This document shows positions 1-63,902 of a stretch of 63,902 nt of DNA, one piece after another. The stretch spans positions 1-63,902 of the forward strand of contig DATBVX010000125.1 in the NCBI GenBank assembly GCA_036515135.1, in the 5' to 3' direction. Position 1 is the stretch's first letter. Each line of letters begins with the position of its first letter. The DNA comes from Steroidobacteraceae bacterium. Lineage in GTDB: Bacteria > Pseudomonadota > Gammaproteobacteria > Steroidobacterales > Steroidobacteraceae. The position numbers were made by a program, and so were the translations under genes. Under the pieces are notes generated by a model. The model had not been told where the DNA came from and did no database searches. It worked only from the letters and a program-made list of their open reading frames with translations.

Positions 1-201
1 CAGGTTCGCGTGCAGGAAGCCGTAGGTGAGGAGTTGCCAGGGCTCGAAGCCGACCTGTCCCGGCAACCCGGCCACGGCAAAGCTGCCCGCGGGCCACAGC
101 GCGAAAGCCGCCGTCATTCCGGGCGCGAAGACCGCTACGGCCAGGAATATCGCGGTATTGGCGAGGATCAGGAGCCGGATCAGCGGGGGCACGGAGAACA
201 T
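1..201 (-). CDS. Rhomboid-family intramembrane serine protease, N-terminal part (gene runs off the left edge)
   Basis: Reverse-strand ATG at 201..199. Translation is MFSVPPLIRLLILANTAIFLAVAVFAPG...GFEPWQLLTYGFLHANL, i.e. TM1 plus the rhomboid 'W-x-L-x-T-x-x-F-L-H' region. Reading frame is open to base 1. It is absent from the ORF track because it is edge-truncated. Confidence 0.55.
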   Translation of the reverse strand, partial: MFSVPPLIRLLILANTAIFLAVAVFAPGMTAAFALWPAGSFAVAGLPGQVGFEPWQLLTYGFLHANL

Positions 202-396
202 GGCGGCGATAGGGTAATCATGGGGAGCTAGGCTACACCGGCCCAAGCAGGCGGATCGCGTCTCTCACGCGGACAAGAAAGTCCCGGCCAAGCAAGCAGA
301 GTCCGAACCCAAGCACACAGGCCGAAGCGTTTTACTCAGGTCGCACGCGCGTGCATCATGGGAGCCATTAGAACCAGTGGCTTCACTTAAGCCCCT

Positions 397-2052
397 ATGT
401 ACACTGGATTTTTTGGGCTGCACGAGAAGCCCTTCGCGATCACGCCGGACCCCCGCTACCTGTTCTTGAGCGAGCGGCACGCGGAGGCGCTCGCCCACCT
501 GCTTTACGGTATCAGCGAGGCAGGCGGCTTCGTGCAGCTGACCGGCGAGGTCGGCACAGGCAAGACCACGATCGTGCGCTGCCTGCTGGGGCAGATCCCG
601 AAGGACGCCGAGGTCGCGCTGATCCTGAATTCCCGCATCACGCCGGCCGAGTTCCTGCTCACGATCTGCGAGGAACTCGCACTCACGGTGCGCGATTCCG
701 ACCGCAGCAGCGTCAAGGAGCTGGTCGATACGCTCAATCGGCATTTGCTCCAGACGCATGCGCGTGGCCGGCGCGCGATCGTGATCGTCGATGAAGCGCA
801 AAACCTAAGCGCGGATGTGCTCGAACAGGTGCGGCTGCTCACAAATCTCGAGACCCCGACGCAGAAGCTTCTGCAGATCATCCTCATCGGGCAGCCGGAG
901 TTGCGCGAATTGCTCCAACGCATCGAGCTGCGCCAGCTCGCGCAGCGCATCACCGGCCGTTATCACCTGGCGCCGTTGATGCGGGCGGAAACCGGCGGCT
1001 ACGTACGCCATCGTCTGGGCGTGGCCGGCGCAACTTCCAAGCTCTTCACGCCCAGGGCACTCGCCGAAGTTCACCGGCTGTCACGCGGGATTCCGCGCGT
1101 CATCAACGTGATCTGCGATCGTGCCTTGCTCGGCGCCTACACTCAGGAAGAACATCGCGTGACGGCGAAGCTCGTGCGGCAGGCCGCGAGCGAGGTCTAC
1201 GGCCGCCCCATCATGCCGCTTTGGGCCCGCTGGGTCGCAACCGGTTCGATCGCGGCGGGCGTCGCGCTCCTGCTGTTCGGCGGATGGCAGTTCCTCGATC
1301 GGAACGGCACGTCGACCAATCCCGAAGCCACACCGGCTCAGGTCGCTTCCACTCCGGCGGCAGCGACGCCAGCGCCCGCAGTCAACGCGCCAACCGCGAG
1401 CGCCGCCCCTGCGCCGCCAGCGGTTGCACAGTTGTTGCGTGCGCATGCCAACGAGACCGATCCCGATACCGCGTTCACGCGCCTTTTCTCGTTGTGGGGC
1501 GCGAATTACCGCGCCAACGACTCGGCCGTCTGTGCACAGGCGGCGCAGCAAGGACTCGAGTGTATCGCGCAGCGCGGCTCATGGGGTCAGCTTCGCGCGC
1601 TCAACCGCCCCGCGATCCTGATGCTGACCGATGACACGGGTTTCGGGCATCAAGTGGTGCTATCGGAACTCGACGACGAACGCGCGGCCGTCGAGATCGG
1701 CGGTCACCGTCAGCCAGTCGGTGTCGCTGATGTCTCGAAGTACTGGTACGGCGATTTCCTGGTGTTGTGGCGCCCGCAGGTCCCCGGTGCGCGGCGGCTG
1801 TCAGCGGGCATGCGCGGCGATGAAGTCAGGTGGCTGCGGCACAGTCTCGAGAGGGTGCGCGGCGTCGCGCCGACCGAAGGAACAGCGGATGTATTCGACG
1901 ATCAGCTCGAGCGGCTGGTCGAGGACTTCCAGCGCGAGCATCGGCTCAATGTCGACGGCATCGCCGGCGTGCAGACCCAGATCGCGCTCGACACCGCGTT
2001 GCGCGATCCTCGGACACCGTTCCTCCAGGCGGCCGCGGCACCGGGCGGTTGA
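397..2052 (+). CDS. ExeA/GspA-like AAA ATPase with C-terminal peptidoglycan-binding domain
   Basis: N-terminus FFGLHEKPFAITPDPRYLF and Walker A GEVGTGKTT are typical of ExeA/GspA. A central TM segment is followed by an Ala/Pro linker and a C-terminal PG-binding repeat (LNVDGIAGVQTQIALD). Confidence 0.85.
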   Translation: MYTGFFGLHEKPFAITPDPRYLFLSERHAEALAHLLYGISEAGGFVQLTGEVGTGKTTIVRCLLGQIPKDAEVALILNSRITPAEFLLTICEELALTVRDSDRSSVKELVDTLNRHLLQTHARGRRAIVIVDEAQNLSADVLEQVRLLTNLETPTQKLLQIILIGQPELRELLQRIELRQLAQRITGRYHLAPLMRAETGGYVRHRLGVAGATSKLFTPRALAEVHRLSRGIPRVINVICDRALLGAYTQEEHRVTAKLVRQAASEVYGRPIMPLWARWVATGSIAAGVALLLFGGWQFLDRNGTSTNPEATPAQVASTPAAATPAPAVNAPTASAAPAPPAVAQLLRAHANETDPDTAFTRLFSLWGANYRANDSAVCAQAAQQGLECIAQRGSWGQLRALNRPAILMLTDDTGFGHQVVLSELDDERAAVEIGGHRQPVGVADVSKYWYGDFLVLWRPQVPGARRLSAGMRGDEVRWLRHSLERVRGVAPTEGTADVFDDQLERLVEDFQREHRLNVDGIAGVQTQIALDTALRDPRTPFLQAAAAPGG

Positions 2053-2055
2053 GTC

Positions 2056-2793
2056 ATGTCTTTCATCCTCGACGCGCTGCGCAAGTCGGAGAACCAGCGG
2101 CACCACCAGGCGGGCCCGGGTCTCGCGGAACTGCGACCGGCGATGGCACGGCCAACGTTACCGGCCTGGGCGATCGCGCTGGCCGCGCTCCTCGCCATCA
2201 ATCTGGTCGTCCTCGCTGTGCTGATGCTGAGAGACGGCGACTCCAGTCCGCCCGCCGCCGCTACAGCTTCGGTGCAGCAACTTCCCTCGCCTTCAACGAG
2301 CACAGCGCCGCTGCCGGCCGATCCGGCCACGTCAGGCACAACGACTCTGCCTTATCCGGACGCACCGGAACGCGCATTGAGTTCGCCGGCGCCAAGCGCA
2401 TACACGGCCACGGAGTCCGCGCCAACGCCATCAGACTCGTTCGCGAACGCTCAAGACGAGGTCGAGCCGGATGCGGAGTTCATGGCGGAAGAACCGGTTG
2501 ACGCGGGGCCCGAGCTGCAACCGCCGCTGCGCGGGAGTTCCGCGAATGAGGATGAGAACGCGGCACGGCTTCCGACCATCGGCGACGTGGCGCTGCAGGG
2601 AGCGACGGTGCCGGAGCTGCACCTCGACATCCACGTGTATGCCACCCAACCGGCGGAACGTTTCATCTTCATCAACAACCGCAAGTATCGCGAGGGCAGC
2701 GAGACGCCCGAAGGCACCCGCATCGAGCGCATCACGCGCGACGGCGTCGTTCTCAACCATCGCGGCGTTCGATTCCTGCTTCCGCGCCAGTGA
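2056..2793 (+). CDS. GspB/ExeB-like general secretion pathway accessory protein
   Basis: Starts 3 nt after the previous stop. MSFILDALRKSENQR is the GspB-type N-terminal signature. It has a single TM and a Pro/Ser/Ala-rich periplasmic part. Confidence 0.7.
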   Translation: MSFILDALRKSENQRHHQAGPGLAELRPAMARPTLPAWAIALAALLAINLVVLAVLMLRDGDSSPPAAATASVQQLPSPSTSTAPLPADPATSGTTTLPYPDAPERALSSPAPSAYTATESAPTPSDSFANAQDEVEPDAEFMAEEPVDAGPELQPPLRGSSANEDENAARLPTIGDVALQGATVPELHLDIHVYATQPAERFIFINNRKYREGSETPEGTRIERITRDGVVLNHRGVRFLLPRQ

Positions 2794-4652
2794 ACGCCGC
2801 GGTTGCGGAAGTTGCCCAGCTTGACGGCCGGCGCCTCGCACTCGCGCTTCGATCCGGGATCCGCCGCCTGCTCGAGAACCAGGAATACATCAACAAGATC
2901 AATGTCTTTCCGGTGCCCGACGGCGACACGGGCACGAATCTCGCGCTCACTCTCGGCGCCGTGGCGAATGTGCTCCGGCAACGCGACGAGCCGCATGTCG
3001 GCAACCTGCTCACGCGCATCGCCGACGCGGCTATCGATGGCGCACGCGGAAACAGTGGTGCGATCCTGGCGCAGTTTTTCGTAGGTCTAAGCGACGGCGT
3101 GAGCCTGCTGCGCGAGCTCACCCCACACGACTTCGCCGCCGGGGTTACCGGTGGCGCGCGTTATGCGCGTGAAGCGTTGAGCGACCCGCGCGAGGGAACC
3201 CTGATCACGGTACTGGCCGATTTCGCCACCGAAGTCGCCTCGCTCGCCAGTTCCGGCGCGATCCGCGATTTCGGCTCGCTGTTCAAGCGCGCCCTGCCGC
3301 GGACGCGCGCGTCGCTCGACAACACGCGCAACCAGCTCGAGGTCTTGCGCAAGGCCAACGTGGTCGATGCTGGCGCGCAAGGCTTCGTCGAGCTGGTGGA
3401 GGGAATGGCGGACCATTTCGAGCGTGGCGAGTCAGCGGATGACGAACTGCCGCTCGCGATCCGCCATATCGAAGAGGAAGCTGCAGGTGTCGAGATCGAT
3501 CTTAAGGATCGCTTCTGCACCGAGTGCATCGTCAACGGCGAAAGAATCGATCGGCGGAAGCTCCGCGAGCGGCTGGCGGCGCTCGGCAGCGGCGTCGTGG
3601 TCGCCGGCACCGAACGCAAGGCCAAGGTGCACGTGCACGTCAACGACCCGTCGACGGTGTTCCGGCTGGCAACGGAGTTCGGCGTCGTCTCGGCGCAGAA
3701 GGCCGACGACATGCAGCGCCAGCAGGACGCGGCCCATCACCGGCATCGGCGCGGCGTGGCGGTGGTCGTGGATTCCGCGGCGGACATCCCGGACGAGGAG
3801 CTCGAGCGCCTCGAGATCCACGTGATCCCGATGCGCGTGCATTTTGGCGAGCGCAGCTACCTCGACAAGGTCACGCTCGGTCCCGAGCAGTTCTATCGCG
3901 AGCTGGCCACGAGTCGTGTACACCCGAAGACGTCGCAGCCACCGCCGGGCGACTTTCGCCGCATCTACGAGTTTCTCGCCTCGCACTACGACACCGTCGT
4001 GTCGATCAGCCTCACCGCGCGCGTCAGCGGCACCCGCGCAGCCGCGGAATCCGCCGCGCAACGCATCCAGGGGTACGGCAAGGTGATGGTCATCGACAGC
4101 CTCAACGCCTCGGTCGGACAGGGGCTCGTCGCCACCTATGCCGCGGAGTGTGCGCAGGCGGGTATGAGCGGGGAGGCCGTGATCGCGGCGACCCGTGCGG
4201 TATTGCCGCGCACACATACGTTCGGCCTGCTGGGCCGGCTCGATTTCGCGGTGCGTGGCGGTCGCGTTCCCAGGATCGTCAAGCTGATCGCGGACTGGCT
4301 GCACCTCACACCGATCCTGATCAACCAGAAGAATGGTCGTATCGGGGCGGGCGAGGTGATCCTTGGCCGCAGCAATCTGCGCACGCGGTTTGCGAACCTG
4401 GTGCGTCGTTCAATCAAACCAGGTGTCCGCTATCGCGTCGCCGTGGGTCATGCCAATGCCGATAAGGAGGGTCGGCGATTGCTGGAGGAAATCTGCGCCG
4501 GTCTCGACAACATCCACGCGCGCTATCTCATGCCGCTGGGCACCGCGCTCGGCGTGCACGGCGGACCCGGAATGCTGGTCGTGGGAATACAGGAATACGA
4601 GCCACCCTCACCCCAACCCTCTCCCGCACGCGGGAGAGGGGGGAAGAACTGA
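2790..4652 (+). CDS. DAK2/DhaL-domain - DegV-domain fusion protein
   Basis: GTG 2790 overlaps the upstream stop (GTGA). It carries the DhaL motif PVPDGDTGTNL and a C-terminal DegV-like region (VAVVVDSAADIPDEELERLEIHVIPMRVHF...). The last ~16 codons (PPSPQPSPARGRGGKN) are read through a REP hairpin. Confidence 0.8.
   Translation: MNAAVAEVAQLDGRRLALALRSGIRRLLENQEYINKINVFPVPDGDTGTNLALTLGAVANVLRQRDEPHVGNLLTRIADAAIDGARGNSGAILAQFFVGLSDGVSLLRELTPHDFAAGVTGGARYAREALSDPREGTLITVLADFATEVASLASSGAIRDFGSLFKRALPRTRASLDNTRNQLEVLRKANVVDAGAQGFVELVEGMADHFERGESADDELPLAIRHIEEEAAGVEIDLKDRFCTECIVNGERIDRRKLRERLAALGSGVVVAGTERKAKVHVHVNDPSTVFRLATEFGVVSAQKADDMQRQQDAAHHRHRRGVAVVVDSAADIPDEELERLEIHVIPMRVHFGERSYLDKVTLGPEQFYRELATSRVHPKTSQPPPGDFRRIYEFLASHYDTVVSISLTARVSGTRAAAESAAQRIQGYGKVMVIDSLNASVGQGLVATYAAECAQAGMSGEAVIAATRAVLPRTHTFGLLGRLDFAVRGGRVPRIVKLIADWLHLTPILINQKNGRIGAGEVILGRSNLRTRFANLVRRSIKPGVRYRVAVGHANADKEGRRLLEEICAGLDNIHARYLMPLGTALGVHGGPGMLVVGIQEYEPPSPQPSPARGRGGKN
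4605..4643. repeat. REP-like unit: CCCTCACCCCAAC + 10-bp hairpin CCCTCTCCCG/CGGGAGAGGG
   Basis: Stem 4617-4626 pairs with 4631-4640 (loop CACG). The same module recurs at 45236-45313 and, inverted, at 61672-61716. Confidence 0.85.
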
Positions 4653-4662
4653 GAGTCATGCC

Positions 4663-5787
4663 ATGAAACTCGAAACGCTAGCGGTGCACGCCGGCCGGCA
4701 CGTTGATGCAGCGACCGGAGCCGTCGCCGCGCCGATCCAGATGAGCACCACCTTCGAGCGCGACGCCGACGGCGGTTATGCGCGATCGTTCTCCTACGCG
4801 CGCCCCGACAATCCCACGCGACGCGCGCTCGAAGACTGCCTCGCGGCGCTCGAGGGCGGCGCGGATGCGGTGTGTTTTGCCTCGGGATCGGCGGCCTCGA
4901 TGGCAGTGTTCAGCCTGCTCAAGCCCGGCGATCACGTGATCGCGCCGCGCGAGTGCTATCACGGCACCCGCCAGCAGTTGCGCGACGTCGTGAAAACGTG
5001 GGGCGTGCACCTGGACTTCGTGGATCCCAGCCGACTGGAGGAGGTCGACGCGCATCTGAAGCCCGCCACGCGGCTGATCTGGATCGAAACGCCGTGCAAC
5101 CCGACGCTCGGCATCACCGACATCGCGGCCGTCGCGGCACGTGCACGCCGGCACGGTGCGCTGCTCGCCTGCGACAACACGTTTGCCACCCCGATCGTGC
5201 AACGACCGCTCGCGCTCGGCGCCGATTTCGCCATGCACAGTTCGACCAAGTACTTTGGCGGGCACAGCGACGTCATGGGTGGCGCCGTGGTGGCGCGTGA
5301 ACGCTCGCTACTCGCGGATCAGATCAGGAGCTACCAGGCGATCGGTGGCGGTGTGCCCTCACCCTTCGATTGCTGGTTGATCCGGCGCAGTCTCGCGACG
5401 CTGCCGCTTCGCGTGGGGGCGCAATGCGCAAACGCGCTCAAGATCGCTCATTACCTTCACCGACACCCGCGCGTTGAGCGCGTCTATTACCCAGGACTCG
5501 ACGATGATCCCGGGCACGCCGTCGCGGCGAGGCAGATGCGTGGATTTGGCGCGATCGTGTCAGTTGGCGTACGAGGGGGAGCCGCAGAAGCGCTCGCGGT
5601 CGCGGCTCGCACGCAGCTGTTCATCCGTGCCACGAGCCTGGGCGGGGTTGAGAGCCTGATCGAGCACCGGGCCTCGGTTGAAGGCCCCGATACGCTGACA
5701 CCCCAGAACCTGCTGCGCCTCTCGGTCGGGATTGAAGATGCTTCAGATCTCATTGCGGATCTGGAGCAGGCGTTGCGTCCGGCGTAG
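4663..5787 (+). CDS. Trans-sulfuration PLP enzyme (cystathionine gamma-synthase / beta-lyase family)
   Basis: Start chosen at MKLETLAVHAGR (ATG 4663, in frame with the longer track ORF that begins inside the upstream gene). Cys/Met-metabolism PLP family; PLP-lysine motif HSSTKYFGGHSDVMGG. Confidence 0.85.
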   Translation: MKLETLAVHAGRHVDAATGAVAAPIQMSTTFERDADGGYARSFSYARPDNPTRRALEDCLAALEGGADAVCFASGSAASMAVFSLLKPGDHVIAPRECYHGTRQQLRDVVKTWGVHLDFVDPSRLEEVDAHLKPATRLIWIETPCNPTLGITDIAAVAARARRHGALLACDNTFATPIVQRPLALGADFAMHSSTKYFGGHSDVMGGAVVARERSLLADQIRSYQAIGGGVPSPFDCWLIRRSLATLPLRVGAQCANALKIAHYLHRHPRVERVYYPGLDDDPGHAVAARQMRGFGAIVSVGVRGGAAEALAVAARTQLFIRATSLGGVESLIEHRASVEGPDTLTPQNLLRLSVGIEDASDLIADLEQALRPA

Positions 5788-6184
5788 GCGCCAACGCGGT
5801 GCTCGTTTCAAGCGGCCGGTTTTGCGCCTGCCAGGCCAGGATGTCGCCCTCGAGATGCCAGAGCCGCTCGAATCCGTTGGCGCTGAGCACCTCGAGCGCG
5901 AGGTTCGAGCGCCGGCCCGAACGGCAATACACCACCACGTCCTTCGACTTGTAGGTCGCAAGCTCGGGCAGACGCGCTGCGACCTGATCGTGCGCCACGT
6001 TGACCGCGCCGGGAACGTGGCCCGCGGCAAACTCTTCGGGCGTACGCACGTCCAGAATCACGAGATTGGCGTCTTTCTGCGCCAGGCGAGCGAGCAGGGC
6101 CTCCTGGCCGATCAGACCGATCTCCCCTGCGATCAACGGCGTGGCAATGAGCGCGCCCATCAGAATAATCAGCACGCGGCGCAT
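5750..6184 (-). CDS. Periplasmic single-domain rhodanese (sulfurtransferase)
   Basis: ATG 6184 is preceded by GGAGGA. Signal peptide MRRVLIILMGALIATPLIAG and active-site loop CRSGRRS. The 3' end overlaps the convergent metB-like gene by 38 nt. Confidence 0.8.
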   Translation of the reverse strand: MRRVLIILMGALIATPLIAGEIGLIGQEALLARLAQKDANLVILDVRTPEEFAAGHVPGAVNVAHDQVAARLPELATYKSKDVVVYCRSGRRSNLALEVLSANGFERLWHLEGDILAWQAQNRPLETSTALAPTPDATPAPDPQ

Positions 6185-6224
6185 CGTGAGTCCTCCGGCA
6201 TTCAATCGGCGGTCGATTCGGCCT

Positions 6225-6429
6225 TCATTCCTTGAGGATGAAAGTCACCTTGAGTCGCACCCGATACTCGGTGATCCGACCCTTCTCAACCATGGCCTCC
6301 TGGCTCGCGACCCCAGGCCGCGGTAACGCCCTTGAGCGTCTTGGAGGCGCGCTCGACTCCGGAGGTAACGGCATCGTCGAAGCTCTTCGACGATGAGGCA
6401 ATGACCTCTGTGACTCGTGCGACGGACAT
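6225..6429 (-). pseudogene. Dodecin-family gene interrupted by a 1-nt frameshift
   Basis: ATG 6429 with SD GGGAGG encodes MSVARVTEVIASSSKSFDDAVTSGVERASKTLKGVTAAW. The rest of the dodecin fold (VASQEAMVEKGRITEYRVRLKVTFILKE*) continues in another frame. The switch occurs at the G4 run (C4 on + strand, 6311-6314). The span is 205 nt, which is 3n+1. Confidence 0.7.
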
Positions 6430-6515
6430 GCGTTCCTCCCTGCCCCCGGGCAGCTGGAATTCGGTAATTGAGGACCATGCAAGCCTACTGCTGTTCCCGG
6501 CCGGGAGCCATTTCC

Positions 6516-6866
6516 TTAGTCGCAAAGCCGCGGCGTGAGCAGAAAGTACCGGTCGCGGCGGACGAATCCGCGGCGTTCGTAGTACCGCTGCGCGTCGGCG
6601 TTGTCGCGTCGCACTTCGAGATGCAAGGCAACCACGCCCTCGGCACGCGCCGCTTCCCCGGCAGCCTCGAGAGCGCGAGTTCCCACCCCGCGCCCGCGGA
6701 AGGGCTCGTGGATGAACCATACGCGTCCGAGGCTCCGGTTTCCGAGCAGAGCGAGCATCGCGCGCCTGGAGTCGAACTCAAGTCGATCGAACTCGCTGTA
6801 TTCCTGCATGAGCGGTAACAGGTGATCGATATCCTCGGGGAGCGCGCGATGGAGAACGTTACCCAT
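6516..6866 (-). CDS. GNAT-family acetyltransferase, abnormally short (probable in-frame internal deletion)
   Basis: It has the N-terminal helix (EDIDHLLPLMQEYSEFDRLEFD), then motif A RGRGVGTRALE and the C-terminal NADAQRYYERRGF. Only ~6 residues (GRVWFIHEP) lie where the central beta-strands normally sit. Confidence 0.6.
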   Translation of the reverse strand: MGNVLHRALPEDIDHLLPLMQEYSEFDRLEFDSRRAMLALLGNRSLGRVWFIHEPFRGRGVGTRALEAAGEAARAEGVVALHLEVRRDNADAQRYYERRGFVRRDRYFLLTPRLCD

Positions 6867-6913
6867 GGCAGCGGGAGTTTACAGCCCGGTCTTAGAATCT
6901 ATAGATTGGCGCG

Positions 6914-7546
6914 ATGTTGCGTACTTGGGCATTCGCGGGCGCCGGTGTGCTGATCGCCCTGGGTGCGTGCGAGCCCTCTCAGGCACCCGATACCCCGTTG
7001 CCCGCGGCGGGGACGTCTCTCACACTCGCGCAGCTACGCAGCGCCGAGTACCGCTCGCAGTGGCCGGCGACGGGCCTCGCACGCCTCGTGAATGGCCTGT
7101 ATCGCGAGCGGGCCGCCCCCGGCTCGGCCACCGAGATCCTGGTCCGAGCCACCGATTGGTATGCCTTCGGTGATCTCGACGCCGATGGCCTACCCGATGC
7201 GGTCATCGTCCTGGAGGCTGATCCTGGCGGCAGCGGTGTGTTCTTCGACCTCGTGCCAGTGCTCAATCGTGGCGGCCAGGCCATGCCGCTGACACCCACT
7301 TTGCTCGGCGATCGCGTGGAGATCGAGTTCGTCGAGATCTCGAGCGACGGCAGCGTGAGCGTGCAGATGATCAAGCACGGGCCCGACGACCCGCAGTGCT
7401 GCCCCACCCTCGATGTCATTCAGCGCTATCGGCTCAAGGGCGAGCAGCTCATCGAGGAGAATCAGGAGCCCAGCCGCTTGAGCGCTTCGCCACTCACGCG
7501 AAAAGTGGTCCATTCCTTGACCCCGACGGCGCCCACCTTCTCGTAG
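6914..7546 (+). CDS. Hypothetical lipoprotein
   Basis: Lipobox VLIALGAC at the N-terminus. No recognisable domain. The 3' end overlaps the convergent GNAT gene by 85 nt. Confidence 0.5.
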   Translation: MLRTWAFAGAGVLIALGACEPSQAPDTPLPAAGTSLTLAQLRSAEYRSQWPATGLARLVNGLYRERAAPGSATEILVRATDWYAFGDLDADGLPDAVIVLEADPGGSGVFFDLVPVLNRGGQAMPLTPTLLGDRVEIEFVEISSDGSVSVQMIKHGPDDPQCCPTLDVIQRYRLKGEQLIEENQEPSRLSASPLTRKVVHSLTPTAPTFS

Positions 7547-7941
7547 AAATCGATCGCGCGCCGGTTCCAGTCGAGTGCGGCCCATTCCATCCGGCCGCAA
7601 CCGTGTTTCACCGCGATGCGCGCCAGGTGACGCAGCAAAGACTCGCCGATGCCGTGGCCGCGGTGTTCGAGGCGGACGTACAGGTCTTCAAGGTAGAGCC
7701 CCGGGCGGGCGAGAAAGGTCGAGAAGTTGAAGAAGTAGAGCGCGAATCCAACCGTCTGATTCTCGACCTGCGCCAGAACACACTCGACCACGGGCCGTGG
7801 ACCAAAGAGCGCCTCCCGCACCAGCGCCTCCGTAGCCACGACCTCGTGCAGGAGTTTCTCGTATTCGGCCAGCTCGCGGATGAGTCCCAGGATGGTGGGG
7901 ACGTCGGCGGGCGTGGCCGGCACGATGTGGATCGACGTCAC
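7462..7941 (-). CDS. GNAT-family N-acetyltransferase (diamine/spermidine acetyltransferase-like)
   Basis: GTG 7941 is preceded by GAGAGGA. Complete GNAT core: LEDLYVRLEHRGHGIGESLLRHLARIAV...NRRAIDFYEKVGA. The upstream extension of the track ORF looks non-coding. Confidence 0.8.
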   Translation of the reverse strand: MTSIHIVPATPADVPTILGLIRELAEYEKLLHEVVATEALVREALFGPRPVVECVLAQVENQTVGFALYFFNFSTFLARPGLYLEDLYVRLEHRGHGIGESLLRHLARIAVKHGCGRMEWAALDWNRRAIDFYEKVGAVGVKEWTTFRVSGEALKRLGS

Positions 7942-8020
7942 AGCAGTGTCCTCTCGACGAATTACGCTAACATTGGCGCTCGCGCGGGTGGGAGACGCGC
8001 GGCCCCGTAGTGTGCGCTCG

Positions 8021-8953
8021 ATGACAACACAAGCAATGCGCGTGTGGCAATCCGCTGCGACCCTCCTGGCAAGCCTGGTCACGTCAGGCGCTCTCGCGGA
8101 CACCGTGAGCGGCCGCATCACGTTCCCAGGGAGTTCGCTGCCGGCGACGGTGACGTACCTACGCAACCTCGACGGTGACGCCCTCCATCAACTCGCGTTG
8201 AAGCGTGGGGAGACCGAGTTCAGCATCGACGTGCAGCCGGGTCGCTACTGGGTATTCGTGCGGCCCGACGAGCCGGGTCTGACCGGGCTGTATGGTGGAC
8301 ACACACAGTACAGTCTATGTCGCCGCGCCAGCGCTCCAGGTGCAGCGACCGCATGCGAGGACCATGCGCTCGCCGAGGTCGTGGTGCAGCCGGGCGGCGG
8401 GGTGACGCGCGTCGAGGTGGACGATTGGCTGCTGAGCGACGACTCCGCGCTCGAGATCGATCGCATCCTCGGCAATGCACCGGGCGTGATCGACAGCGCC
8501 GAGCTTGGCCGACCGCGGTACTCGGAATACCGCGTCGCGCCTGTCACGACCGCGCCGCCCCAGGTCGATGTCAGCTCCGATCCGCGCGCCGCGGCGTTGG
8601 CCGCACAGCTGCAGGAGGCGGCCGCGGCGGGCAGCAACTTTGCGGGCCGATTCACTCTCGTACGCGTCGGTTGCGGCGAGCAGTGTGAGCAGGTGGCGAT
8701 CATCGACCAGTCGAACGGCGGAGTGTCGTTTCCCGATCAGCTCTCACAGGTCTTCAGCACTCTGCCTTGTCGCGCGGAGCGCGCACTCGAGTTCCGCGAC
8801 GACAGCCGGCTCATCGAGTTCACGCGCCGCGAGGCCGAGTTCGTGATCACCGATTCGCTGTTGTGGGACGTCGACAAGCGCGCGTTTACGCCGCTCGCCC
8901 AGTATCGGCGCAGCCTCGAGCGATTCTGTGCCGGAACCACCCCCGCACCGTGA
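8021..8953 (+). CDS. Secreted hypothetical protein
   Basis: ATG 8021. Signal peptide MTTQAMRVWQSAATLLASLVTSGALA. No recognised domain. Confidence 0.55.
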   Translation: MTTQAMRVWQSAATLLASLVTSGALADTVSGRITFPGSSLPATVTYLRNLDGDALHQLALKRGETEFSIDVQPGRYWVFVRPDEPGLTGLYGGHTQYSLCRRASAPGAATACEDHALAEVVVQPGGGVTRVEVDDWLLSDDSALEIDRILGNAPGVIDSAELGRPRYSEYRVAPVTTAPPQVDVSSDPRAAALAAQLQEAAAAGSNFAGRFTLVRVGCGEQCEQVAIIDQSNGGVSFPDQLSQVFSTLPCRAERALEFRDDSRLIEFTRREAEFVITDSLLWDVDKRAFTPLAQYRRSLERFCAGTTPAP

Positions 8954-8954
8954 T

Positions 8955-9890
8955 TCACTCGGCGATGTACCAGTTGTGGTCCAGCTTCTCGAGCACGAAG
9001 CGCTCGAAAGGCAATCCCTGGCCGCGCATGTCATAGACGGCGCGCATTCCATCCTGCTCCAGCTTCGGTGACAGCCGCTGCGCAATTTCGAGCGCGTCGA
9101 TGTAAGTCTCGCGCGTTTCCTCGCGCGTCTCGCATTGCTTGATGAGCGTGCTGAGCGCTTTTGCCGACGTGCTGGCGCGAAATCCCGGGCTCATGTGCGC
9201 GTTGAAGAACTCCGCGCAATCCCCGGCGCGGAGCACCGCGGATCCCGCCTTGAGCGCGGCCATGAGGTCAGGACTGTTGACGGTCCGGGGCGCGCTGGGA
9301 CGCGCGGTACCGGTGCCTTCTCCCGGCGCAACGAGCGCCGCGTCGACACGCACCTGCAACCATACCGGCAGCTGCACGCGCCACTCCTTGCCGTAGCGGA
9401 TCAGGCTCACTACCGCGATCCGCGGGCGTGCATTGGCGTCCTTGGGTGGCAGTACGCGCGCCACGGCATGGTTCAGTTGCGAGTTCTCCTCGACGATCCC
9501 GAGGATCTTGACCTCCTCGACGCGCTCGGCCGGCAATCCCACGGCGCGCGCAACGCTCATGTAGAAGTTGTCCGGCGTGAGCCGCCGGATTTCCTCGACG
9601 GACGCCGCGGCGCCGAAGAGCCGGCTGCGAATCGCGTCACCGCCCTGCTGGTGCTCGAGCTCGAGGGCCTTGAGCACCCGCTGGCGCAGATCGTCGAGCT
9701 CGCCCGGATGATATAGGCCCAGCGCCGCGGCGGGATCGCCGCTGGCCGTGGCCATGATGTAGGACGTCGCCAGTTTCTCTTGTGCGCCTGCGGCGAATGT
9801 CACGACCGGGAATATCGCCAGCGCGAAGAGCACCGCACGCACGCGCGGGCGTCGTTGATGGTGCAATCGGGATCGCCGGCGGGTCATCAT
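8955..9890 (-). CDS. Secreted hypothetical protein
   Basis: Arg-rich n-region plus hydrophobic core (VLFALAIFPVVTFAAGA). It is convergent with the previous gene with a 1-nt gap. Confidence 0.55.
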   Translation of the reverse strand: MMTRRRSRLHHQRRPRVRAVLFALAIFPVVTFAAGAQEKLATSYIMATASGDPAAALGLYHPGELDDLRQRVLKALELEHQQGGDAIRSRLFGAAASVEEIRRLTPDNFYMSVARAVGLPAERVEEVKILGIVEENSQLNHAVARVLPPKDANARPRIAVVSLIRYGKEWRVQLPVWLQVRVDAALVAPGEGTGTARPSAPRTVNSPDLMAALKAGSAVLRAGDCAEFFNAHMSPGFRASTSAKALSTLIKQCETREETRETYIDALEIAQRLSPKLEQDGMRAVYDMRGQGLPFERFVLEKLDHNWYIAE

Positions 9891-10004
9891 AATTCACTCC
9901 GTCAAATCTGCGGCAGCGGGATTATCGTTTCGAGCGGTGGCATTGCCTAGGAGTCTGACCGAGCGGGGGTACAATCCGCGCCTGAGCAGAAAGCGGGAAC
10001 AGCA

Positions 10005-10586
10005 ATGAAAAAGCTTTGGTACCTGGTGATGAAGGGCCTGGCCGCGGTCCTGCCCATCGGACTCACCCTCTACGTCGTCATCTGGCTGGGCACCTCGGCG
10101 GAATCGTTGCTGCGCGACGCGATCACGCTGGTACTGCCCGAACAACACTACTGGCCCGGGCTCGGTCTCATCGTAGGCTTCGTGCTCCTCGTGATCGCCG
10201 GGCTGTTCGTCAACGCCTACGTCGTGCGCTGGTTCCTGGCTCAATGGGATCGGTTCCTGGAACGCATTCCACTGGTCAAGACGGTGTATGGGGCACTGCG
10301 CGACCTGGTGAAGTTCCTGCCGGCCGCAGGCAAACGGCGCGATCTGCAGCGCGTGGTGCTGGCTGCGTTCGGCGAGGCGCAGGCCATCGGCTTCGTCACG
10401 CGCGAATCGGTCGACGACTTAGGGCTCGAATCCGCCGGCGATGGCATCGTGGCGGTGTATTTCCCGATGAGCTACCAGATCGGCGGCTACACGCTGTACA
10501 TGCCGCGCCGTCAGCTCAGGCCGTTGGCGATGGGCGTCGAGGATGCGATGAGGCTGGTGCTGACGGGGGGGATAAAGGCGAGTTGA
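10005..10586 (+). CDS. DUF502-family membrane protein
   Basis: MKKLWYLVMKGLAAVLPIGLTLYVVIWL... with a two-TM N-terminal half and a conserved soluble C-terminal half, as is typical of DUF502. The stop TGA lies inside the first heptad of the repeat array. Confidence 0.7.
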   Translation: MKKLWYLVMKGLAAVLPIGLTLYVVIWLGTSAESLLRDAITLVLPEQHYWPGLGLIVGFVLLVIAGLFVNAYVVRWFLAQWDRFLERIPLVKTVYGALRDLVKFLPAAGKRRDLQRVVLAAFGEAQAIGFVTRESVDDLGLESAGDGIVAVYFPMSYQIGGYTLYMPRRQLRPLAMGVEDAMRLVLTGGIKAS

Positions 10587-10702
10587 CGGTTGGCGGTTGG
10601 CGGTTGGCGGTTGCCGGTTGCCGGTTGCCGGTTGCCGGTTGCCGGTTGGCAACCGAGTAGAGTCCTTCTTGCCGGTCAACTGTCAACCGTCAACTGCCAA
10701 CC
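10582..10702. repeat. Heptanucleotide array (10 heptads: 1 GTTGACG, 3 GTTGGCG, 5 GTTGCCG, 1 GTTGGCA) plus inverted partner arm
   Basis: The array is 10582-10651 and the partner arm GGTCAACTGTCAACCGTCAACTGCCAACC is 10674-10702. It lies between two convergent stops, and both stop codons fall inside the arms. Confidence 0.9.
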
Positions 10703-11655
10703 TTGCTCACAACTGCCGGCGCCACCTCGACCGTGATTGGATAGTGATCCGATCCGAGGTACTCGCCCACGTCGAAGGCCCAGGCCTGCACTCCGGCGGT
10801 CGCGAGGCAGTGGTCGATCTGGATGAAGAGCGGTGGAAACCAGGCTGGCCAGGTCGGAGTCAGCCCCGCATCCGGGACGCAGCGACGCAACCCGCCCTCG
10901 CGCAGCGCTTGCTGAAAGACCGGTGAGAAAGGCGTGGTGTTGAGGTCGCCGACGATCACCAGCGGGCCAGTGTGATCGCGCGCGAGCTGCGCCAGCGCAG
11001 CCAGCTGCGAATTGCGCACTTTGGAATTGTGCTCGCCGAACGGCCAGCTGAGATGCGTGCCCAGCACCGAGATCGACCCACCCTCCGATTCGAACGTGAG
11101 CAGATAGGACGGCACGCCGTTGCGCGCGAGGTCGAGAGTGTTCGAGTGATGCGGCGCCGCGCGACTCAGTACTGCGATTCCGGTCACGTCGCTGCCGGCG
11201 TTGATCCAGCGGTGCGGATAGTCTGCCGCGAGCTGGCGAATGCTCGGCAGCCATTCCGGCGTGATTTCCAGCAGCACCAGCACATCTGGTCGCTCGCGGC
11301 GCACGCGGTCGAGCATACGCGCGTACTGCCGATTGAAACCAAAGACGTTGAATGACATGAGCCGCAACCGGTGGCCAGACTTTTCCAGCACAGCTTGCGG
11401 AGGTTGCAGAAAGAGTGGCGCGACCGGCAGCAGATTTGCCGCCCCGAGTGCCACAGCGAGAAGCACCCAGCGATCGCGGCAAAGCACGCTTAGGACCAAC
11501 GCCAGCAGCAGCGCGGCAATGACGTACTGCACGCGAAAATGAGAGAAAAGATCGAAGGCCCACCACAGAGCGCCCGCAAACCCGAACAGGGTCGCCGCGA
11601 CAAGGAGCACAAGCGCGAGGCGGGCGAGAAAGGCGACGCGACGGGGATCAAGCAT
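10690..11655 (-). CDS. Endonuclease/exonuclease/phosphatase (EEP) family protein with N-terminal membrane anchor
   Basis: Three N-terminal TM helices are followed by EEP motifs (MSFNVF..., LVLLEITPEW, IVGDLNTTP, GSDHYPITVEV). Confidence 0.8.
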   Translation of the reverse strand: MLDPRRVAFLARLALVLLVAATLFGFAGALWWAFDLFSHFRVQYVIAALLLALVLSVLCRDRWVLLAVALGAANLLPVAPLFLQPPQAVLEKSGHRLRLMSFNVFGFNRQYARMLDRVRRERPDVLVLLEITPEWLPSIRQLAADYPHRWINAGSDVTGIAVLSRAAPHHSNTLDLARNGVPSYLLTFESEGGSISVLGTHLSWPFGEHNSKVRNSQLAALAQLARDHTGPLVIVGDLNTTPFSPVFQQALREGGLRRCVPDAGLTPTWPAWFPPLFIQIDHCLATAGVQAWAFDVGEYLGSDHYPITVEVAPAVVSKVGS

Positions 11656-11696
11656 CGAGTCGGTGGCTTAAGAGTTGCGGGGCACTGTTGTGAGGG

Positions 11697-12173
11697 TCAG
11701 CTGCCGGAGGACGTTACCTGCACGGGAATGTGGCGCACGATGCCCTGACCATAGAACAGGTCGATGTGACGGACTCCACGGGTCCGGCGCGCGGCGTCCC
11801 GGATCGCGTTGAGCAGGTGAAAGAGCACGTGATCATTCGCGCGATCCCCGGCACCCGAATAGGCTTCGGCGACACCCACGTGGACGATGACGAAGCGCTC
11901 CTCGCCTTCGCGCAGGAACACGGCGACGCCAATCGGCGCGCCGGAAGGGCCCGCCGGCGACACTGCAAACAGGGTCTGAACCTCCGGGACTCCCTCCAGC
12001 CCGATGCGTATCGCTCCATCGCGGACCACGATCTGGGGGAGGCCATACCGGTCGACAGTGGCCTCGATGCGCGTCCGGACCACAGGTTGCAGGCGATTGA
12101 AGAACAGCAGCTCTTCGAGCGCCGCCCGGTGCTCGGCGCCGATGCGGGAAGTGATGGCGAATGGCCGGGTCAT
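11697..12173 (-). CDS. Hypothetical protein
   Basis: Clean 158-aa ORF downstream of nothing recognisable. No motif identified. Confidence 0.45.
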   Translation of the reverse strand: MTRPFAITSRIGAEHRAALEELLFFNRLQPVVRTRIEATVDRYGLPQIVVRDGAIRIGLEGVPEVQTLFAVSPAGPSGAPIGVAVFLREGEERFVIVHVGVAEAYSGAGDRANDHVLFHLLNAIRDAARRTRGVRHIDLFYGQGIVRHIPVQVTSSGS

Positions 12174-12256
12174 GCGGATAGCATCATTGACAGACTTATC
12201 TCACAGAATCGGTTTGACGCGGCGCAGCAGGCTACTTCTGACGCGGCGGACTCCGT

Positions 12257-14359
12257 ATGGTACGTGCGGAGACCGCCGTGCGAAGGAACCAGATGCCACT
12301 GGAAGCACCCGAGAACGATCGCATCGCCGAGGTAGCGGCGCAGTTGGTCGCGGGTGGGCAGCCCGTAGAAATCCTAGTGCTCACTCCGGATTCCGGCCTG
12401 CTCGCCATCCTGCACGAGGCGACCGGGGAGGAACAGGAACTCTGGCACGCAACCGCGCGTGAGCAGACTTCCGAGCTGCTTCTTTCCGGCAAGGTCGGTG
12501 TCATCGTCATCGACACGCTCGCCACGGGTGCGGATTGCGCCTCTTTCTGCGATCAACTGCGTGCGCAATTCCCGGACGTCATCCTGGTCGTTGCAGGCAC
12601 CACCAGCGATCAGACCGAACTGGTCAAGTACATCACGTCGGGCGACATTTATCGTTTTCTGCACAAGCCCGTTTCGCCGCCGCGCGCGCGAAATGCCATC
12701 GACGCCGCGATTCGACGTCACATCGAGGGCCGTACGATTGCGGCGGCGGAGACCGAGCCCAAGCCGAGCCGCAGCCGCCTGCCGGTCTATCTCGGGTTCG
12801 GCGCCGCAATTCTGGTGATCGCAGGTGTCATCGCCGCCGTCATGCTGAGCGATGGTGACCAGAGCGAGCTCTCGCAGGTCGCCCCGAGTGTGGCGCCGGT
12901 GCCTGCTCCCGCAGTCGTGTCATCGCCTGGCGAACCGGCTCGAGACACGACAGCCGGCGCGGTTCCGGGAAGTCTCGAGCCGGCAGCGCCGGAACCGATC
13001 GATGAGCGCCTCACGTGGCTCGCCGCCGCCCAGGCTGCATACGCATCAGGCAAGCTCACGGCCGCAGATGGCGAAGGCGCGGCGGACTATTACCAACACG
13101 TGCTCGCAAAGTATCCGGATGATCCGGAGGCCGCCGCGGGCCTCGACGCCATAGCCGATCATCTGCTCACGAGCGCCGAGAATGCGCTGCTCGAGGGGCG
13201 GGTCGAAGACGCGGCGCGCGACATCGAGGCGGTGCGCACGGTCCGCCCGAACAACATGCGCGTGGCATTCCTGAGTGCGCAGCTTGGCAAGGAGCGCGAG
13301 CGGCGCCTGATCGCCCAGGCGCGCGAGGCGGCAGCGGGCGGCAATTACACGCGCGCGCGCGCCTTGCTCGAGCGCGCGGCGCAGGGTCAGCAGTCACCTT
13401 CCGCGGCAGTGCAGGCGGCGCGCCGCGAGCTCGCACAGCAACGGCTCGGCAGCAATGCCGATTCATTGCTGCGTTCGGCCGGCGAGCGTCTGCAGCAGGG
13501 CAAGCTGGTCGAGCCTGCGGGTGACAGCGCCAAGTCGTTCATCGAAGCGGCGCTCGCCGCCGATCCCGCCAACGCGAAGGCGCAGCAGGTGCGCCGCGTG
13601 CTCGCTGACCAGACCTTGCAGAAGTCACGACAGGCCATCGCGCGCCGCGATTTTGCCGCGGCCGAGACCTGGCTCCAGCATGCCGAATCACTGGGCGCAA
13701 GCGCGCGCAGCACCAGACGCGAACTGCAGGCGGCACGCGTGTCGAATGCGCGCGCCGACCGGCAGGCGCAGCTCGTTGCATTGGTCAACGAGCGCATTAC
13801 CCAGTCGAGTCTGCTGACGCCATCACAGGACAGCGCCAAGCACTACTGGCTCGAGCTCAAAGCCGCCGATCCGGGCAACGCGCAGTTGCCGGGCCTGCTC
13901 CAGACGCTCGGCTACCGCCTCACTCAACAGGCGCAGGTCGAATACCTGGGCCGCCGATATGACGCCGCGCAGGCAATGCTCACGGAAGCCAAGTCGCTCG
14001 GCTATTCCTCGAGCGAAGTCACCGAGCTCGAAGCGCAGCTTGCAGAGCAGCGCGCCCGTGCAGCGTTCCTCGCCGAGGTCGTTCCTGCGCACACCCTGGC
14101 GCGCGACAGGTACGTCGAACCACGATATCCGTCCGGGGCGGTTCGCAAAGGCGTCCAGGGGTGGGTGGAATTGGACTTCACGGTCGGGGTGGATGGTTCC
14201 GTGAAGGACATCGAAGTGCGCGCGGCCGAACCCGTTGGCGTGTTCGAAGAAGCAGCTGCCAAGTCAGTGTCGCAGTGGCGCTATCGCCCGCTCATGCGTA
14301 ACGGTCGCGCCGTTGAGCAGCGGGCGCGGCTTAGGATGAGGTTCGCGTTAGAGAAGTAG
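12257..14359 (+). CDS. Receiver-like domain / TM / TPR-like repeat / TonB C-terminal domain protein
   Basis: N-terminal CheY-like pattern (VIVIDTL ... VILVVAGTTS ... FLHKPV). TM helix LPVYLGFGAAILVIAGVIAAVML, Ala/Pro linker, long Ala-rich helical repeats, and C-terminal TonB_C (YPSGAVRKGVQGWVELDFTVGVDGSVKDIEV...WRYRP). The start is uncertain (12257 or 12293). Confidence 0.75.
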   Translation: MVRAETAVRRNQMPLEAPENDRIAEVAAQLVAGGQPVEILVLTPDSGLLAILHEATGEEQELWHATAREQTSELLLSGKVGVIVIDTLATGADCASFCDQLRAQFPDVILVVAGTTSDQTELVKYITSGDIYRFLHKPVSPPRARNAIDAAIRRHIEGRTIAAAETEPKPSRSRLPVYLGFGAAILVIAGVIAAVMLSDGDQSELSQVAPSVAPVPAPAVVSSPGEPARDTTAGAVPGSLEPAAPEPIDERLTWLAAAQAAYASGKLTAADGEGAADYYQHVLAKYPDDPEAAAGLDAIADHLLTSAENALLEGRVEDAARDIEAVRTVRPNNMRVAFLSAQLGKERERRLIAQAREAAAGGNYTRARALLERAAQGQQSPSAAVQAARRELAQQRLGSNADSLLRSAGERLQQGKLVEPAGDSAKSFIEAALAADPANAKAQQVRRVLADQTLQKSRQAIARRDFAAAETWLQHAESLGASARSTRRELQAARVSNARADRQAQLVALVNERITQSSLLTPSQDSAKHYWLELKAADPGNAQLPGLLQTLGYRLTQQAQVEYLGRRYDAAQAMLTEAKSLGYSSSEVTELEAQLAEQRARAAFLAEVVPAHTLARDRYVEPRYPSGAVRKGVQGWVELDFTVGVDGSVKDIEVRAAEPVGVFEEAAAKSVSQWRYRPLMRNGRAVEQRARLRMRFALEK

Positions 14360-14363
14360 GTGG

Positions 14364-14435
14364 ACGGGTTGGCAGTTGGCGGATGAGTTCCACCGGCCTC
14401 TCTTTGCTGTCAACCGTCAACGGTCAACTGCCAAC
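14364..14435. repeat. Short member of the heptad-repeat family
   Basis: Left arm GACGGGTTGGCAGTTGGCGG (14364-14382). Right arm CTGTCAACCGTCAACGGTCAACTGCCAAC (14407-14435). It lies between convergent stops at 14359 and 14438. Confidence 0.8.
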
Positions 14436-14437
14436 TC

Positions 14438-15238
14438 TCAAAACCTTCCGCTATTCAGATAGTTCACGACGCGGCGCCGGTACGCACGGCCCGAGGAAAA
14501 CTTGGCTCCATTGCTCAAGGTCACTTCGTAGTCACCGTAGAGCTGGCGCGCCATTTCGCGGATGTGGCGCGTGTTGACGATGACCGAGCGATGGATGCGC
14601 AGGAACATCGTCGGATCGAGCATCGACTCCGCCTGTTGCATGCCGCAGCGGAGCAGCAGCTGCTCGTTGCCGACGTGCAGGGTGATGTAGTTGCGGCTGG
14701 CTTCGACCGCGTGCACATCGGCGGGATCGACGAAGATATAACGATCGTTCTTCTCCGCCACGATGCGCTTGGGCGACATGCCCGGCAGGGCACCTGAGAG
14801 ATTTCCGAGCACCTGGCGCACGGCCGCATGCACCTGCGCGCGCACGTCGTTGGCCGCGGGATTCGCGAGCCGGGTGCGGGCCCGATCCAGTGCCGCGCGA
14901 AACCGCTCGCGGTCGAAGGGCTTGAGCAGGTAATCGACCGCGTTCAGCTCGAAGGCCTCGACCGCATATTGATCGTAGGCGGTGACAAAAATCACCAGCG
15001 GCATCACATCGCGCCCGATCTTGTCGATGACTTCGAGACCGTTGAGACGCCGCATCTGCACGTCGAGGAAAACCAGGTCGGGCTTGAGCGCGGCGATGCG
15101 CTTGACGGCCTCCGCGCCGTACCGGCACTCGCCGACAACTTCGACATCGCTCTCGAGCGCGCAGTATTCCTTGAGCGTCTGCCGCGCGATCGGCTCGTCA
15201 TCGACGATCAGTGCGCGGATCTTCACAGCGCCGTCCAT
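14438..15238 (-). CDS. LytR/AlgR-family response regulator (REC + LytTR DNA-binding domain)
   Basis: IRALIVDDEPIARQTL receiver, DLVFLDVQMRRLNG, C-terminal LytTR domain (FLRIHRSVIVN). Confidence 0.9.
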   Translation of the reverse strand: MDGAVKIRALIVDDEPIARQTLKEYCALESDVEVVGECRYGAEAVKRIAALKPDLVFLDVQMRRLNGLEVIDKIGRDVMPLVIFVTAYDQYAVEAFELNAVDYLLKPFDRERFRAALDRARTRLANPAANDVRAQVHAAVRQVLGNLSGALPGMSPKRIVAEKNDRYIFVDPADVHAVEASRNYITLHVGNEQLLLRCGMQQAESMLDPTMFLRIHRSVIVNTRHIREMARQLYGDYEVTLSNGAKFSSGRAYRRRVVNYLNSGRF

Positions 15239-15241
15239 CCT

Positions 15242-16501
15242 TCAACCCGCCTCATGCAGCGGAATGCGCACGCGTGCCAGGAATCCACCCACGGGCGGCT
15301 CGCTGAACTCCACCGAGCACTGATCACCGTACAGCGCGCGCAGTCGCTCACGGGTGTTGCCGGTGCCGATGTGCGCGCCAGAACCGACACCTTCCGCGTG
15401 CGCGTTGCCGGTGTTGTGCACGCTGAGCTCGAGCCAGCGGGTGAGTCGCGACGACTCGATGACCTGGCGGGCTTCGATAGTGATCTGCACCCGCTCTTCC
15501 TCTTCCGAGGCCCCATGCACGACCGCATTCTCCGCCAGCGGTTGCAGGATCAGCCCGGGAACCATGGCGTCCTGCACGGCCGGCTCGATCTGGATCGTGA
15601 ACCGCAGCCGGTCCGGGAATCTGAGCTGCTGGATTTCGAGGAAGTTCCGCACGAAGTCGATCTCGCGTGAGAGAGGCAGCAGGTCGGAACCGCCGTCGCG
15701 CAACGTGCGACGCAACAGGTCGCCCAGGCGCACGATGATCTGTCGCGCGACGGCCGGGCGCGAATCGATCAGTCCGCTGATCGAGTGCAGCGTGTTGAAC
15801 AGAAAATGGGGATGGAGCTGCATCCTGAGCGCCTGCAGGCGCGCGCGGACGGTCTCACCCTCCAGCTGCACGAGCCTGAGTTTGTGATCGCGCAAATCGA
15901 GGTAGGTGCGCGCGCCGAACACGAGCAGCAGACCGAACCAGTAGGACAGGAAGAAATCCGGAACGCTCACAGCCAGCACGCCGGACGACGCCCATTCATG
16001 AATCTGTTCGGCGATCGCACCTTCGCCAGATGACATTTCCGCCAGCCATTTCATCTCGGGATTCATCCAGTCGATTGCGAGCGTCAGCACCGGAGTGGCC
16101 AGGCACGCGAAGAACGCCGCCAGCAACAGCTGCCCGAGTGCAGCGAGCCAGCGCCGCTCGCGCGGCCAGCCGATCGCAAACGCCAGGCGGTAGAAAAGGA
16201 TCAGCGCCACGAACAGGACGGCGTGCTGCAGGATGCGCTCGAACGGCTCGGCGATCTTGACGTCGGGCACGGCCGCCACTCGCACCATGTAGCTCGACAC
16301 GCGCGTGGCCGTCATCAGCAACCAGAAGGGCACCGTCACCCAGAGGATGACCGGCCAGATCGAGCGTGCGGGATGCGATGCGTCGGAGGCGCTCGCGACC
16401 GCGGAGTCGGGACCGGCGATCGCGGACGGCGCAGCTTGCTGGGCCGCGCCGTGCAGTCGACCGACATCAAGTTCGACCGGCGGTTTGGGAAAAGCGCTCA
16501 T
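15242..16501 (-). CDS. LytS/YehU-type sensor histidine kinase
   Basis: Multi-TM N-terminus. His_kinase motif LRMQLHPHFLFNTLHSI and an HATPase region (LILQPLAENAVVHG). It ends 3 nt upstream of the response regulator gene. Confidence 0.85.
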   Translation of the reverse strand: MSAFPKPPVELDVGRLHGAAQQAAPSAIAGPDSAVASASDASHPARSIWPVILWVTVPFWLLMTATRVSSYMVRVAAVPDVKIAEPFERILQHAVLFVALILFYRLAFAIGWPRERRWLAALGQLLLAAFFACLATPVLTLAIDWMNPEMKWLAEMSSGEGAIAEQIHEWASSGVLAVSVPDFFLSYWFGLLLVFGARTYLDLRDHKLRLVQLEGETVRARLQALRMQLHPHFLFNTLHSISGLIDSRPAVARQIIVRLGDLLRRTLRDGGSDLLPLSREIDFVRNFLEIQQLRFPDRLRFTIQIEPAVQDAMVPGLILQPLAENAVVHGASEEEERVQITIEARQVIESSRLTRWLELSVHNTGNAHAEGVGSGAHIGTGNTRERLRALYGDQCSVEFSEPPVGGFLARVRIPLHEAG

Positions 16502-16776
16502 GGCTGCACCGCGCAGATTAACAGCACATGAGTGGAGGCTGCGACGCCGGAGAACTCGATTGTCTGGAAGTACCCGCTCCAGCCAACCTCTTGCAGGAGG
16601 ACTGCCAGCGCCGCAGCACCCAACCTGGCTACATGGAATGGATGCTCGAGGTGGCCATTTGGTTGCAGCGCTCGCTCAAGAGTTCCATACCGAATCGGAC
16701 ACGGTGGGACGAACGGCATGAAACCCGCGACGAACCGCCGCAGGCGCGGGTAAATGGCAAATAAATCTTTCGTTGC

Positions 16777-18081
16777 TCAGTCGGCTTGGCGGGCGCTCGG
16801 TGTCTGCGGAGCGGGCTCAGACTCGTGCCGTCTTGCGAGCCAGAAGCCGACGACCGCCCACGCGAACGCCACGCCCGCGCCGCACAATGCGATGCTCGAA
16901 AACGCCATGCCGCTGGCCGCAAGACCAGCGCGCACCTGCGCCGAGAGAGCGTCACCGCCGCGGTAAACCACGACGTCGATGAGATTCTTGGCCTTGTACT
17001 TGGTCTCGGTATTGACCGAAGTGAAGAGGATTTCGCGGCCCGGGCGCGTCAGCGCATATTCACCGGCGCGCCGGATGACCATCACCACCGCCAGCACCCA
17101 GAAGCTGCCGAGCGCCGCGAGCGTAACGAATCCGCCGATCATCGCGATCGGCACCGACGTGAGCAGCACCACCACGCCGAGGCGCGACGCGATGCGGCTG
17201 GTGAAGAACAACTGCGTGACGAGTGTCAGGGTCTGCACGATGTAATCGATGCGCGCAAACATGCTGGTGCGATCGTTCTCGTCGGGAAACGCTTCCTTCA
17301 TCAATCGCATCTGATCGAAGTAGAGGAAGGTCGTGGCCGAGGCGAGCAGTATCACGAACAGGCTGAAGCCCAGCAGGTAAGGAGAGCGGAGCACGAGCGT
17401 GATGCCGGCGAATGGATTGCCACCGATCGGACGCTCGTGCCCGTGGCCACCGGAATCCGCCGCCTGCTGCTCGCGCCGTTCCGACCATATCCTGAGCAGC
17501 GAGAGCTGAAAGCCGATAGCGACCGCGAATAGCGCCGCGGAGATCAGCAGCAGGTTGTTGCGCCCCAGCGGCTCGACCAGCACATCCGTGAGAATCGGCC
17601 CGAGGAGCCCGCCCAGCGTGCCGCCCGCCGCGATGATTCCGAACAGGCGCTTGGCCTGCCCGCTCGAGAACATGTCCACCATGAAGGTCCAGAACACCGA
17701 CACGATGAACAGGTTGAGTACGCTGATCCAGACGTAGAAGAAGCGCGCCGCGCCGTGGCTGTCCGGATTGGCTTCGAGGAGTGCCCAGACCCCGAGCAGC
17801 GATGCCGACACGATGCCATAGATGAGCGGCAGGAGCACCGAACGCGGCAGCACCGAGCACAGCAGGCCGTAAAGCGGGATGACGAGGATCGAGGCACCCC
17901 ACGTCACCACGAAAAGATTGCTGACCTCCTCCTCACCAAGGACCGTGCCCACGGTCTCGCGCACCGGCCGCAGCATGAAGTAGCCGCACAGTACGCAGAA
18001 AAAGAGTACCAGCGCCGTGAATACCGCGCGCGTCTCGCCCGGCTCGACGCGTGCCAGCCGCTGCAGTACGCCAGCGATCAC
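16777..18081 (-). CDS. MFS-type transporter resembling the ATP/ADP-translocase (TLC/Npt-like) group
   Basis: About 12 TM segments. The N-terminus ...FFCVLCGYFMLRPVRETVG is typical of TLC-like MFS proteins. The start abuts the upstream stop (18082). Confidence 0.55.
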   Translation of the reverse strand: MIAGVLQRLARVEPGETRAVFTALVLFFCVLCGYFMLRPVRETVGTVLGEEEVSNLFVVTWGASILVIPLYGLLCSVLPRSVLLPLIYGIVSASLLGVWALLEANPDSHGAARFFYVWISVLNLFIVSVFWTFMVDMFSSGQAKRLFGIIAAGGTLGGLLGPILTDVLVEPLGRNNLLLISAALFAVAIGFQLSLLRIWSERREQQAADSGGHGHERPIGGNPFAGITLVLRSPYLLGFSLFVILLASATTFLYFDQMRLMKEAFPDENDRTSMFARIDYIVQTLTLVTQLFFTSRIASRLGVVVLLTSVPIAMIGGFVTLAALGSFWVLAVVMVIRRAGEYALTRPGREILFTSVNTETKYKAKNLIDVVVYRGGDALSAQVRAGLAASGMAFSSIALCGAGVAFAWAVVGFWLARRHESEPAPQTPSARQAD

Positions 18082-19011
18082 TCAGAGCGACGCCACGTAA
18101 GCGGCCATGCGCTCGCGCATCTTGTCGTCCGGCATCCTGCCGTGGCCGGCGCGGACATTGTCCGCCATGTGAGCGGGTTTTGCGGTGGCAGGGATGACGC
18201 AGGTGACCGCCGGGTGGCTGACGATGAACTTGAGGAAGAACTGCGCCCAGCTCGTGCAGTCGATTTCCGTCGCCCATGCAGGCAATGGCTTGCCGCGAAC
18301 CCGTGCGAACAGGGCGCCGTCCTCGAACGGGCGATTGATGAGCACGGCGACCTTGCGCTCGGCTGCCAGCGGCAGCAGGCGCTGCTCGGCCTGGCGCGTC
18401 GCGATCGAATAGTTGAACTGCACGAAGTCCACCGGCTCGCGCTGGATCACCCCTTCGAGGTCGGTGTGCGAGGCGACGGTGTAGTGCGTGATGCCGCAGT
18501 AGCGCACCTTCCCCTGCTCCTTGAGCGCGCGCACGTTCGCGAGCTGCGTTCCCAGGTCGAGCAGGTTGTGGACCTGGACCAGGTCGAGTTTCGGCGACTT
18601 GAGCAGGCGCATCGAGGTCGCGATCTGTTCGAGCCCTTCTTCCTTGCCGCGCGTCCAGACTTTTGTGGCGACGAACATCCGGTTGCGCAGCTCGAGCGCC
18701 GCCATCAGATCGCCGGATACCGCTTCCGAACGGTTGTACATGGGCGACGTGTCGAGCAGCGAACCGCCGGCGCCGGCGAGTATCCGCAGCACTTCCATCA
18801 GGGGCGCGCGCTCACTGCTGCCGCCGCCGACGTCGAATACGCCCGAAGTCCCGAGACCGATGACGGGCAATTCCTCTCCGGTTGCGGGGACTTTGCGCTT
18901 CAACATCGTGGTCTCCGCAGCCATCAGTGTTTGTGGTGCCAACACGACCATCGCCGCGCCGGTGGTGATGACCTGGCAGAACTCGCGCCGTGAATAGTCG
19001 TCCACGTTCAT
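18082..19011 (-). CDS. Aldo/keto reductase with twin-arginine signal
   Basis: ATG 19011. Tat motif SRREFCQVITTGAAMVVLAPQTLMA and an AKR core (LDLVQVHN..., RYCGITHY). Confidence 0.8.
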   Translation of the reverse strand: MNVDDYSRREFCQVITTGAAMVVLAPQTLMAAETTMLKRKVPATGEELPVIGLGTSGVFDVGGGSSERAPLMEVLRILAGAGGSLLDTSPMYNRSEAVSGDLMAALELRNRMFVATKVWTRGKEEGLEQIATSMRLLKSPKLDLVQVHNLLDLGTQLANVRALKEQGKVRYCGITHYTVASHTDLEGVIQREPVDFVQFNYSIATRQAEQRLLPLAAERKVAVLINRPFEDGALFARVRGKPLPAWATEIDCTSWAQFFLKFIVSHPAVTCVIPATAKPAHMADNVRAGHGRMPDDKMRERMAAYVASL

Positions 19012-19021
19012 CCGGCGTTCC

Positions 19022-21184
19022 TCAAATGGGACCCAATACGCTTCTGGCTGCAGGCCGCGCAAGTGAGTTCCCGCGGCGGCGCGCTGCCCAATAGAGCGCG
19101 CCCGCTGCAAGCAGCAGCGAGAGGAGATCAATCCGTCCGCCGCCACCACCACCACCGCTCGCCCGAGGGGCGTCGTTGGCGCTGATCGTCACGGCGATCT
19201 CGGTACTGCCATCGATCGTCGCGCCGCCGGTGAGATTGCTCAGTGCGAGACTGAACTGTTCATTGCCTTCCTCCGCCGTTTCGTCGACGATGGGAATGTC
19301 GATGGTCCGTTCGACATCGTCTCCGGCCACCCAAGTCAACGTGCCGCTCGTCGCCGTGTAGTCGCTGCCCGCCACGGCGCTGCCATCGCGCGTCGCGTAA
19401 TCGACGCTGACCGCGCCCTGGATTCCGCCCGTGCGGCGCAGGATTACGCTCGCCCCGCCAGCCGATTCAGCGACCACGACGCCGTTGCCGATGAATCCCA
19501 GGCGGCCCACGTTCGCACCGAGATCGCGCGTGTTGTCGCGCAGGACGAACAGCCCGTTGTCGATGTCGCTGACGAGGATGTTGCCCGATGGCAGGAATGG
19601 ATAAACGCCCCAGGCACCTTCGGTGACGGCGACGTTTTCGGCCGGCGAGAGGAACGTGTCGAGACTGCCCACCTCGCGCAGGTCCTCCGGATTCGCAAGA
19701 TCGAACACCACCAACCCGCGTCGGTAATGCGACACGTAGTAACGGTCACCCTTCGCGTAGCCGTTGTGATCGGTGGTGGTATCTGGCCCGATGTACGACG
19801 TGATGAGACGCGGCGTGCGCAGGTCGCCGATATCGAGCGTGTAGATGTGAGTGTTGATCCCAATGAGCAGTTCATCGAGCTCGTCGTGGACCACGATGTA
19901 TTGCTGGTCCTCGGTCGGCCAGCCGGAGTGCGTATAGCGCGCTTCCGGATACCCGGTTGCGCTCAGCCGCACGGGCGCGGATTTAATCGTGACATCCCAC
20001 AAGTCGACCGTGCTCTCATTGAAGTCCACCAGCACTTCGCACGGGTTGTGTCCTTGGTCGCACTGCGTGGTGCGATTGTCGGTGATGAACAGGCTGGTCG
20101 AGTCATGCATGTAGCCGGTGCCTCCCGGCGCGCGTGTTACAAGTCGCGGACTGACCGGATCGGTCAGATCGAAGATCAGAAACGAGCCGTAGGGAACGTT
20201 GATATTGGAACCCGCCACGTAGAGGAATGCCTGCCGGCCCGGAATCGCGACATTGGTGGCGTAGTTCACGTTCGAGACGTAGAGCGTGTGCGAGGTTTGA
20301 AAATCCCGGACGGTGTTCGCCAGCGACACGCTGTTGGGCACATCCGACAGCTCGATCACCTGCAAACCGCCCCCCAATGCCTCGGTCGTGATGTAGGCGT
20401 ACGCGCGATGCCGTGACGCCGCGGCATCGAAGAACTGAAAGACCTTGACCTCTCGCCACGCGTTGCCGTTGCCGGGGACCGAACCGACTTCGCGCGGATT
20501 CTCGGGATCGGTGACATCGATGACGACTGTCGCGTTCGAGACGCCCACCACCGCGTACTCGCGGTCATCATCGAGATCGACGAATCCCCACACATTGCTC
20601 ATGCTGTTCGGACGAGTGGACAGGTCCACGAGCCTGAGCTGCGCAAGCAGATCGATGTTCCGGCACGGGAACGCGCCCGCAAGCCCCTGCACACAGTTGG
20701 CAGCCGCCGCGCGCACCGCCTGTGGCTCCGAGCGCGCACTCACACCACCGATCGAGCCACCCCCCCGACCGTCACGGGTCATCACCCGGTCGACCATGAG
20801 ACGCAGGCCGTGCGCCATCAGACGGTCGCGGTCGGCGTGCTGCAATCCGTAGATGCGCGTGAGGTAGAGATCGGGGTCCTGGTGCTTGAACTCGTCGGCC
20901 GTGCTGTACCCACCGAGGACACCGGTCTTGCCGTGCAGCACGTCGTCCACACTCAAGCCTTCGACCGAAAAAATTCCTTCGGCTACCTTGACCGTAGCGC
21001 CAGTCGGCGCGTGTTCGATGGCGTAAGCGATCGTTCGGCACGGGTCATGGGCGTGATCGCAGTCGCCCGCGTCGACGCCTTCCATTGCGACATAACGCGT
21101 GCCGCGCAGATCGTCGTGCGAGAAACTCAGGCTGCTGGCCAGCAGCAGCAGCGCGGTCAGCCAGGGTCCCTTTCGCATGCGCAT
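19022..21184 (-). CDS. Secreted LVIVD-repeat beta-propeller protein with Calx-beta domain and GlyGly-CTERM-like tail
   Basis: ATG 21184 with AGGAGG. Signal peptide MRMRKGPWLTALLLLASSLSFS. LVIVD-type repeats (VVIDVTDPENP, LVVFDLANPEDL, LFVLRDN). Calx-beta (VSVDYATRDGSAVAGSDYTATSGTLTW...). Tail is SGGGGGGRIDLLSLLLAAGALYWAARRR plus 19 aa. Confidence 0.8.
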   Translation of the reverse strand: MRMRKGPWLTALLLLASSLSFSHDDLRGTRYVAMEGVDAGDCDHAHDPCRTIAYAIEHAPTGATVKVAEGIFSVEGLSVDDVLHGKTGVLGGYSTADEFKHQDPDLYLTRIYGLQHADRDRLMAHGLRLMVDRVMTRDGRGGGSIGGVSARSEPQAVRAAAANCVQGLAGAFPCRNIDLLAQLRLVDLSTRPNSMSNVWGFVDLDDDREYAVVGVSNATVVIDVTDPENPREVGSVPGNGNAWREVKVFQFFDAAASRHRAYAYITTEALGGGLQVIELSDVPNSVSLANTVRDFQTSHTLYVSNVNYATNVAIPGRQAFLYVAGSNINVPYGSFLIFDLTDPVSPRLVTRAPGGTGYMHDSTSLFITDNRTTQCDQGHNPCEVLVDFNESTVDLWDVTIKSAPVRLSATGYPEARYTHSGWPTEDQQYIVVHDELDELLIGINTHIYTLDIGDLRTPRLITSYIGPDTTTDHNGYAKGDRYYVSHYRRGLVVFDLANPEDLREVGSLDTFLSPAENVAVTEGAWGVYPFLPSGNILVSDIDNGLFVLRDNTRDLGANVGRLGFIGNGVVVAESAGGASVILRRTGGIQGAVSVDYATRDGSAVAGSDYTATSGTLTWVAGDDVERTIDIPIVDETAEEGNEQFSLALSNLTGGATIDGSTEIAVTISANDAPRASGGGGGGGRIDLLSLLLAAGALYWAARRRGNSLARPAARSVLGPI

Positions 21185-21230
21185 TGTCCGCCTCCTGAAC
21201 GGTGATGGCCGCCGTTTGAGTAGCGCGATC

Positions 21231-23429
21231 TTACCGCTCTTTTCGTACCGCGGCAGTCGCTGCGGCCGCGCCGATCTCTCCCAGGGCGAAGGCGAACTCA
21301 AGCGCCGTCTCCTGGTGCCGGCGGAACCGACCCGACTGGCCCGCGTGGCCCGCCTCCATGTGCGTGCGGAACAGCAGTGGCTCGTCGTTGGTCTTCGTCG
21401 CCCGCAGCCTGGCCACCCACTTCGCGGGCTCGAAATATTGCACTTCGCCGTCCCACAGCCCGGTCGTCACGACCATTGCCGGGTACGCCTGCGCGCTCAC
21501 CTGGTCGTACGGTGAGTAGGACAGCATGTATTCGTAGAACTCCAGTTCGCGTGGATCGCCCCATTCTTCGTACTCATTGGTGGTCAGCGGAATGCTGTCA
21601 TCCAGCATCGTCGTGACCGCATCGACGAACGGCACATTCGCGAGGATGACGCGGTACTTCTGCGGCGCCATGTTGGCGATTGCCCCCATCAACAGGCCCC
21701 CGGCGCTACGGCCGTGCGCGACGACCTTGTCGGCGGCGGCATAGCGTTCCTTGACGAGAAAGTCGGTGACATCGATGAAGTCGGTGAATGTGTTCTTCTT
21801 GTTGAGCAGGCGGCCACCGTCGTACCACTGCCGGCCGAGCTCCTGTCCACCGCGGATGTGCGCGATGGCGACTACGAATCCACGATCCAGCAGGCTCAAG
21901 CGACTGGCGACAAAAACCGGGTCCACGGAAATTCCGTAGGAGCCGTAGCCATACTGATAGAGCGGCGCGCTGCCGTCGCGTTGAAATCCCTTGCGATAGA
22001 CCATCGACACCGGGATGCGAGTGCCGTCGCGAGCCGGTGCATGCACGTATTCGCTGACGTAGTTCGCGGGATCGAACGGCGGCGGCACCGGATCGCGCTT
22101 GAGCAGCGTGCGGCTGCCGGTGTGCATGTCGTAGTCGAACGTCGTCGCAGGCGTCGTCAAGGACGAGTACGTGTAGCGCAACACGTTGGTGTCGATCTCG
22201 GCATTGGCGCCAATCAGCGCCGTGTAGGCCGCCTCATCGGCGGCAATCAACCGGTCCGCGCCGCCATGCCATGGCTTAATGCGGATCTTGCGCAGGCCGT
22301 CCGAGCGCTCCGCAACCGCGAGGAAGTCCCGAAAAACCTCGAAGCCGTGCAGGAACGCGTCCAGACGATGTGGCAACACTTCGCGCCACTGCGAACGGCT
22401 GCCCGCCGCCGCGATGGGAACCTCCACGACGCGAAAGTTCGGAGCCTCCCGGTTGGTCAAGATCACGAACCGCTCGTCAACGTGCTCGACGGAATACTCA
22501 TGGTCGCGTTCGCGCGGCAGCACGACCTGGAAGCGGAGCTCCGGATCTTTGGCTTCCGCGAACCACCATTCGGACGAAACCGTGCTCTCAGAAGCAATGA
22601 AGAGAAAACGGCCGGACTTCGACGTCACGACATCGGTGTAGAAACTCGTGTCGGTCTGCTCCCAGACGAGTGGATCGTCGGCGGGGTTGGTGCCCAGTAC
22701 GTGTTTGCGCACGCGACGCCCAAGGAGCGTCTCGGGATCCTTTTGGACGTAAAGAAATGCGCGACTGTCCCCCGCCCAGGCGATGCCGGGATCCGCATTC
22801 TCGATGACGTCAGCGCAAGGCTCGGCCGTCTCGAGATTCTTGATCCGCAGCACGTACACGTGTCGACCATTGGTGTCCTCGGCATAGGCGAGCAGCCGGT
22901 TGTCCGGACTCACCCGCCAGTTGCCGATCTCGAAGAACTGTTGCGAGCGCGCCAGCTCGTTCACATCGAGCAGGATCGCTTCGGGCGCGTCCGCGGTATC
23001 GCGGCGGCGCGCGTAAACCGGGTACTCGCGATCGGACTGGAAGCGCGTGTAGTACCAGTAGCCGCGGTCGCGATACGGTACGGTGACGTCGTCTTTGGGA
23101 ATGCGGCTCACGATCTCCTGGTAGAGCCGTTCCTGAAGAGGCTTGAGCGGCGCCATCAGTGCGTCGGCGTACTCATTCTCGGCCCTGAGATACCCGAGCA
23201 CCTTCGGGTCGAGCCGCAGGTCGTCACGTAACCAGTAATACGGATCGATACGTACGCCGTTGTCGGAAATCACCGGCTGTGGGTGAACCTCGGCGGCGGG
23301 CGGCATGGGGCTGCGACTGGGGTAGTTCATCGACGATTCCTGGCCCGGCCGCGTCGAGCATCCGCAGGTCGTGGCGGCGGTGAGCATGATAAACATCACG
23401 AGCCGCGCGTGAGCGCGCAAGTTCGGCAT
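21231..23429 (-). CDS. ptrB: Oligopeptidase B (S9A prolyl oligopeptidase family), lipoprotein-type signal
   Basis: ATG 23429. Signal MPNLRAHARLVMFIMLTAATTCGC. N-terminal propeller (DPYYWLRDD) and catalytic GRSAGGLLMG Ser motif. The longer track ORF extension was rejected. Confidence 0.85.
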   Translation of the reverse strand: MPNLRAHARLVMFIMLTAATTCGCSTRPGQESSMNYPSRSPMPPAAEVHPQPVISDNGVRIDPYYWLRDDLRLDPKVLGYLRAENEYADALMAPLKPLQERLYQEIVSRIPKDDVTVPYRDRGYWYYTRFQSDREYPVYARRRDTADAPEAILLDVNELARSQQFFEIGNWRVSPDNRLLAYAEDTNGRHVYVLRIKNLETAEPCADVIENADPGIAWAGDSRAFLYVQKDPETLLGRRVRKHVLGTNPADDPLVWEQTDTSFYTDVVTSKSGRFLFIASESTVSSEWWFAEAKDPELRFQVVLPRERDHEYSVEHVDERFVILTNREAPNFRVVEVPIAAAGSRSQWREVLPHRLDAFLHGFEVFRDFLAVAERSDGLRKIRIKPWHGGADRLIAADEAAYTALIGANAEIDTNVLRYTYSSLTTPATTFDYDMHTGSRTLLKRDPVPPPFDPANYVSEYVHAPARDGTRIPVSMVYRKGFQRDGSAPLYQYGYGSYGISVDPVFVASRLSLLDRGFVVAIAHIRGGQELGRQWYDGGRLLNKKNTFTDFIDVTDFLVKERYAAADKVVAHGRSAGGLLMGAIANMAPQKYRVILANVPFVDAVTTMLDDSIPLTTNEYEEWGDPRELEFYEYMLSYSPYDQVSAQAYPAMVVTTGLWDGEVQYFEPAKWVARLRATKTNDEPLLFRTHMEAGHAGQSGRFRRHQETALEFAFALGEIGAAAATAAVRKER

Positions 23430-23455
23430 TCGCTGTCCTCGATCACAAACGGCCA

Positions 23456-23845
23456 TCATCGCGCCCGGATCATGCGGATGAGCGCCCTGCCCCAGTCGTA
23501 CCGGACGAGTCGCAATAGAACGGTCCACAACAGCCGCTGCGTCGCCGCGAAGCGAGGCAGCGGCAGCACGCGTCCGTAGATCGACACGCCCTCGTGCATC
23601 TGCAGCGATCGCGCCTGGACGCGGTAGTCGCGGCCGGCCGAGCTGACCATCCATTCGCGATCGGTGAAGCCGTACTCGCGCACGCTGATTGCGTTGAGCG
23701 TCGCAGGCAGGTCGTGCTGTGTGACGCGTGCGAACAGGAACTCGAACGCGGGCTCGCCGTCGTGCGGCTCACGCCGCAACAGGATCGCACCGGGTGGTTG
23801 TCCGGGATGCACGAGACTGAATCGGCCGGGCTGCTCGAATGTCAT
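23456..23845 (-). CDS. Hypothetical protein
   Basis: 129-aa ORF immediately upstream of ptrB. No motif recognised. Confidence 0.4.
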   Translation of the reverse strand: MTFEQPGRFSLVHPGQPPGAILLRREPHDGEPAFEFLFARVTQHDLPATLNAISVREYGFTDREWMVSSAGRDYRVQARSLQMHEGVSIYGRVLPLPRFAATQRLLWTVLLRLVRYDWGRALIRMIRAR

Positions 23846-23849
23846 CGAA

Positions 23850-23952
23850 GGTGCCGGACACGGCTTATTTGGCTTATTGGCATGGTGCTCATTCCATGGA
23901 GAAGCCTATCAGCGCAAACGACCCATAAGCCAAATAAGCCGTGTCCGGCACC
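23850..23952. repeat. Perfect 28-bp inverted repeat (GGTGCCGGACACGGCTTATTTGGCTTAT ... ATAAGCCAAATAAGCCGTGTCCGGCACC), 47-nt spacer
   Basis: Arms 23850-23877 and 23925-23952 are exact reverse complements. The element sits in the divergent region between the 23845 start and the MATE start at 24000. Confidence 0.9.
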
Positions 23953-23999
23953 TGATCTTACAATCTGCCAATAAGCCCCAGAAGCCAAGCCTGACACCA

Positions 24000-25430
24000 A
24001 TGGATGTCAACACGTCACCGCGAGTCATCCGGCTCGTGCCCGCGCAGCGCCACGATGCCGAGGGTCGCGCGCACGTCGATTACCGCTCGGTGATCGCGCT
24101 CGCTTGGCCGTTCATGCTCAACAGCTCGGTGCAGGCGGTGCTGAATCTCACCGACACGTGGTTCATCGGCCATATTTCCACCCAGGCAACCGCGGCGATG
24201 GCCGCCGTGTACTGGTTGGTGCTGGTGTTCGTGCTGCTGCTGGGCGGCGTGGGAATCGCGGTGCAGACGCTCGTAGCACACGCCTATGGTGCGCATCGGC
24301 ACGCGCGTGCGGCACAGGCGGAATGGACCGCGCAATGGGGTGCTCTGCTCACGACACCATTGTTTCTCGCTGTGGCGTTCGCGGGCCCCTGGATGCTCAG
24401 GCCCTTCGCCCTCGACCCCGAGGTCGAACGGCTCGCACTCGAGTTCTGGATACCGCGAGTCGCCTGCGCACCCATCGGAGTCGCGCTGTGGGCAGCCCTT
24501 GGATTCTTCAATGGGATATCACGACCGCACATCACGGTCACAATCACGGCGCTGGTTGCCGTATTGAACGCGGTGTTCAACCAGATCTTCATCTTCGAGC
24601 TCGACATGGGCGTCGCGGGATCCGCGTGGGGTACGAATGTGGCGCAGTTCGCCGGCTGGGCGGTGGCACTCGCGATCTTCATGGGGCCGAAGCTCGACGC
24701 GACTTTCCGCTCGCGTCTAGTGTGGCGATGGCGGCCGCGTCTGATCCTGAGGCAGACCATGCTCGGTTTTCCGATGGGCCTCTTGTACGCCGCCGACCTG
24801 CTCGGTATCGCCATCTTCCAGATCATGACCGTGCGATTGAGCAGCGTCGATGGCGCCGCGACGCAGATCGTCATGATGCTGACGTCGATCGCCTACCTGC
24901 CGGCGGTGGGCATCGCGATGACCGGCACGACGCTCGTCGGCCAATCGATCGGTGCGGGTGACCGCGAATGGGCCATGCGGGTCGGCAATGTAACGATTGC
25001 ACTCTCGGTCACCTACATGGCGTTCATCGGCGTGTTCCTGGCACTCGTGGGGCCCTGGCTCCTGCCATGGTTCCTGAATCCTCAGGATCCTCAAACCGCG
25101 CAGGTGGTCGCGCTGGGCCGCTGGCTGGTGTGGATCGCCGCCGGCTATCAGATCTTCGACGGGTTGAACCTCGGCAGTGGTCTCGCTCTGCGTGGCGCGG
25201 GCGACGCAACGGTGCCGGCCGCGATGGTCATCGTGCTGTCGTGGTTCGTGTTCGTCCCGGCCGCGCATTCGCTGGCGTTTGCGCCGGGCCAGGGCTACGT
25301 CGATTTCCTGCCGCAGTTCGGCTGGGGCGCCGTCGGCGGCTGGCTCGCGGCCCTGCTTTACGTCTTCGGCCTGGGAACCGTCCTCTACCTGCGGTGGCGA
25401 TCCGCCGCGTGGCAGAAGATCCGTCTCTGA
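24000..25430 (+). CDS. MATE-family multidrug/toxin efflux transporter
   Basis: ATG 24000. ALAWPFMLNSSVQAVLNLTDTWFIGHIS is the MATE N-terminal signature. About 12 TM segments. Confidence 0.85.
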   Translation: MDVNTSPRVIRLVPAQRHDAEGRAHVDYRSVIALAWPFMLNSSVQAVLNLTDTWFIGHISTQATAAMAAVYWLVLVFVLLLGGVGIAVQTLVAHAYGAHRHARAAQAEWTAQWGALLTTPLFLAVAFAGPWMLRPFALDPEVERLALEFWIPRVACAPIGVALWAALGFFNGISRPHITVTITALVAVLNAVFNQIFIFELDMGVAGSAWGTNVAQFAGWAVALAIFMGPKLDATFRSRLVWRWRPRLILRQTMLGFPMGLLYAADLLGIAIFQIMTVRLSSVDGAATQIVMMLTSIAYLPAVGIAMTGTTLVGQSIGAGDREWAMRVGNVTIALSVTYMAFIGVFLALVGPWLLPWFLNPQDPQTAQVVALGRWLVWIAAGYQIFDGLNLGSGLALRGAGDATVPAAMVIVLSWFVFVPAAHSLAFAPGQGYVDFLPQFGWGAVGGWLAALLYVFGLGTVLYLRWRSAAWQKIRL

Positions 25431-25431
25431 C

Positions 25432-26097
25432 TCATGTCGCCGGGTGACGGCGGCGCCAGGTGAGCGCGACCGGAATCAGCGATGCAATGATGATGATGAT
25501 CGTCACGACGCCGAAGTTGTTCTTGACGATGGGGATGTTGCCAAAGAGGAAGCCGCCCCAGATGAACAGCGCCACCCAGGTGATCCCGCCGACGCAATTG
25601 TGGAGCTGGAATCGCCCGTAACGCATGCGGCCGACTCCGGCAACGAATGGCGCGAAGGTGCGCACGATCGGCACGTAGCGCGACAGGAAGATTGTTTTGC
25701 CGCCGTGGCGATCGAAGAATTCTTCCGTGCGCCTCAGGTACGCGACCTTCAGAAAGCGCACGTCGCCGCTGAACGCACGTGGCCCGATGGCCGCGCCGAT
25801 CGCGTAATTGGTGCTGTTGCCGAGGATCGCGGCCGCCGCCAGCAGCAGCCACGCGTACAAAGGATTCAGCGTGCCGCTCGAATCCACCGCCGCCAGCGCA
25901 CCCACCGCGAACAGCAGCGAATCGCCCGGCAGGAACGGCGTCACGACCAGCCCCGTTTCGGCAAAGATGATCAGAAACAGGATCGCGTAGACCCAGGTGT
26001 CGAATCGCAAAACCAGCTCGACCAGGTGGCGGTCGAGATGGAGGATGAAGTCGATGAAGTAAAGGCCGAGGTCGATGACCGGTTGCAGCAGCTCCAT
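25432..26097 (-). CDS. DedA-family membrane protein
   Basis: IIFAETGLVVTPFLPGDSLLFAVGALAA is the DedA/SNARE-associated signature. It is the last gene of the cmoA-like operon, 21 nt after the upstream stop. Confidence 0.85.
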   Translation of the reverse strand: MELLQPVIDLGLYFIDFILHLDRHLVELVLRFDTWVYAILFLIIFAETGLVVTPFLPGDSLLFAVGALAAVDSSGTLNPLYAWLLLAAAAILGNSTNYAIGAAIGPRAFSGDVRFLKVAYLRRTEEFFDRHGGKTIFLSRYVPIVRTFAPFVAGVGRMRYGRFQLHNCVGGITWVALFIWGGFLFGNIPIVKNNFGVVTIIIIIASLIPVALTWRRRHPAT

Positions 26098-26118
26098 GCC
26101 GCGATTCTAGACGGAGCC

Positions 26119-26859
26119 TCAGTCCGGTGGCGATGAATTGGCGATTCGACGCGCCGCGACCCAGAAGGCGAAACGGATGCCGATCACCGCCAGCATCAGT
26201 GCGATGAGCCACTCTCGCCCGCCCAACTCGCCCGCGCGCCAGAGATTGACGAGCGCGATCAGCGCGATTGCCGAGAGCCAGTCGAAGGGCTTGGCATACT
26301 CCTTGACCAGCACGCGCCTGCGATCGAACTGCATGCCGGCGATGGTCGCCCGCAGCCCCTTGAGCATCGGTACCCAGCGGGAAACCCGCGCGCAATACGC
26401 ATCGAATTCCGCACCGAACCTGCCGCGAAGAAAATGCTCTTCCGCGGCCACGATGGCACGGTGCATGGCGAGCGCCAGCGGCACGCCGACCAGTGCGAAC
26501 ACCCAGGAGTTTGACGCGAGCGCGAGGCCCAGGATCAGGAAGAAATTGCCGACGTACATCGGGTTGCGGCAATGGCTGTACAAGCCGCCGGTCACCAGCT
26601 GCTCTGCGTACACGCGATGATCCCGGCCTCCGCGGATGATGTAGGCGAGCCCGACAGTCGCGGAGCGGATGAACTGGCCGAGGAGCGCGGCGCCGAGACC
26701 CAGACAAGCCATCAGGGCGATGTTGCTCGAGAGCTGGGGCGAAGGAACGAGCAGCAATACCACCGCGATGGGCAGCATCAAGCCGCGACGCCGGAACGAA
26801 ATGTCGCCAGCTCGCACCAGAAGTGGCGACTGCCGGATCGCTGATTGAGCGACGTTCAC
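26119..26859 (-). CDS. ICMT/PEMT-family integral-membrane methyltransferase (paralog 1)
   Basis: GTG 26859 overlaps the chorismate mutase stop (GTGA). Motifs GLYSHCRNPMYVGNFFLILGLAL and AEEHFLRGRFGAEFDAYCARVSRW. Confidence 0.8.
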   Translation of the reverse strand: MNVAQSAIRQSPLLVRAGDISFRRRGLMLPIAVVLLLVPSPQLSSNIALMACLGLGAALLGQFIRSATVGLAYIIRGGRDHRVYAEQLVTGGLYSHCRNPMYVGNFFLILGLALASNSWVFALVGVPLALAMHRAIVAAEEHFLRGRFGAEFDAYCARVSRWVPMLKGLRATIAGMQFDRRRVLVKEYAKPFDWLSAIALIALVNLWRAGELGGREWLIALMLAVIGIRFAFWVAARRIANSSPPD

Positions 26860-27191
26860 GACGCCCCTCCGCGACCGCGACCCGCGAACGCGCGCGCGGC
26901 GAGCGAGCGCGCCGCCTCGAAGATGCTGTGAAATATCGCTTCGATCTCGCGCCGGTCGTAAAGCTCGAGCGACTGCGTGGTGAGCTCGGCGATCATGGCC
27001 GATTCGCGCGCGCGGTCGTGCAGCGCGATGCCACGTCGCTGTTTGAGGTGCATGACCTTCAAAGCCAATGCACCGCGTCGTTCCAGCAATCGCAGCAGCT
27101 CGACGTTGACCTCATCGATGCTGCGTCGAAGGCGCGTGATCTCCTGCGCGCCGGGATCGGATGGTGCGACCCACTGCTCAGTTTCAAGCAT
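26856..27191 (-). CDS. AroQ-class chorismate mutase (monofunctional)
   Basis: ATG 27191 with AGGAG. ITRLRRSIDEVNVELLRLLERRGALALKVMHLKQ... is a typical CM_2 helix pattern. 111 aa. Confidence 0.8.
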   Translation of the reverse strand: MLETEQWVAPSDPGAQEITRLRRSIDEVNVELLRLLERRGALALKVMHLKQRRGIALHDRARESAMIAELTTQSLELYDRREIEAIFHSIFEAARSLAARAFAGRGRGGAS

Positions 27192-27206
27192 CCTTAAGGC
27201 TCCTGC

Positions 27207-27917
27207 TCAGTCCGCCACGATCACGCGTGTTCTCTTGGCCGCCCAGGCAGCAGTCCAGAGGCTCGCGGCAAATGTGAGTGTCACGATCAGGGCCGTGTGG
27301 AAGCCCGCATGTTGCGCGGACAGCGCATGGTCTTGCGCCAGGCGCATCAGGCCCAGGAGGCTCAGGCCCCCGATCCAGCCACACACCGTTCCGTATTCCT
27401 TCACGACCAGGCGGCGCCAATGAAACGTCGTGTCCCGCAGGGATTGCCGCAGCCCGTTGAGGCGCAGGCTCCAGCGCGGCACCCGCTGACAGTAGGCAGC
27501 AAAGGCCGCACCGAACTCGCGGCGCAGGAACTCCTCCTCGGCCGCGACAATGCACGCATATGCAAGCACGAACAGCGGCACGGCCGTCGCCAGGCACGCC
27601 CACGAATTCGCTGCGATCGTGACGCCAATCAGGATCAGCATGTTACCGATGTACATCGGGTTACGGGTGTGCGCATACAGCCCGTCAGTCACGAGATCCC
27701 GCGCATACACGCGACGCTGCCGCCCCCCGCGGATGATGTACTTGAGCCCGATCGTGAGCGCGCGAACCGTCTGCCCGAGCAGTGCACAGGCGGCACCGAC
27801 GGCGAGCGCGATCATGGGGTCGGCAAACAACCTCGGGCCGGGCAGGAGAACCAGCGCAAACGCGCAGGGAAACAGCATGTTTCGGTAGCGAAACAGGAGC
27901 CGGCCGAGCGCGCTCAC
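27207..27917 (-). CDS. ICMT/PEMT-family integral-membrane methyltransferase (paralog 2)
   Basis: GTG 27917 forms a GTGA overlap with the cmoA-like stop; the alternative upstream start is 27953. Motifs GLYAHTRNPMYIGNMLILIGVTI and AEEEFLRREFGAAFAAYCQRVPRW. Confidence 0.8.
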   Translation of the reverse strand: MSALGRLLFRYRNMLFPCAFALVLLPGPRLFADPMIALAVGAACALLGQTVRALTIGLKYIIRGGRQRRVYARDLVTDGLYAHTRNPMYIGNMLILIGVTIAANSWACLATAVPLFVLAYACIVAAEEEFLRREFGAAFAAYCQRVPRWSLRLNGLRQSLRDTTFHWRRLVVKEYGTVCGWIGGLSLLGLMRLAQDHALSAQHAGFHTALIVTLTFAASLWTAAWAAKRTRVIVAD

Positions 27918-28651
27918 TGCTTCACCGCGATCATGCCGCTGAAGTTGTACCACTTGAAAAAGACATCGACGAAACGAAAGCCGGTGCGCAGCAAGAGCTC
28001 GCGGTTCTCGAGCACTTTGTAGGGAACCAGCACGTTCTCGAGCGCCTCGCGCTTTTGCGTGATCTCGAGCTCGCTGTAGCCGTTGCGCCGCTTGAGCTCG
28101 TAGTAGTACTTGATGAAGAGCCGGTTGAGGAGCGAGTCCTCACCGAGCACCTTCTCGACCACCAGCAGGCAACCGTTGGGACGCAGGCCGCGAAAGATAT
28201 CCGCGATCAGCCGGTCCCGATTGAGCGGCCGGATGAACTGCAGCGTGAGGACGAGCAGCACCACCGAGGCGTCCTGGATCCGCACGCCGTCGTTGAGGTC
28301 CAGACACAGCAGCTCGTAGGGCCGCTTCAGGCCGTGCTCAGCCAGCTTGGCGCGGCATTTCTGCAGCATCTCGGGGGAATCGTCGATGCCGACGAAGCGC
28401 ACGCTGGGATGAACCCCCGGATCCAGGTTGAGAAAAGTCGTGCCGGTCGAGCAGCCGAAGTCGTACACCGCCGTGTCCGGAACGGCGAAATCGGCCGTCA
28501 TTTCGGCGACCATGCGCTGAATCTCGACGTAGAACGGGACCGAGCGCGTCACCATGTCGTCGAAGACGCCCGCAACCTCCTGGCCGAAGTGAAAATCGTC
28601 CACTTCTTCCTTTTCAGCCCGAAACACCTGGTCGCGCGCGCGTTCCTGCAT
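27914..28651 (-). CDS. cmoA: CmoA-family carboxy-S-adenosyl-L-methionine (Cx-SAM) synthase homolog
   Basis: Collinear with my recollection of E. coli CmoA across the whole length: FGQEVAGVFDDMVTRSVPFY, VYDFGCSTG, IDDSPEML, LTLQFIRPLNRDRLIADIFRGLRPNGCLLVVEK, RNGYSELEITQKREALENV, YNFSGMIAVK. Confidence 0.85.
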   Translation of the reverse strand: MQERARDQVFRAEKEEVDDFHFGQEVAGVFDDMVTRSVPFYVEIQRMVAEMTADFAVPDTAVYDFGCSTGTTFLNLDPGVHPSVRFVGIDDSPEMLQKCRAKLAEHGLKRPYELLCLDLNDGVRIQDASVVLLVLTLQFIRPLNRDRLIADIFRGLRPNGCLLVVEKVLGEDSLLNRLFIKYYYELKRRNGYSELEITQKREALENVLVPYKVLENRELLLRTGFRFVDVFFKWYNFSGMIAVKQ

Positions 28652-28756
28652 GGCCGTTTGACGGGCTGTCGCGCCATAATCCGTCGCGGCGCGACGGAAT
28701 GGGCCCGTGGCAGCCGTCCAACGAGCAGCGCCCCAGTCCTGGACTGACGATTACAG

Positions 28757-29380
28757 ATGGCCGAACACCCGCAAGACCTGCAGCTGGCGCGACGCCTGGT
28801 CGCCGGCGACGAGCGGGAATTCACGCGTTTCTTCGACGAGTACTACCCACGGGTCTTTCGCTTCGCCCTTGCCCGCCTGCGGCGCGACACCGATGCGGCG
28901 GACGAGATGGCGCAAAGGACCTTGTGCCGTGCCGCGCGCAAATTGCACCTCTATCGCGGCGAAGCGTCCCTGTTCACATGGCTGTGCCAGATCTGCCGGC
29001 ACGAGATCCACGACCACGCGGAATCGCTGGCGCGAGAGGCCGCCCGCTTCGTATCGGTCGATGAGGACCCGACAATCCGCGCCGCGCTCGAATCGCTGCC
29101 GGCGGACGCTCACAGCGACCCTGTCGGAGTGGCGAATCGCGCCGACGTATTGCGCCTCGTGCAGGTGGTTCTCGACTATCTGCCGGCGGGTTACGGCAAC
29201 GCGCTCGAATGGAAGTACGTCGAGGGGCTGGAGGTCACTGAGATTGCGGCGCGTCTTCAGGTCACACCGCTCGCCGCCGAATCGACGCTGGCGCGAGCAC
29301 GGCGCGCATTCCGGGAGGGCTGGCTCAGCGTGACGGGGGAATGCCTCCCCGATGCGCTGGCCGGGGAGTCAGGTTCATGA
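28757..29380 (+). CDS. ECF (group IV) sigma-70 factor
   Basis: Region 2 (FFDEYYPRVFRFALARL ... LFTWLCQICRHEI) and region 4 (VEGLEVTEIAARLQVTPLAAESTLARARRAF). Confidence 0.9.
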   Translation: MAEHPQDLQLARRLVAGDEREFTRFFDEYYPRVFRFALARLRRDTDAADEMAQRTLCRAARKLHLYRGEASLFTWLCQICRHEIHDHAESLAREAARFVSVDEDPTIRAALESLPADAHSDPVGVANRADVLRLVQVVLDYLPAGYGNALEWKYVEGLEVTEIAARLQVTPLAAESTLARARRAFREGWLSVTGECLPDALAGESGS

Positions 29381-30393
29381 ACCACAAACCCACGAATTCA
29401 ACGCGCTCGAAGTCGGACCCGATCGGTGAGCTGGTCCATTCCGCCGGACCGCGCGCGCTTCCGGATGCCGAGCGCATGGCGCAGGCCCGACTGTCCGTGC
29501 ACACCGAGTGGCGCTCGAGCCTTGAGAGCCGACTCCGGGAACGCCGCCGGTGGCTGAGCGCGGCAGCGGTCGCAGCGATCGCCATTGGCGTTGGCATCGT
29601 CATGTTGCTGCAGCCCGCGCCGGCGGTGCAGGTGGCCACCACCAGCCGGATCGTCGGTACCGTCTCGGTGCAGCGTCCCGCGGGGACGGATGTCAGAACG
29701 GCCGCGCTGCGCGGTGAGGAACGGCTGCTGGTTGGCGACTGGCTGAAGACCGATGCGGAGAGCCGCGCACTGATTCGATGGGAACGGGGCGCCTTGATCC
29801 GCGTGGATCAACACTCGCGGCTCAAGCTCGAATCCGATCGCTCGCTGCGGCTCGAGCAGGGCGCGCTGTACGTTGAAGTCGATGAGCGGGCGGAAATCGC
29901 GCCGGACATCACGGTGTTCACGGCGCTCGGAACAGTTCGGCACGTCGGCACACGATTCGAGGTGCGCGTAACCGAAGGCGCGATGCAGGTGCGAGTGAGG
30001 GATGGAACGGCCGTGTTCAAGGGCGAGTCTCTGGCCGCAACGCTGATCGGCGCCGGGCAGCAGCTGTCGATCAATGGCGACCAGGCGCGGCTCGAGCAGG
30101 GGCCGCCGGCTGCGGATTCATCCTGGGAATGGACGCGGCGAATCGCACCGGACTTCGCGATCGAAGGCCGTTCGGTGTTCGATGCGCTTGAATGGCTGGG
30201 ACACGAGAGCGGCCTCGAGATTCGTTACGCAGACGACGCGGTGCAGGCACAGGCACGCACCGCCGTCCTTCACGGCAGCATCGAGGGGCTGGCCATGCGC
30301 GAGGCCCTGATCGCCGTGTTGACGGGCAGCGGCCTGTCATTCGAACTGGCGGCGGATCGCGTGGAGATCCACAGGAGCCCGGAAAGAACATAG
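29377..30393 (+). CDS. FecR-family anti-sigma / transmembrane sensor
   Basis: ATG 29377 overlaps the sigma stop (ATGA). Single TM (AAVAAIAIGVGIVMLL) and a periplasmic FecR domain. Confidence 0.8.
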   Translation: MNHKPTNSTRSKSDPIGELVHSAGPRALPDAERMAQARLSVHTEWRSSLESRLRERRRWLSAAAVAAIAIGVGIVMLLQPAPAVQVATTSRIVGTVSVQRPAGTDVRTAALRGEERLLVGDWLKTDAESRALIRWERGALIRVDQHSRLKLESDRSLRLEQGALYVEVDERAEIAPDITVFTALGTVRHVGTRFEVRVTEGAMQVRVRDGTAVFKGESLAATLIGAGQQLSINGDQARLEQGPPAADSSWEWTRRIAPDFAIEGRSVFDALEWLGHESGLEIRYADDAVQAQARTAVLHGSIEGLAMREALIAVLTGSGLSFELAADRVEIHRSPERT

Positions 30394-30443
30394 GGGCATG
30401 ACGCAACTGCCGTGCGGGTGAGCAGGATGTACCATCTGCCGGC

Positions 30444-32762
30444 ATGTCATGGATCCCCCGCCGCAGGACTCTGAGAGTCCTCGCCTGCCTCTTTGCGGGC
30501 TGGGCCCTAGTCCCCTCTGCCACGGCGGGTGAGGGCGTCACCGGTCGCCCGGTCGCCGAAATCCTGCGCGAAGCGGCCGGCCCGGGAGTGCAGGTCGTCT
30601 TCTCGGATGAGTTGGTGCCTCCGGATCTGCTGGCCTTAGTTGAGCCCACTGCGAAGGAACCCGTAGCAAGATTGCGGGAGATACTGCGCCCCCACGACCT
30701 CGCACTCGTGGAGCTGGCCCCTGGCCGATACGTCGTAGCGCGCCGCGACTCCGCTCCCGGCCCCGGCAGTGCGCGCTCACGTCCGATACCCACGGCCGTA
30801 GCGCCGATCGAGGAAGTGCGCGTGATCTCGAGCCGCTACACGCTGGCGGCGGAGCGGCTCGATCGGCCGTTCGAGCTCGATTCAGCCGACCTGCGGCAAC
30901 AGCCGGCATTGTTCGATGATGCGTTGCGCGGCGTGCGGCGCTTTCCAGGCACGGCCGGCAGCGGATTGTCCTCGCGCACGTTCGTACGCGGCGGCGTATC
31001 GGACGAAAACCTGCTGCTCCTGGACGGCGTGCAGTTGCAGGATCCGTTTCATCTAGCCGGGCTGCCGGCGGATTTCAGCGTGATCGACCCGGCGGTGCTT
31101 GGGCGCATTGATTTCTATTCCGGCGTCCTGCCGGTCGAGTACGGCAACCGCATGAGCTCCGCCATCGACATGCACACGCGCGGCGGCGCGGACGCGTTCG
31201 GCGGCCGGCTCGCGCTCGGGACGGTGAACGCCTCGGCGCTGCTTGAAGGCCCGCTGCCCGAAGGCCACGGTGACTGGCTGGTGTTCGTGCGACGCGGGCT
31301 GATCGACGTGGCTGCGCACTATCTCGATCCGGATTTCGGCCAGCCCGTGTTGACCGATTCGCTTGGACGAGTTCGCTTTCACCTCGGAGAAGACGCCGTC
31401 ATCACGCTCGGTGGCCTCGGCGCCGATGATGATCTGCAGTTGTCCGTCAACGACGGGGATGAGACGACGAGCGCCGAGAACGATCGCAGCTACGCGTGGG
31501 GGGCACTCGATCAGAGCTGGGCGCGCACCCAGGCGCGCACACTGCTCGCACACACCTCAGCGAGCGTGAGCCGTCACGGGGACCTGCAGGACGGCGCGGG
31601 ATCACTTGGCAGCGTGGACGACAACCGCAAGCTGGAATCGACCGTGCTCAAGCAGGACTGGTCGACGCGACTGGCCGACGAGGGCAGCTTGCGCTGGGGT
31701 GTCTCGCTGCGCCGAGACGAGGCGGAATACGACTACCAGCGCCTGGTGACGTTTCCGGCAGACGTTGCGGCGCTGTTCGATCGGTCGACACTGTCACAGT
31801 ACGCGCTCGCGACCGACGTCAGGCTCGAGCAGATCGACGCCTACATCGGCCTGCGAAAGGTCTTGAGCTCGCGGTGGACTGTCGATGGCGGCGCCCGCTG
31901 GAGCCAGGCGGACTACTCCACGAGTCAACACGAGTCAGCATGGGACGCGCGGCTGGGTCTGCTCTACTCCTTCTCGCCCGCCACGCGCATTCGCCTGTCG
32001 TGGGGCCGGATGACTCAATTCTGGGGAGCCGCCGAGCTGCCGGTCGAGCGCAATCGCGCGCTGTTCGACCCGGCTTCGACGAGCGACATGCGCGTGCTGG
32101 CATGGGAACACGACTTTGCCAGCGGGTTGTCGCTCCGGACCGAGCTCTTCGACAAGCGCACTGGCGATCCGCGCTCGCGAACCGAAAACATCGTCGATCC
32201 CATCGCGCTCGTGCCGGAACTTCGTGCCGACGAGATGTTGATCGACCCCGACTTGGGCCGCACCACCGGATTCGATGTTCATGCTGCCGGACCGATCGGT
32301 GACCACGTGCAGGCCTCGCTGAGTTACAGCTGGTCGCATGCGCGCGACACGATCGACGGTCGGGAGTTCGCGCGCTCCTGGGACCAGAGGCATTCGCTCA
32401 CGCTGGGACTCGGCATGGAGCGCGGCAACTGGCTATTGAGCATGCTGCTCACCGCGCGCTCCGATTGGCCCATGACGCCTGTGGCCGAGATCGCGACGTC
32501 CCCGGGGGTACAGATCGGCGAGAGAAATTCCGAGCGCGAGGAATTTTTCCTCACCGTCGATCTCAAAGCCGAGCGCAGCTTCAGGCTCGAGGTGGGATCG
32601 CTGCACGTCGCGCTCGAGCTTGCCAACGCGCTCAATCGCGAAAACTTCTGCTGTACCGAGCTGGACTACGGGCGAGCCCCGAGCGGCGAGCTCGCCGTGA
32701 CCGCCGAGCGCAAGAACTGGCTGCCGATCGTGCCGTACGCGTCGGTCGCCTGGGAGTTCTGA
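30444..32762 (+). CDS. TonB-dependent transducer (receptor with N-terminal STN signalling domain)
   Basis: Signal peptide, STN-like VAEILREAAGPGVQVVFSDELV, plug (FVRGG..NLLLLDGVQL), beta-barrel, and C-terminal ...SVAWEF. Confidence 0.85.
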   Translation: MSWIPRRRTLRVLACLFAGWALVPSATAGEGVTGRPVAEILREAAGPGVQVVFSDELVPPDLLALVEPTAKEPVARLREILRPHDLALVELAPGRYVVARRDSAPGPGSARSRPIPTAVAPIEEVRVISSRYTLAAERLDRPFELDSADLRQQPALFDDALRGVRRFPGTAGSGLSSRTFVRGGVSDENLLLLDGVQLQDPFHLAGLPADFSVIDPAVLGRIDFYSGVLPVEYGNRMSSAIDMHTRGGADAFGGRLALGTVNASALLEGPLPEGHGDWLVFVRRGLIDVAAHYLDPDFGQPVLTDSLGRVRFHLGEDAVITLGGLGADDDLQLSVNDGDETTSAENDRSYAWGALDQSWARTQARTLLAHTSASVSRHGDLQDGAGSLGSVDDNRKLESTVLKQDWSTRLADEGSLRWGVSLRRDEAEYDYQRLVTFPADVAALFDRSTLSQYALATDVRLEQIDAYIGLRKVLSSRWTVDGGARWSQADYSTSQHESAWDARLGLLYSFSPATRIRLSWGRMTQFWGAAELPVERNRALFDPASTSDMRVLAWEHDFASGLSLRTELFDKRTGDPRSRTENIVDPIALVPELRADEMLIDPDLGRTTGFDVHAAGPIGDHVQASLSYSWSHARDTIDGREFARSWDQRHSLTLGLGMERGNWLLSMLLTARSDWPMTPVAEIATSPGVQIGERNSEREEFFLTVDLKAERSFRLEVGSLHVALELANALNRENFCCTELDYGRAPSGELAVTAERKNWLPIVPYASVAWEF

Positions 32763-32770
32763 TCCTTGAG

Positions 32771-33166
32771 CTACTTGCCGAGGCTCTGTACCCGCACGAC
32801 CGTCTGACCCGAGTGCAGGGTGCCGGCGGAATCCTTGAAGCGCACCTGGACACCAAAGGGATAGAACTCGCCTTCGACCCATTCACGCGCCGGGGTGCGC
32901 CCTCCTTCCGACTTGAAGGCGACGCTCAACGAATAACAGCCCGTGGCTTCGGACGTGCCTTCCCACGTCGCCTCCCGGCCGCCTTCGAGCGTGAGCCCGT
33001 ATACCGTGCCGGCGGGCGAGCAGAAGCGAAAATCCCGAGTTTCGAGCCCGGTGACCGGCGAGCCGTCGCTGGCGCGCGATACGGATACAAAAAGCTCGAG
33101 GCGGCTTCTCAAGTCCACGAACTTCGTTTCACTCGAAACGGCTTCGACGATCAGACGGCCCATCAC
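32771..33166 (-). CDS. Hypothetical beta-rich protein
   Basis: 131-aa ORF convergent with the receptor (8-nt gap). No signal peptide and no recognised motif. Confidence 0.4.
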   Translation of the reverse strand: MMGRLIVEAVSSETKFVDLRSRLELFVSVSRASDGSPVTGLETRDFRFCSPAGTVYGLTLEGGREATWEGTSEATGCYSLSVAFKSEGGRTPAREWVEGEFYPFGVQVRFKDSAGTLHSGQTVVRVQSLGK

Positions 33167-33256
33167 GCGTCCTCCAGGTGGTCCAGGGCGATGGTATCAG
33201 CCGCCTCGTGATGCCGTCACCGCTCGGATGACGCGCCGGCAGGTGAACAGAAGAAG

Positions 33257-34573
33257 TTAACTGCGCACGCGCCGTCGCAGAGCCGCGACGAAGCGGTCGA
33301 GATCGGCATGGTCGTTGTACACGTGCGCGCTGACGCGGATGTAATCGATGCCGACCCCGGCGTGCAACACGCGTCGAACGATGATGCGCTCCTGGGCCGC
33401 GAGCGCGGAGACGAGCTCGCTCTGCTCGATGCCGGAGATCTCGAACGATACGATGCCCGCCCAGAGCTCGGGATGCGTCGGGGTCAGCACTCGCACGCCC
33501 TCGATGCGCTGCAGGTCCATGCGCAGGTACCACGCCAGCTCGCGGATCCGCGCCGCCAAGCGCTCGCGGCCGATCTCCTGCTGAAGCGCGACAGCCGGCG
33601 CGACCGCATACAGCAGTGGCGCCGTGTGCGGGATTCCGTAGTCGAACTTGCGGAGCGCCGCGGGCCAGTTGGCGCGATACGGGATCGACAGCGGACTGTC
33701 GGTTGCGCCAAAGCGATCGATCGAATCCCAGTCGCCGTGATCGGCGACTTCCACCGGCCACAGTCGAAACCGGGCCCCTTCGCCAAAGTACAACAGCCCG
33801 GTGCCGGCAGGGCCATTCAGCCACTTGTGCAGGCTGGCCGCATAGAAGTCGCAGCCCAGCGTTGTGAGATCGAGCGGCAGCATTCCCAGGGCCTGCGCTC
33901 CGTCGACCAGCGTCAGGATATTTCGTGCGCGTGCGAGCGCACACAACTCGCGCACTGGCAGCACGCAGCCGTCCGTGTACTGCACGTGGCTGAAACACAT
34001 GAGGCGGGTGCGATCCGTGATCGCGGCCGTGAACGCATCGATGATCTCTGCGGGCGTGTTCGCCGGACTCGGCAGCGCAACCTGCACAACCTTGAGCCCG
34101 CGCCGCTTCGCCTGCAGCAACCACGGATACACGGCTGCCGGGTGATCGTGGGTGGTCGTCAGAATCTCGTCCCCAGGCGTGAAATCGAGACCCGCCGCCA
34201 CGATGCTCAACGCCTCCGTCGCACCGGACGTGATCAGCAAGTCGTCCGCGGATGCCCCCACGAACTGCGCGATGTTGCCCAACAGCTCTCGCAGGGCGTC
34301 TCCGCTGCAGCGGTCGCTGAGATAGCGATCGCGGTTCTGGCTCAACGCTTCGCGCTGGCGATACTCCTCGACGAGGACCGTGCGCAGGCTGGGTGCCAGA
34401 GCGGCGGTGTCGAGCCAGGTCAGGGTCGAGTCGACCATTGGCTGCACCCGAAGCATCTGCCACAATTCACGCGAAGAGGTCGGAAATTCCTGGGCTTGCC
34501 CTTGCGCCGCGAGCAGTACCGATCCCGCGCTCGCGCCTACAGAACCCAGAAACTCACGTCGATTCAATGACAT
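33257..34573 (-). CDS. Class V aminotransferase-fold PLP enzyme (isopenicillin-N-epimerase/cysteine-desulfurase-like) with Tat signal
   Basis: MSLNRREFLGSVGASAGSVLLAAQGQA twin-arginine leader. PLP-lysine context AASLHKWLNGPAGTG. Confidence 0.8.
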   Translation of the reverse strand: MSLNRREFLGSVGASAGSVLLAAQGQAQEFPTSSRELWQMLRVQPMVDSTLTWLDTAALAPSLRTVLVEEYRQREALSQNRDRYLSDRCSGDALRELLGNIAQFVGASADDLLITSGATEALSIVAAGLDFTPGDEILTTTHDHPAAVYPWLLQAKRRGLKVVQVALPSPANTPAEIIDAFTAAITDRTRLMCFSHVQYTDGCVLPVRELCALARARNILTLVDGAQALGMLPLDLTTLGCDFYAASLHKWLNGPAGTGLLYFGEGARFRLWPVEVADHGDWDSIDRFGATDSPLSIPYRANWPAALRKFDYGIPHTAPLLYAVAPAVALQQEIGRERLAARIRELAWYLRMDLQRIEGVRVLTPTHPELWAGIVSFEISGIEQSELVSALAAQERIIVRRVLHAGVGIDYIRVSAHVYNDHADLDRFVAALRRRVRS

Positions 34574-34657
34574 AGAAACCTACCGGGGCGACGAGGCGTC
34601 GCCCTGCGTTTGGCCTGAGCAGAGAAATGCTTGCAATAACAGACCGAATGGTCTTAA

Positions 34658-35260
34658 ATGGCGCCCATGAGCAAAGGTGAAGAAACCCGCCAGCGGATCC
34701 TCGAGCGCGCCGCGCCGCTTCTCAACCGGCACGGCTTCCAGAGCGCACCGGTGTCCGAGATCATGCGCGTGACTGGCCTGCAGAAGGGCGGCCTCTACAA
34801 TCATTTCGAGAGCAAGGAAGCCCTGGCACTCGCCGCATTCGATCTGCTGATGGACCGCATCAACCGCAAGGTGATGGAGGTGCACCGCAGTCACGATTCG
34901 CCACTCGCCCAGCTCACCGCGCACGTGCAGTTGATCGCGTCCGGTGGCACCGAAACGGAAGGCGGCTGCCCGATGGCAAACAGCATCGTCGAGAGTGATG
35001 ACGCCAACCCCGCGTTGCGCGCGCGTGTCGCCAATGTCCTGGACCAGTGGCGCTGGCTGCTGACTCACACGGTAGCGAAGGGCATCGTCGCCGGTGAGAT
35101 CCGTGCCGATGTAAATCCCGACGAAGTGGCGACGCGCGTCATTTGCGCGCTCGAGGGAGGACACCTGCTCCGCCACTTCTATGGCGAGGAACGCTATCTC
35201 CAGCAGATGGGCAAGTTCCTGACCGAGTATATCGAGCGCGATCTTCGCGCTCGCAGCTGA
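34658..35260 (+). CDS. TetR-family transcriptional regulator
   Basis: HTH: TRQRILERAAPLLNRHGFQSAPVSEIMRVTGLQKGGLYNHFESKEAL. Confidence 0.9.
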   Translation: MAPMSKGEETRQRILERAAPLLNRHGFQSAPVSEIMRVTGLQKGGLYNHFESKEALALAAFDLLMDRINRKVMEVHRSHDSPLAQLTAHVQLIASGGTETEGGCPMANSIVESDDANPALRARVANVLDQWRWLLTHTVAKGIVAGEIRADVNPDEVATRVICALEGGHLLRHFYGEERYLQQMGKFLTEYIERDLRARS

Positions 35261-35311
35261 TTCAAAAGTTTTTGACCTGATACAGACCGATCGGTCTGAA
35301 GCGAGTGAGAG

Positions 35312-35770
35312 ATGAGCACAACGACACGACTGGTAGCGACGATCCTCATCGCCGCTTCGTTTGGCGCCGTGCTGGCAGCCGGAGGCGCAGGCCTGCTCGA
35401 ACGTGGCACGCCGGCGGGCGGTGGCGCACCGGAATCCACCTTGCAGGAAGTGCGCGCGACGATTCGCACCGACTGGCTGGCACCGGTGAGCGCGCGACGC
35501 AGCCTCGAGCAGCGCAACCAGGCCCTGGAACGCTGGGTCGCGGATCGCGGCGGTCACGCGCGCGTCCTCGACTCCGACAGTGTCTTGCGCACGCGGGATG
35601 ATGCCGGCGCTCGGCTCAGAGTTCCGGTGGCGCAGCTCGAACGCACGCTCGTCATCTTCGTGCCGCGGCAGCAAGCCGTGGATCTCGAGCAGGCGCTTGC
35701 GGGCCTCGACGCCACTGTGGCCGACATTGCGGCGGACGCCGGAGTGCGGCGCCCCACGGTGGAGTTCTGA
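35312..35770 (+). CDS. Hypothetical membrane-anchored or secreted protein
   Basis: N-terminal hydrophobic segment LVATILIAASFGAVLAAGGAG. It lies downstream of tetR on the same strand. Confidence 0.5.
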   Translation: MSTTTRLVATILIAASFGAVLAAGGAGLLERGTPAGGGAPESTLQEVRATIRTDWLAPVSARRSLEQRNQALERWVADRGGHARVLDSDSVLRTRDDAGARLRVPVAQLERTLVIFVPRQQAVDLEQALAGLDATVADIAADAGVRRPTVEF

Positions 35771-35799
35771 GGACTGGCAGCGCAGGTTCACGCCAGCAT

Positions 35800-36258
35800 T
35801 CAACCGAGCTCCGCGCTTCCCGATGCGATCTCGCTCAGCGGCTCCATTCCGGAAGCGCCGCCGAACTTCTTCAGGTGATCGTGCACATCGAGCCAGCCGA
35901 CGCGCACGTCGAAGTAGACATGGGCCGACGGTTCACGATCGATCGGGCCCGGAACACTCGCGCGCGCAATGTGGATCTCATCGGGCCAGCGCTCGCCTTC
36001 GAAGAACATCGGGCTGCCGCAACGACAGCAGAATCCACGGCGTGCGCCGGCCGATGACTGGTGCCATTGCAGTTGCTCTTCGCCCGCGACCAGCTTGAAG
36101 CTCGCGCGCTGCGAGCCGAACCACGTGACCACGCCCGTGCCATGTGCGCGGCGGCACTGCGAACAATGACAATGTGCGCACCACTTGGTCGGCGGCGTGA
36201 CTTCGAAGCGCACTGCGCCGCACAGGCAGCTGCCGCGGATATTCTGCACCTCAGGCAT
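35800..36258 (-). CDS. GFA/CENP-V family (glutathione-dependent formaldehyde-activating-like) Zn protein
   Basis: ATG 36258. Cys pattern GSCLCGAVRFEV...WCAHCHCSQCRRAHG...FCCRCGSPMF. Confidence 0.8.
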   Translation of the reverse strand: MPEVQNIRGSCLCGAVRFEVTPPTKWCAHCHCSQCRRAHGTGVVTWFGSQRASFKLVAGEEQLQWHQSSAGARRGFCCRCGSPMFFEGERWPDEIHIARASVPGPIDREPSAHVYFDVRVGWLDVHDHLKKFGGASGMEPLSEIASGSAELG

Positions 36259-36531
36259 GTGAATTCCCCGTGAACGGACGGCCACTCGCGGCCGCAGCCT
36301 GGCGGATGGTAGCGCCGCGGTGGCCCGTCGCGAAGCCGCCCGAGCACGACCACCCGTCCGAAGGGCTTGGCAGAGCGCTCCGGAACCGGCATATAGAGGG
36401 GCGTGAACTGGCGATCGATCCCCCGACCCTTAAGTGCGCGCGTGCGTTCGATCGATGAACCGCACGAACACCTGCGCGTCGTCAGTGACACCACCTCGGC
36501 GCGAAGGGCAAGACCCCTCTCCGACTACTGG

Positions 36532-37128
36532 ATGTTCCTGAGGGAGATGGCACGTTCACCGTTGCGGACAGCGGCATTGGCACCGAGCAGCGAAGCTCTC
36601 GCCTCGTTGATGGTCTCGGAAATCGACCCCGAAGCCGGTGTAGTGATCGAGCTCGGCGCGGGAACCGGGCGTATCACCGCAGCACTGCTGGCCCGCGGCG
36701 TTCCTGAGGATCGCGTGATCGTCGTGGAAGCCAACCCGCGTTTTGCGCGTCTGCTGCGGCGCCGTTTCCCGCGAGCTCTCGTGCGTAGTGACACGGCCGA
36801 ACGACTTGCCCGCGATCCCCTGCCCCGCGCCAACGAAGTGTCGGCGGTCATCAGCGGTCTGCCACTGCCGGCGCTCGGGCCATTCGCCCAGGCACGCATC
36901 CTGCGCGACTGGTTCGGGACGCTGCCGCGCGCGCAAGGTTTCTATCAATTCACTTATGCGCCCGTCTCACCCGTGACACCGGCGCGGCTGCGCGAGTGGG
37001 GACTCGAATCCACGCGGCTCGGCACGGTGGTGCTCAACATGCCGCCCGCGACGGTGTATCGCTTCCGCCGCGGTCCCTGCCAGCCGATCCTCACACGCTT
37101 CAACAACAACTCGTCGGGCCACCGCTGA
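36532..37128 (+). CDS. Class I SAM-dependent methyltransferase (phospholipid N-methyltransferase / RrnaAD-like)
   Basis: FLREMARSPLRTAALAPSSEALASLM followed by SAM motif I VIELGAGTGRITAALL. The start is uncertain, because the ORF is open from 36403. Confidence 0.65.
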   Translation: MFLREMARSPLRTAALAPSSEALASLMVSEIDPEAGVVIELGAGTGRITAALLARGVPEDRVIVVEANPRFARLLRRRFPRALVRSDTAERLARDPLPRANEVSAVISGLPLPALGPFAQARILRDWFGTLPRAQGFYQFTYAPVSPVTPARLREWGLESTRLGTVVLNMPPATVYRFRRGPCQPILTRFNNNSSGHR

Positions 37129-37339
37129 AACGCCGCTCCTGCTCACGCAGGTAGAAGCCGCGGCGATCGAGCAGCACCGACCCCGGTGGATGGCGACGCG
37201 AGTGCTCGAGATAGCGTTCGTACGCATCGTCGCCACTCAAGCTCCGCAACAGCCGCCACGCCCGCGTGGGCAACAGCAGCGCGTCCCGCAACGCCGAGAC
37301 GAGGCGGGTCATCGTCGCACTGAGTGCCTGTCGCATCAT
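37100..37339 (-). CDS. YbdD/YjiX-family small protein (DUF466)
   Basis: ATG 37339 overlaps the cstA stop (ATGA). DDAYERYLEH...FYLREQERRFSGGPTSCC* has the family's C-terminal CC. The cstA-ybdD pairing is conserved. Confidence 0.8.
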   Translation of the reverse strand: MMRQALSATMTRLVSALRDALLLPTRAWRLLRSLSGDDAYERYLEHSRRHPPGSVLLDRRGFYLREQERRFSGGPTSCC

Positions 37340-39387
37340 GCCAGTTGCGTCGGGACGTGAGGTGACTCGGTACCCACTGCCGGGCGCCGTCCCGACAGGT
37401 GCAGCATGCAGCTGCGTAGCATGTCGAGGACGATTATCCACACCAGCGCCAGGAAGAACGCGGTCAGCCAGCCATCGAGCTGTTGGTTGAAGATGAGCTG
37501 TGGTGCCGCCGCGACGCGATCCGGTGGCAGCGTGTCTGCGGCGAGTCTTGTCGCCAGATCCTGCGCCGCTGCGAACAGGCCGATCTTCGGGTCATCGCTC
37601 ACGATCTTCTCCCACGCGGCCGTGGTGGTGACGATCACGAGCCACGCGAGCGGCACGGCGCTCACCCATGCAAACCCGAGCCGGCCACTGCGCACGAGGA
37701 TCGCTGTGGCCACCGAGAGTGCGATGGCCGCGAGCAGCTGATTGGCGATCCCGAACAGCGGCCACAGGATGTTGATGCCGCCATTGGGATCGATCACGCC
37801 GATGTAGAGAAAGTAACCCCAGCCTGCCACGACCAGGCTGCTCGCCAGCACCACGGACGGGTACCACGAGGTGCGGCCGAGCGGCGTCCAGACCGCTCCC
37901 ATCACGTCCTGCATGATGAAGCGCGCCACGCGAGTGCCGGCGTCAAGCGTCGTGAGGATGAAAATCGCTTCGAACATGATCGCGAAGTGGTACCACATCG
38001 CGAGCAGACTCTGGCCGAACGCGGAGCCGAAAATGCTCGCCATGCCGACGGCGAGCGAGGGAGCACCACCGGTGCGCGCGAAGAGAGTGTGCTCTCCCAT
38101 CTGCGCGGCCAGCGCGCGCATCTGGTCAGCCGTGACGGGAAATCCCCAGCTCGTGATCGTGGCAACGGCCGCCTGCGGATCGGCGCCTACGATCCCTGCC
38201 GCCGAGTTGATGGCGAAGTACACGCCCGGATCGAGCACGCAGGCGGCGACGATTGCCATCACTCCCACGAACGATTCGAGCGCCATCGACCCGTAAGCCA
38301 CCAGCGGAATATCGGTCTCGCGCGCGATCAGCTTCGGCGTGGTTCCCGATGCAACCAGCGAATGGAATCCCGAGACGGCGCCACAGGCGAGCGTGATGAA
38401 GAGGAACGGGAACAGCTTGCCGCTGAAGATCGGCCCGGTACCGTCGATGAAGCGCGTGAGCGCAGGCATCTTGACTTCCGGGCTCAGCACGCAGACCGCG
38501 ATCGCCAGCAGGAACACGGTCCCCAGCTTGATGAAAGTCGACAGATAGTCGCGCGGCGCGAGCAGCAGCCACACGGGCAGAATCGCGGCCACGAGCCCGT
38601 AGAGGATGACGAAGCCCGCCAGAGCCTCGCCCGAGAGATCGAACCATTGATGCCAGGTCGGGCTGGCGTCCACCCAGCGTCCCGCGACGACTGCCAACAA
38701 CAACAGCGCCACACCGAGCGCCGTGCCCTCGAGGACCCGGCCAGGTCGCAGCGTGCGGAGAAACACTCCGACGATGATCGCGATCGGAATGGTGGCGAAC
38801 ACAGTGAAAGTCGACCACGGGCTGCGCGTCATGGCCTTTACGACCACGAGTCCGAGCACGGCGATCAGGATGATCGCGATCGTGAGCGTGCCGATGAGTG
38901 CCGCCGTGCCGCCGACAACGCCCAGCTCGTCGCGCGCCATCTGCCCGAGGCTGCGGCCATCGCGACGCACGGAGCAGAACATGATCAACATGTCCTGCAC
39001 ACAACCGCCCAACACCGCGCCGACGAGTAGCCACAACGTACCCGGCAGGTAACCGAACTGGGCTGCCAGTGTCGGGCCGACCAGGGGACCCGCACCGGCA
39101 ATCGCCGCGAAGTGATGCCCGAACACGATCCAGCGGTGTGTCGGCACAAAGTCGCGTCCGTTGTTGAGTCGCTCCGCCGGCGTGGCGCGCGTAGCATCGA
39201 GCGTCAGCACCCGGGCAGCGATCCAGCCACAGTAGAAACGGTAGGCGATGAGGTAAACGCATGCTGCGGCCACCACGAACCACAGGGCGTTGATGCTTTC
39301 GCCGCGATTGAGGGCGATACCGCCGAGCGCCGCGGCGCCGAGGAGAGCCAGAGCGCCCCAGCCCATGACGCGAATTGTCCTACTCAT
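37336..39387 (-). CDS. cstA: Carbon starvation protein A (peptide/pyruvate transporter family)
   Basis: 683 aa with ~16-18 TM segments. The N-terminus INALWFVVAAACVYLIAYRFY and GHHFAAIAGAGPLVGP are CstA signatures. Confidence 0.9.
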   Translation of the reverse strand: MSRTIRVMGWGALALLGAAALGGIALNRGESINALWFVVAAACVYLIAYRFYCGWIAARVLTLDATRATPAERLNNGRDFVPTHRWIVFGHHFAAIAGAGPLVGPTLAAQFGYLPGTLWLLVGAVLGGCVQDMLIMFCSVRRDGRSLGQMARDELGVVGGTAALIGTLTIAIILIAVLGLVVVKAMTRSPWSTFTVFATIPIAIIVGVFLRTLRPGRVLEGTALGVALLLLAVVAGRWVDASPTWHQWFDLSGEALAGFVILYGLVAAILPVWLLLAPRDYLSTFIKLGTVFLLAIAVCVLSPEVKMPALTRFIDGTGPIFSGKLFPFLFITLACGAVSGFHSLVASGTTPKLIARETDIPLVAYGSMALESFVGVMAIVAACVLDPGVYFAINSAAGIVGADPQAAVATITSWGFPVTADQMRALAAQMGEHTLFARTGGAPSLAVGMASIFGSAFGQSLLAMWYHFAIMFEAIFILTTLDAGTRVARFIMQDVMGAVWTPLGRTSWYPSVVLASSLVVAGWGYFLYIGVIDPNGGINILWPLFGIANQLLAAIALSVATAILVRSGRLGFAWVSAVPLAWLVIVTTTAAWEKIVSDDPKIGLFAAAQDLATRLAADTLPPDRVAAAPQLIFNQQLDGWLTAFFLALVWIIVLDMLRSCMLHLSGRRPAVGTESPHVPTQLA

Positions 39388-39450
39388 ACATAAAGAGGGT
39401 GCCGCGTATGCACTATCTGCGTTTCGCCCTCGAAGACGGAGTCGCGTATG

Positions 39451-39560
39451 CCTTATTGGCGGTTCGCTGCAACATTACTGGTTACCCACAACCACCCTTC
39501 GACGAAACACCAATAAGCCAAACCCGGCACCGTAGGCACAAATAGTACAAACCCGGCACC
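39451..39560. repeat. Degenerate relatives of the 23850 inverted-repeat element
   Basis: CCTTATTGGC (39451-39460) faces CAATAAGCCAAACCCGGCACC (39511-39531). CAAACCCGGCACC is repeated at 39548-39560. Compare ATAAGCCAAATAAGCCGTGTCCGGCACC at 23925-23952. Confidence 0.6.
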
Positions 39561-39793
39561 CTTTTCGCACGTGGCCTGCCAACCGCATACCCACGGGACG
39601 AACGACTGTCGATGTGTGCCGAGCAGTGCGCGCGGCGCTACCAGCCGCTAATCGCGACAGACTGACCTCTCGCACAACGGGTTTGCGGGCGGATGCTGAG
39701 ATTGCGCTCGCCACGCGCTCGTGCGAACTTCCGGCCCGCGCAGCGGCTCAAAGTGCGGTCGAGTGATCTGGCGCAACTCAAGGGGAGGGCGGC

Positions 39794-40264
39794 ATGGCGG
39801 TCGAATTCACCATCAACGGCCAGCGCGCGAGTTTCGATGGCGATGAGACGATGCCGTTGCTGTGGTACCTGCGTGACTACGCGCGGCTCACCGGCACAAA
39901 GTTCGGTTGCGGTATAGGCGCGTGCGGGGCCTGCACCGTGCACATCAACGGCGAGGCCACGCGTTCCTGTCTCGTACCGTTGGCTGCGGTCGTCGGCCGG
40001 CGGGTCACCACGATCGAGGGACTCGCGCAGGGCAACTCGCTGCATGTCGTGCAGCGTGCATGGATCGAGGAAGACGTTCCCCAATGTGGTTATTGCCAAG
40101 CCGGGCAGATCATGGCCGCGGTCGACCTCCTCAAGCGCAAGCCGGAGCCGAGCGCGGAAGACATCAACACCATCAGCAATCTGTGCCGCTGCGGAACCTA
40201 TCCTCGCATCCGCAAGGCCATCTTGCGCGCCGCAGCCCTTATGAAAGAGGAAACGCCGCGATGA
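39794..40264 (+). CDS. (2Fe-2S)-binding small subunit of a molybdopterin oxidoreductase (IorA/aldehyde dehydrogenase type)
   Basis: [12 protein letters not shown] and CRCGTY cluster motifs. 156 aa. Confidence 0.9.
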
Positions 40265-42489
40265 ACGCCGTGCTGTCGCGGCGATCGTTCCTGCAGGTCT
40301 CGTCAACGGCGCTTGGCGGGCTGCTAATCGCTGCACACTGGCCAGCGCGCGCGCAGGCGCAACGCGGAACGGCGGAACTTGGAGTGTTCGTGCGCGTGGA
40401 GCCCGATGGGCGCATCGTCGTCGGTGCGCGTGGGTGCGAGATCGGACAAGGCGTAAAGACCTCGCTGCCGATGCTCATCGCCGAAGAACTGGACGTCGCG
40501 TGGTCGCAGATCGAAGTGGAGCAGCTGCCTTACGTGATCATTCCGAGCGATACGCCCCAGGGCATCGCGTCGAAGTACGGGCCGCAGGGCGCCGGCGGCA
40601 GCACCAGTATTCCCGAGAGTTTCGAGCCGTTGCGACAGGCGGGAGCCAACGCGCGCTGGCTGCTGGTGCAAGCCGCGGCCCGGAAGTGGGGTGTACCGGC
40701 GGGCGACCTGTCGACACGAGAAGGTAGTGTCCTGCATCCAGATGGTCGTTCGCTGAAGTATGCCGAGCTGGCGACCGCGGCCTCGCAAATCGAAGCACCG
40801 AAGGATCCGGCGCCACTCAAGAAACCGGCCGACTTTCGCATCATCGGCCACCCCGCCCGCGTAGCCGATGGTCGCGACATCGTGACCGGCCACGCGGCGT
40901 ATGGCATCGATGCACATCTGCCGAATGCGCTCACCGCCGTGATCGCGCGCTGTCCGTACTTCGATGGCGGAGTCGTCCGCTTCAATGCGGCGGCCGCGCG
41001 GCGCGTACCTGGCGTGCGCGACGTCGTCGTGATTCCCGGACCCGAGGCCGGCAAACCGCTCGATCGCGTGCTCGCCACGGGCATCGCCGTGATTGCCGAT
41101 GACATGTGGTCGGCGCGCAAGGGTCGTGACGCGCTCGAGATCGAATGGCGCGCGGGCCCGTGGGTAGACGATTCGACGGACGCCCTGGCGAAGCGTGCGC
41201 ACGAAGCCGCGTCGCGCCCCGGGACTGCGGCGCGGAAGGATGGCGATTTCGAGAATGCACGCAAGTCGGCGGCGAAAATTGTCGAGGCCGAGTACACGCA
41301 ACCGTTCCTTGCGCATGCCACCCTCGAGCCGATGAACGCGCTCATCGACCTCAAGTCCGACAGCGCGTTGCTGATCGCGCCGATCCAGCAGCCCGGCGGC
41401 GCCTCGCGTCTCATCAGCGCCATGACGGGCATTCCGCGCATCAACATCGACATCCGGCTGGTGCGCTCCGGTGGTGGTTTCGGTCGCCGACTCGAGAACG
41501 ATTACGTCGCCGAAGCCGTGTACCTCGCGCGGGCGGTCAAGGCGCCGCTTAAGCTCATGTGGACGCGCGAGGACGATATGCGCAATGACTTCTATCGGCC
41601 GTTTGGTGTGCATGCCCTCGCGGCTACCCTCGATGCCCAGGGCACCGTGACGGGCTGGCGCCATCGCGTTGCGGCGACGGCGCGCAAATACCGCGCCGCC
41701 GGAATGGAAGAGGAATCGGATTGGATTGGCTGTGCGGATCCGGATGGATTTCCCGCCGGCGGCGTGCCGAACTATGCGTGCGAATTCGCGCCACTCGAGT
41801 TCGGCCTGGCGCGTGGCTGGTGGCGGGCGCCGTTACCGACGTTCGTGGCATTCGCGACGCAGAGTTTTGTCGATGAGGTGGCTGCCGCGAGCGGGCAGGA
41901 CCCGCTGGCGTTGCGGCTGAAACTGCTCGGAGAGTCGCGCGAGCTGGATTACCGCGATCACGGCGGACCGAAGTTTTACACCGGCAGAATGACCGCAGTG
42001 CTCAAGCGCGCAGCGGAGCGCATCGGCTGGGGACGAAAGCTTCCGCAGGGCTCGGGAATTGGCCTCGCGGCGCATTTCGTGTTTGGCGGCTACACCGCGC
42101 ACGCGATGGAAGTCGCGGTGTCCGGGCGGGGTGAGCTCGCTATTCGTCGCTGCGTATGCGTCACCGACGTGGGCGTCGTGGTGAATCCGCTGGGCGTCGA
42201 TGCCCAGATCTCGGGCGCGACCATCGATGGACTCTCGACCGCGCTGAATCTCGAGATCACGGTCCAGAAGGGCCAGGTCGTGCAGAGCAATTTCGGCGAC
42301 TACCGGTTGCTGCAAATGGCCCACGCACCCGATGTCGAGGTGGAGATCCTGCGCACCGCCTTCGCACCGGCCGGAGCAGGCGAGATGGGTATCCCGACTT
42401 CCGCGCCGGCGCTGACCAACGCGATCTTCGCGGCGACGGGTCGTCGCATCCGCCAGCTGCCGATCGGCGACCAGCTGCGAGCCGGCTAG
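40261..42489 (+). CDS. Molybdopterin-binding large subunit (IorB / xanthine dehydrogenase family) with Tat signal
   Basis: ATG 40261 overlaps the upstream stop (ATGA). [33 protein letters not shown]. The track's 860-aa version begins inside iorA in another frame region and is rejected. Confidence 0.85.
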
Positions 42490-43106
42490 AGCTCGACGAA
42501 GAAGACGTCGACCATCAGCGTCCTTTTTGGCCGGGTGTCGGTCATGGCCCAGGCCCAGAAGGGGAGCAGGTTCCCCGCCGCATCGGAGCGCCGGCGGACT
42601 TTCGGGATGGTCTCGAACGATGTCACCCCGACATCATCCGGCGTCAGCATCTCGTTGGCCGTCGAGATGCCGTCCGCGTTGATATCCAGCCAGAGCTGCA
42701 GATGCGGCCAGATTGCGTCGTCGCGCGTGATGTAGCCGTCGTCATTGCCGCCCAGCGGCAACGAGTCGTACTGCGCCAGCCCGACAAAGCCGTTGGACGC
42801 TTTGCCGCCTTCGAAGAACATCGGCGTTCCGATGCCGAACAGCTCGCCGCCGTTGTCCACGACGCCATTCGCATTCCGGTCGAGCACCAGAAATGCTTCG
42901 TCGCCGCCCGGCCGGACCCACTGCAGGTGATCGAACAATCCGTCGTTGTTGACGTCGAAACGCACGCCCACGCCGGCTTCACCGAGCTGGATGCCGTCCT
43001 TTCCGAGGTCAATCACGATCGGGCTGCAGACCCCCCAAGCAGAGGCGGACTGAAAGATGAGCAAGACTGCTGCAACGATTCGCAGTTTGAGATTGAGTCC
43101 ATCCAT
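42486..43106 (-). CDS. Secreted hypothetical protein with Asp/Asn/Gly-rich (Ca-binding-like) repeats
   Basis: Signal peptide LRIVAAVLLIFQSASA. Motifs VNNDGLFD, DRNANGVVDNGGE, GGNDDGYITRDD, DINADGIST. Its stop overlaps the iorB stop (CTAG). Confidence 0.55.
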   Translation of the reverse strand: MDGLNLKLRIVAAVLLIFQSASAWGVCSPIVIDLGKDGIQLGEAGVGVRFDVNNDGLFDHLQWVRPGGDEAFLVLDRNANGVVDNGGELFGIGTPMFFEGGKASNGFVGLAQYDSLPLGGNDDGYITRDDAIWPHLQLWLDINADGISTANEMLTPDDVGVTSFETIPKVRRRSDAAGNLLPFWAWAMTDTRPKRTLMVDVFFVEL

Positions 43107-43126
43107 GGCGATCTCCCCTTAGTGTT

Positions 43127-43642
43127 CTACTGCCAGCACGTCCCGCTGCCCGTTCCCGGGGCCGGCTTCACCATCCTGAAAATCAAGGTATCGCCCTCGG
43201 ACGTGTCGCCACCACCAAACGTAATGCTTGAACCTGCGCCACCAAGGTTGAATATCCCCTCCTTGGCTCTCCCGATGTAATTGAATCTGCACGACTGCGT
43301 CGACGGGGACGGCCAGCTTGACCAGCCGCTCATCGGGTATTGGCCGGTTACCGTGCGCGGAATCTGCACGGATACGCTTACACCGCCGAGAAAGGCCCAA
43401 CTGCTCGCTGATGCCTGCGCCTGGATCGGCTGCGACTCAGGACAAGTCGCTGTGAAACCCCCCGCAACGGAAAGCGCATAGAGCGGCGTCGACGCGCTCA
43501 CGGCCATACCCAGCTCCACATTCTCCGTCCTTCCGACCTGCACTGGAGGGAACACATAGATGCCCAGCGAGGGCGTTAGCGCCTTCGCGTTCGCCATCGG
43601 AAGCAGGAACAACAGCAGAATCCTGCCGATTATCCGTTTCAT
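43127..43642 (-). CDS. Secreted hypothetical protein
   Basis: Signal peptide MKRIIGRILLLFLLPMANA. Gly/Ser/Thr-rich beta-type composition. ATGA overlap with the upstream gene. Confidence 0.55.
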   Translation of the reverse strand: MKRIIGRILLLFLLPMANAKALTPSLGIYVFPPVQVGRTENVELGMAVSASTPLYALSVAGGFTATCPESQPIQAQASASSWAFLGGVSVSVQIPRTVTGQYPMSGWSSWPSPSTQSCRFNYIGRAKEGIFNLGGAGSSITFGGGDTSEGDTLIFRMVKPAPGTGSGTCWQ

Positions 43643-44499
43643 TGCCGTACCTCCATTTTTTCCTTTTCGATCAGTTGCTGATATTCCCCGGAAGCGATGA
43701 CGCCGATGAGCCAGTCTGATTGCCCCGCCAGGTCACTTGGGCCGATCACCTTTGATCCGGTACGGCCCATCTCATCGAAATAGGACTCGATGATTCGCTG
43801 TCGCTGGCTGTCGAGCGAATCCAGCAGACCCACGCACCACGCTCTCTCTGCTTCCAGATTGATGCGATTGCTCTGGTACGTATAGGACAGAACCTGCGCA
43901 ATCCCGATTTTCTGCCGTTTCGACAATTGCAGCTTGACCTTGGCCGCAAAGGTCTCGCCGAGCTCGATGCTTTGAGCGAGGGTGGCGCGCCGTGGTTGAT
44001 TCGTTTCCACGTAAGCCTTCAGGACTTCGAGATCTTGGTCGCGAAAGCCTCGCTCCTTCAGGCGCACCGAGTACGCTTCGAGGAGTTCGGGCGTTGCCAG
44101 TTGCAGCAGCATTTCGTGCAGGGGCCGCCATTGCGGGAATGTCGCGATATCGACCCGGAATGACCCATCATCCTTCGGCGTGATTCCGAATTCGCTCAGG
44201 TCACCGAGGTTTCTCTTGGTGTCGATGGCTCGTCCGAGGCGCCAATCGGTGTCGAACCACTTCTCGAACGCGGCTCGGTCGCGAACAATTCCCGACGATG
44301 TCTCGACGGTCGCGCGCGCATATACGTCGAAATACTCGCGGATCGCTGTTCTCAGGCCATCATTGGTCGGCGCTTCGGGCGCCTTGAGCTTCTCGTCGAA
44401 CTTCGCCGCGTGCAGGTCCGCTACCGGTGCCGTCACCTGCATCACGCCGACCAGGGCGATCAGCACGAGTCGCGGGATCGATGCTGGCTTCGGAATCAT
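43639..44499 (-). CDS. Secreted hypothetical protein (helical)
   Basis: ATG 44499 is preceded by GGAGGA. Signal peptide MIPKPASIPRLVLIALVGVMQVTAPVADLHA. This stretch has the lowest GC in the window. Confidence 0.55.
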   Translation of the reverse strand: MIPKPASIPRLVLIALVGVMQVTAPVADLHAAKFDEKLKAPEAPTNDGLRTAIREYFDVYARATVETSSGIVRDRAAFEKWFDTDWRLGRAIDTKRNLGDLSEFGITPKDDGSFRVDIATFPQWRPLHEMLLQLATPELLEAYSVRLKERGFRDQDLEVLKAYVETNQPRRATLAQSIELGETFAAKVKLQLSKRQKIGIAQVLSYTYQSNRINLEAERAWCVGLLDSLDSQRQRIIESYFDEMGRTGSKVIGPSDLAGQSDWLIGVIASGEYQQLIEKEKMEVRQ

Positions 44500-44630
44500 T
44501 CGACCGTCCTCCGTGTGACTGGTCGACATTTGATGCCGTGCCGAGGCGGCGGGCAATCCGGGAATTCGTCCCGTTCCTGCAGATTTGAATCAGAGTCGCG
44601 CGCAGCGTGCGACGCTGGATACAGGGCGAA

Positions 44631-45179
44631 TCAGCGCGTCTGGTACAGACGGCCGGCGCCGACGAAGTTTTCGCGATAGTAGTCGTCGTGCAGCGAGTCG
44701 TAGCTCACGTTGCGCCCGGTCTTCGGCGCATGCACGAACACGCCGTCGCCGGTATACACGCCGACGTGCGTGATCATGGGTCCTGAGTCGCGGAAGAACA
44801 CCAGGTCGCCAGGCTTGAGCGCCGAGCGTTTGACGGGCGACGCGGTTGCCATCTGGTCCGCCGCGGTGCGCGGCACGCGAATACCCAGCTCGGTGTGCAC
44901 GTAGTAAACGAGCCCGCTGCAATCGAACGCATCGGGACCCGAGCCCCCATAACGATAACGCGCCCCAACGAGCCTTTGCGCGTGCTGCGCGATTTCGATG
45001 CCGTGATCAGCCGGAACCGGCGCGGCGGGGTGCGGCATCGAGACTGGCGCCGGGGCAGGAACGGTGCGTGCGTTGGCTGGAGGATGGTACGGAGCGGTCG
45101 AGCAGCCGGCCAGCAGTTGCGCTGCGATCGCTAGCAGGGCAACCGGGAAGCTGAACAACCTCGAAGTGCGTCCGTTCAT
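44631..45179 (-). CDS. NlpC/P60-family peptidoglycan endopeptidase lipoprotein
   Basis: ATG 45179. Lipobox LLAGCS. Catalytic RYRYGGSGPDAFDCSGLVYYV and ...ITHVGVY. Confidence 0.85.
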   Translation of the reverse strand: MNGRTSRLFSFPVALLAIAAQLLAGCSTAPYHPPANARTVPAPAPVSMPHPAAPVPADHGIEIAQHAQRLVGARYRYGGSGPDAFDCSGLVYYVHTELGIRVPRTAADQMATASPVKRSALKPGDLVFFRDSGPMITHVGVYTGDGVFVHAPKTGRNVSYDSLHDDYYRENFVGAGRLYQTR

Positions 45180-45235
45180 GGCCCGCGCAGAATCGATCAG
45201 GGCCGCTGAATCGTCTGTGAATGGCGTCAAGGAAA

Positions 45236-45313
45236 CCCTCACCCCAACCCTCTCCCGTAAGCGGGAGAGGGAGTGGAACCTCACCCCAACGCTTTCCGAT
45301 GCATCGGAGAGAG
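45236..45313. repeat. Two tandem REP-like units (CTCACCCCAAC + hairpin)
   Basis: Unit 1 is CCCTCACCCCAAC CCTCTCCCG-TAAG-CGGGAGAGG. Unit 2 is CCTCACCCCAAC GCTTTCCGATGCATCGGAGAG. They lie between the nlpC start and the radical SAM stop. Confidence 0.85.
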
Positions 45314-45320
45314 AGAAATA

Positions 45321-47786
<2,466 letters not shown>

Positions 47787-47830
47787 GCTGCTTGCCTGCC
47801 GGGGCCCTGGGCTCGATACTGCCGCCCGCC

Positions 47831-48637
47831 ATGGCCACCGCCAGCTCAAGCTTACGCGTGCGGCCCGCGGCCGTCTCGGGCCTCTTCTATCCGGACGACC
47901 CTCGCGAGCTCGAGGACGCGCTGCAGGCGCTGTTGCCCGTTGACAACGTCGAGCGCCCCGCGCCCAAAGCCCTGATCGCCCCGCACGCGGGCTATGTCTA
48001 TTCTGGCCCGACCGCTGCGGCTGCTTTTCGACTGCTCAAAGCTGCGGCAGCGCGGATTCGCCGCGTGGTGCTGATCGGGCCGAGCCACCGCGTGCCGTTT
48101 CATGGATTGGCGGTGCCCTCGGTGGATGCCTTTGACACGCCGCTCGGACGCATTCCGATCGACGTCGAGGCCCGGCGCGCGCTGCTCGAACTGACACAGG
48201 TACGGCTCACCGATTCGCCCCACGCGCAGGAACACAGCCTCGAAGTGCAGCTGCCGTTTCTGCAGGCGATGCTGAAAGGCTTTGTACTCTTGCCAATCGC
48301 AGCTGGCGATGCCATGTCCATGGAAGTCGCGGAGGCACTCGAACTCGTCTGGGGCGACCCCGAGACGCTCGTCGTCGTGAGCACGGACTTGAGCCACTAC
48401 CACGACTATGAACAGGCGCGGCTCATCGATCGCGCGACCAACGAAGCCGTGCTCGCGTACTCGTCGCGGATCGACGGCGAACAGGCGTGCGGCTGCGTCG
48501 GCCTCAACGGATTTCTCGCCGTCGCGCGCCGGCGCCGGATGCGGATCCAGCTCGAGGATTTGCGCAGTTCGGGCGACACGGCCGGCGATCGCAAGCGCGT
48601 CGTGGGTTACGGCGCCTGGTCACTTTACGATGCTTGA
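47831..48637 (+). CDS. MEMO1-family protein (AmmeMemoRadiSam system protein B)
   Basis: ATG 47831. VSGLFYPDDPRELEDAL, APHAGYVYSGPTAA, HSLEVQLPFLQ. Confidence 0.85.
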   Translation: MATASSSLRVRPAAVSGLFYPDDPRELEDALQALLPVDNVERPAPKALIAPHAGYVYSGPTAAAAFRLLKAAAARIRRVVLIGPSHRVPFHGLAVPSVDAFDTPLGRIPIDVEARRALLELTQVRLTDSPHAQEHSLEVQLPFLQAMLKGFVLLPIAAGDAMSMEVAEALELVWGDPETLVVVSTDLSHYHDYEQARLIDRATNEAVLAYSSRIDGEQACGCVGLNGFLAVARRRRMRIQLEDLRSSGDTAGDRKRVVGYGAWSLYDA

Positions 48638-49184
48638 CGCTGCCGCGCGTCGTGCGCTGCTTAAGGCTGCGCGGGCTTCAATCGAGCAGAGCCTGCTCTC
48701 CGGTTCACGCGCTCTGTTTGCACAAGCAGACTTTGCGCCACCGCTCGTCGCGTGGCGCAGCACTTTCGTCACGCTGATGATTCGCGAGCGGTTGCGTGGT
48801 TGCTGCGGGCGGCTCGAGCCCGAGCGGCCGCTGATCGAGGACGTCTGGCACAACGCCTACGCCGCTGGCTTTGAGGATCCGCGTTTCGATCCATTGGCCG
48901 CACATGAGCTCTCCAGCCTGCAGATCGAGGTATCGATCCTCTCGCCACTCGAGCGGCTCGTCGTTCGATCGCACGAAGAGCTTCTCGCCGCGTTGGTGCC
49001 GGGACGGCACGGTCTCGTGCTCGCCGCCGGCGGCGAGCGCGTGACCTTCATCCCGCACGTTTGGGAAGGTATCCCGGATGCCGTGACCTTCGTGCGCGAA
49101 TTGCGACGCAAAGCGGGCTGGCCCGACGAGGGCTGGCAAGCCGATCTCGAAGCTTGGCGGTTCGAAGCCGAGTCGATTCCCTAG
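48630..49184 (+). CDS. AMMECR1-domain protein (AmmeMemoRadiSam system protein A)
   Basis: ATG 48630, an 8-nt overlap with the Memo gene. LRGCCGRLEPERPL, FEDPRF, HGLVL. Confidence 0.85.
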   Translation: MLDAAARRALLKAARASIEQSLLSGSRALFAQADFAPPLVAWRSTFVTLMIRERLRGCCGRLEPERPLIEDVWHNAYAAGFEDPRFDPLAAHELSSLQIEVSILSPLERLVVRSHEELLAALVPGRHGLVLAAGGERVTFIPHVWEGIPDAVTFVRELRRKAGWPDEGWQADLEAWRFEAESIP

Positions 49185-49898
49185 TTAGAATAATTTCGCG
49201 ATCGTCGCCTGCATGCTCTCGGCGGCGGCGCGCGGATCGGCGGCATCGCGGATCGGGCGGCCGACGACGATGTAGTCCGCGCCATTCATGAAGGCCTGTT
49301 CGACACTGACGACGCGCTTCTGGTCGTCGGTTGGACGGTTCTCGACCGGGCGAATGCCGGGAGTCACCACCAGCAAGCGATGATCGACATGTTGCCGGAT
49401 CAACGCGGCTTCGAGACCCGAACAGATCACGCCGTCACAACCGGTTTCCAGCGCGCGGCGGGAGCGTGACACCACGAGTTGCGCGACATCGCCGTCGAAA
49501 CCGAGATCATCAAGATCGCCGCGATTGAGACTGGTGAGCACGGTGACGGCCAGGATCTTGACGTCGCCCTTCGTTTCCGCGGCCGCCTGCATGATCGACT
49601 GATAGCCGTGCACCGTGGCAAACGTGATGCCGCGGCCGCGCAGGCGCTTCACGGCCGCCGCCACCGTCGCCGGGATATCGAAGAACTTGAGATCAACGAA
49701 GATCTTCTTGCCCTTGCCGACCATCCAGTCGAGCAGCTCGAAATATTCGCCGGCCGCGAAGAGCTCGAGCCCCATCTTGTAGAACTGCACCGCGTCGCCC
49801 AGTCGATCCACCAGCCGGCGGGCGCTGTTCGCATCGGGCACGTCGAGCGCGAAGATTAGCCGCTCGCGCGGCGGGATTTCGGGGTGGGGAATACGCAT
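49185..49898 (-). CDS. pyrF: Orotidine-5'-phosphate decarboxylase
   Basis: LIFALDVPD and FVDLKFFDIPATVA (the D-x-K-x-x-D motif). Its stop abuts the convergent AMMECR1 stop with a 0-nt gap. Confidence 0.9.
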   Translation of the reverse strand: MRIPHPEIPPRERLIFALDVPDANSARRLVDRLGDAVQFYKMGLELFAAGEYFELLDWMVGKGKKIFVDLKFFDIPATVAAAVKRLRGRGITFATVHGYQSIMQAAAETKGDVKILAVTVLTSLNRGDLDDLGFDGDVAQLVVSRSRRALETGCDGVICSGLEAALIRQHVDHRLLVVTPGIRPVENRPTDDQKRVVSVEQAFMNGADYIVVGRPIRDAADPRAAAESMQATIAKLF

Positions 49899-49910
49899 GG
49901 GTGCTTCTAC

Positions 49911-50021
49911 GGTTGACGGTTGACGGTTGACGGTTGACGGTTGACGGTTGACGGTTGACGGTTGACGGCGGGGATTCTTGATGCTCGGTTCTTACTGTCA
50001 ACTGCCAACCGTCAACTGCCA
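49911..50021. repeat. Eight perfect tandem GGTTGAC heptads plus inverted partner arm
   Basis: Array 49911-49966, exactly 8 x 7 nt. Partner CTGTCAACTGCCAACCGTCAACTGCCA at 49995-50021. It lies in the 131-nt dgt-pyrF spacer, and the array ends 12 nt from the pyrF ATG. Confidence 0.9.
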
Positions 50022-50029
50022 TCCTTTCT

Positions 50030-51196
50030 TCACGTTCTCTCCGCGGGTTCGAATAATCTGCGGTGCTCCAGGATAGCGTATCGATCGGTCATTCCGGCGA
50101 CATAATCCGCGACTGCGCGTGCCTTGCCCGACTCGGCTTCGTGCTCCGCGAGCCGGCGCGCTGTGTCGCGATGCTCGGGCGGCATCAGGTTGAGGTCTTC
50201 CATGAACGCGGCAAAGAGTTCGCGCAGCATGCGCTTGGCCTTCGTCGTCATCCGCTGAACCTTGTAGTGCTGATAGACGTGGGCGCGCAGGAAACGCTTG
50301 AGCTCGACGTGTTCCTCTAGGGTTTGCGGACTGAAGCCCACCAGTGGCGCGCCATGATGACGTACGTCGTCAATGCTCTGCGGCGCCGCTTTCTTCAGTG
50401 CCGCCTGCGTCGTCGTGACGAGGTCGGTCACAACGTAGTCGATCATGTGGCGCACAACCTCGTGCACCAGCCGGCGCCCGCCAAGGTCGGGATGCTGCGA
50501 CTTGACCTTGTCGTATTGGCGGCGGAACAGTTGCGCTTCACGCAGCCCCTCGACCGTAATGAGGCCGGCGCGCAGGCCGTCATCGACGTCGTGATTGTTA
50601 TAGGCGATCTCGTCACCGAGATTCGCGAGCTGCGCTTCGAGGCCGGGCTGCTCTCGATTGATGAACCGTTCGCCCAGCGGGCCCAGGCGGCGCGCGTTGG
50701 CCACGGAGCAGTGCTTGAGAATCCCTTCGCGGCACTCGTAGGTCAGATTGAGTCCCGGAAAGTCGGCGTAACGCTCCTCGAGCTCATCGACCACGCGCAC
50801 CGACTGCAGGTTGTGCTCGAAGCCGCCGTGATCGCGCATGCATTCGTTGAGCGCGTCCTGCCCGGCGTGACCGAACGGCGTATGTCCAAGGTCATGTGCC
50901 AGACAGATGGCTTCCGTCAGCGGCTCATTGAGCTTGAGAGTGCTCGCGATCGTACGCGCGATCTGCGCGACCTCGAGAGAGTGCGTGATGCGCGTGCGGT
51001 AGAGATCGCCCTCGTGGTTGACGAACACCTGCGTCTTGTAAACGAGGCGCCGGAAAGCGCTCGAATGCACGATGCGGTCGCGGTCGCGCTGGTACTCGGT
51101 GCGGAAGCGCGGCGCGGGTTCCCGGTGGACGCGGCCGCGAGAGTGCTCGGGACGCGCAGCGTAGGGTGCGAGCGTCGAGTCGGCCGTGGCGTTCAT
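50030..51196 (-). CDS. dgt: dGTP triphosphohydrolase-like HD-domain protein
   Basis: SRGRVHRE..., FRRLVYKTQVF, RITHSLEVAQIARTIA, HDLGHTPFGH. Confidence 0.9.
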   Translation of the reverse strand: MNATADSTLAPYAARPEHSRGRVHREPAPRFRTEYQRDRDRIVHSSAFRRLVYKTQVFVNHEGDLYRTRITHSLEVAQIARTIASTLKLNEPLTEAICLAHDLGHTPFGHAGQDALNECMRDHGGFEHNLQSVRVVDELEERYADFPGLNLTYECREGILKHCSVANARRLGPLGERFINREQPGLEAQLANLGDEIAYNNHDVDDGLRAGLITVEGLREAQLFRRQYDKVKSQHPDLGGRRLVHEVVRHMIDYVVTDLVTTTQAALKKAAPQSIDDVRHHGAPLVGFSPQTLEEHVELKRFLRAHVYQHYKVQRMTTKAKRMLRELFAAFMEDLNLMPPEHRDTARRLAEHEAESGKARAVADYVAGMTDRYAILEHRRLFEPAERT

Positions 51197-52272
51197 GGCC
51201 CGAAGGATTCTCTCAACACTGCGGTCAGTGCCGCCGTATCGTATCGGTCGGTGATCTCGGCGGCACCGATTTGTCTAAGTAGAATCAAGTGGATACGTCC
51301 ATCACGCACTTTCTTATCCGCCTGCATGTGGGCCAGCGCCTGGGCGCTGCCGATCGACGGCGTGGCGAGGGGAAACCCCACTCGACCCACAAGCGCACGC
51401 ACCCGATCGAGATCGGCACCCGGCAACCATCCGAGCCGCGCCGAGAGTGACGCCGCGATCAGCATGCCGGCCGCGACCGCTTCGCCGTGCAGCCATTCTC
51501 CGTACCCGGTAGCCGACTCGATCGCGTGGGCAAAAGTATGGCCCAGGTTGAGCAGCGCCCGTGGACCTTGCTCGCGTTCATCCCGCGACACGATATCGGC
51601 CTTGATCTCACAGGATCTCCGGATCGCGTGCTCGAGCGCCTGTGGATCGCGTTTGAGCAGGTCATCCAGATGAGCTTCGAGCCAGCCCAGAAACTGGGCA
51701 TCGCAGATGAGCCCGCACTTGATCACTTCGGCGAGACCCGCGCGCAACTCGCGGTCAGGCAGGGTTCGCAAGGTTGCGGTATCCGAGATCACGCACAGCG
51801 GCTGATGAAAAGCGCCAATCAGGTTCTTGCCGGCCGGGTGATTGACGCCAGTCTTGCCGCCCAAGGAGGAATCGACCTGGGCGAGCAACGTCGTCGGCAT
51901 CTGCGCGTAGGCGATGCCGCGCTGATAACAAGCCGCGGCGAAGCCGGCGAGATCGCCGATGACGCCGCCGCCGAACGCCACGACCGCGCCATCGCGCCCG
52001 ATATGCGCCTCGATCAGGGCATCGAACAAGCGGGAAGCGGTCGCGAGCGTCTTGTAGCGTTCACCGTCGGGAATCGTTTCGATGCTCACGTCGAAATCCA
52101 CCAGGCCCTGGCGCAAGGCGTCGAGGTGCAGTCCGGCGACCGTCGGGTTGGTCACGACCAGCAGACGCCGGGCTGGGATGTGGCGAGTCATGAGCTCGCG
52201 TTGCGCGAGCAGGCCTTCGCCGATAAGGATCGGGTAACTGCGCGGGCCTAAGTCGATGTTGAGGTACTGCAC
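51193..52272 (-). CDS. aroB: 3-dehydroquinate synthase
   Basis: GTG 52272 gives 359 aa. Motifs GGGVIGDLAGFAAACYQRGI, GGKTGVNHPAGKNLIGAF, LNLGHTFAHAIE. The stop overlaps the dgt start. Confidence 0.9.
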   Translation of the reverse strand: MQYLNIDLGPRSYPILIGEGLLAQRELMTRHIPARRLLVVTNPTVAGLHLDALRQGLVDFDVSIETIPDGERYKTLATASRLFDALIEAHIGRDGAVVAFGGGVIGDLAGFAAACYQRGIAYAQMPTTLLAQVDSSLGGKTGVNHPAGKNLIGAFHQPLCVISDTATLRTLPDRELRAGLAEVIKCGLICDAQFLGWLEAHLDDLLKRDPQALEHAIRRSCEIKADIVSRDEREQGPRALLNLGHTFAHAIESATGYGEWLHGEAVAAGMLIAASLSARLGWLPGADLDRVRALVGRVGFPLATPSIGSAQALAHMQADKKVRDGRIHLILLRQIGAAEITDRYDTAALTAVLRESFGP

Positions 52273-52295
52273 GGGCCGGCGGAGTATAAGGCGGC

Positions 52296-52313
52296 GGTGC
52301 CGGACACGGCTTA
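52296..52313. repeat. Half-site copy of the 23850 inverted-repeat arm
   Basis: GGTGCCGGACACGGCTTA is identical to 23850-23867. It lies in the aroK-aroB spacer and includes the aroK stop codon. Confidence 0.7.
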
Positions 52314-52829
52314 GCGATCCTTGAGCAGCCGGTGCACGTCCTCGGCGACGGCCTGTACGCGCCTGCCGTCGGTCGAGATGGTGATGTCGGCGATCTCCGC
52401 GTACAACGGCTCGCGCTCGACCATGAGAGCGTCCAGGCGCTGCTGCGGGTCGGTATCGAAGAGCAGCGGGCGATTGCGGCTGTGGCGCGTGCGTTCGATC
52501 TGCTGGAATACGGAGGTCTTGAGGTACACGACGCAGCCGCGCTCGGCCAGCACGCGCCGGTTGTCCGGATCCAGCACTGCGCCGCCGCCCGTCGCCAGCA
52601 CGATGTTGTCGAGTCGCGTGAGCTGCTCGATGACCTCGCGCTCGCGCACGCGAAAGCCCATCTCGCCTTCCTTCTCGAAGATGAAGGGAATATCGACGCC
52701 GGTGCGGCTCTCGATTTCCGCGTCGCTGTCCTTGAACGTGCAATGCAGCGCGCGGGCGAGGTGCTTGCCGACCGCGGTCTTGCCCGAGCCCATCGGGCCA
52801 ATCAGGAATATGTTCGATTTCGAGACCAT
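52311..52829 (-). CDS. aroK: Shikimate kinase
   Basis: ATG 52829. NIFLIGPMGSGKTAVGKHLA P-loop and VLATGGGAV. Confidence 0.9.
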   Translation of the reverse strand: MVSKSNIFLIGPMGSGKTAVGKHLARALHCTFKDSDAEIESRTGVDIPFIFEKEGEMGFRVREREVIEQLTRLDNIVLATGGGAVLDPDNRRVLAERGCVVYLKTSVFQQIERTRHSRNRPLLFDTDPQQRLDALMVEREPLYAEIADITISTDGRRVQAVAEDVHRLLKDR

Positions 52830-52982
52830 GAGGGCGACGCGGCCGGGCTGCGGTGCATGGACGCACCGCGCCGTCGAACAAGAGTCACGCCTCTTGCTCA
52901 ACGGCGCAGAGAACGGTCACGAGGACCGTTTTCTGCGCATCAACCGATTGAGCCGCGTGCGATTAGACTCTTTCCGAAGGCG

Positions 52983-55160
52983 TCAGTACAGGTTGGCGCC
53001 CTCGCGCAGGATGCGCGGCGTGATGAAGATCAACAACTCGTCCTTGTTGTTGGTCTTGCTCTTGTTCTTGAACAGGTAGCCGAGAACCGGGATGTCGCCC
53101 AGCCACGGCACCTTGGTTTCGGTTTCGCGGTATTCGGTCTCCATGATGCCACCGAGGACGACGGTCTGGCCGTCGTTCACCAGCACCTGGGTGACGATCT
53201 CGCGCGTGTCGATCGACGGCACATTGGCTCCGCCGGAAGTCACGATGACCTGGCCGACGCTGTCCTTGTTGACTGTCAGATCCATGATGATGCGGTTGTC
53301 GGGCGTGATCTGCGGGGTGACGCGCAGCGCCAGCACCGCCTTCTTGAACTGAATGGTGGTCGCGCCGCTCGACGAGGATTCCTGGTATGGAATCTCCACG
53401 CCCTGCTCGATCACCGCTTCGCGCTGGTTCGCCGTGACGACGCGCGGTGAGGAGATGACCTCGCCGCGGCCCTCGGCCTGGGCCGCCGAGATCTCCAGAT
53501 CGACGATGTAATCGGAGTCGAGCAGCGTAAGGGCGATGCGGCCCGCCGGGTTGGCGACCGGCAGGTTAACCATGTAGCGATCCGCGACGCCCGGGATGAT
53601 TACGCCCGGCGGATTGCCGGCCGGCGCGTTGGCGCCCGGCTGCAGCAGGATGTCGTCATCCTCCTCGCCGACGCCGCTCGGACTGATGAACCCGGCGCCA
53701 TCGCTGCCGCCGTAGTCATCCGACACCACGTTGGCGCCGAAGCGCACGCCCAGGTTACGGCTGAAATCATCATTCACGATGACGATGCGAGCCTCGATCA
53801 GCACCTGGCGGATCGGGATATCGAGCGTCGTGACGAGGCGGCGAACGTCCTGCAGCCGGTCGGCGGTGTCCTGAATCAACAGCGTGTTGGTGCGCTCGTC
53901 GATGGTCACGCTGCCGCGCGCCGACAGGAGCGAATTCTCTGCCGAGGACTTGATGAGCCCGGCTAAATCGCTGGCCTTGGCGTAATTGACCTGCAGGTAC
54001 TCGGTGCGCAGCGGCGCGAGTTCCTGGATGTCCTTGCGAGCCGCGAGCTCCGCCTTTTCGCGCGCCGCCAATTCCTCGGTGGGCGCCACGATGATGACGT
54101 TGTCCTGACGGCGCTTGTCGAGGCCCTTGGTCCGCAACACGATGTCGAGCGCCTGGTCCCAGGGCACGTTCTGCAGGCGCAATGTCACGTTGCCCTGCAC
54201 GGAGTCGCTGACCACGATGTTCTGGCCGCTGGTATCGGCAAGCAACTGCAGGACCGCGCGCGTCTCGATATCCTGGAAGTTGAGGGTGAGCCGTTCGCCC
54301 GTATATTCCTTCTTGTCCTCGAGCTGGGCCGCGGTGCGCACGACCGGCTTGATCTCGACCGCGTACTGGTTGTCGGACTGGTACGCCAATTGCTCGAACT
54401 CGCCGCCCGCCGAAATCACCAGGCGCGTGCTGTCGCCGACCTTGAGCGCATCGACGGTCGAAATCGGCGTCGCAAAGTCAGTGACATCTAACCGGCGCAT
54501 CAGGTCCCTGGGCAGGTCCGCGCCGCCGAAATCAACCACCACCTGGGTCCCTTGCTGACGCAGGTTCACCGGCGTGCGCGGGTCGCTCAATTCCACGATC
54601 ACGCGCCCGGTGCCATCGGTGCCGCGGCGGAAATCGATGTTGCGAATGCTGCGCGGGCCACTGCTCGCGGCTGCCGCACGCGCGGTCGAACCCGAGGGCG
54701 GCACCGCAGCGGTGGTCTGCATCTGCGCACCGCCGATCGTGACCAGGATGTTGTTGCCGTCGACGCGCGTCTGGTACGGCATCAATTCATCGAGGTTGAG
54801 TACCAGCCGCGTGCGGCCACCAGCCTCAGCGGCGAGGATGGTGTCGACCCCGCCCGCCTTCACGTCGATGCGACGCGACTCGAGCGCGAGCCCCGTACCG
54901 GGAAGATCAATCGAAATGCGTGCCGGACGGTCGATGGTGAAGCTCAGCGGCTCCGGTGCCGGGCCATTGAGCCGCAACCGCAACTGCAGTTGCTGACCGG
55001 GCAGCGTCTGCACGTCGATGGCCTGCAGCTTCAAGCCTTCCGCAGGCTGCGCAGGCGCAAGGCCCGGCAGTGCGGCGGCCACCAGAACGAGGCAGACAGC
55101 GCGCGCGGCGACGCCCAGACGCGTACGCAGTGCCAGCCAGACCCGATTCATCCCGTTCAT
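52983..55160 (-). CDS. pilQ: Type IV pilus secretin PilQ
   Basis: ATG 55160 with GGGAG 8 nt upstream (alternative starts 55181 and 55151). Two AMIN-like N-terminal repeats, and a secretin C-domain (...VPWLGDIPVLGYLFK...LLIFITPRIL). Confidence 0.9.
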   Translation of the reverse strand: MNGMNRVWLALRTRLGVAARAVCLVLVAAALPGLAPAQPAEGLKLQAIDVQTLPGQQLQLRLRLNGPAPEPLSFTIDRPARISIDLPGTGLALESRRIDVKAGGVDTILAAEAGGRTRLVLNLDELMPYQTRVDGNNILVTIGGAQMQTTAAVPPSGSTARAAAASSGPRSIRNIDFRRGTDGTGRVIVELSDPRTPVNLRQQGTQVVVDFGGADLPRDLMRRLDVTDFATPISTVDALKVGDSTRLVISAGGEFEQLAYQSDNQYAVEIKPVVRTAAQLEDKKEYTGERLTLNFQDIETRAVLQLLADTSGQNIVVSDSVQGNVTLRLQNVPWDQALDIVLRTKGLDKRRQDNVIIVAPTEELAAREKAELAARKDIQELAPLRTEYLQVNYAKASDLAGLIKSSAENSLLSARGSVTIDERTNTLLIQDTADRLQDVRRLVTTLDIPIRQVLIEARIVIVNDDFSRNLGVRFGANVVSDDYGGSDGAGFISPSGVGEEDDDILLQPGANAPAGNPPGVIIPGVADRYMVNLPVANPAGRIALTLLDSDYIVDLEISAAQAEGRGEVISSPRVVTANQREAVIEQGVEIPYQESSSSGATTIQFKKAVLALRVTPQITPDNRIIMDLTVNKDSVGQVIVTSGGANVPSIDTREIVTQVLVNDGQTVVLGGIMETEYRETETKVPWLGDIPVLGYLFKNKSKTNNKDELLIFITPRILREGANLY

Positions 55161-55180
55161 TCTTTGCACTCCCGGTGACA

Positions 55181-55696
55181 TCAGTCCGTCAGGCCGATGG
55201 CGGCGGTTCGCTCCATATAGCCGCCCATCCCGTCGGGAACGATCTCGACCAACGAAATCTTCGAATCAGAAACCGAAACGATCTTGCCGTCGTTCTGCCC
55301 CATGTATTGTCCCGGCAGAACGCGATGTACGAGCCCATCCTTGGTCTGCACCAGGCCGAACGCGCGGCCTCCGAGCTTGAGCGTGCCCACCATGGCCAGC
55401 GTGTCGAGCGAGAACTGCTCGAGGAACTCACGATTACGCTTGGAATCCGGACGCACGCCGTCGCCGGGCCCGGCAGGCCTGGACATCGAGAACGGTGAAC
55501 GCTGATCGCTCGCGTTGTAGGCGAAAGACTCGTAAGGCTTGATCTCGGGCAGCGGCTCGATGCGGCCACCGGGCCGCTTCTTGACCTGCGCGACCCACCG
55601 CTCCAGCTCTTCCTGCTCGCTAGAGCAGCCGCTCACGCCGGCCGCCACCAGCAGGCCCAGTGCACCGAGCGCAATGATTCTGGTCCGGTCACGCAT
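55181..55696 (-). CDS. pilP: Type IV pilus assembly lipoprotein PilP
   Basis: Lipobox VSGCSS. PEIKPYESFAYNASDQRSPF. Confidence 0.85.
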   Translation of the reverse strand: MRDRTRIIALGALGLLVAAGVSGCSSEQEELERWVAQVKKRPGGRIEPLPEIKPYESFAYNASDQRSPFSMSRPAGPGDGVRPDSKRNREFLEQFSLDTLAMVGTLKLGGRAFGLVQTKDGLVHRVLPGQYMGQNDGKIVSVSDSKISLVEIVPDGMGGYMERTAAIGLTD

Positions 55697-55729
55697 GCAC
55701 GTGCTTCCGCAGTTGAGGTTGGCGCGCGC

Positions 55730-56413
55730 TCATGTTCGCTTGGCGGCGGGCTTGCGCCGCTCCTTGGCACCCTTGGCCTTGTCATCCTTCGCAGTGCCGG
55801 CCGCGTCTCCCTTGTCCTCTTCTTCCTCCAGGTAGCGATAGGTCTTGGCGGTGACGTCAAGCACCAGATTGTCGAAACCCGACTCCTTGCCCTCCGGTTT
55901 GATCTCGATGTTGTGCAGCGTAACGATGCGCGGCAGCGCCGCGATGCCGCTCACGAAACTGCCGAGCTCGTGGTAGTTGCCGGTGAGGCGGATCTTGATC
56001 GGGAGCTCCGCGTAGAAATCACGACGAACTTCGGTGGCCGGCTGGAAGAGCTTTTCCTCGAGGCCGGCGGCAAGTCCCGTCTGCGAGATGTCCACCAGCA
56101 GGCTCGGTACCTCGGTCTTGCCGGGAAGCTGCCGCAGCATGGCGCCGAACGAGCGTTCCATTTCGGCCAGCTGCGCCTTATAGGCTTCCAGGTTGGCCGC
56201 TTTCTTCTGCTTCTGCTCGAACGTCTGCCTGAGTTCGACCTCTTCCTGCTCGGCGCGCAGCAGAGTCGGTCGCTGGTTCTGCCAGACGAAGTAGTAGGCG
56301 AGACCGAGCGCCACGAGGACGAAAATCACGCCGATCAGCCCGAAGCGGAAGACAGGCGGCCAGCGGCCGATGTCGCGCCGGTCGAGCGATTGCAGCTGTT
56401 CAAGAAGGTTCAT
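55730..56413 (-). CDS. pilO: Type IV pilus assembly protein PilO
   Basis: Single TM, coiled coil and PilO core. It carries an unusual ~35-aa Lys/Asp/Glu-rich C-terminal tail. Confidence 0.85.
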   Translation of the reverse strand: MNLLEQLQSLDRRDIGRWPPVFRFGLIGVIFVLVALGLAYYFVWQNQRPTLLRAEQEEVELRQTFEQKQKKAANLEAYKAQLAEMERSFGAMLRQLPGKTEVPSLLVDISQTGLAAGLEEKLFQPATEVRRDFYAELPIKIRLTGNYHELGSFVSGIAALPRIVTLHNIEIKPEGKESGFDNLVLDVTAKTYRYLEEEEDKGDAAGTAKDDKAKGAKERRKPAAKRT

Positions 56414-56976
56414 TCCTCGGCCTCCTCGCCGGGCAGCGTGACGCCGACCTGGCTGGCGAAGAGCGTGAATTCACTGCCGAGTGCCGAGTCCTTCTTGGTC
56501 TCGACCACCTCGAGCTCGGGCTTGTCCATCCAGTCCGAAGCATCGATGTTGCGCATGAAGGCGGAGACGCGCGTGCTCGATTGGGCGATGCCCTTGAATT
56601 CGAGGCGCTTCTCGCTCTGCTTGATCGAGGTGAGATAGACGCCATCGGGGAGCGTGCGCACCAGCTGATCGAACAGGTGCACGACTTCGGGCCGCGAGCG
56701 CTGCAGCTTCTCGATGATCTCCATGCGGGCCCTCATCCGCTCTCGCTGGTTCTCGAGCCCGACGATTTCGGTGATCTGCTTGTCGAGCCCCTGGATCTCG
56801 TCCTTGAGCAGCTGATTGCGCGCTTTCTGTGCGCTGATCCAGCCGCTCATGATCAGGTTCAGGATCAGCGTGACGCCGATGGCGGCGCCCACCGCGCCGA
56901 GCGCCCAGAAAGCGAAATCACGCTGGTTCTTCTTGCGGCGTTCGGCACGCCACGGAAGCAGGTTGACTCTTGGCAT
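56410..56976 (-). CDS. pilN: Type IV pilus assembly protein PilN
   Basis: MPRVNLLPWRAERRK is the PilN N-terminal motif. 4-nt overlap with pilO. Confidence 0.9.
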   Translation of the reverse strand: MPRVNLLPWRAERRKKNQRDFAFWALGAVGAAIGVTLILNLIMSGWISAQKARNQLLKDEIQGLDKQITEIVGLENQRERMRARMEIIEKLQRSRPEVVHLFDQLVRTLPDGVYLTSIKQSEKRLEFKGIAQSSTRVSAFMRNIDASDWMDKPELEVVETKKDSALGSEFTLFASQVGVTLPGEEAEE

Positions 56977-58037
56977 CAGTCGAAGCTCCGCAATGCAAGA
57001 CCGCAGGCCGTGAGCAGCGCGGTCGCGTCTTTCTTGACTGCCTGCGCCTTGGCTCGCGATGACAGCTTCATCTGCCCGAGCGGATCGCCGCGCTCGGCCG
57101 GAATTCCCACGCGGCTGGCGATCACGTCATCGACGCCGGCGATGTTGGCGCAGCCGCCGCAAACCAGGATCTTCTCCGGCTGCTCGCGGCCGCTGCCCGA
57201 GGCGAGGTAGAACTGCAGCGAGCGGCTGACCTGCTGGGTCATGTCGTCGATAAATGGATCGAGGACTTCGGGCTGATAGTTGCTCGGCAGGCCACCCTCT
57301 TTCTTGGCGCGACCCGCCTCCTCCATGCTCAATCCATAGGTGCGCATGATCTCTTCGGTCAGCTGCTGGCCGCCGAAGGCGAAATCGCGCGTGTAGATGA
57401 CCTTGAGATCCTTGAGCACGCTGAAAGTCGTGCTGCTCGCGCCGAAGTCGATGACCGCGATGGTGCGATCGATGCCGCCGTCGGGCATCTGGTGCGTGAG
57501 CAGCTTGCAGGCGTTCTCGAGGGCGAACGCCTCGACGTCGACGATTTTGGCCAAAAGGCCGGCGGCCAACACCGCCGCCTGGCGCTGCTCAACGTTCTCG
57601 GTGCGCGTGGCAACCAGGAGAACGTCGACCATTTCAGGGTCCTTCTCCGATGGGCCGACTCTCTGAAAGTCGTAGCTCACCTCTTCCATCGGAAACGGGA
57701 TGTACTGGTCCGCCTGCAGCTCGACCTGACCCTCGAGGTCGGCCTCGCTCAGCGACTTCGGCATCTGGATCACTTTCGTGATCGCGGCATCGCCGCTGAT
57801 CGCGACCGCCGCTTCACGGCTCTTTGCGCCGGAGCGCTTGACCGCGCGTCGGATGGCTTCACCGACCGCTTCGGCGTCGACGATCGCCTTTTCGTTGATC
57901 GCATTGTGCGGAGTGGGTTCGGCCGCGTACGACTCGACGCGGAATTGCCCCCCGGCCATGCTGAGCTCGATCAGCTTCACCGAGGAGGTCGTTATGTCTA
58001 GGCCCAGCAGTGGGCGATATTTCGGGCCGAACAGCAC
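56976..58037 (-). CDS. pilM: Type IV pilus assembly ATPase-fold protein PilM
   Basis: LLGLDITTSSVKLIELS actin-like fold. Stop/start overlap with pilN. Confidence 0.9.
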   Translation of the reverse strand: MLFGPKYRPLLGLDITTSSVKLIELSMAGGQFRVESYAAEPTPHNAINEKAIVDAEAVGEAIRRAVKRSGAKSREAAVAISGDAAITKVIQMPKSLSEADLEGQVELQADQYIPFPMEEVSYDFQRVGPSEKDPEMVDVLLVATRTENVEQRQAAVLAAGLLAKIVDVEAFALENACKLLTHQMPDGGIDRTIAVIDFGASSTTFSVLKDLKVIYTRDFAFGGQQLTEEIMRTYGLSMEEAGRAKKEGGLPSNYQPEVLDPFIDDMTQQVSRSLQFYLASGSGREQPEKILVCGGCANIAGVDDVIASRVGIPAERGDPLGQMKLSSRAKAQAVKKDATALLTACGLALRSFD

Positions 58038-58487
58038 AGTTTTTCCCTTTAAGAAGAACGAGTTAACTGGCTAAACGCAAAGCTCACCAAAAAAAGCGGG
58101 GCAAGTTATAACAGTCAAGTGTTAAATCGAGCGTGACTACATTCACACAATAGCTGCGCGGCTTCGATTCCGCGACGCCGATACCAGGATCGGAAGCTCA
58201 TCCGTGTCACGCGAAATACCCCATAAGCGATCAGCGCCAATCAGGACGCCAAGCTCGAGTCGGGGAAGGTGGACCCCTGCAGCGTTCAAGTCACGGGAGG
58301 GAACGAGTGGCTGGTGATTTTGCCCAGCAAATATGTTCTATCGTTCCGCCCGGTAACCCCGCTGTCGTAGGCTTTCATCCCTTAGACCGGAGGCTTTGCG
58401 TCCCCGCCTTTCGGCGAGTTTGCCCTTGACCCCTCGGCTAATATGCATAAACCACTTCGCTGAAGCAAGCACTTAGAGTTCCTTCCT

Positions 58488-60953
58488 GTGAAGCAACGTT
58501 ACCTTAGAGCCGGCTTCGTGACGCTGGTCGCCTTATTGCTCCTCGCGGGGTCGATCGGCTACGCCGCGCTCTGCGCCTTTGTGTACCTGGCACCGGCCCT
58601 GCCGGACGTGGACACGCTGCGAGATGTCCGTTTGCAGGTGCCGCTGCGCGTCTACAGCCGCGACGGACGCGTCATTGCCCAGATCGGCGAATACCGGCGC
58701 ATCCCGGTGTCCTACGAGGACATCCCCGAACGCGTGCAGCAGGCGTTTCTGGCCGCCGAGGACGACCGTTTCTTCCAGCATCACGGCGTCGATTACGCGG
58801 GACTCATGCGTGCCACGCTGATCAACCTGGTTTCCGGCCAGCCGAGCCAGGGCGGCGGGACGATCACAATGCAACTGGCGCGCAACATGTTCCTGACGCC
58901 AGAGCGCCGCTTCGACCGTAAGCTCAAGGAGATCTTCCTGTCGTTTCGCATCGAGAATGCTTTCACCAAGCCGGAAATTCTTACGCTCTACCTCAACAAG
59001 ATCTTCCTCGGGCAGCGGGCCTACGGCGCCGCGGCAGCCGCGGAGGTTTACTTCGGCAAGGCTTTAGACGATCTGACGCTGGCGGAGACCGCCACGATCG
59101 CCGGCATACCGCGCGCCCCATCGCGCGACAATCCGATCGCGAGCGCCGATCGCGCCAAGGCGCGCCGTGCGTACGTGCTCAGACGCATGTTGGAAACGGA
59201 TCAGATCGGAGAGGCTGAGTTCGACGCTGCGATGCAGGCGCCAATGCCCTCGCGGCTGCACGGTCCCAGCGTTGAGGTGGAGGCGCCCTACGTCGGTGAA
59301 ATGGCGCGCAGCGATGCCTTCGAGCGCTACGGCGATGTGGCCTACACGGCCGGCTACCGAGTCATCACCACCATCGATAGTCGATTGCAGCAGGCCGCGA
59401 ACACAGCCCTGCGGCTCGGCCTGATCGAGTATGACCGCCGGCACGGGTACCGCGGGCCCCTCGCGCATATCGATTTCACGCCCGGGCAAGCGCCGGCGGA
59501 GCTCATCGCCACACTGGAGCAACACCCCTCGATCAACGTGCTCGAACCCGCGCTGGTCACCGAAGTGGCCGAGCGCGCCGCGAGGGTCCTGTTACGCGAT
59601 GGCCTGGCGGCCACCCTCGATTGGACGGGTCTTTCATGGGCACGGCGTGCTGTCGATGACCGTCTCGGCCCCGAGCTGAAGCGCGCGACCGAGGTCGTAA
59701 GTCCGGGCGACGTGGTGTACGTCATTCGCACGGGCAACACGGTACAGCTCGCTCAGTCGCCGGTTGCGCAGGGCGCCCTCGTCGCCCTCGATCCGGCCGA
59801 TGGCGGCATCGTCGCCCTGAACGGCGGTTTTGATTTCTTCGTGAGCAAGTTCAACCGTGTCGTCCAGGCGCGGCGCCAGCCGGGCTCCGCATTCAAACCC
59901 TTCATCTATTCAGCGGCACTCGAAAACGCATTCACGCCGGCGAGCATCGTGCTCGACGCACCGGTGGTGTTCGAAGACGACGCGACTGAAGACACCTGGC
60001 GGCCGGAAAACGCGACCGGCCAGTTCTATGGACCCACGCGGCTGCGGGAGGCGCTGGTGCGCTCGCGCAACTTAGTGTCGGTGCGATTGATGCGCGCCAT
60101 GGGGACGGCCTACACGATGGACTATTTGACGAATTTCGGTTTCGAGCGCGCCGATCTGCCCGACGACCTGACGCTGGCGCTCGGGAGTCTGCAACTCACG
60201 CCGGCGGAGCTCGGCGCGGGTTTCGCCACGTTCGCCAACGGCGGTTATCGCGTGCGACCGTACTACCTCGAGCGCATTGAGGATGCCAACGGCCAGACCC
60301 TCTATCAGAGCCAACCGCAGATGGTCTGCCGGGACTGCGAGGTGCTCGGAACGGGTGGCCGCCTGCCGGAGCCTCTCCCCCGCGACGGCGAGGCAATGAT
60401 TGCGGCCGTGGACGTCGTGCGCGGTGGTCGGGGATACCTGCCCGCGGCGCAGGTGGCACCGCGCGCCATCAGCGAACAGAACGCCTACCTGCTCGCCAAC
60501 ATGATGAGCGACGTGATCCGGCGCGGAACGGCGCGGCGCGCGCAAGTGCTGAATCGCGGCGACATCGCCGGCAAGACCGGCACCAGCAACGATCATCACG
60601 ACGCGTGGTTCTCGGGTTTCAACGCGCGCCTGGTCGCGACCGCCTGGGTGGGCTTCGATCAGGAAGCGTCACTCGGTGCCGGCGAGGAAGGCGGGCGCAC
60701 CGCCGTGCCGATCTGGGTACACTTCATGCGCGAAGCATTGCGTGGGACTTCCGAATCGCCCGTGCCGGCGCCGGAAGGACTCGTGACGGTCAAGATCTCT
60801 CCCGAGACCGGACTGCTGGCGAGTGCCGATGACCCTTCAGCCATATTTGAGACATTCATCGAGGGCCGGCTGCCCGAAGCGGGCGATCCTTTTGCCCGCG
60901 GTGCGCAAGCGGGGCGCGATCCCGCCACGGAGAGCGACGAGCCACTGTTCTGA
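58488..60953 (+). CDS. mrcA: Penicillin-binding protein 1A (bifunctional glycosyltransferase/transpeptidase)
   Basis: GT51 motifs (FLAAEDDRFFQHHGVD, GGGTITMQLARN, RKLKEI). Transpeptidase motifs SAFKPF, SRN, KTGT. It is divergent from pilM, as in other gamma-proteobacteria. Confidence 0.9.
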   Translation: MKQRYLRAGFVTLVALLLLAGSIGYAALCAFVYLAPALPDVDTLRDVRLQVPLRVYSRDGRVIAQIGEYRRIPVSYEDIPERVQQAFLAAEDDRFFQHHGVDYAGLMRATLINLVSGQPSQGGGTITMQLARNMFLTPERRFDRKLKEIFLSFRIENAFTKPEILTLYLNKIFLGQRAYGAAAAAEVYFGKALDDLTLAETATIAGIPRAPSRDNPIASADRAKARRAYVLRRMLETDQIGEAEFDAAMQAPMPSRLHGPSVEVEAPYVGEMARSDAFERYGDVAYTAGYRVITTIDSRLQQAANTALRLGLIEYDRRHGYRGPLAHIDFTPGQAPAELIATLEQHPSINVLEPALVTEVAERAARVLLRDGLAATLDWTGLSWARRAVDDRLGPELKRATEVVSPGDVVYVIRTGNTVQLAQSPVAQGALVALDPADGGIVALNGGFDFFVSKFNRVVQARRQPGSAFKPFIYSAALENAFTPASIVLDAPVVFEDDATEDTWRPENATGQFYGPTRLREALVRSRNLVSVRLMRAMGTAYTMDYLTNFGFERADLPDDLTLALGSLQLTPAELGAGFATFANGGYRVRPYYLERIEDANGQTLYQSQPQMVCRDCEVLGTGGRLPEPLPRDGEAMIAAVDVVRGGRGYLPAAQVAPRAISEQNAYLLANMMSDVIRRGTARRAQVLNRGDIAGKTGTSNDHHDAWFSGFNARLVATAWVGFDQEASLGAGEEGGRTAVPIWVHFMREALRGTSESPVPAPEGLVTVKISPETGLLASADDPSAIFETFIEGRLPEAGDPFARGAQAGRDPATESDEPLF

Positions 60954-60968
60954 CTAGGTGAGCGCAGC

Positions 60969-61589
60969 ATGAAACCGATGACCCGGTCCGAGGAGCTGCG
61001 ACGCGCGATCGCGCAAGAGGCGGCGCGCATCATGAGCGAGCACGGTATCGACGACTATCTGCTCGCCAAGCGCAAGGCCGCCGAGCGGCTCGGCGCCACC
61101 GATTCCGCGCTCCTTCCCAAGAATACCGAGATCGAAGCAGCGCTGGTCGAGTACCAGCGACTATTCGCCGCCGACAGCCACTCGCGCTCGCTCAAGGAGC
61201 AACGACGGGCCGCGCTCATCGCCATGCAGTTGTTGCAGGAGTTCGAGCCGCGGCTGGTAGGCCCGGTCCTGTCGGGAACCGCGACCCAGTACGCCGACGT
61301 CGATCTGCACCTGTTCGCCGACCGTGCGGAGGCGGTGATGCTGAAACTCCTGGACCGCGGCATCCGCCACGAGCTCGCCGAGCGGCGCGTCAAGATGTTC
61401 ACCGATCGCACGGTCAACCTGCCCGCCGTGCGCTTCGAGGCGGGCGAGCACGTGATTGACGCGACGGTGTTTCCATGTGACGGCATCCGCCAGGCGCCCT
61501 TCAGCCCGGTCGATGGCCGACCGATGCGGCGCGCGGGCGCTACCGAGCTGCAGTCGTTGATCGACGAGGATTGCGATATCAGCACCTGA
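60969..61589 (+). CDS. Conserved hypothetical protein with a minimal nucleotidyltransferase-like G-S-x(n)-D-x-D motif
   Basis: LVGPVLSGTATQYADVDLHLF resembles the pol-beta-fold NTase signature. It starts 15 nt after the mrcA stop. Confidence 0.45.
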   Translation: MKPMTRSEELRRAIAQEAARIMSEHGIDDYLLAKRKAAERLGATDSALLPKNTEIEAALVEYQRLFAADSHSRSLKEQRRAALIAMQLLQEFEPRLVGPVLSGTATQYADVDLHLFADRAEAVMLKLLDRGIRHELAERRVKMFTDRTVNLPAVRFEAGEHVIDATVFPCDGIRQAPFSPVDGRPMRRAGATELQSLIDEDCDIST

Positions 61590-61671
61590 CGGGAACGGTG
61601 GCCCGGCATCGCGGGAATCGGAACAAGTACGCAAACACCTCACTCCGACTCCGTGAGCGTTGATGGCTTCG

Positions 61672-61716
61672 CACCCCTCTCCCCCGTCACCGGGGGAGAG
61701 GGCGGAGTGAGGGGGC
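61672..61716. repeat. REP-like hairpin in inverted orientation (12-bp stem), likely a bidirectional terminator
   Basis: CCCTCTCCCCCG (61675-61686) pairs with CGGGGGAGAGGG (61691-61702), followed by GGAGTGAGGGG, the inverse of CCCCTCACTCC. It lies between convergent stops at 61589 and 61719. Confidence 0.8.
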
Positions 61717-61718
61717 TC

Positions 61719-63902
61719 TCAGAAGTCGTAGTTGAACAGCGCGAAGTACTCGCGCGGCCGCGCATAGGCGATCTCGGCGTAACCGCTGCCTGTGGTGAGT
61801 GAGGAATTCCCCGCGATCGGATACTCCTCGTCGGTGGCGTTGTTCACACCCAGCCTGACGTACCAGGTCTGGTTGCTGCTGCCGAACACCAGCGAGGCAT
61901 TGACGACCGTGACGCTGTCGAGCTGTGCGATTTCCGGTGTGTCGATGACATCGAAATACGTGGTGTCCTGATAGGAGACGTCCACGCGTGGCGTAATCTC
62001 GAAGTTCCCGGCATTGGCCGTATACGCGATGCCAAAGTGGCCCTGCCATTCCGGAGCGAACGGCAGCACGTTGCCCTCGACCAGGCCGGGCGGAAGGATC
62101 AAGAGTGGCGCGGGCTCCAGTTCTTCGATCGTTGCATCGAGATAGCCGACGCTCGCCTCGATGATCCAATCGGCGGTCGGCGCCCAGGTCATTTCCAGCT
62201 CGGCCCCATCGATACCGGCTTTGCCGGCATTGGTCAGAAACGGCGCGACCCCCGCGGGCAGCGGCCCGCGGTAGGTCACCTGCATGTCGGTGTAGTCGGC
62301 CGTAAAAATGGCACCGTTCAATCTGACAGTGTTGCCCGCGAGATCGAGCTTGAAGCCGAGCTCGAGGGTTTCGGCTTCCTCCTGATCGAACTTGAGAAGA
62401 GCATCCACCTGGGGCTGTGTCAGCACCGCATTGAAGTGGCTGTTCCAGCCACCGCCCTTGAATCCTTCCGCGTAGCTCAGGTAGGTCATCGCGTCTTCTG
62501 TCCAGCGGTACGCGATCGATGCGGAGGGCGTGAAGGAGGTGAACGTGTCGCGGTACCACTGCACCGGCACCTGCTTGATGGTCGGCGTGGCGAAGGCGTA
62601 TTGATCGGGATACGCCCCTTTCTCATCCTCCGTGTAGCGGCCGCCCGCCGTCAGAGCCAGCTTGTCGTTGAAGTTGTAGGTCCATTGCGTAAAGGCCGCC
62701 CAGCTGTTGTTGTCCACCTTGTTGTTGTCGCTGTCGCCCTGAATCCCGGGCGGCGGCGGATTGAGCTCCACGCTCACGATGTCGTCGGAGGCCTGCTCGA
62801 AGTAGTACAGGCCGAAAACGCCAGTCAGCGCCGTCGACTGGTGGGTGAGCTGCAATTCCTCGCTCCACTGCCAGCCGTCGACGTCGTAGATCGTGTGGAG
62901 GATCGTGAGTGGCGTGTTGTCCGCATCACGAATGCCCTCCCAGCTGATGCCCCGGTAGGAGCTGATCGACTTGAATACCAGCGTGTCACTCAGATCAAAA
63001 CTCAGGTTGAGCGACCCGCCCCAGTTGTCAAGCTTGCTCGCGAGGGGAAACGTCCCGTTGTTGCGGTAAGGGCCGCGGGCCTGAAGATCGTTGGCGCAGC
63101 GGTCGTCCTGGATCATCGGTACTGTCGGTTGATCCGGCAGTCCTGGCGGAGGTACGGCACCGTCGGTGAGCCCCGGGCAGCCCGCATCCAGGCTGGCAAC
63201 TCGCGGAAACGTCTGCGCTTCGTTGATGACCGCGAACACCAGCGGGCTGCCGTTCTCATCGGCCTGGGTGTAGTCGAAAGCGAGTGTCGCTTTCACGCTG
63301 TCGCTGGGCGTCCACACGAACTTGGCCATCGCCGTGTACCTATCGGCGTCGCCCAGGTCCGTACCGTCCGTGCGTTCGACGTAGCCGTCCTGTTGCCGGA
63401 TGCCGAAGGAAAAACGCGACTTGAAGGTGTCGGAAAACGGCGCATCAAGCGCCAGGAAGCCGTCGAGCAGACTGTCGGAACCGAAGCCCGCACGCACCGT
63501 GCCGCCGAACTCGTCCCCCGGTTCGGTCGTCGTCATGATGATCGCGCCGCCGATCGTGTTGCGGCCGAAGAGTGTGCCCTGCGGTCCGCGCAGCACCTGA
63601 ACCGAGGCGATGTCGCGCAACGTCATCGTGCCGCCGACCGCGTTGCCGATGTACACCTCGTCAATATAGAGGCCCACACCTGGATCGACCGTGGAGGTCG
63701 GATCGGTCTGACCGATGCCGCGGATGAACACCTGCGAGGAAGAATTGTTCCCCGCCAGCGGCGCGTTGTCCGCGAACTGCAGATTGGGAACGACCTGGTC
63801 GAGAACGTTGGTATTGAAGATCTGCCGTTCCACCAGCGCATCGCCACTGAACGCCGTGATCGCAATCGGCGTGTCCTGCAGGTTCTCCTCCACCTTGCGC
63901 GC
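61719..63902 (-). CDS. TonB-dependent receptor (N-terminus beyond the right edge)
   Basis: Plug motifs (EENLQDTPIAITAFS, FIRGIGQTD, VLRGPQGTLFGRNTIGGAI), a long beta-barrel, and terminal ...ALFNYDF*. The frame is open to base 63902. Confidence 0.9.
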   Translation of the reverse strand, partial: ARKVEENLQDTPIAITAFSGDALVERQIFNTNVLDQVVPNLQFADNAPLAGNNSSSQVFIRGIGQTDPTSTVDPGVGLYIDEVYIGNAVGGTMTLRDIASVQVLRGPQGTLFGRNTIGGAIIMTTTEPGDEFGGTVRAGFGSDSLLDGFLALDAPFSDTFKSRFSFGIRQQDGYVERTDGTDLGDADRYTAMAKFVWTPSDSVKATLAFDYTQADENGSPLVFAVINEAQTFPRVASLDAGCPGLTDGAVPPPGLPDQPTVPMIQDDRCANDLQARGPYRNNGTFPLASKLDNWGGSLNLSFDLSDTLVFKSISSYRGISWEGIRDADNTPLTILHTIYDVDGWQWSEELQLTHQSTALTGVFGLYYFEQASDDIVSVELNPPPPGIQGDSDNNKVDNNSWAAFTQWTYNFNDKLALTAGGRYTEDEKGAYPDQYAFATPTIKQVPVQWYRDTFTSFTPSASIAYRWTEDAMTYLSYAEGFKGGGWNSHFNAVLTQPQVDALLKFDQEEAETLELGFKLDLAGNTVRLNGAIFTADYTDMQVTYRGPLPAGVAPFLTNAGKAGIDGAELEMTWAPTADWIIEASVGYLDATIEELEPAPLLILPPGLVEGNVLPFAPEWQGHFGIAYTANAGNFEITPRVDVSYQDTTYFDVIDTPEIAQLDSVTVVNASLVFGSSNQTWYVRLGVNNATDEEYPIAGNSSLTTGSGYAEIAYARPREYFALFNYDF

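Follow-up and report, generated by a model that had tools for sequence, protein, structure and literature searches.

Five genes lie head to tail on the minus strand of the window (the whole stretch of 63,902 nucleotides analysed here), and are preceded on their 5' side by a 105-bp region shared between the operon and a divergent ECF sigma factor gene (Table 1). The tight packing reported in the preliminary description held when the sequence was re-read: all five ORFs are present with the boundaries first noted, GTGA start/stop overlaps at 27917-27914 and 26859-26856 couple the second ICMT-family paralogue to cmoA and the first to the chorismate mutase gene, and the remaining gaps are 15 nt (ICMT2 to chorismate mutase) and 21 nt (ICMT1 to DedA). 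The gene order given there, CmoA-like, ICMT-like 2, AroQ, ICMT-like 1 and DedA, was likewise upheld by profile matches, and the five-gene operon is kept in close relatives. The likely start of ICMT2 is GTG 27917: the homologue P0121 (93% identity) has 236 aa, and in the relatives L164-L166 there is a 4-nt overlap between its gene and the CmoA stop. This start is preferred to the upstream GTG 27953. Consensus scans found no sigma-70-like site in the shared 105-bp region and no terminator above chance level within the operon.

Table 1. Positions of the operon genes and of the region upstream of them in the window.
Feature	Position	Strand	Basis
CmoA-type carboxy-SAM synthase, 245 aa, operon gene 1	27914..28651	-	TIGR00740
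ICMT/PEMT-family integral membrane transferase, paralogue 2, 236 aa	27207..27917	-	PF04191
AroQ-class chorismate mutase, 111 aa	26856..27191	-	PF01817
ICMT/PEMT-family integral membrane transferase, paralogue 1, 246 aa	26119..26859	-	PF04191, PF04140
DedA-family membrane protein, 221 aa, last gene of the operon	25432..26097	-	NF008102, VTT domain
Intergenic region 5' of the operon, 105 bp, presumed promoter region	28652..28756	.	ORF map

The product of the first gene had been matched to E. coli CmoA end to end, including one particular segment, and both parts of that claim are confirmed by full-length alignments with the CmoA structures 1IM8 (E 1.5e-53) and 4GEK (E 1e-49) and by the pairing of the segment GYSELEITQKREALENV with E. 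coli GYSELEISQKRSMLENV, the R of which is Arg199, the residue that salt-bridges the carboxylate of carboxy-SAM (Cx-SAM) in CmoA (PMC3663124). At 247.8 bits the protein is above the cut-off of 193.3 of the curated CmoA equivalog model TIGR00740; it shares 37% identity with E. coli CmoA and scores 178 bits with the enterobacterial model PRK15451, under the cut-off of 285. Tyr39, Asp62, Gly64, Asp89, Glu164 and Arg199 are invariant among 69 CmoA family members, and E. coli Asn132 is replaced by Val in the window protein and by Val or Ile across its clade. A second clade, CmoA' (43-49% identical), also retains Arg199 and the five other cofactor ligands. Conservation of these residues suggests that the window-type CmoA clade makes Cx-SAM.

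Both membrane transferases pass the PEMT model PF04191 (paralogue 2 at 47 bits and paralogue 1 at 46.7, cut-off 25), and paralogue 1 passes PF04140 as well (26.6 against 24). The best curated match of both paralogues is the NCBIfam LmtA model TIGR04571, which both proteins cover over nearly its full length (71 bits for paralogue 2 and 71.7 for paralogue 1, E about 1e-19), but 71 bits is far under the cut-off of 325 and so the window paralogues are not LmtA orthologues. An AlphaFold2 model of paralogue 2 (pLDDT 88.6, pTM 0.86) has the ICMT structures 5V7P, 4A2N and 5VG9 as its top Foldseek matches, and the predicted fold is thus ICMT-like. The two paralogues are 40% identical and have in common an RGG motif and an RNPxY motif (Y60-I-x-R63-G64-G65 and R85-N86-P87-x-Y89 in paralogue 2), the latter reading RHPMY in Ma-ICMT. 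The RGG loop is the sole low-confidence portion of the model, and a part for its arginine in binding the extra carboxylate of Cx-SAM is conjectural. A search for the family returned 302 clusters at E<=1e-30 as against 8062 at E<=1e-10, and among the best 150 representatives of the ICMT-like subfamily RNPxY occurs in 146 and RGG in 135, so that these partners form a subfamily apart, of about 300 clusters and with motifs of its own. Paralogue 2 is the conserved partner type of CmoA, and the nearest relatives of paralogue 1 (62-65%) belong to a second module type, ICMT1-CM-CmoA'. Since both paralogue types occur singly in other genomes, each beside a CmoA of its own, each looks like a user of Cx-SAM.

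Two sets of loci, fetched independently, speak to how general the arrangement is. In the forward set (n=80: 79 GTDB loci retrieved with the window CmoA at 61-77% identity, plus L002) an ICMT-like gene lies directly 3' of CmoA in 79/80 (78/79 GTDB loci and L002). In the reverse set, 80 metagenome loci fetched with an alignment of the ICMT-like proteins, a bona fide CmoA adjoins the ICMT-like gene in 70, and five others have no flanking sequence to judge by. By extrapolation, the two genes lie 20 nt or less apart in 135/144 loci, and among the hosts are Gamma- and Betaproteobacteria, Verrucomicrobiota, anammox Planctomycetota, Myxococcota and Nitrospirota. Because the adjacency recurs in both sets, the arrangement is far above chance, and the conserved core is two genes, CmoA-like and then the ICMT-like membrane protein. 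The proposal of two membrane transferases stands as to an ICMT-like partner, near-universal beside CmoA, but a second paralogue is unusual. That no cmoB-like gene lies nearby is also correct: tblastn with E. coli CmoB finds no homologue in the window, and none is present in the 160 fetched loci. Two-way adjacency, phyletic breadth, cmoB-free loci and the gene fusions described below together support, as far as genome comparison reaches, the idea that the route served by this clade of CmoA is not that of tRNA and is tied to ICMT-family proteins. A Cx-SAM synthase gene is bound to ICMT-family genes and not to its tRNA partner, here and in hundreds of other genomes from many Gram-negative phyla, and we found neither a published description nor a curated family for the module, in agreement with the earlier remark that no system of the kind had been described.

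The other members of the operon are less constant, with the chorismate mutase in 26/160 loci and DedA confined to one lineage. The window chorismate mutase scores 56.6 bits with PF01817 (cut-off 27) and keeps the equivalents of EcCM Arg11, Arg28, Lys39, Asp48, Arg51 and Glu52; the C-terminal Ser84/Gln88 fall where the alignment is of low confidence, a point against the proposed pathway. The 26 loci, in which the gene lies within or adjoins the module, cover both module types. L002 and L035, two loci with 92% DNA identity to each other, each encode an in-frame ICMT-like/CM_2 fusion, and the fusion is found in five separate representatives of 50%-identity clusters, hence in at least five clusters. 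The notion of a private prephenate supply is thus favoured by the fusions, although the enzyme is an accessory only; in the window it is presumably a dedicated prephenate source for CmoA. The DedA protein (NF008102, 245.6 bits against a cut-off of 236, with a VTT domain) is an accessory specific to the window lineage: apart from the window, only L164 and L166, which are near-identical relatives, have a VTT-domain gene at the same place. In L165 the source gene calls show there an opposite-strand gene without a Pfam match and no VTT-domain gene, and DedA is missing from the remaining fetched loci except for one weak match in L043. Because of this confinement the suggestion that DedA flips or transports the product is without comparative support.

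As we picture the pathway, AroQ would convert chorismate to prephenate, the CmoA-type enzyme would make Cx-SAM from prephenate and SAM, and the two ICMT-family proteins would take Cx-SAM, not SAM, as cofactor to place a carboxymethyl group (+58 Da) on an acceptor located where the inner membrane faces the cytoplasm. The two paralogues may serve two sites or two substrates, and DedA, a lineage-specific extra, may assist in handling a lipid-linked intermediate. We give a probability of about 0.7 to the reading of the locus as a complete pathway that carboxymethylates an acceptor associated with the membrane, most likely lipid A. That the ICMT-like enzymes consume the Cx-SAM of the adjacent CmoA is, from the genomic linkage and motifs, highly probable. 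If true, the pathway would carboxymethylate an envelope lipid, with lipid A the likeliest, in a way that has no earlier description.

The acceptor had been left as a lipid or envelope molecule, and can be narrowed towards lipid A because of the lipid A enzymes that neighbour the module and because LmtA, a lipid A 1-phosphate methyltransferase, is the closest curated family. ArnT/B/C-like, EptA, LpxF-like and LpxL-like neighbours occur in several independent lineages. In Brocadiaceae the pair is flanked by an ArnC-like GT2 and LAB_N, with two ArnT-like genes and an ArnB-like gene (603 bits, cut-off 631) on the opposite side; in the Verrucomicrobia L039 and L042 an LpxF-like PAP2 is directly 5' of the module; in Burkholderiales L053 the order is CmoA-ICMT-EptA-PAP2, with EptA at 603.8 bits and over its cut-off of 500; L061 and L077 also carry EptA; and in Chthoniobacter L062 an LpxL-like gene is directly upstream and an ArnT-like gene close by. 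At least one such neighbour is present in 22/79 loci of at least 8 kb, a count inflated by the phylogenetic non-independence of the Brocadiaceae loci, and the LpxF-like, LpxL-like and ArnT-like matches are well under their cut-offs. Some 70% of the longer loci lack such neighbours altogether, and the window itself contains no lipid A modification gene within its 64 kb. To our knowledge carboxymethylation of lipid A has never been observed. Lipid A is accordingly held as the acceptor at a little short of even odds, and its phosphate, plausible by analogy with LmtA, as a rather doubtful site. A carboxymethyl group on that phosphate would bring no drop in negative charge and so no obvious benefit, a point against this site.

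The same Cx-SAM chemistry might instead act on polyprenyl-phosphate or an amino sugar linked to it, on the head group of a phospholipid (for instance the phosphatidylethanolamine amine), or on a peptide or protein that is anchored in the membrane and undergoes processing by a protease of the CPBP (Rce1-like) type. We consider such a different acceptor unlikely but a real contender. ArnC-like, ArnB-like and LAB_N neighbours and the window DedA would also suit undecaprenyl-phosphate-linked sugar chemistry; the Pfam family passed by both paralogues is that of PEMT, an N-methylase of phosphatidylethanolamine; and lipid A neighbours are missing from most loci. Eukaryotic Rce1 and ICMT act in sequence, and an Rce1-like CPBP gene adjoins the module in 8 gammaproteobacterial loci, in L081 directly 5' of CmoA, but these form one syntenic clade, mostly in divergent orientation, and the link is not seen in the window. 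Against such acceptors, the neighbours that pass curated cut-offs or come close to them (EptA and ArnB-like) are lipid A enzymes, the weaker LpxF-like, LpxL-like and ArnT-like matches lean the same way, and the nearest full-length curated family is LmtA, not PEMT or ICMT. Division of labour seems least probable of all: one ICMT-like protein would carboxymethylate with Cx-SAM and the other, or a classical ICMT encoded elsewhere, would methyl-esterify the new carboxylate with SAM, as CmoB is followed by CmoM on tRNA. Carboxylates are the substrate of classical ICMTs, P0251 is an RGG/RNPxY domain fused to a classical RHPxY ICMT domain, and L038 and L076 carry additional, more distant ICMT-like genes near the module; however, both window paralogues have the RGG and RNPxY signature and, as noted, both types occur singly with a CmoA.

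Two further accounts are judged very improbable. An ordinary tRNA cmo5U cmoA with a distal cmoB, beside ordinary SAM methyltransferases, would fit the equivalog score, the general SAM-binding motifs retained by the ICMT-like proteins and a cmoB search covering 64 kb of the source genome, but would leave as coincidence the two-way adjacency across many phyla of mostly overlapping or abutting genes, the discreteness of the partner subfamily and the lack of cmoB at all fetched loci; nor would an ordinary SAM methyltransferase explain fusion to chorismate mutase. By analogy with MddA, the methanethiol S-methyltransferase of the ICMT family, the membrane enzymes might carboxymethylate a small thiol or other diffusible nucleophile to something like thioglycolate or S-methylthioglycolate, and not an envelope lipid. 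Nucleophiles of the O, N and S kinds are all accepted within the ICMT family, both paralogues weakly match the MddA model NF045656 (E about 0.008-0.009) and many loci have no informative neighbours, but those matches are marginal, and the recurring lipid A and envelope neighbours, with an OmpA-like domain fusion in P0382, favour an envelope macromolecule.

Carboxymethylation of a membrane acceptor by Cx-SAM would have its nearest organisational parallel in CmoA/CmoB of E. coli (tRNA cmo5U34), where the synthase gene is likewise directly 5' of, and translationally coupled to, that of the presumed Cx-SAM consumer, with prephenate as carboxyl donor and with Arg199 and other cofactor ligands in common. 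In contrast to CmoB, a soluble Rossmann-fold tRNA enzyme, the partner here is an integral membrane ICMT-family protein, cmoB is found in 0/160 loci, a dedicated chorismate mutase is sometimes included, and the synthase is distant from the E. coli enzyme and below the enterobacterial cut-off. CmoB had been taken as the only characterised Cx-SAM consumer, which is no longer so, as TglF (with TglE, in 3-thiaglutamate formation), the MccB C-terminal domain (with MccS, in microcin C of Bacillus) and CmoX (with a phage CmoA, giving 5-carboxymethylcytosine in DNA) are also known (PMC10491745, PMC12783734). These systems too use Cx-SAM outside tRNA and encode a homologue of CmoA in one cluster with a carboxymethyltransferase dedicated to the purpose, but all of those transferases have the class I Rossmann fold, are soluble and modify peptides, nucleotides or DNA, whereas the transferase here is membrane-embedded, of a different fold and presumably acts on a lipid. 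LmtA, the Leptospira lipid A 1-phosphate O-methyltransferase, is an integral membrane member of the ICMT family whose function fits the lipid A neighbourhoods, although it takes SAM and has no CmoA linkage. With ICMT/Ste14 and PEMT (PF04140, PF04191) the window proteins have in common the fold and the C-terminal motifs for cofactor binding, R-x-P-x-Y-x-G and EE..L...FG..Y, but the His of RHPxY is Asn, a Y-I-x-R-G-G loop is added, the Pfam models miss the N-terminal half, and the genes are near-obligately linked to a Cx-SAM synthase.

All five minus-strand open reading frames of the operon are found where the preliminary description had placed them (see the table), and the translational coupling it proposed is seen directly in the sequence as two GTGA start/stop overlaps together with gaps of 15 nt and 21 nt. 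In three near-identical relatives (loci L164-L166, with the second ICMT-like protein 93% identical) the gene calls, 4-nt overlaps and flanking genes are as in the window, save at the DedA position of L165, which in the source annotation holds an ORF on the opposite strand with no Pfam hit. Because gene calls and overlaps are shared by these relatives, the start of paralogue 2 is taken to be the GTG at 27917. Scanning the operon for promoters and terminators gave chance-level matches only, with no above-chance terminator inside the five-gene block. The operon is flanked by a MATE transporter, a peptidase and an ECF sigma/FecR/TonB-receptor set, the last beginning 105 bp from the CmoA start in an arrangement also present in L164-L166. 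Elsewhere in the window an 842-aa minus-strand ORF (45321-47849), carrying a radical SAM domain, an intein splicing domain and a LAGLIDADG homing-endonuclease domain, looks on its domain content like an intein-interrupted radical SAM enzyme.

Genes of the operon and the divergent neighbouring set, with profile scores
Feature	Coordinates	Strand	Score or remark
CmoA-like	27914-28651	minus	TIGR00740 247.8 bits vs 193.3 cut-off
ICMT/PEMT-like paralogue 2	27207-27917	minus	PF04191 (PEMT) 47.0 bits vs 25 cut-off
AroQ chorismate mutase	26856-27191	minus	PF01817 56.6 bits vs 27 cut-off
ICMT/PEMT-like paralogue 1	26119-26859	minus	PF04191 (PEMT) 46.7 bits vs 25 cut-off
DedA	25432-26097	minus	NF008102 245.6 bits vs 236 cut-off; PF09335 (VTT) 64.4 bits
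ECF sigma factor, FecR-like anti-sigma factor, TonB-dependent receptor	28757-32762	plus	divergent from operon

The CmoA-like protein is, as had been described, a full-length CmoA homologue: the CmoA structures 1IM8 (E 1.5e-53) and 4GEK (E 1e-49) align to it from end to end, and at 37% identity to E. coli CmoA it passes the TIGR00740 equivalog for carboxy-SAM (Cx-SAM) synthase and does not pass the enterobacterial PRK15451 (178 vs 285 bits). Arg199 of CmoA forms a salt bridge with the extra carboxylate of Cx-SAM, and is kept among CmoA relatives and not in ordinary SAM methyltransferases (Byrne et al., PMC3663124). Within the clade of the window CmoA, Arg199, Tyr39, Asp62, Gly64, Asp89 and Glu164 are invariant across 69 of 69 aligned members and the Asp117 ligand is also conserved; Asn132 is replaced by Val in the window protein and by Val or Ile in most of the clade, where the backbone contact made from this position could persist. 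Arg199 is kept too in CmoA', the CmoA of a second type of module, which is 43-49% identical to the window protein.

Linkage between CmoA and the ICMT-like gene was followed in both directions. A forward scan with the window CmoA against one genome per GTDB species gave 79 loci at 61-77% identity, with L002 fetched separately, and 78 of these 79, as well as L002, have an ICMT-like gene directly 3' of CmoA; the sole exception, L081, has a Rce1-like CPBP gene, a CmoA on the same strand and then an unrelated gene, the ICMT-like gene being missing. As labelled, the hosts are Steroidobacteraceae, Nevskiaceae, other Gammaproteobacteria, Betaproteobacteria, Verrucomicrobiota, Brocadiaceae (anammox Planctomycetota), Myxococcota, Nitrospirota and NC10. 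The module-bearing MAGs of L011, L015, L024, L030 and L052 go under the names Bifidobacteriaceae, Akkermansia muciniphila or Ca. Methanoperedens. Their locus content resembles that of other Verrucomicrobiota and Proteobacteria loci, and these names look to be the result of mis-binning or of a wrong taxonomic assignment. The reverse scan, an alignment of ICMT-like proteins against metagenomes, gave 80 loci, and in 70 of these a bona fide CmoA adjoins the ICMT-like gene. The other ten comprise five with too little flanking DNA, four with room and without a CmoA, and L146, where (at 4737-6298) a subfamily member sits beside a convergent methyltransferase that is only 27-31% identical to CmoA proteins. 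Since this methyltransferase has Thr and not Arg at position 199 it was left out of the count, and it is probably not a Cx-SAM synthase. The extrapolated distance from CmoA stop to ICMT-like start is 20 nt or less in 135 of 144 loci, and the conserved unit is therefore a tightly coupled two-gene module. No tblastn match to E. coli CmoB was obtained in the 64-kb window, in agreement with the earlier statement that no cmoB-like gene is present there, or in the 160 related loci. Genes in high-GC loci were called with a GC3 filter.

Two types of module can be told apart. In the common one CmoA is followed by the ICMT-like gene, with a chorismate mutase sometimes next, and in the second an ICMT1-like gene is followed by chorismate mutase and then CmoA' (L105, L106, L109, L145 and L155). 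In the window, paralogue 1 shares 62-65% identity with the second-type ICMT, paralogue 2 belongs to the common type and the two are 40% identical to each other, so that a single CmoA is followed in this operon by transferases from each of the two lineages. On one contig of Ca. Brocadia sapporoensis (L038) there are CmoA/ICMT-like pairs at 6001-7305 and 11091-12395, some 5 kb apart and each preceded by a LAB_N gene, with a third and distant ICMT-like gene at 612-1067; the two pairs may reflect either tandem duplication or an error of assembly. Two-component neighbours (PhoR-like and OmpR-type, in about 25 loci) were set aside as a regulatory clue because such genes are common and unrelated kinases were grouped together by the clustering, while GFO/IDH/MocA oxidoreductase (17 loci), glycine-cleavage, IspG and DUF885 neighbours were attributed to local synteny or gene abundance and not to function. 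A mirror-tree correlation between the identity matrices of CmoA and of the ICMT-like protein (r = 0.58) is not discriminating, since any two genes of the same genomes correlate.

The ICMT-like proteins carry public names of the 'isoprenylcysteine carboxyl methyltransferase family' or Ste14 kind, and no NCBIfam model is specific to them. Against the gathering threshold of 24 for PF04140 (ICMT), paralogue 1 lies above at 26.6 bits and paralogue 2 below at 22.0. A profile search against 1.84 billion representatives matched 302 clusters at E<=1e-30, 8062 at 1e-10 and 33107 at 1e-3, a distribution on which these proteins are a discrete subfamily inside a large superfamily. Their invariant positions include Y60, R63, G64, G65, R85, N86, P87, Y89, E127, L131 and F135. 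RNPxY stands where the canonical RHPxY cofactor motif of the ICMT/PEMT superfamily would be, is invariant in both alignments of the ICMT-like proteins (A1 and A2) and faces RHPMY at that place in Ma-ICMT; among the best 150 subfamily representatives 146 have RNPxY, three have RHPxY and 135 have the RGG loop. The best NCBIfam match to both paralogues, over nearly their full length, is LmtA (TIGR04571), which methylates the 1-phosphate of lipid A in Leptospira, at 71.4 and 71.7 bits against a cut-off of 325; at such scores the paralogues are not members of the LmtA family and LmtA is the closest curated family.

An AlphaFold2 model built from database homologues is all-helical and confident (pLDDT 88.6, pTM 0.86) except at residues 64-66, in the invariant RGG loop. 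Its top Foldseek matches are the ICMT structures 5V7P, 4A2N and 5VG9, with probability 1.00 and modest E-values (5e-3) and with TM-scores of 0.33-0.40; about 120 core residues of the eukaryotic entries 5V7P and 5VG9 align to it, and 4A2N aligns over 190 columns but at 17.9 Å rmsd. The fold so predicted is a multi-helix membrane one with a C-terminal cofactor-binding core. Some database representatives are fusions. P0251 (507 aa) has an N-terminal RGG/RNPxY subfamily domain in tandem with a C-terminal classical RHPxY ICMT domain, which hints, by analogy with CmoB and then CmoM acting on tRNA, at carboxymethylation followed by methyl-esterification. P0382 joins the subfamily domain to an OmpA-family peptidoglycan-binding domain and P0288 joins it to DUF2141, both consistent with an envelope role.

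By HMM search, 26 of the 160 related loci have a CM_2 (chorismate mutase) domain inside the module or near it. In L002 and L035, two loci 92% identical at the DNA level, this domain extends the ICMT-like protein in frame at its C-terminal end, and such fusions also occur in five separate 50%-identity clusters among the best 150 representatives (P0271, P0291, P0295, P0303 and P0305). To our knowledge the sole biochemical tie of chorismate mutase to genes of the module is that CmoA consumes prephenate, and by this tie the fusion links the membrane protein to Cx-SAM synthesis. In the window enzyme the catalytic residues Arg11, Arg28, Lys39, Asp48, Arg51 and Glu52 of the E. coli chorismate mutase are kept; around Ser84/Gln88 the alignment is gapped and ambiguous, and Gln88 is not evident. 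The recurrent linkage lends indirect support to the CmoA-like protein being a synthase that would make Cx-SAM from SAM and prephenate.

Apart from one weak match in L043, the window and its close relatives (with a VTT-domain gene in L164 and L166) are the sole places where DedA accompanies the module; it is thus outside the conserved system and incidental to the window lineage. The interpretation offered in the preliminary description is supported at its core, the tie of CmoA to an RGG/RNPxY ICMT-like transferase, and not for its lineage-limited DedA, and of the proposed co-occurrence of CmoA-like, ICMT, AroQ and DedA the first two belong together whereas AroQ recurs as an accessory and DedA drops out. 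On gene order the conserved unit is CmoA with an RGG/RNPxY ICMT-like transferase, and chorismate mutase is its recurrent accessory.

Clues to the acceptor come from neighbouring genes in other lineages. The window itself offers none, and it has no homologue of EptA, ArnT, ArnB, ArnC, LpxF, LpxL, LAB_N or CPBP. In Brocadiaceae a response regulator, histidine kinase, ArnC-like GT2, LAB_N, CmoA, ICMT-like gene, two ArnT-like genes, an ArnB-like gene (603 bits vs 631 cut-off) and a second GT2 gene lie on one strand; in Verrucomicrobia (L039 and L042) an LpxF-like PAP2 phosphatase is directly 5' of CmoA; in Burkholderiales (L053) the order is CmoA, ICMT-like, EptA (603.8 bits, cut-off 500) and PAP2, with EptA found in L061 and L077 too; and in Chthoniobacter (L062) an LpxL-like acyltransferase is directly 5' of CmoA, with an ArnT-like gene nearby. 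At least one lipid A-type neighbour is present in 22 of the 79 loci of at least 8 kb, the Brocadiaceae loci within this count not being mutually independent. Most such neighbours (ArnT-like, EptA, LpxF-like) act on lipid A phosphate groups, as does LmtA, and the confidently assigned hosts of the module are all diderm bacteria. These phosphate-acting neighbours, the likeness to LmtA and the diderm hosts together rank lipid A, possibly a phosphate of it, first. DedA proteins have been linked to undecaprenyl phosphate recycling and to the Ara4N modification of lipid A, and by these links the window DedA fits the same theme.

Other possible acceptors are a sugar linked to undecaprenyl phosphate, the head group of a phospholipid and a peptide with a lipid anchor. 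The peptide is suggested by eight loci of a gammaproteobacterial clade (L010, L020, L031, L032, L034, L065, L066 and L081) in which a gene for a Rce1-like intramembrane protease (CPBP) adjoins the module, Rce1 and ICMT working in sequence in eukaryotes. Lipid A is the most likely acceptor on gene context, most loci giving no clue.

The most far-reaching interpretation, to which we give tentatively about one chance in three, is of a widespread and unrecognised lipid A (LPS) modification, a carboxymethyl group probably placed on a lipid A phosphate by what would be the first known membrane-embedded family of Cx-SAM-dependent transferases. Chorismate mutase, CmoA and the transferase would feed it as a chain tethered to the membrane. 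The modification would occur in Gammaproteobacteria and Betaproteobacteria of soil and water, in Verrucomicrobiota and in anammox Planctomycetota, co-regulated in some lineages with Ara4N and phosphoethanolamine decoration. Were this so, Cx-SAM chemistry would take in lipids as well as another methyltransferase fold, unrelated to the first, and many 'tRNA (cmo5U34)-methyltransferase/CmoA' and 'isoprenylcysteine carboxyl methyltransferase/Ste14' annotations in environmental Gram-negative bacteria would be wrong. The new lipid A decoration might bear on cationic peptide resistance, metal binding and envelope stability. Bio-alkylation engineering would also gain a scaffold in the form of a naturally occurring membrane carboxymethyltransferase; prephenate and Cx-SAM are already made by E. 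coli.

The uses of the rare cofactor Cx-SAM that are known to us are in tRNA cmo5U, one RiPP-derived amino acid, one microcin and one phage DNA base, and the consumers we know of are all soluble Rossmann-fold enzymes with nucleic acids or peptides as acceptors. Pairing of a Cx-SAM synthase with a dedicated carboxymethyltransferase has precedents in CmoA/CmoB, TglE/TglF and MccS with the MccB C-terminal domain (PMC10491745), and phage CmoA/CmoX is another such pair (PMC12783734). The earlier view of CmoB as the only characterised consumer is out of date, given TglF and the MccB C-terminal domain (PMC10491745) and CmoX (PMC12783734). The companion claim that no system of the present kind has been described agrees with the literature covered, subscription journals lying outside it, where no description of a CmoA/ICMT-like module was found; bioRxiv 2025.10.31.685832, taken as a lead on the module, only cites TglF. 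In contrast to the known Cx-SAM consumers, the partner in the window's module is an ICMT-fold membrane enzyme and the presumed acceptor is a lipid, and both would be new.
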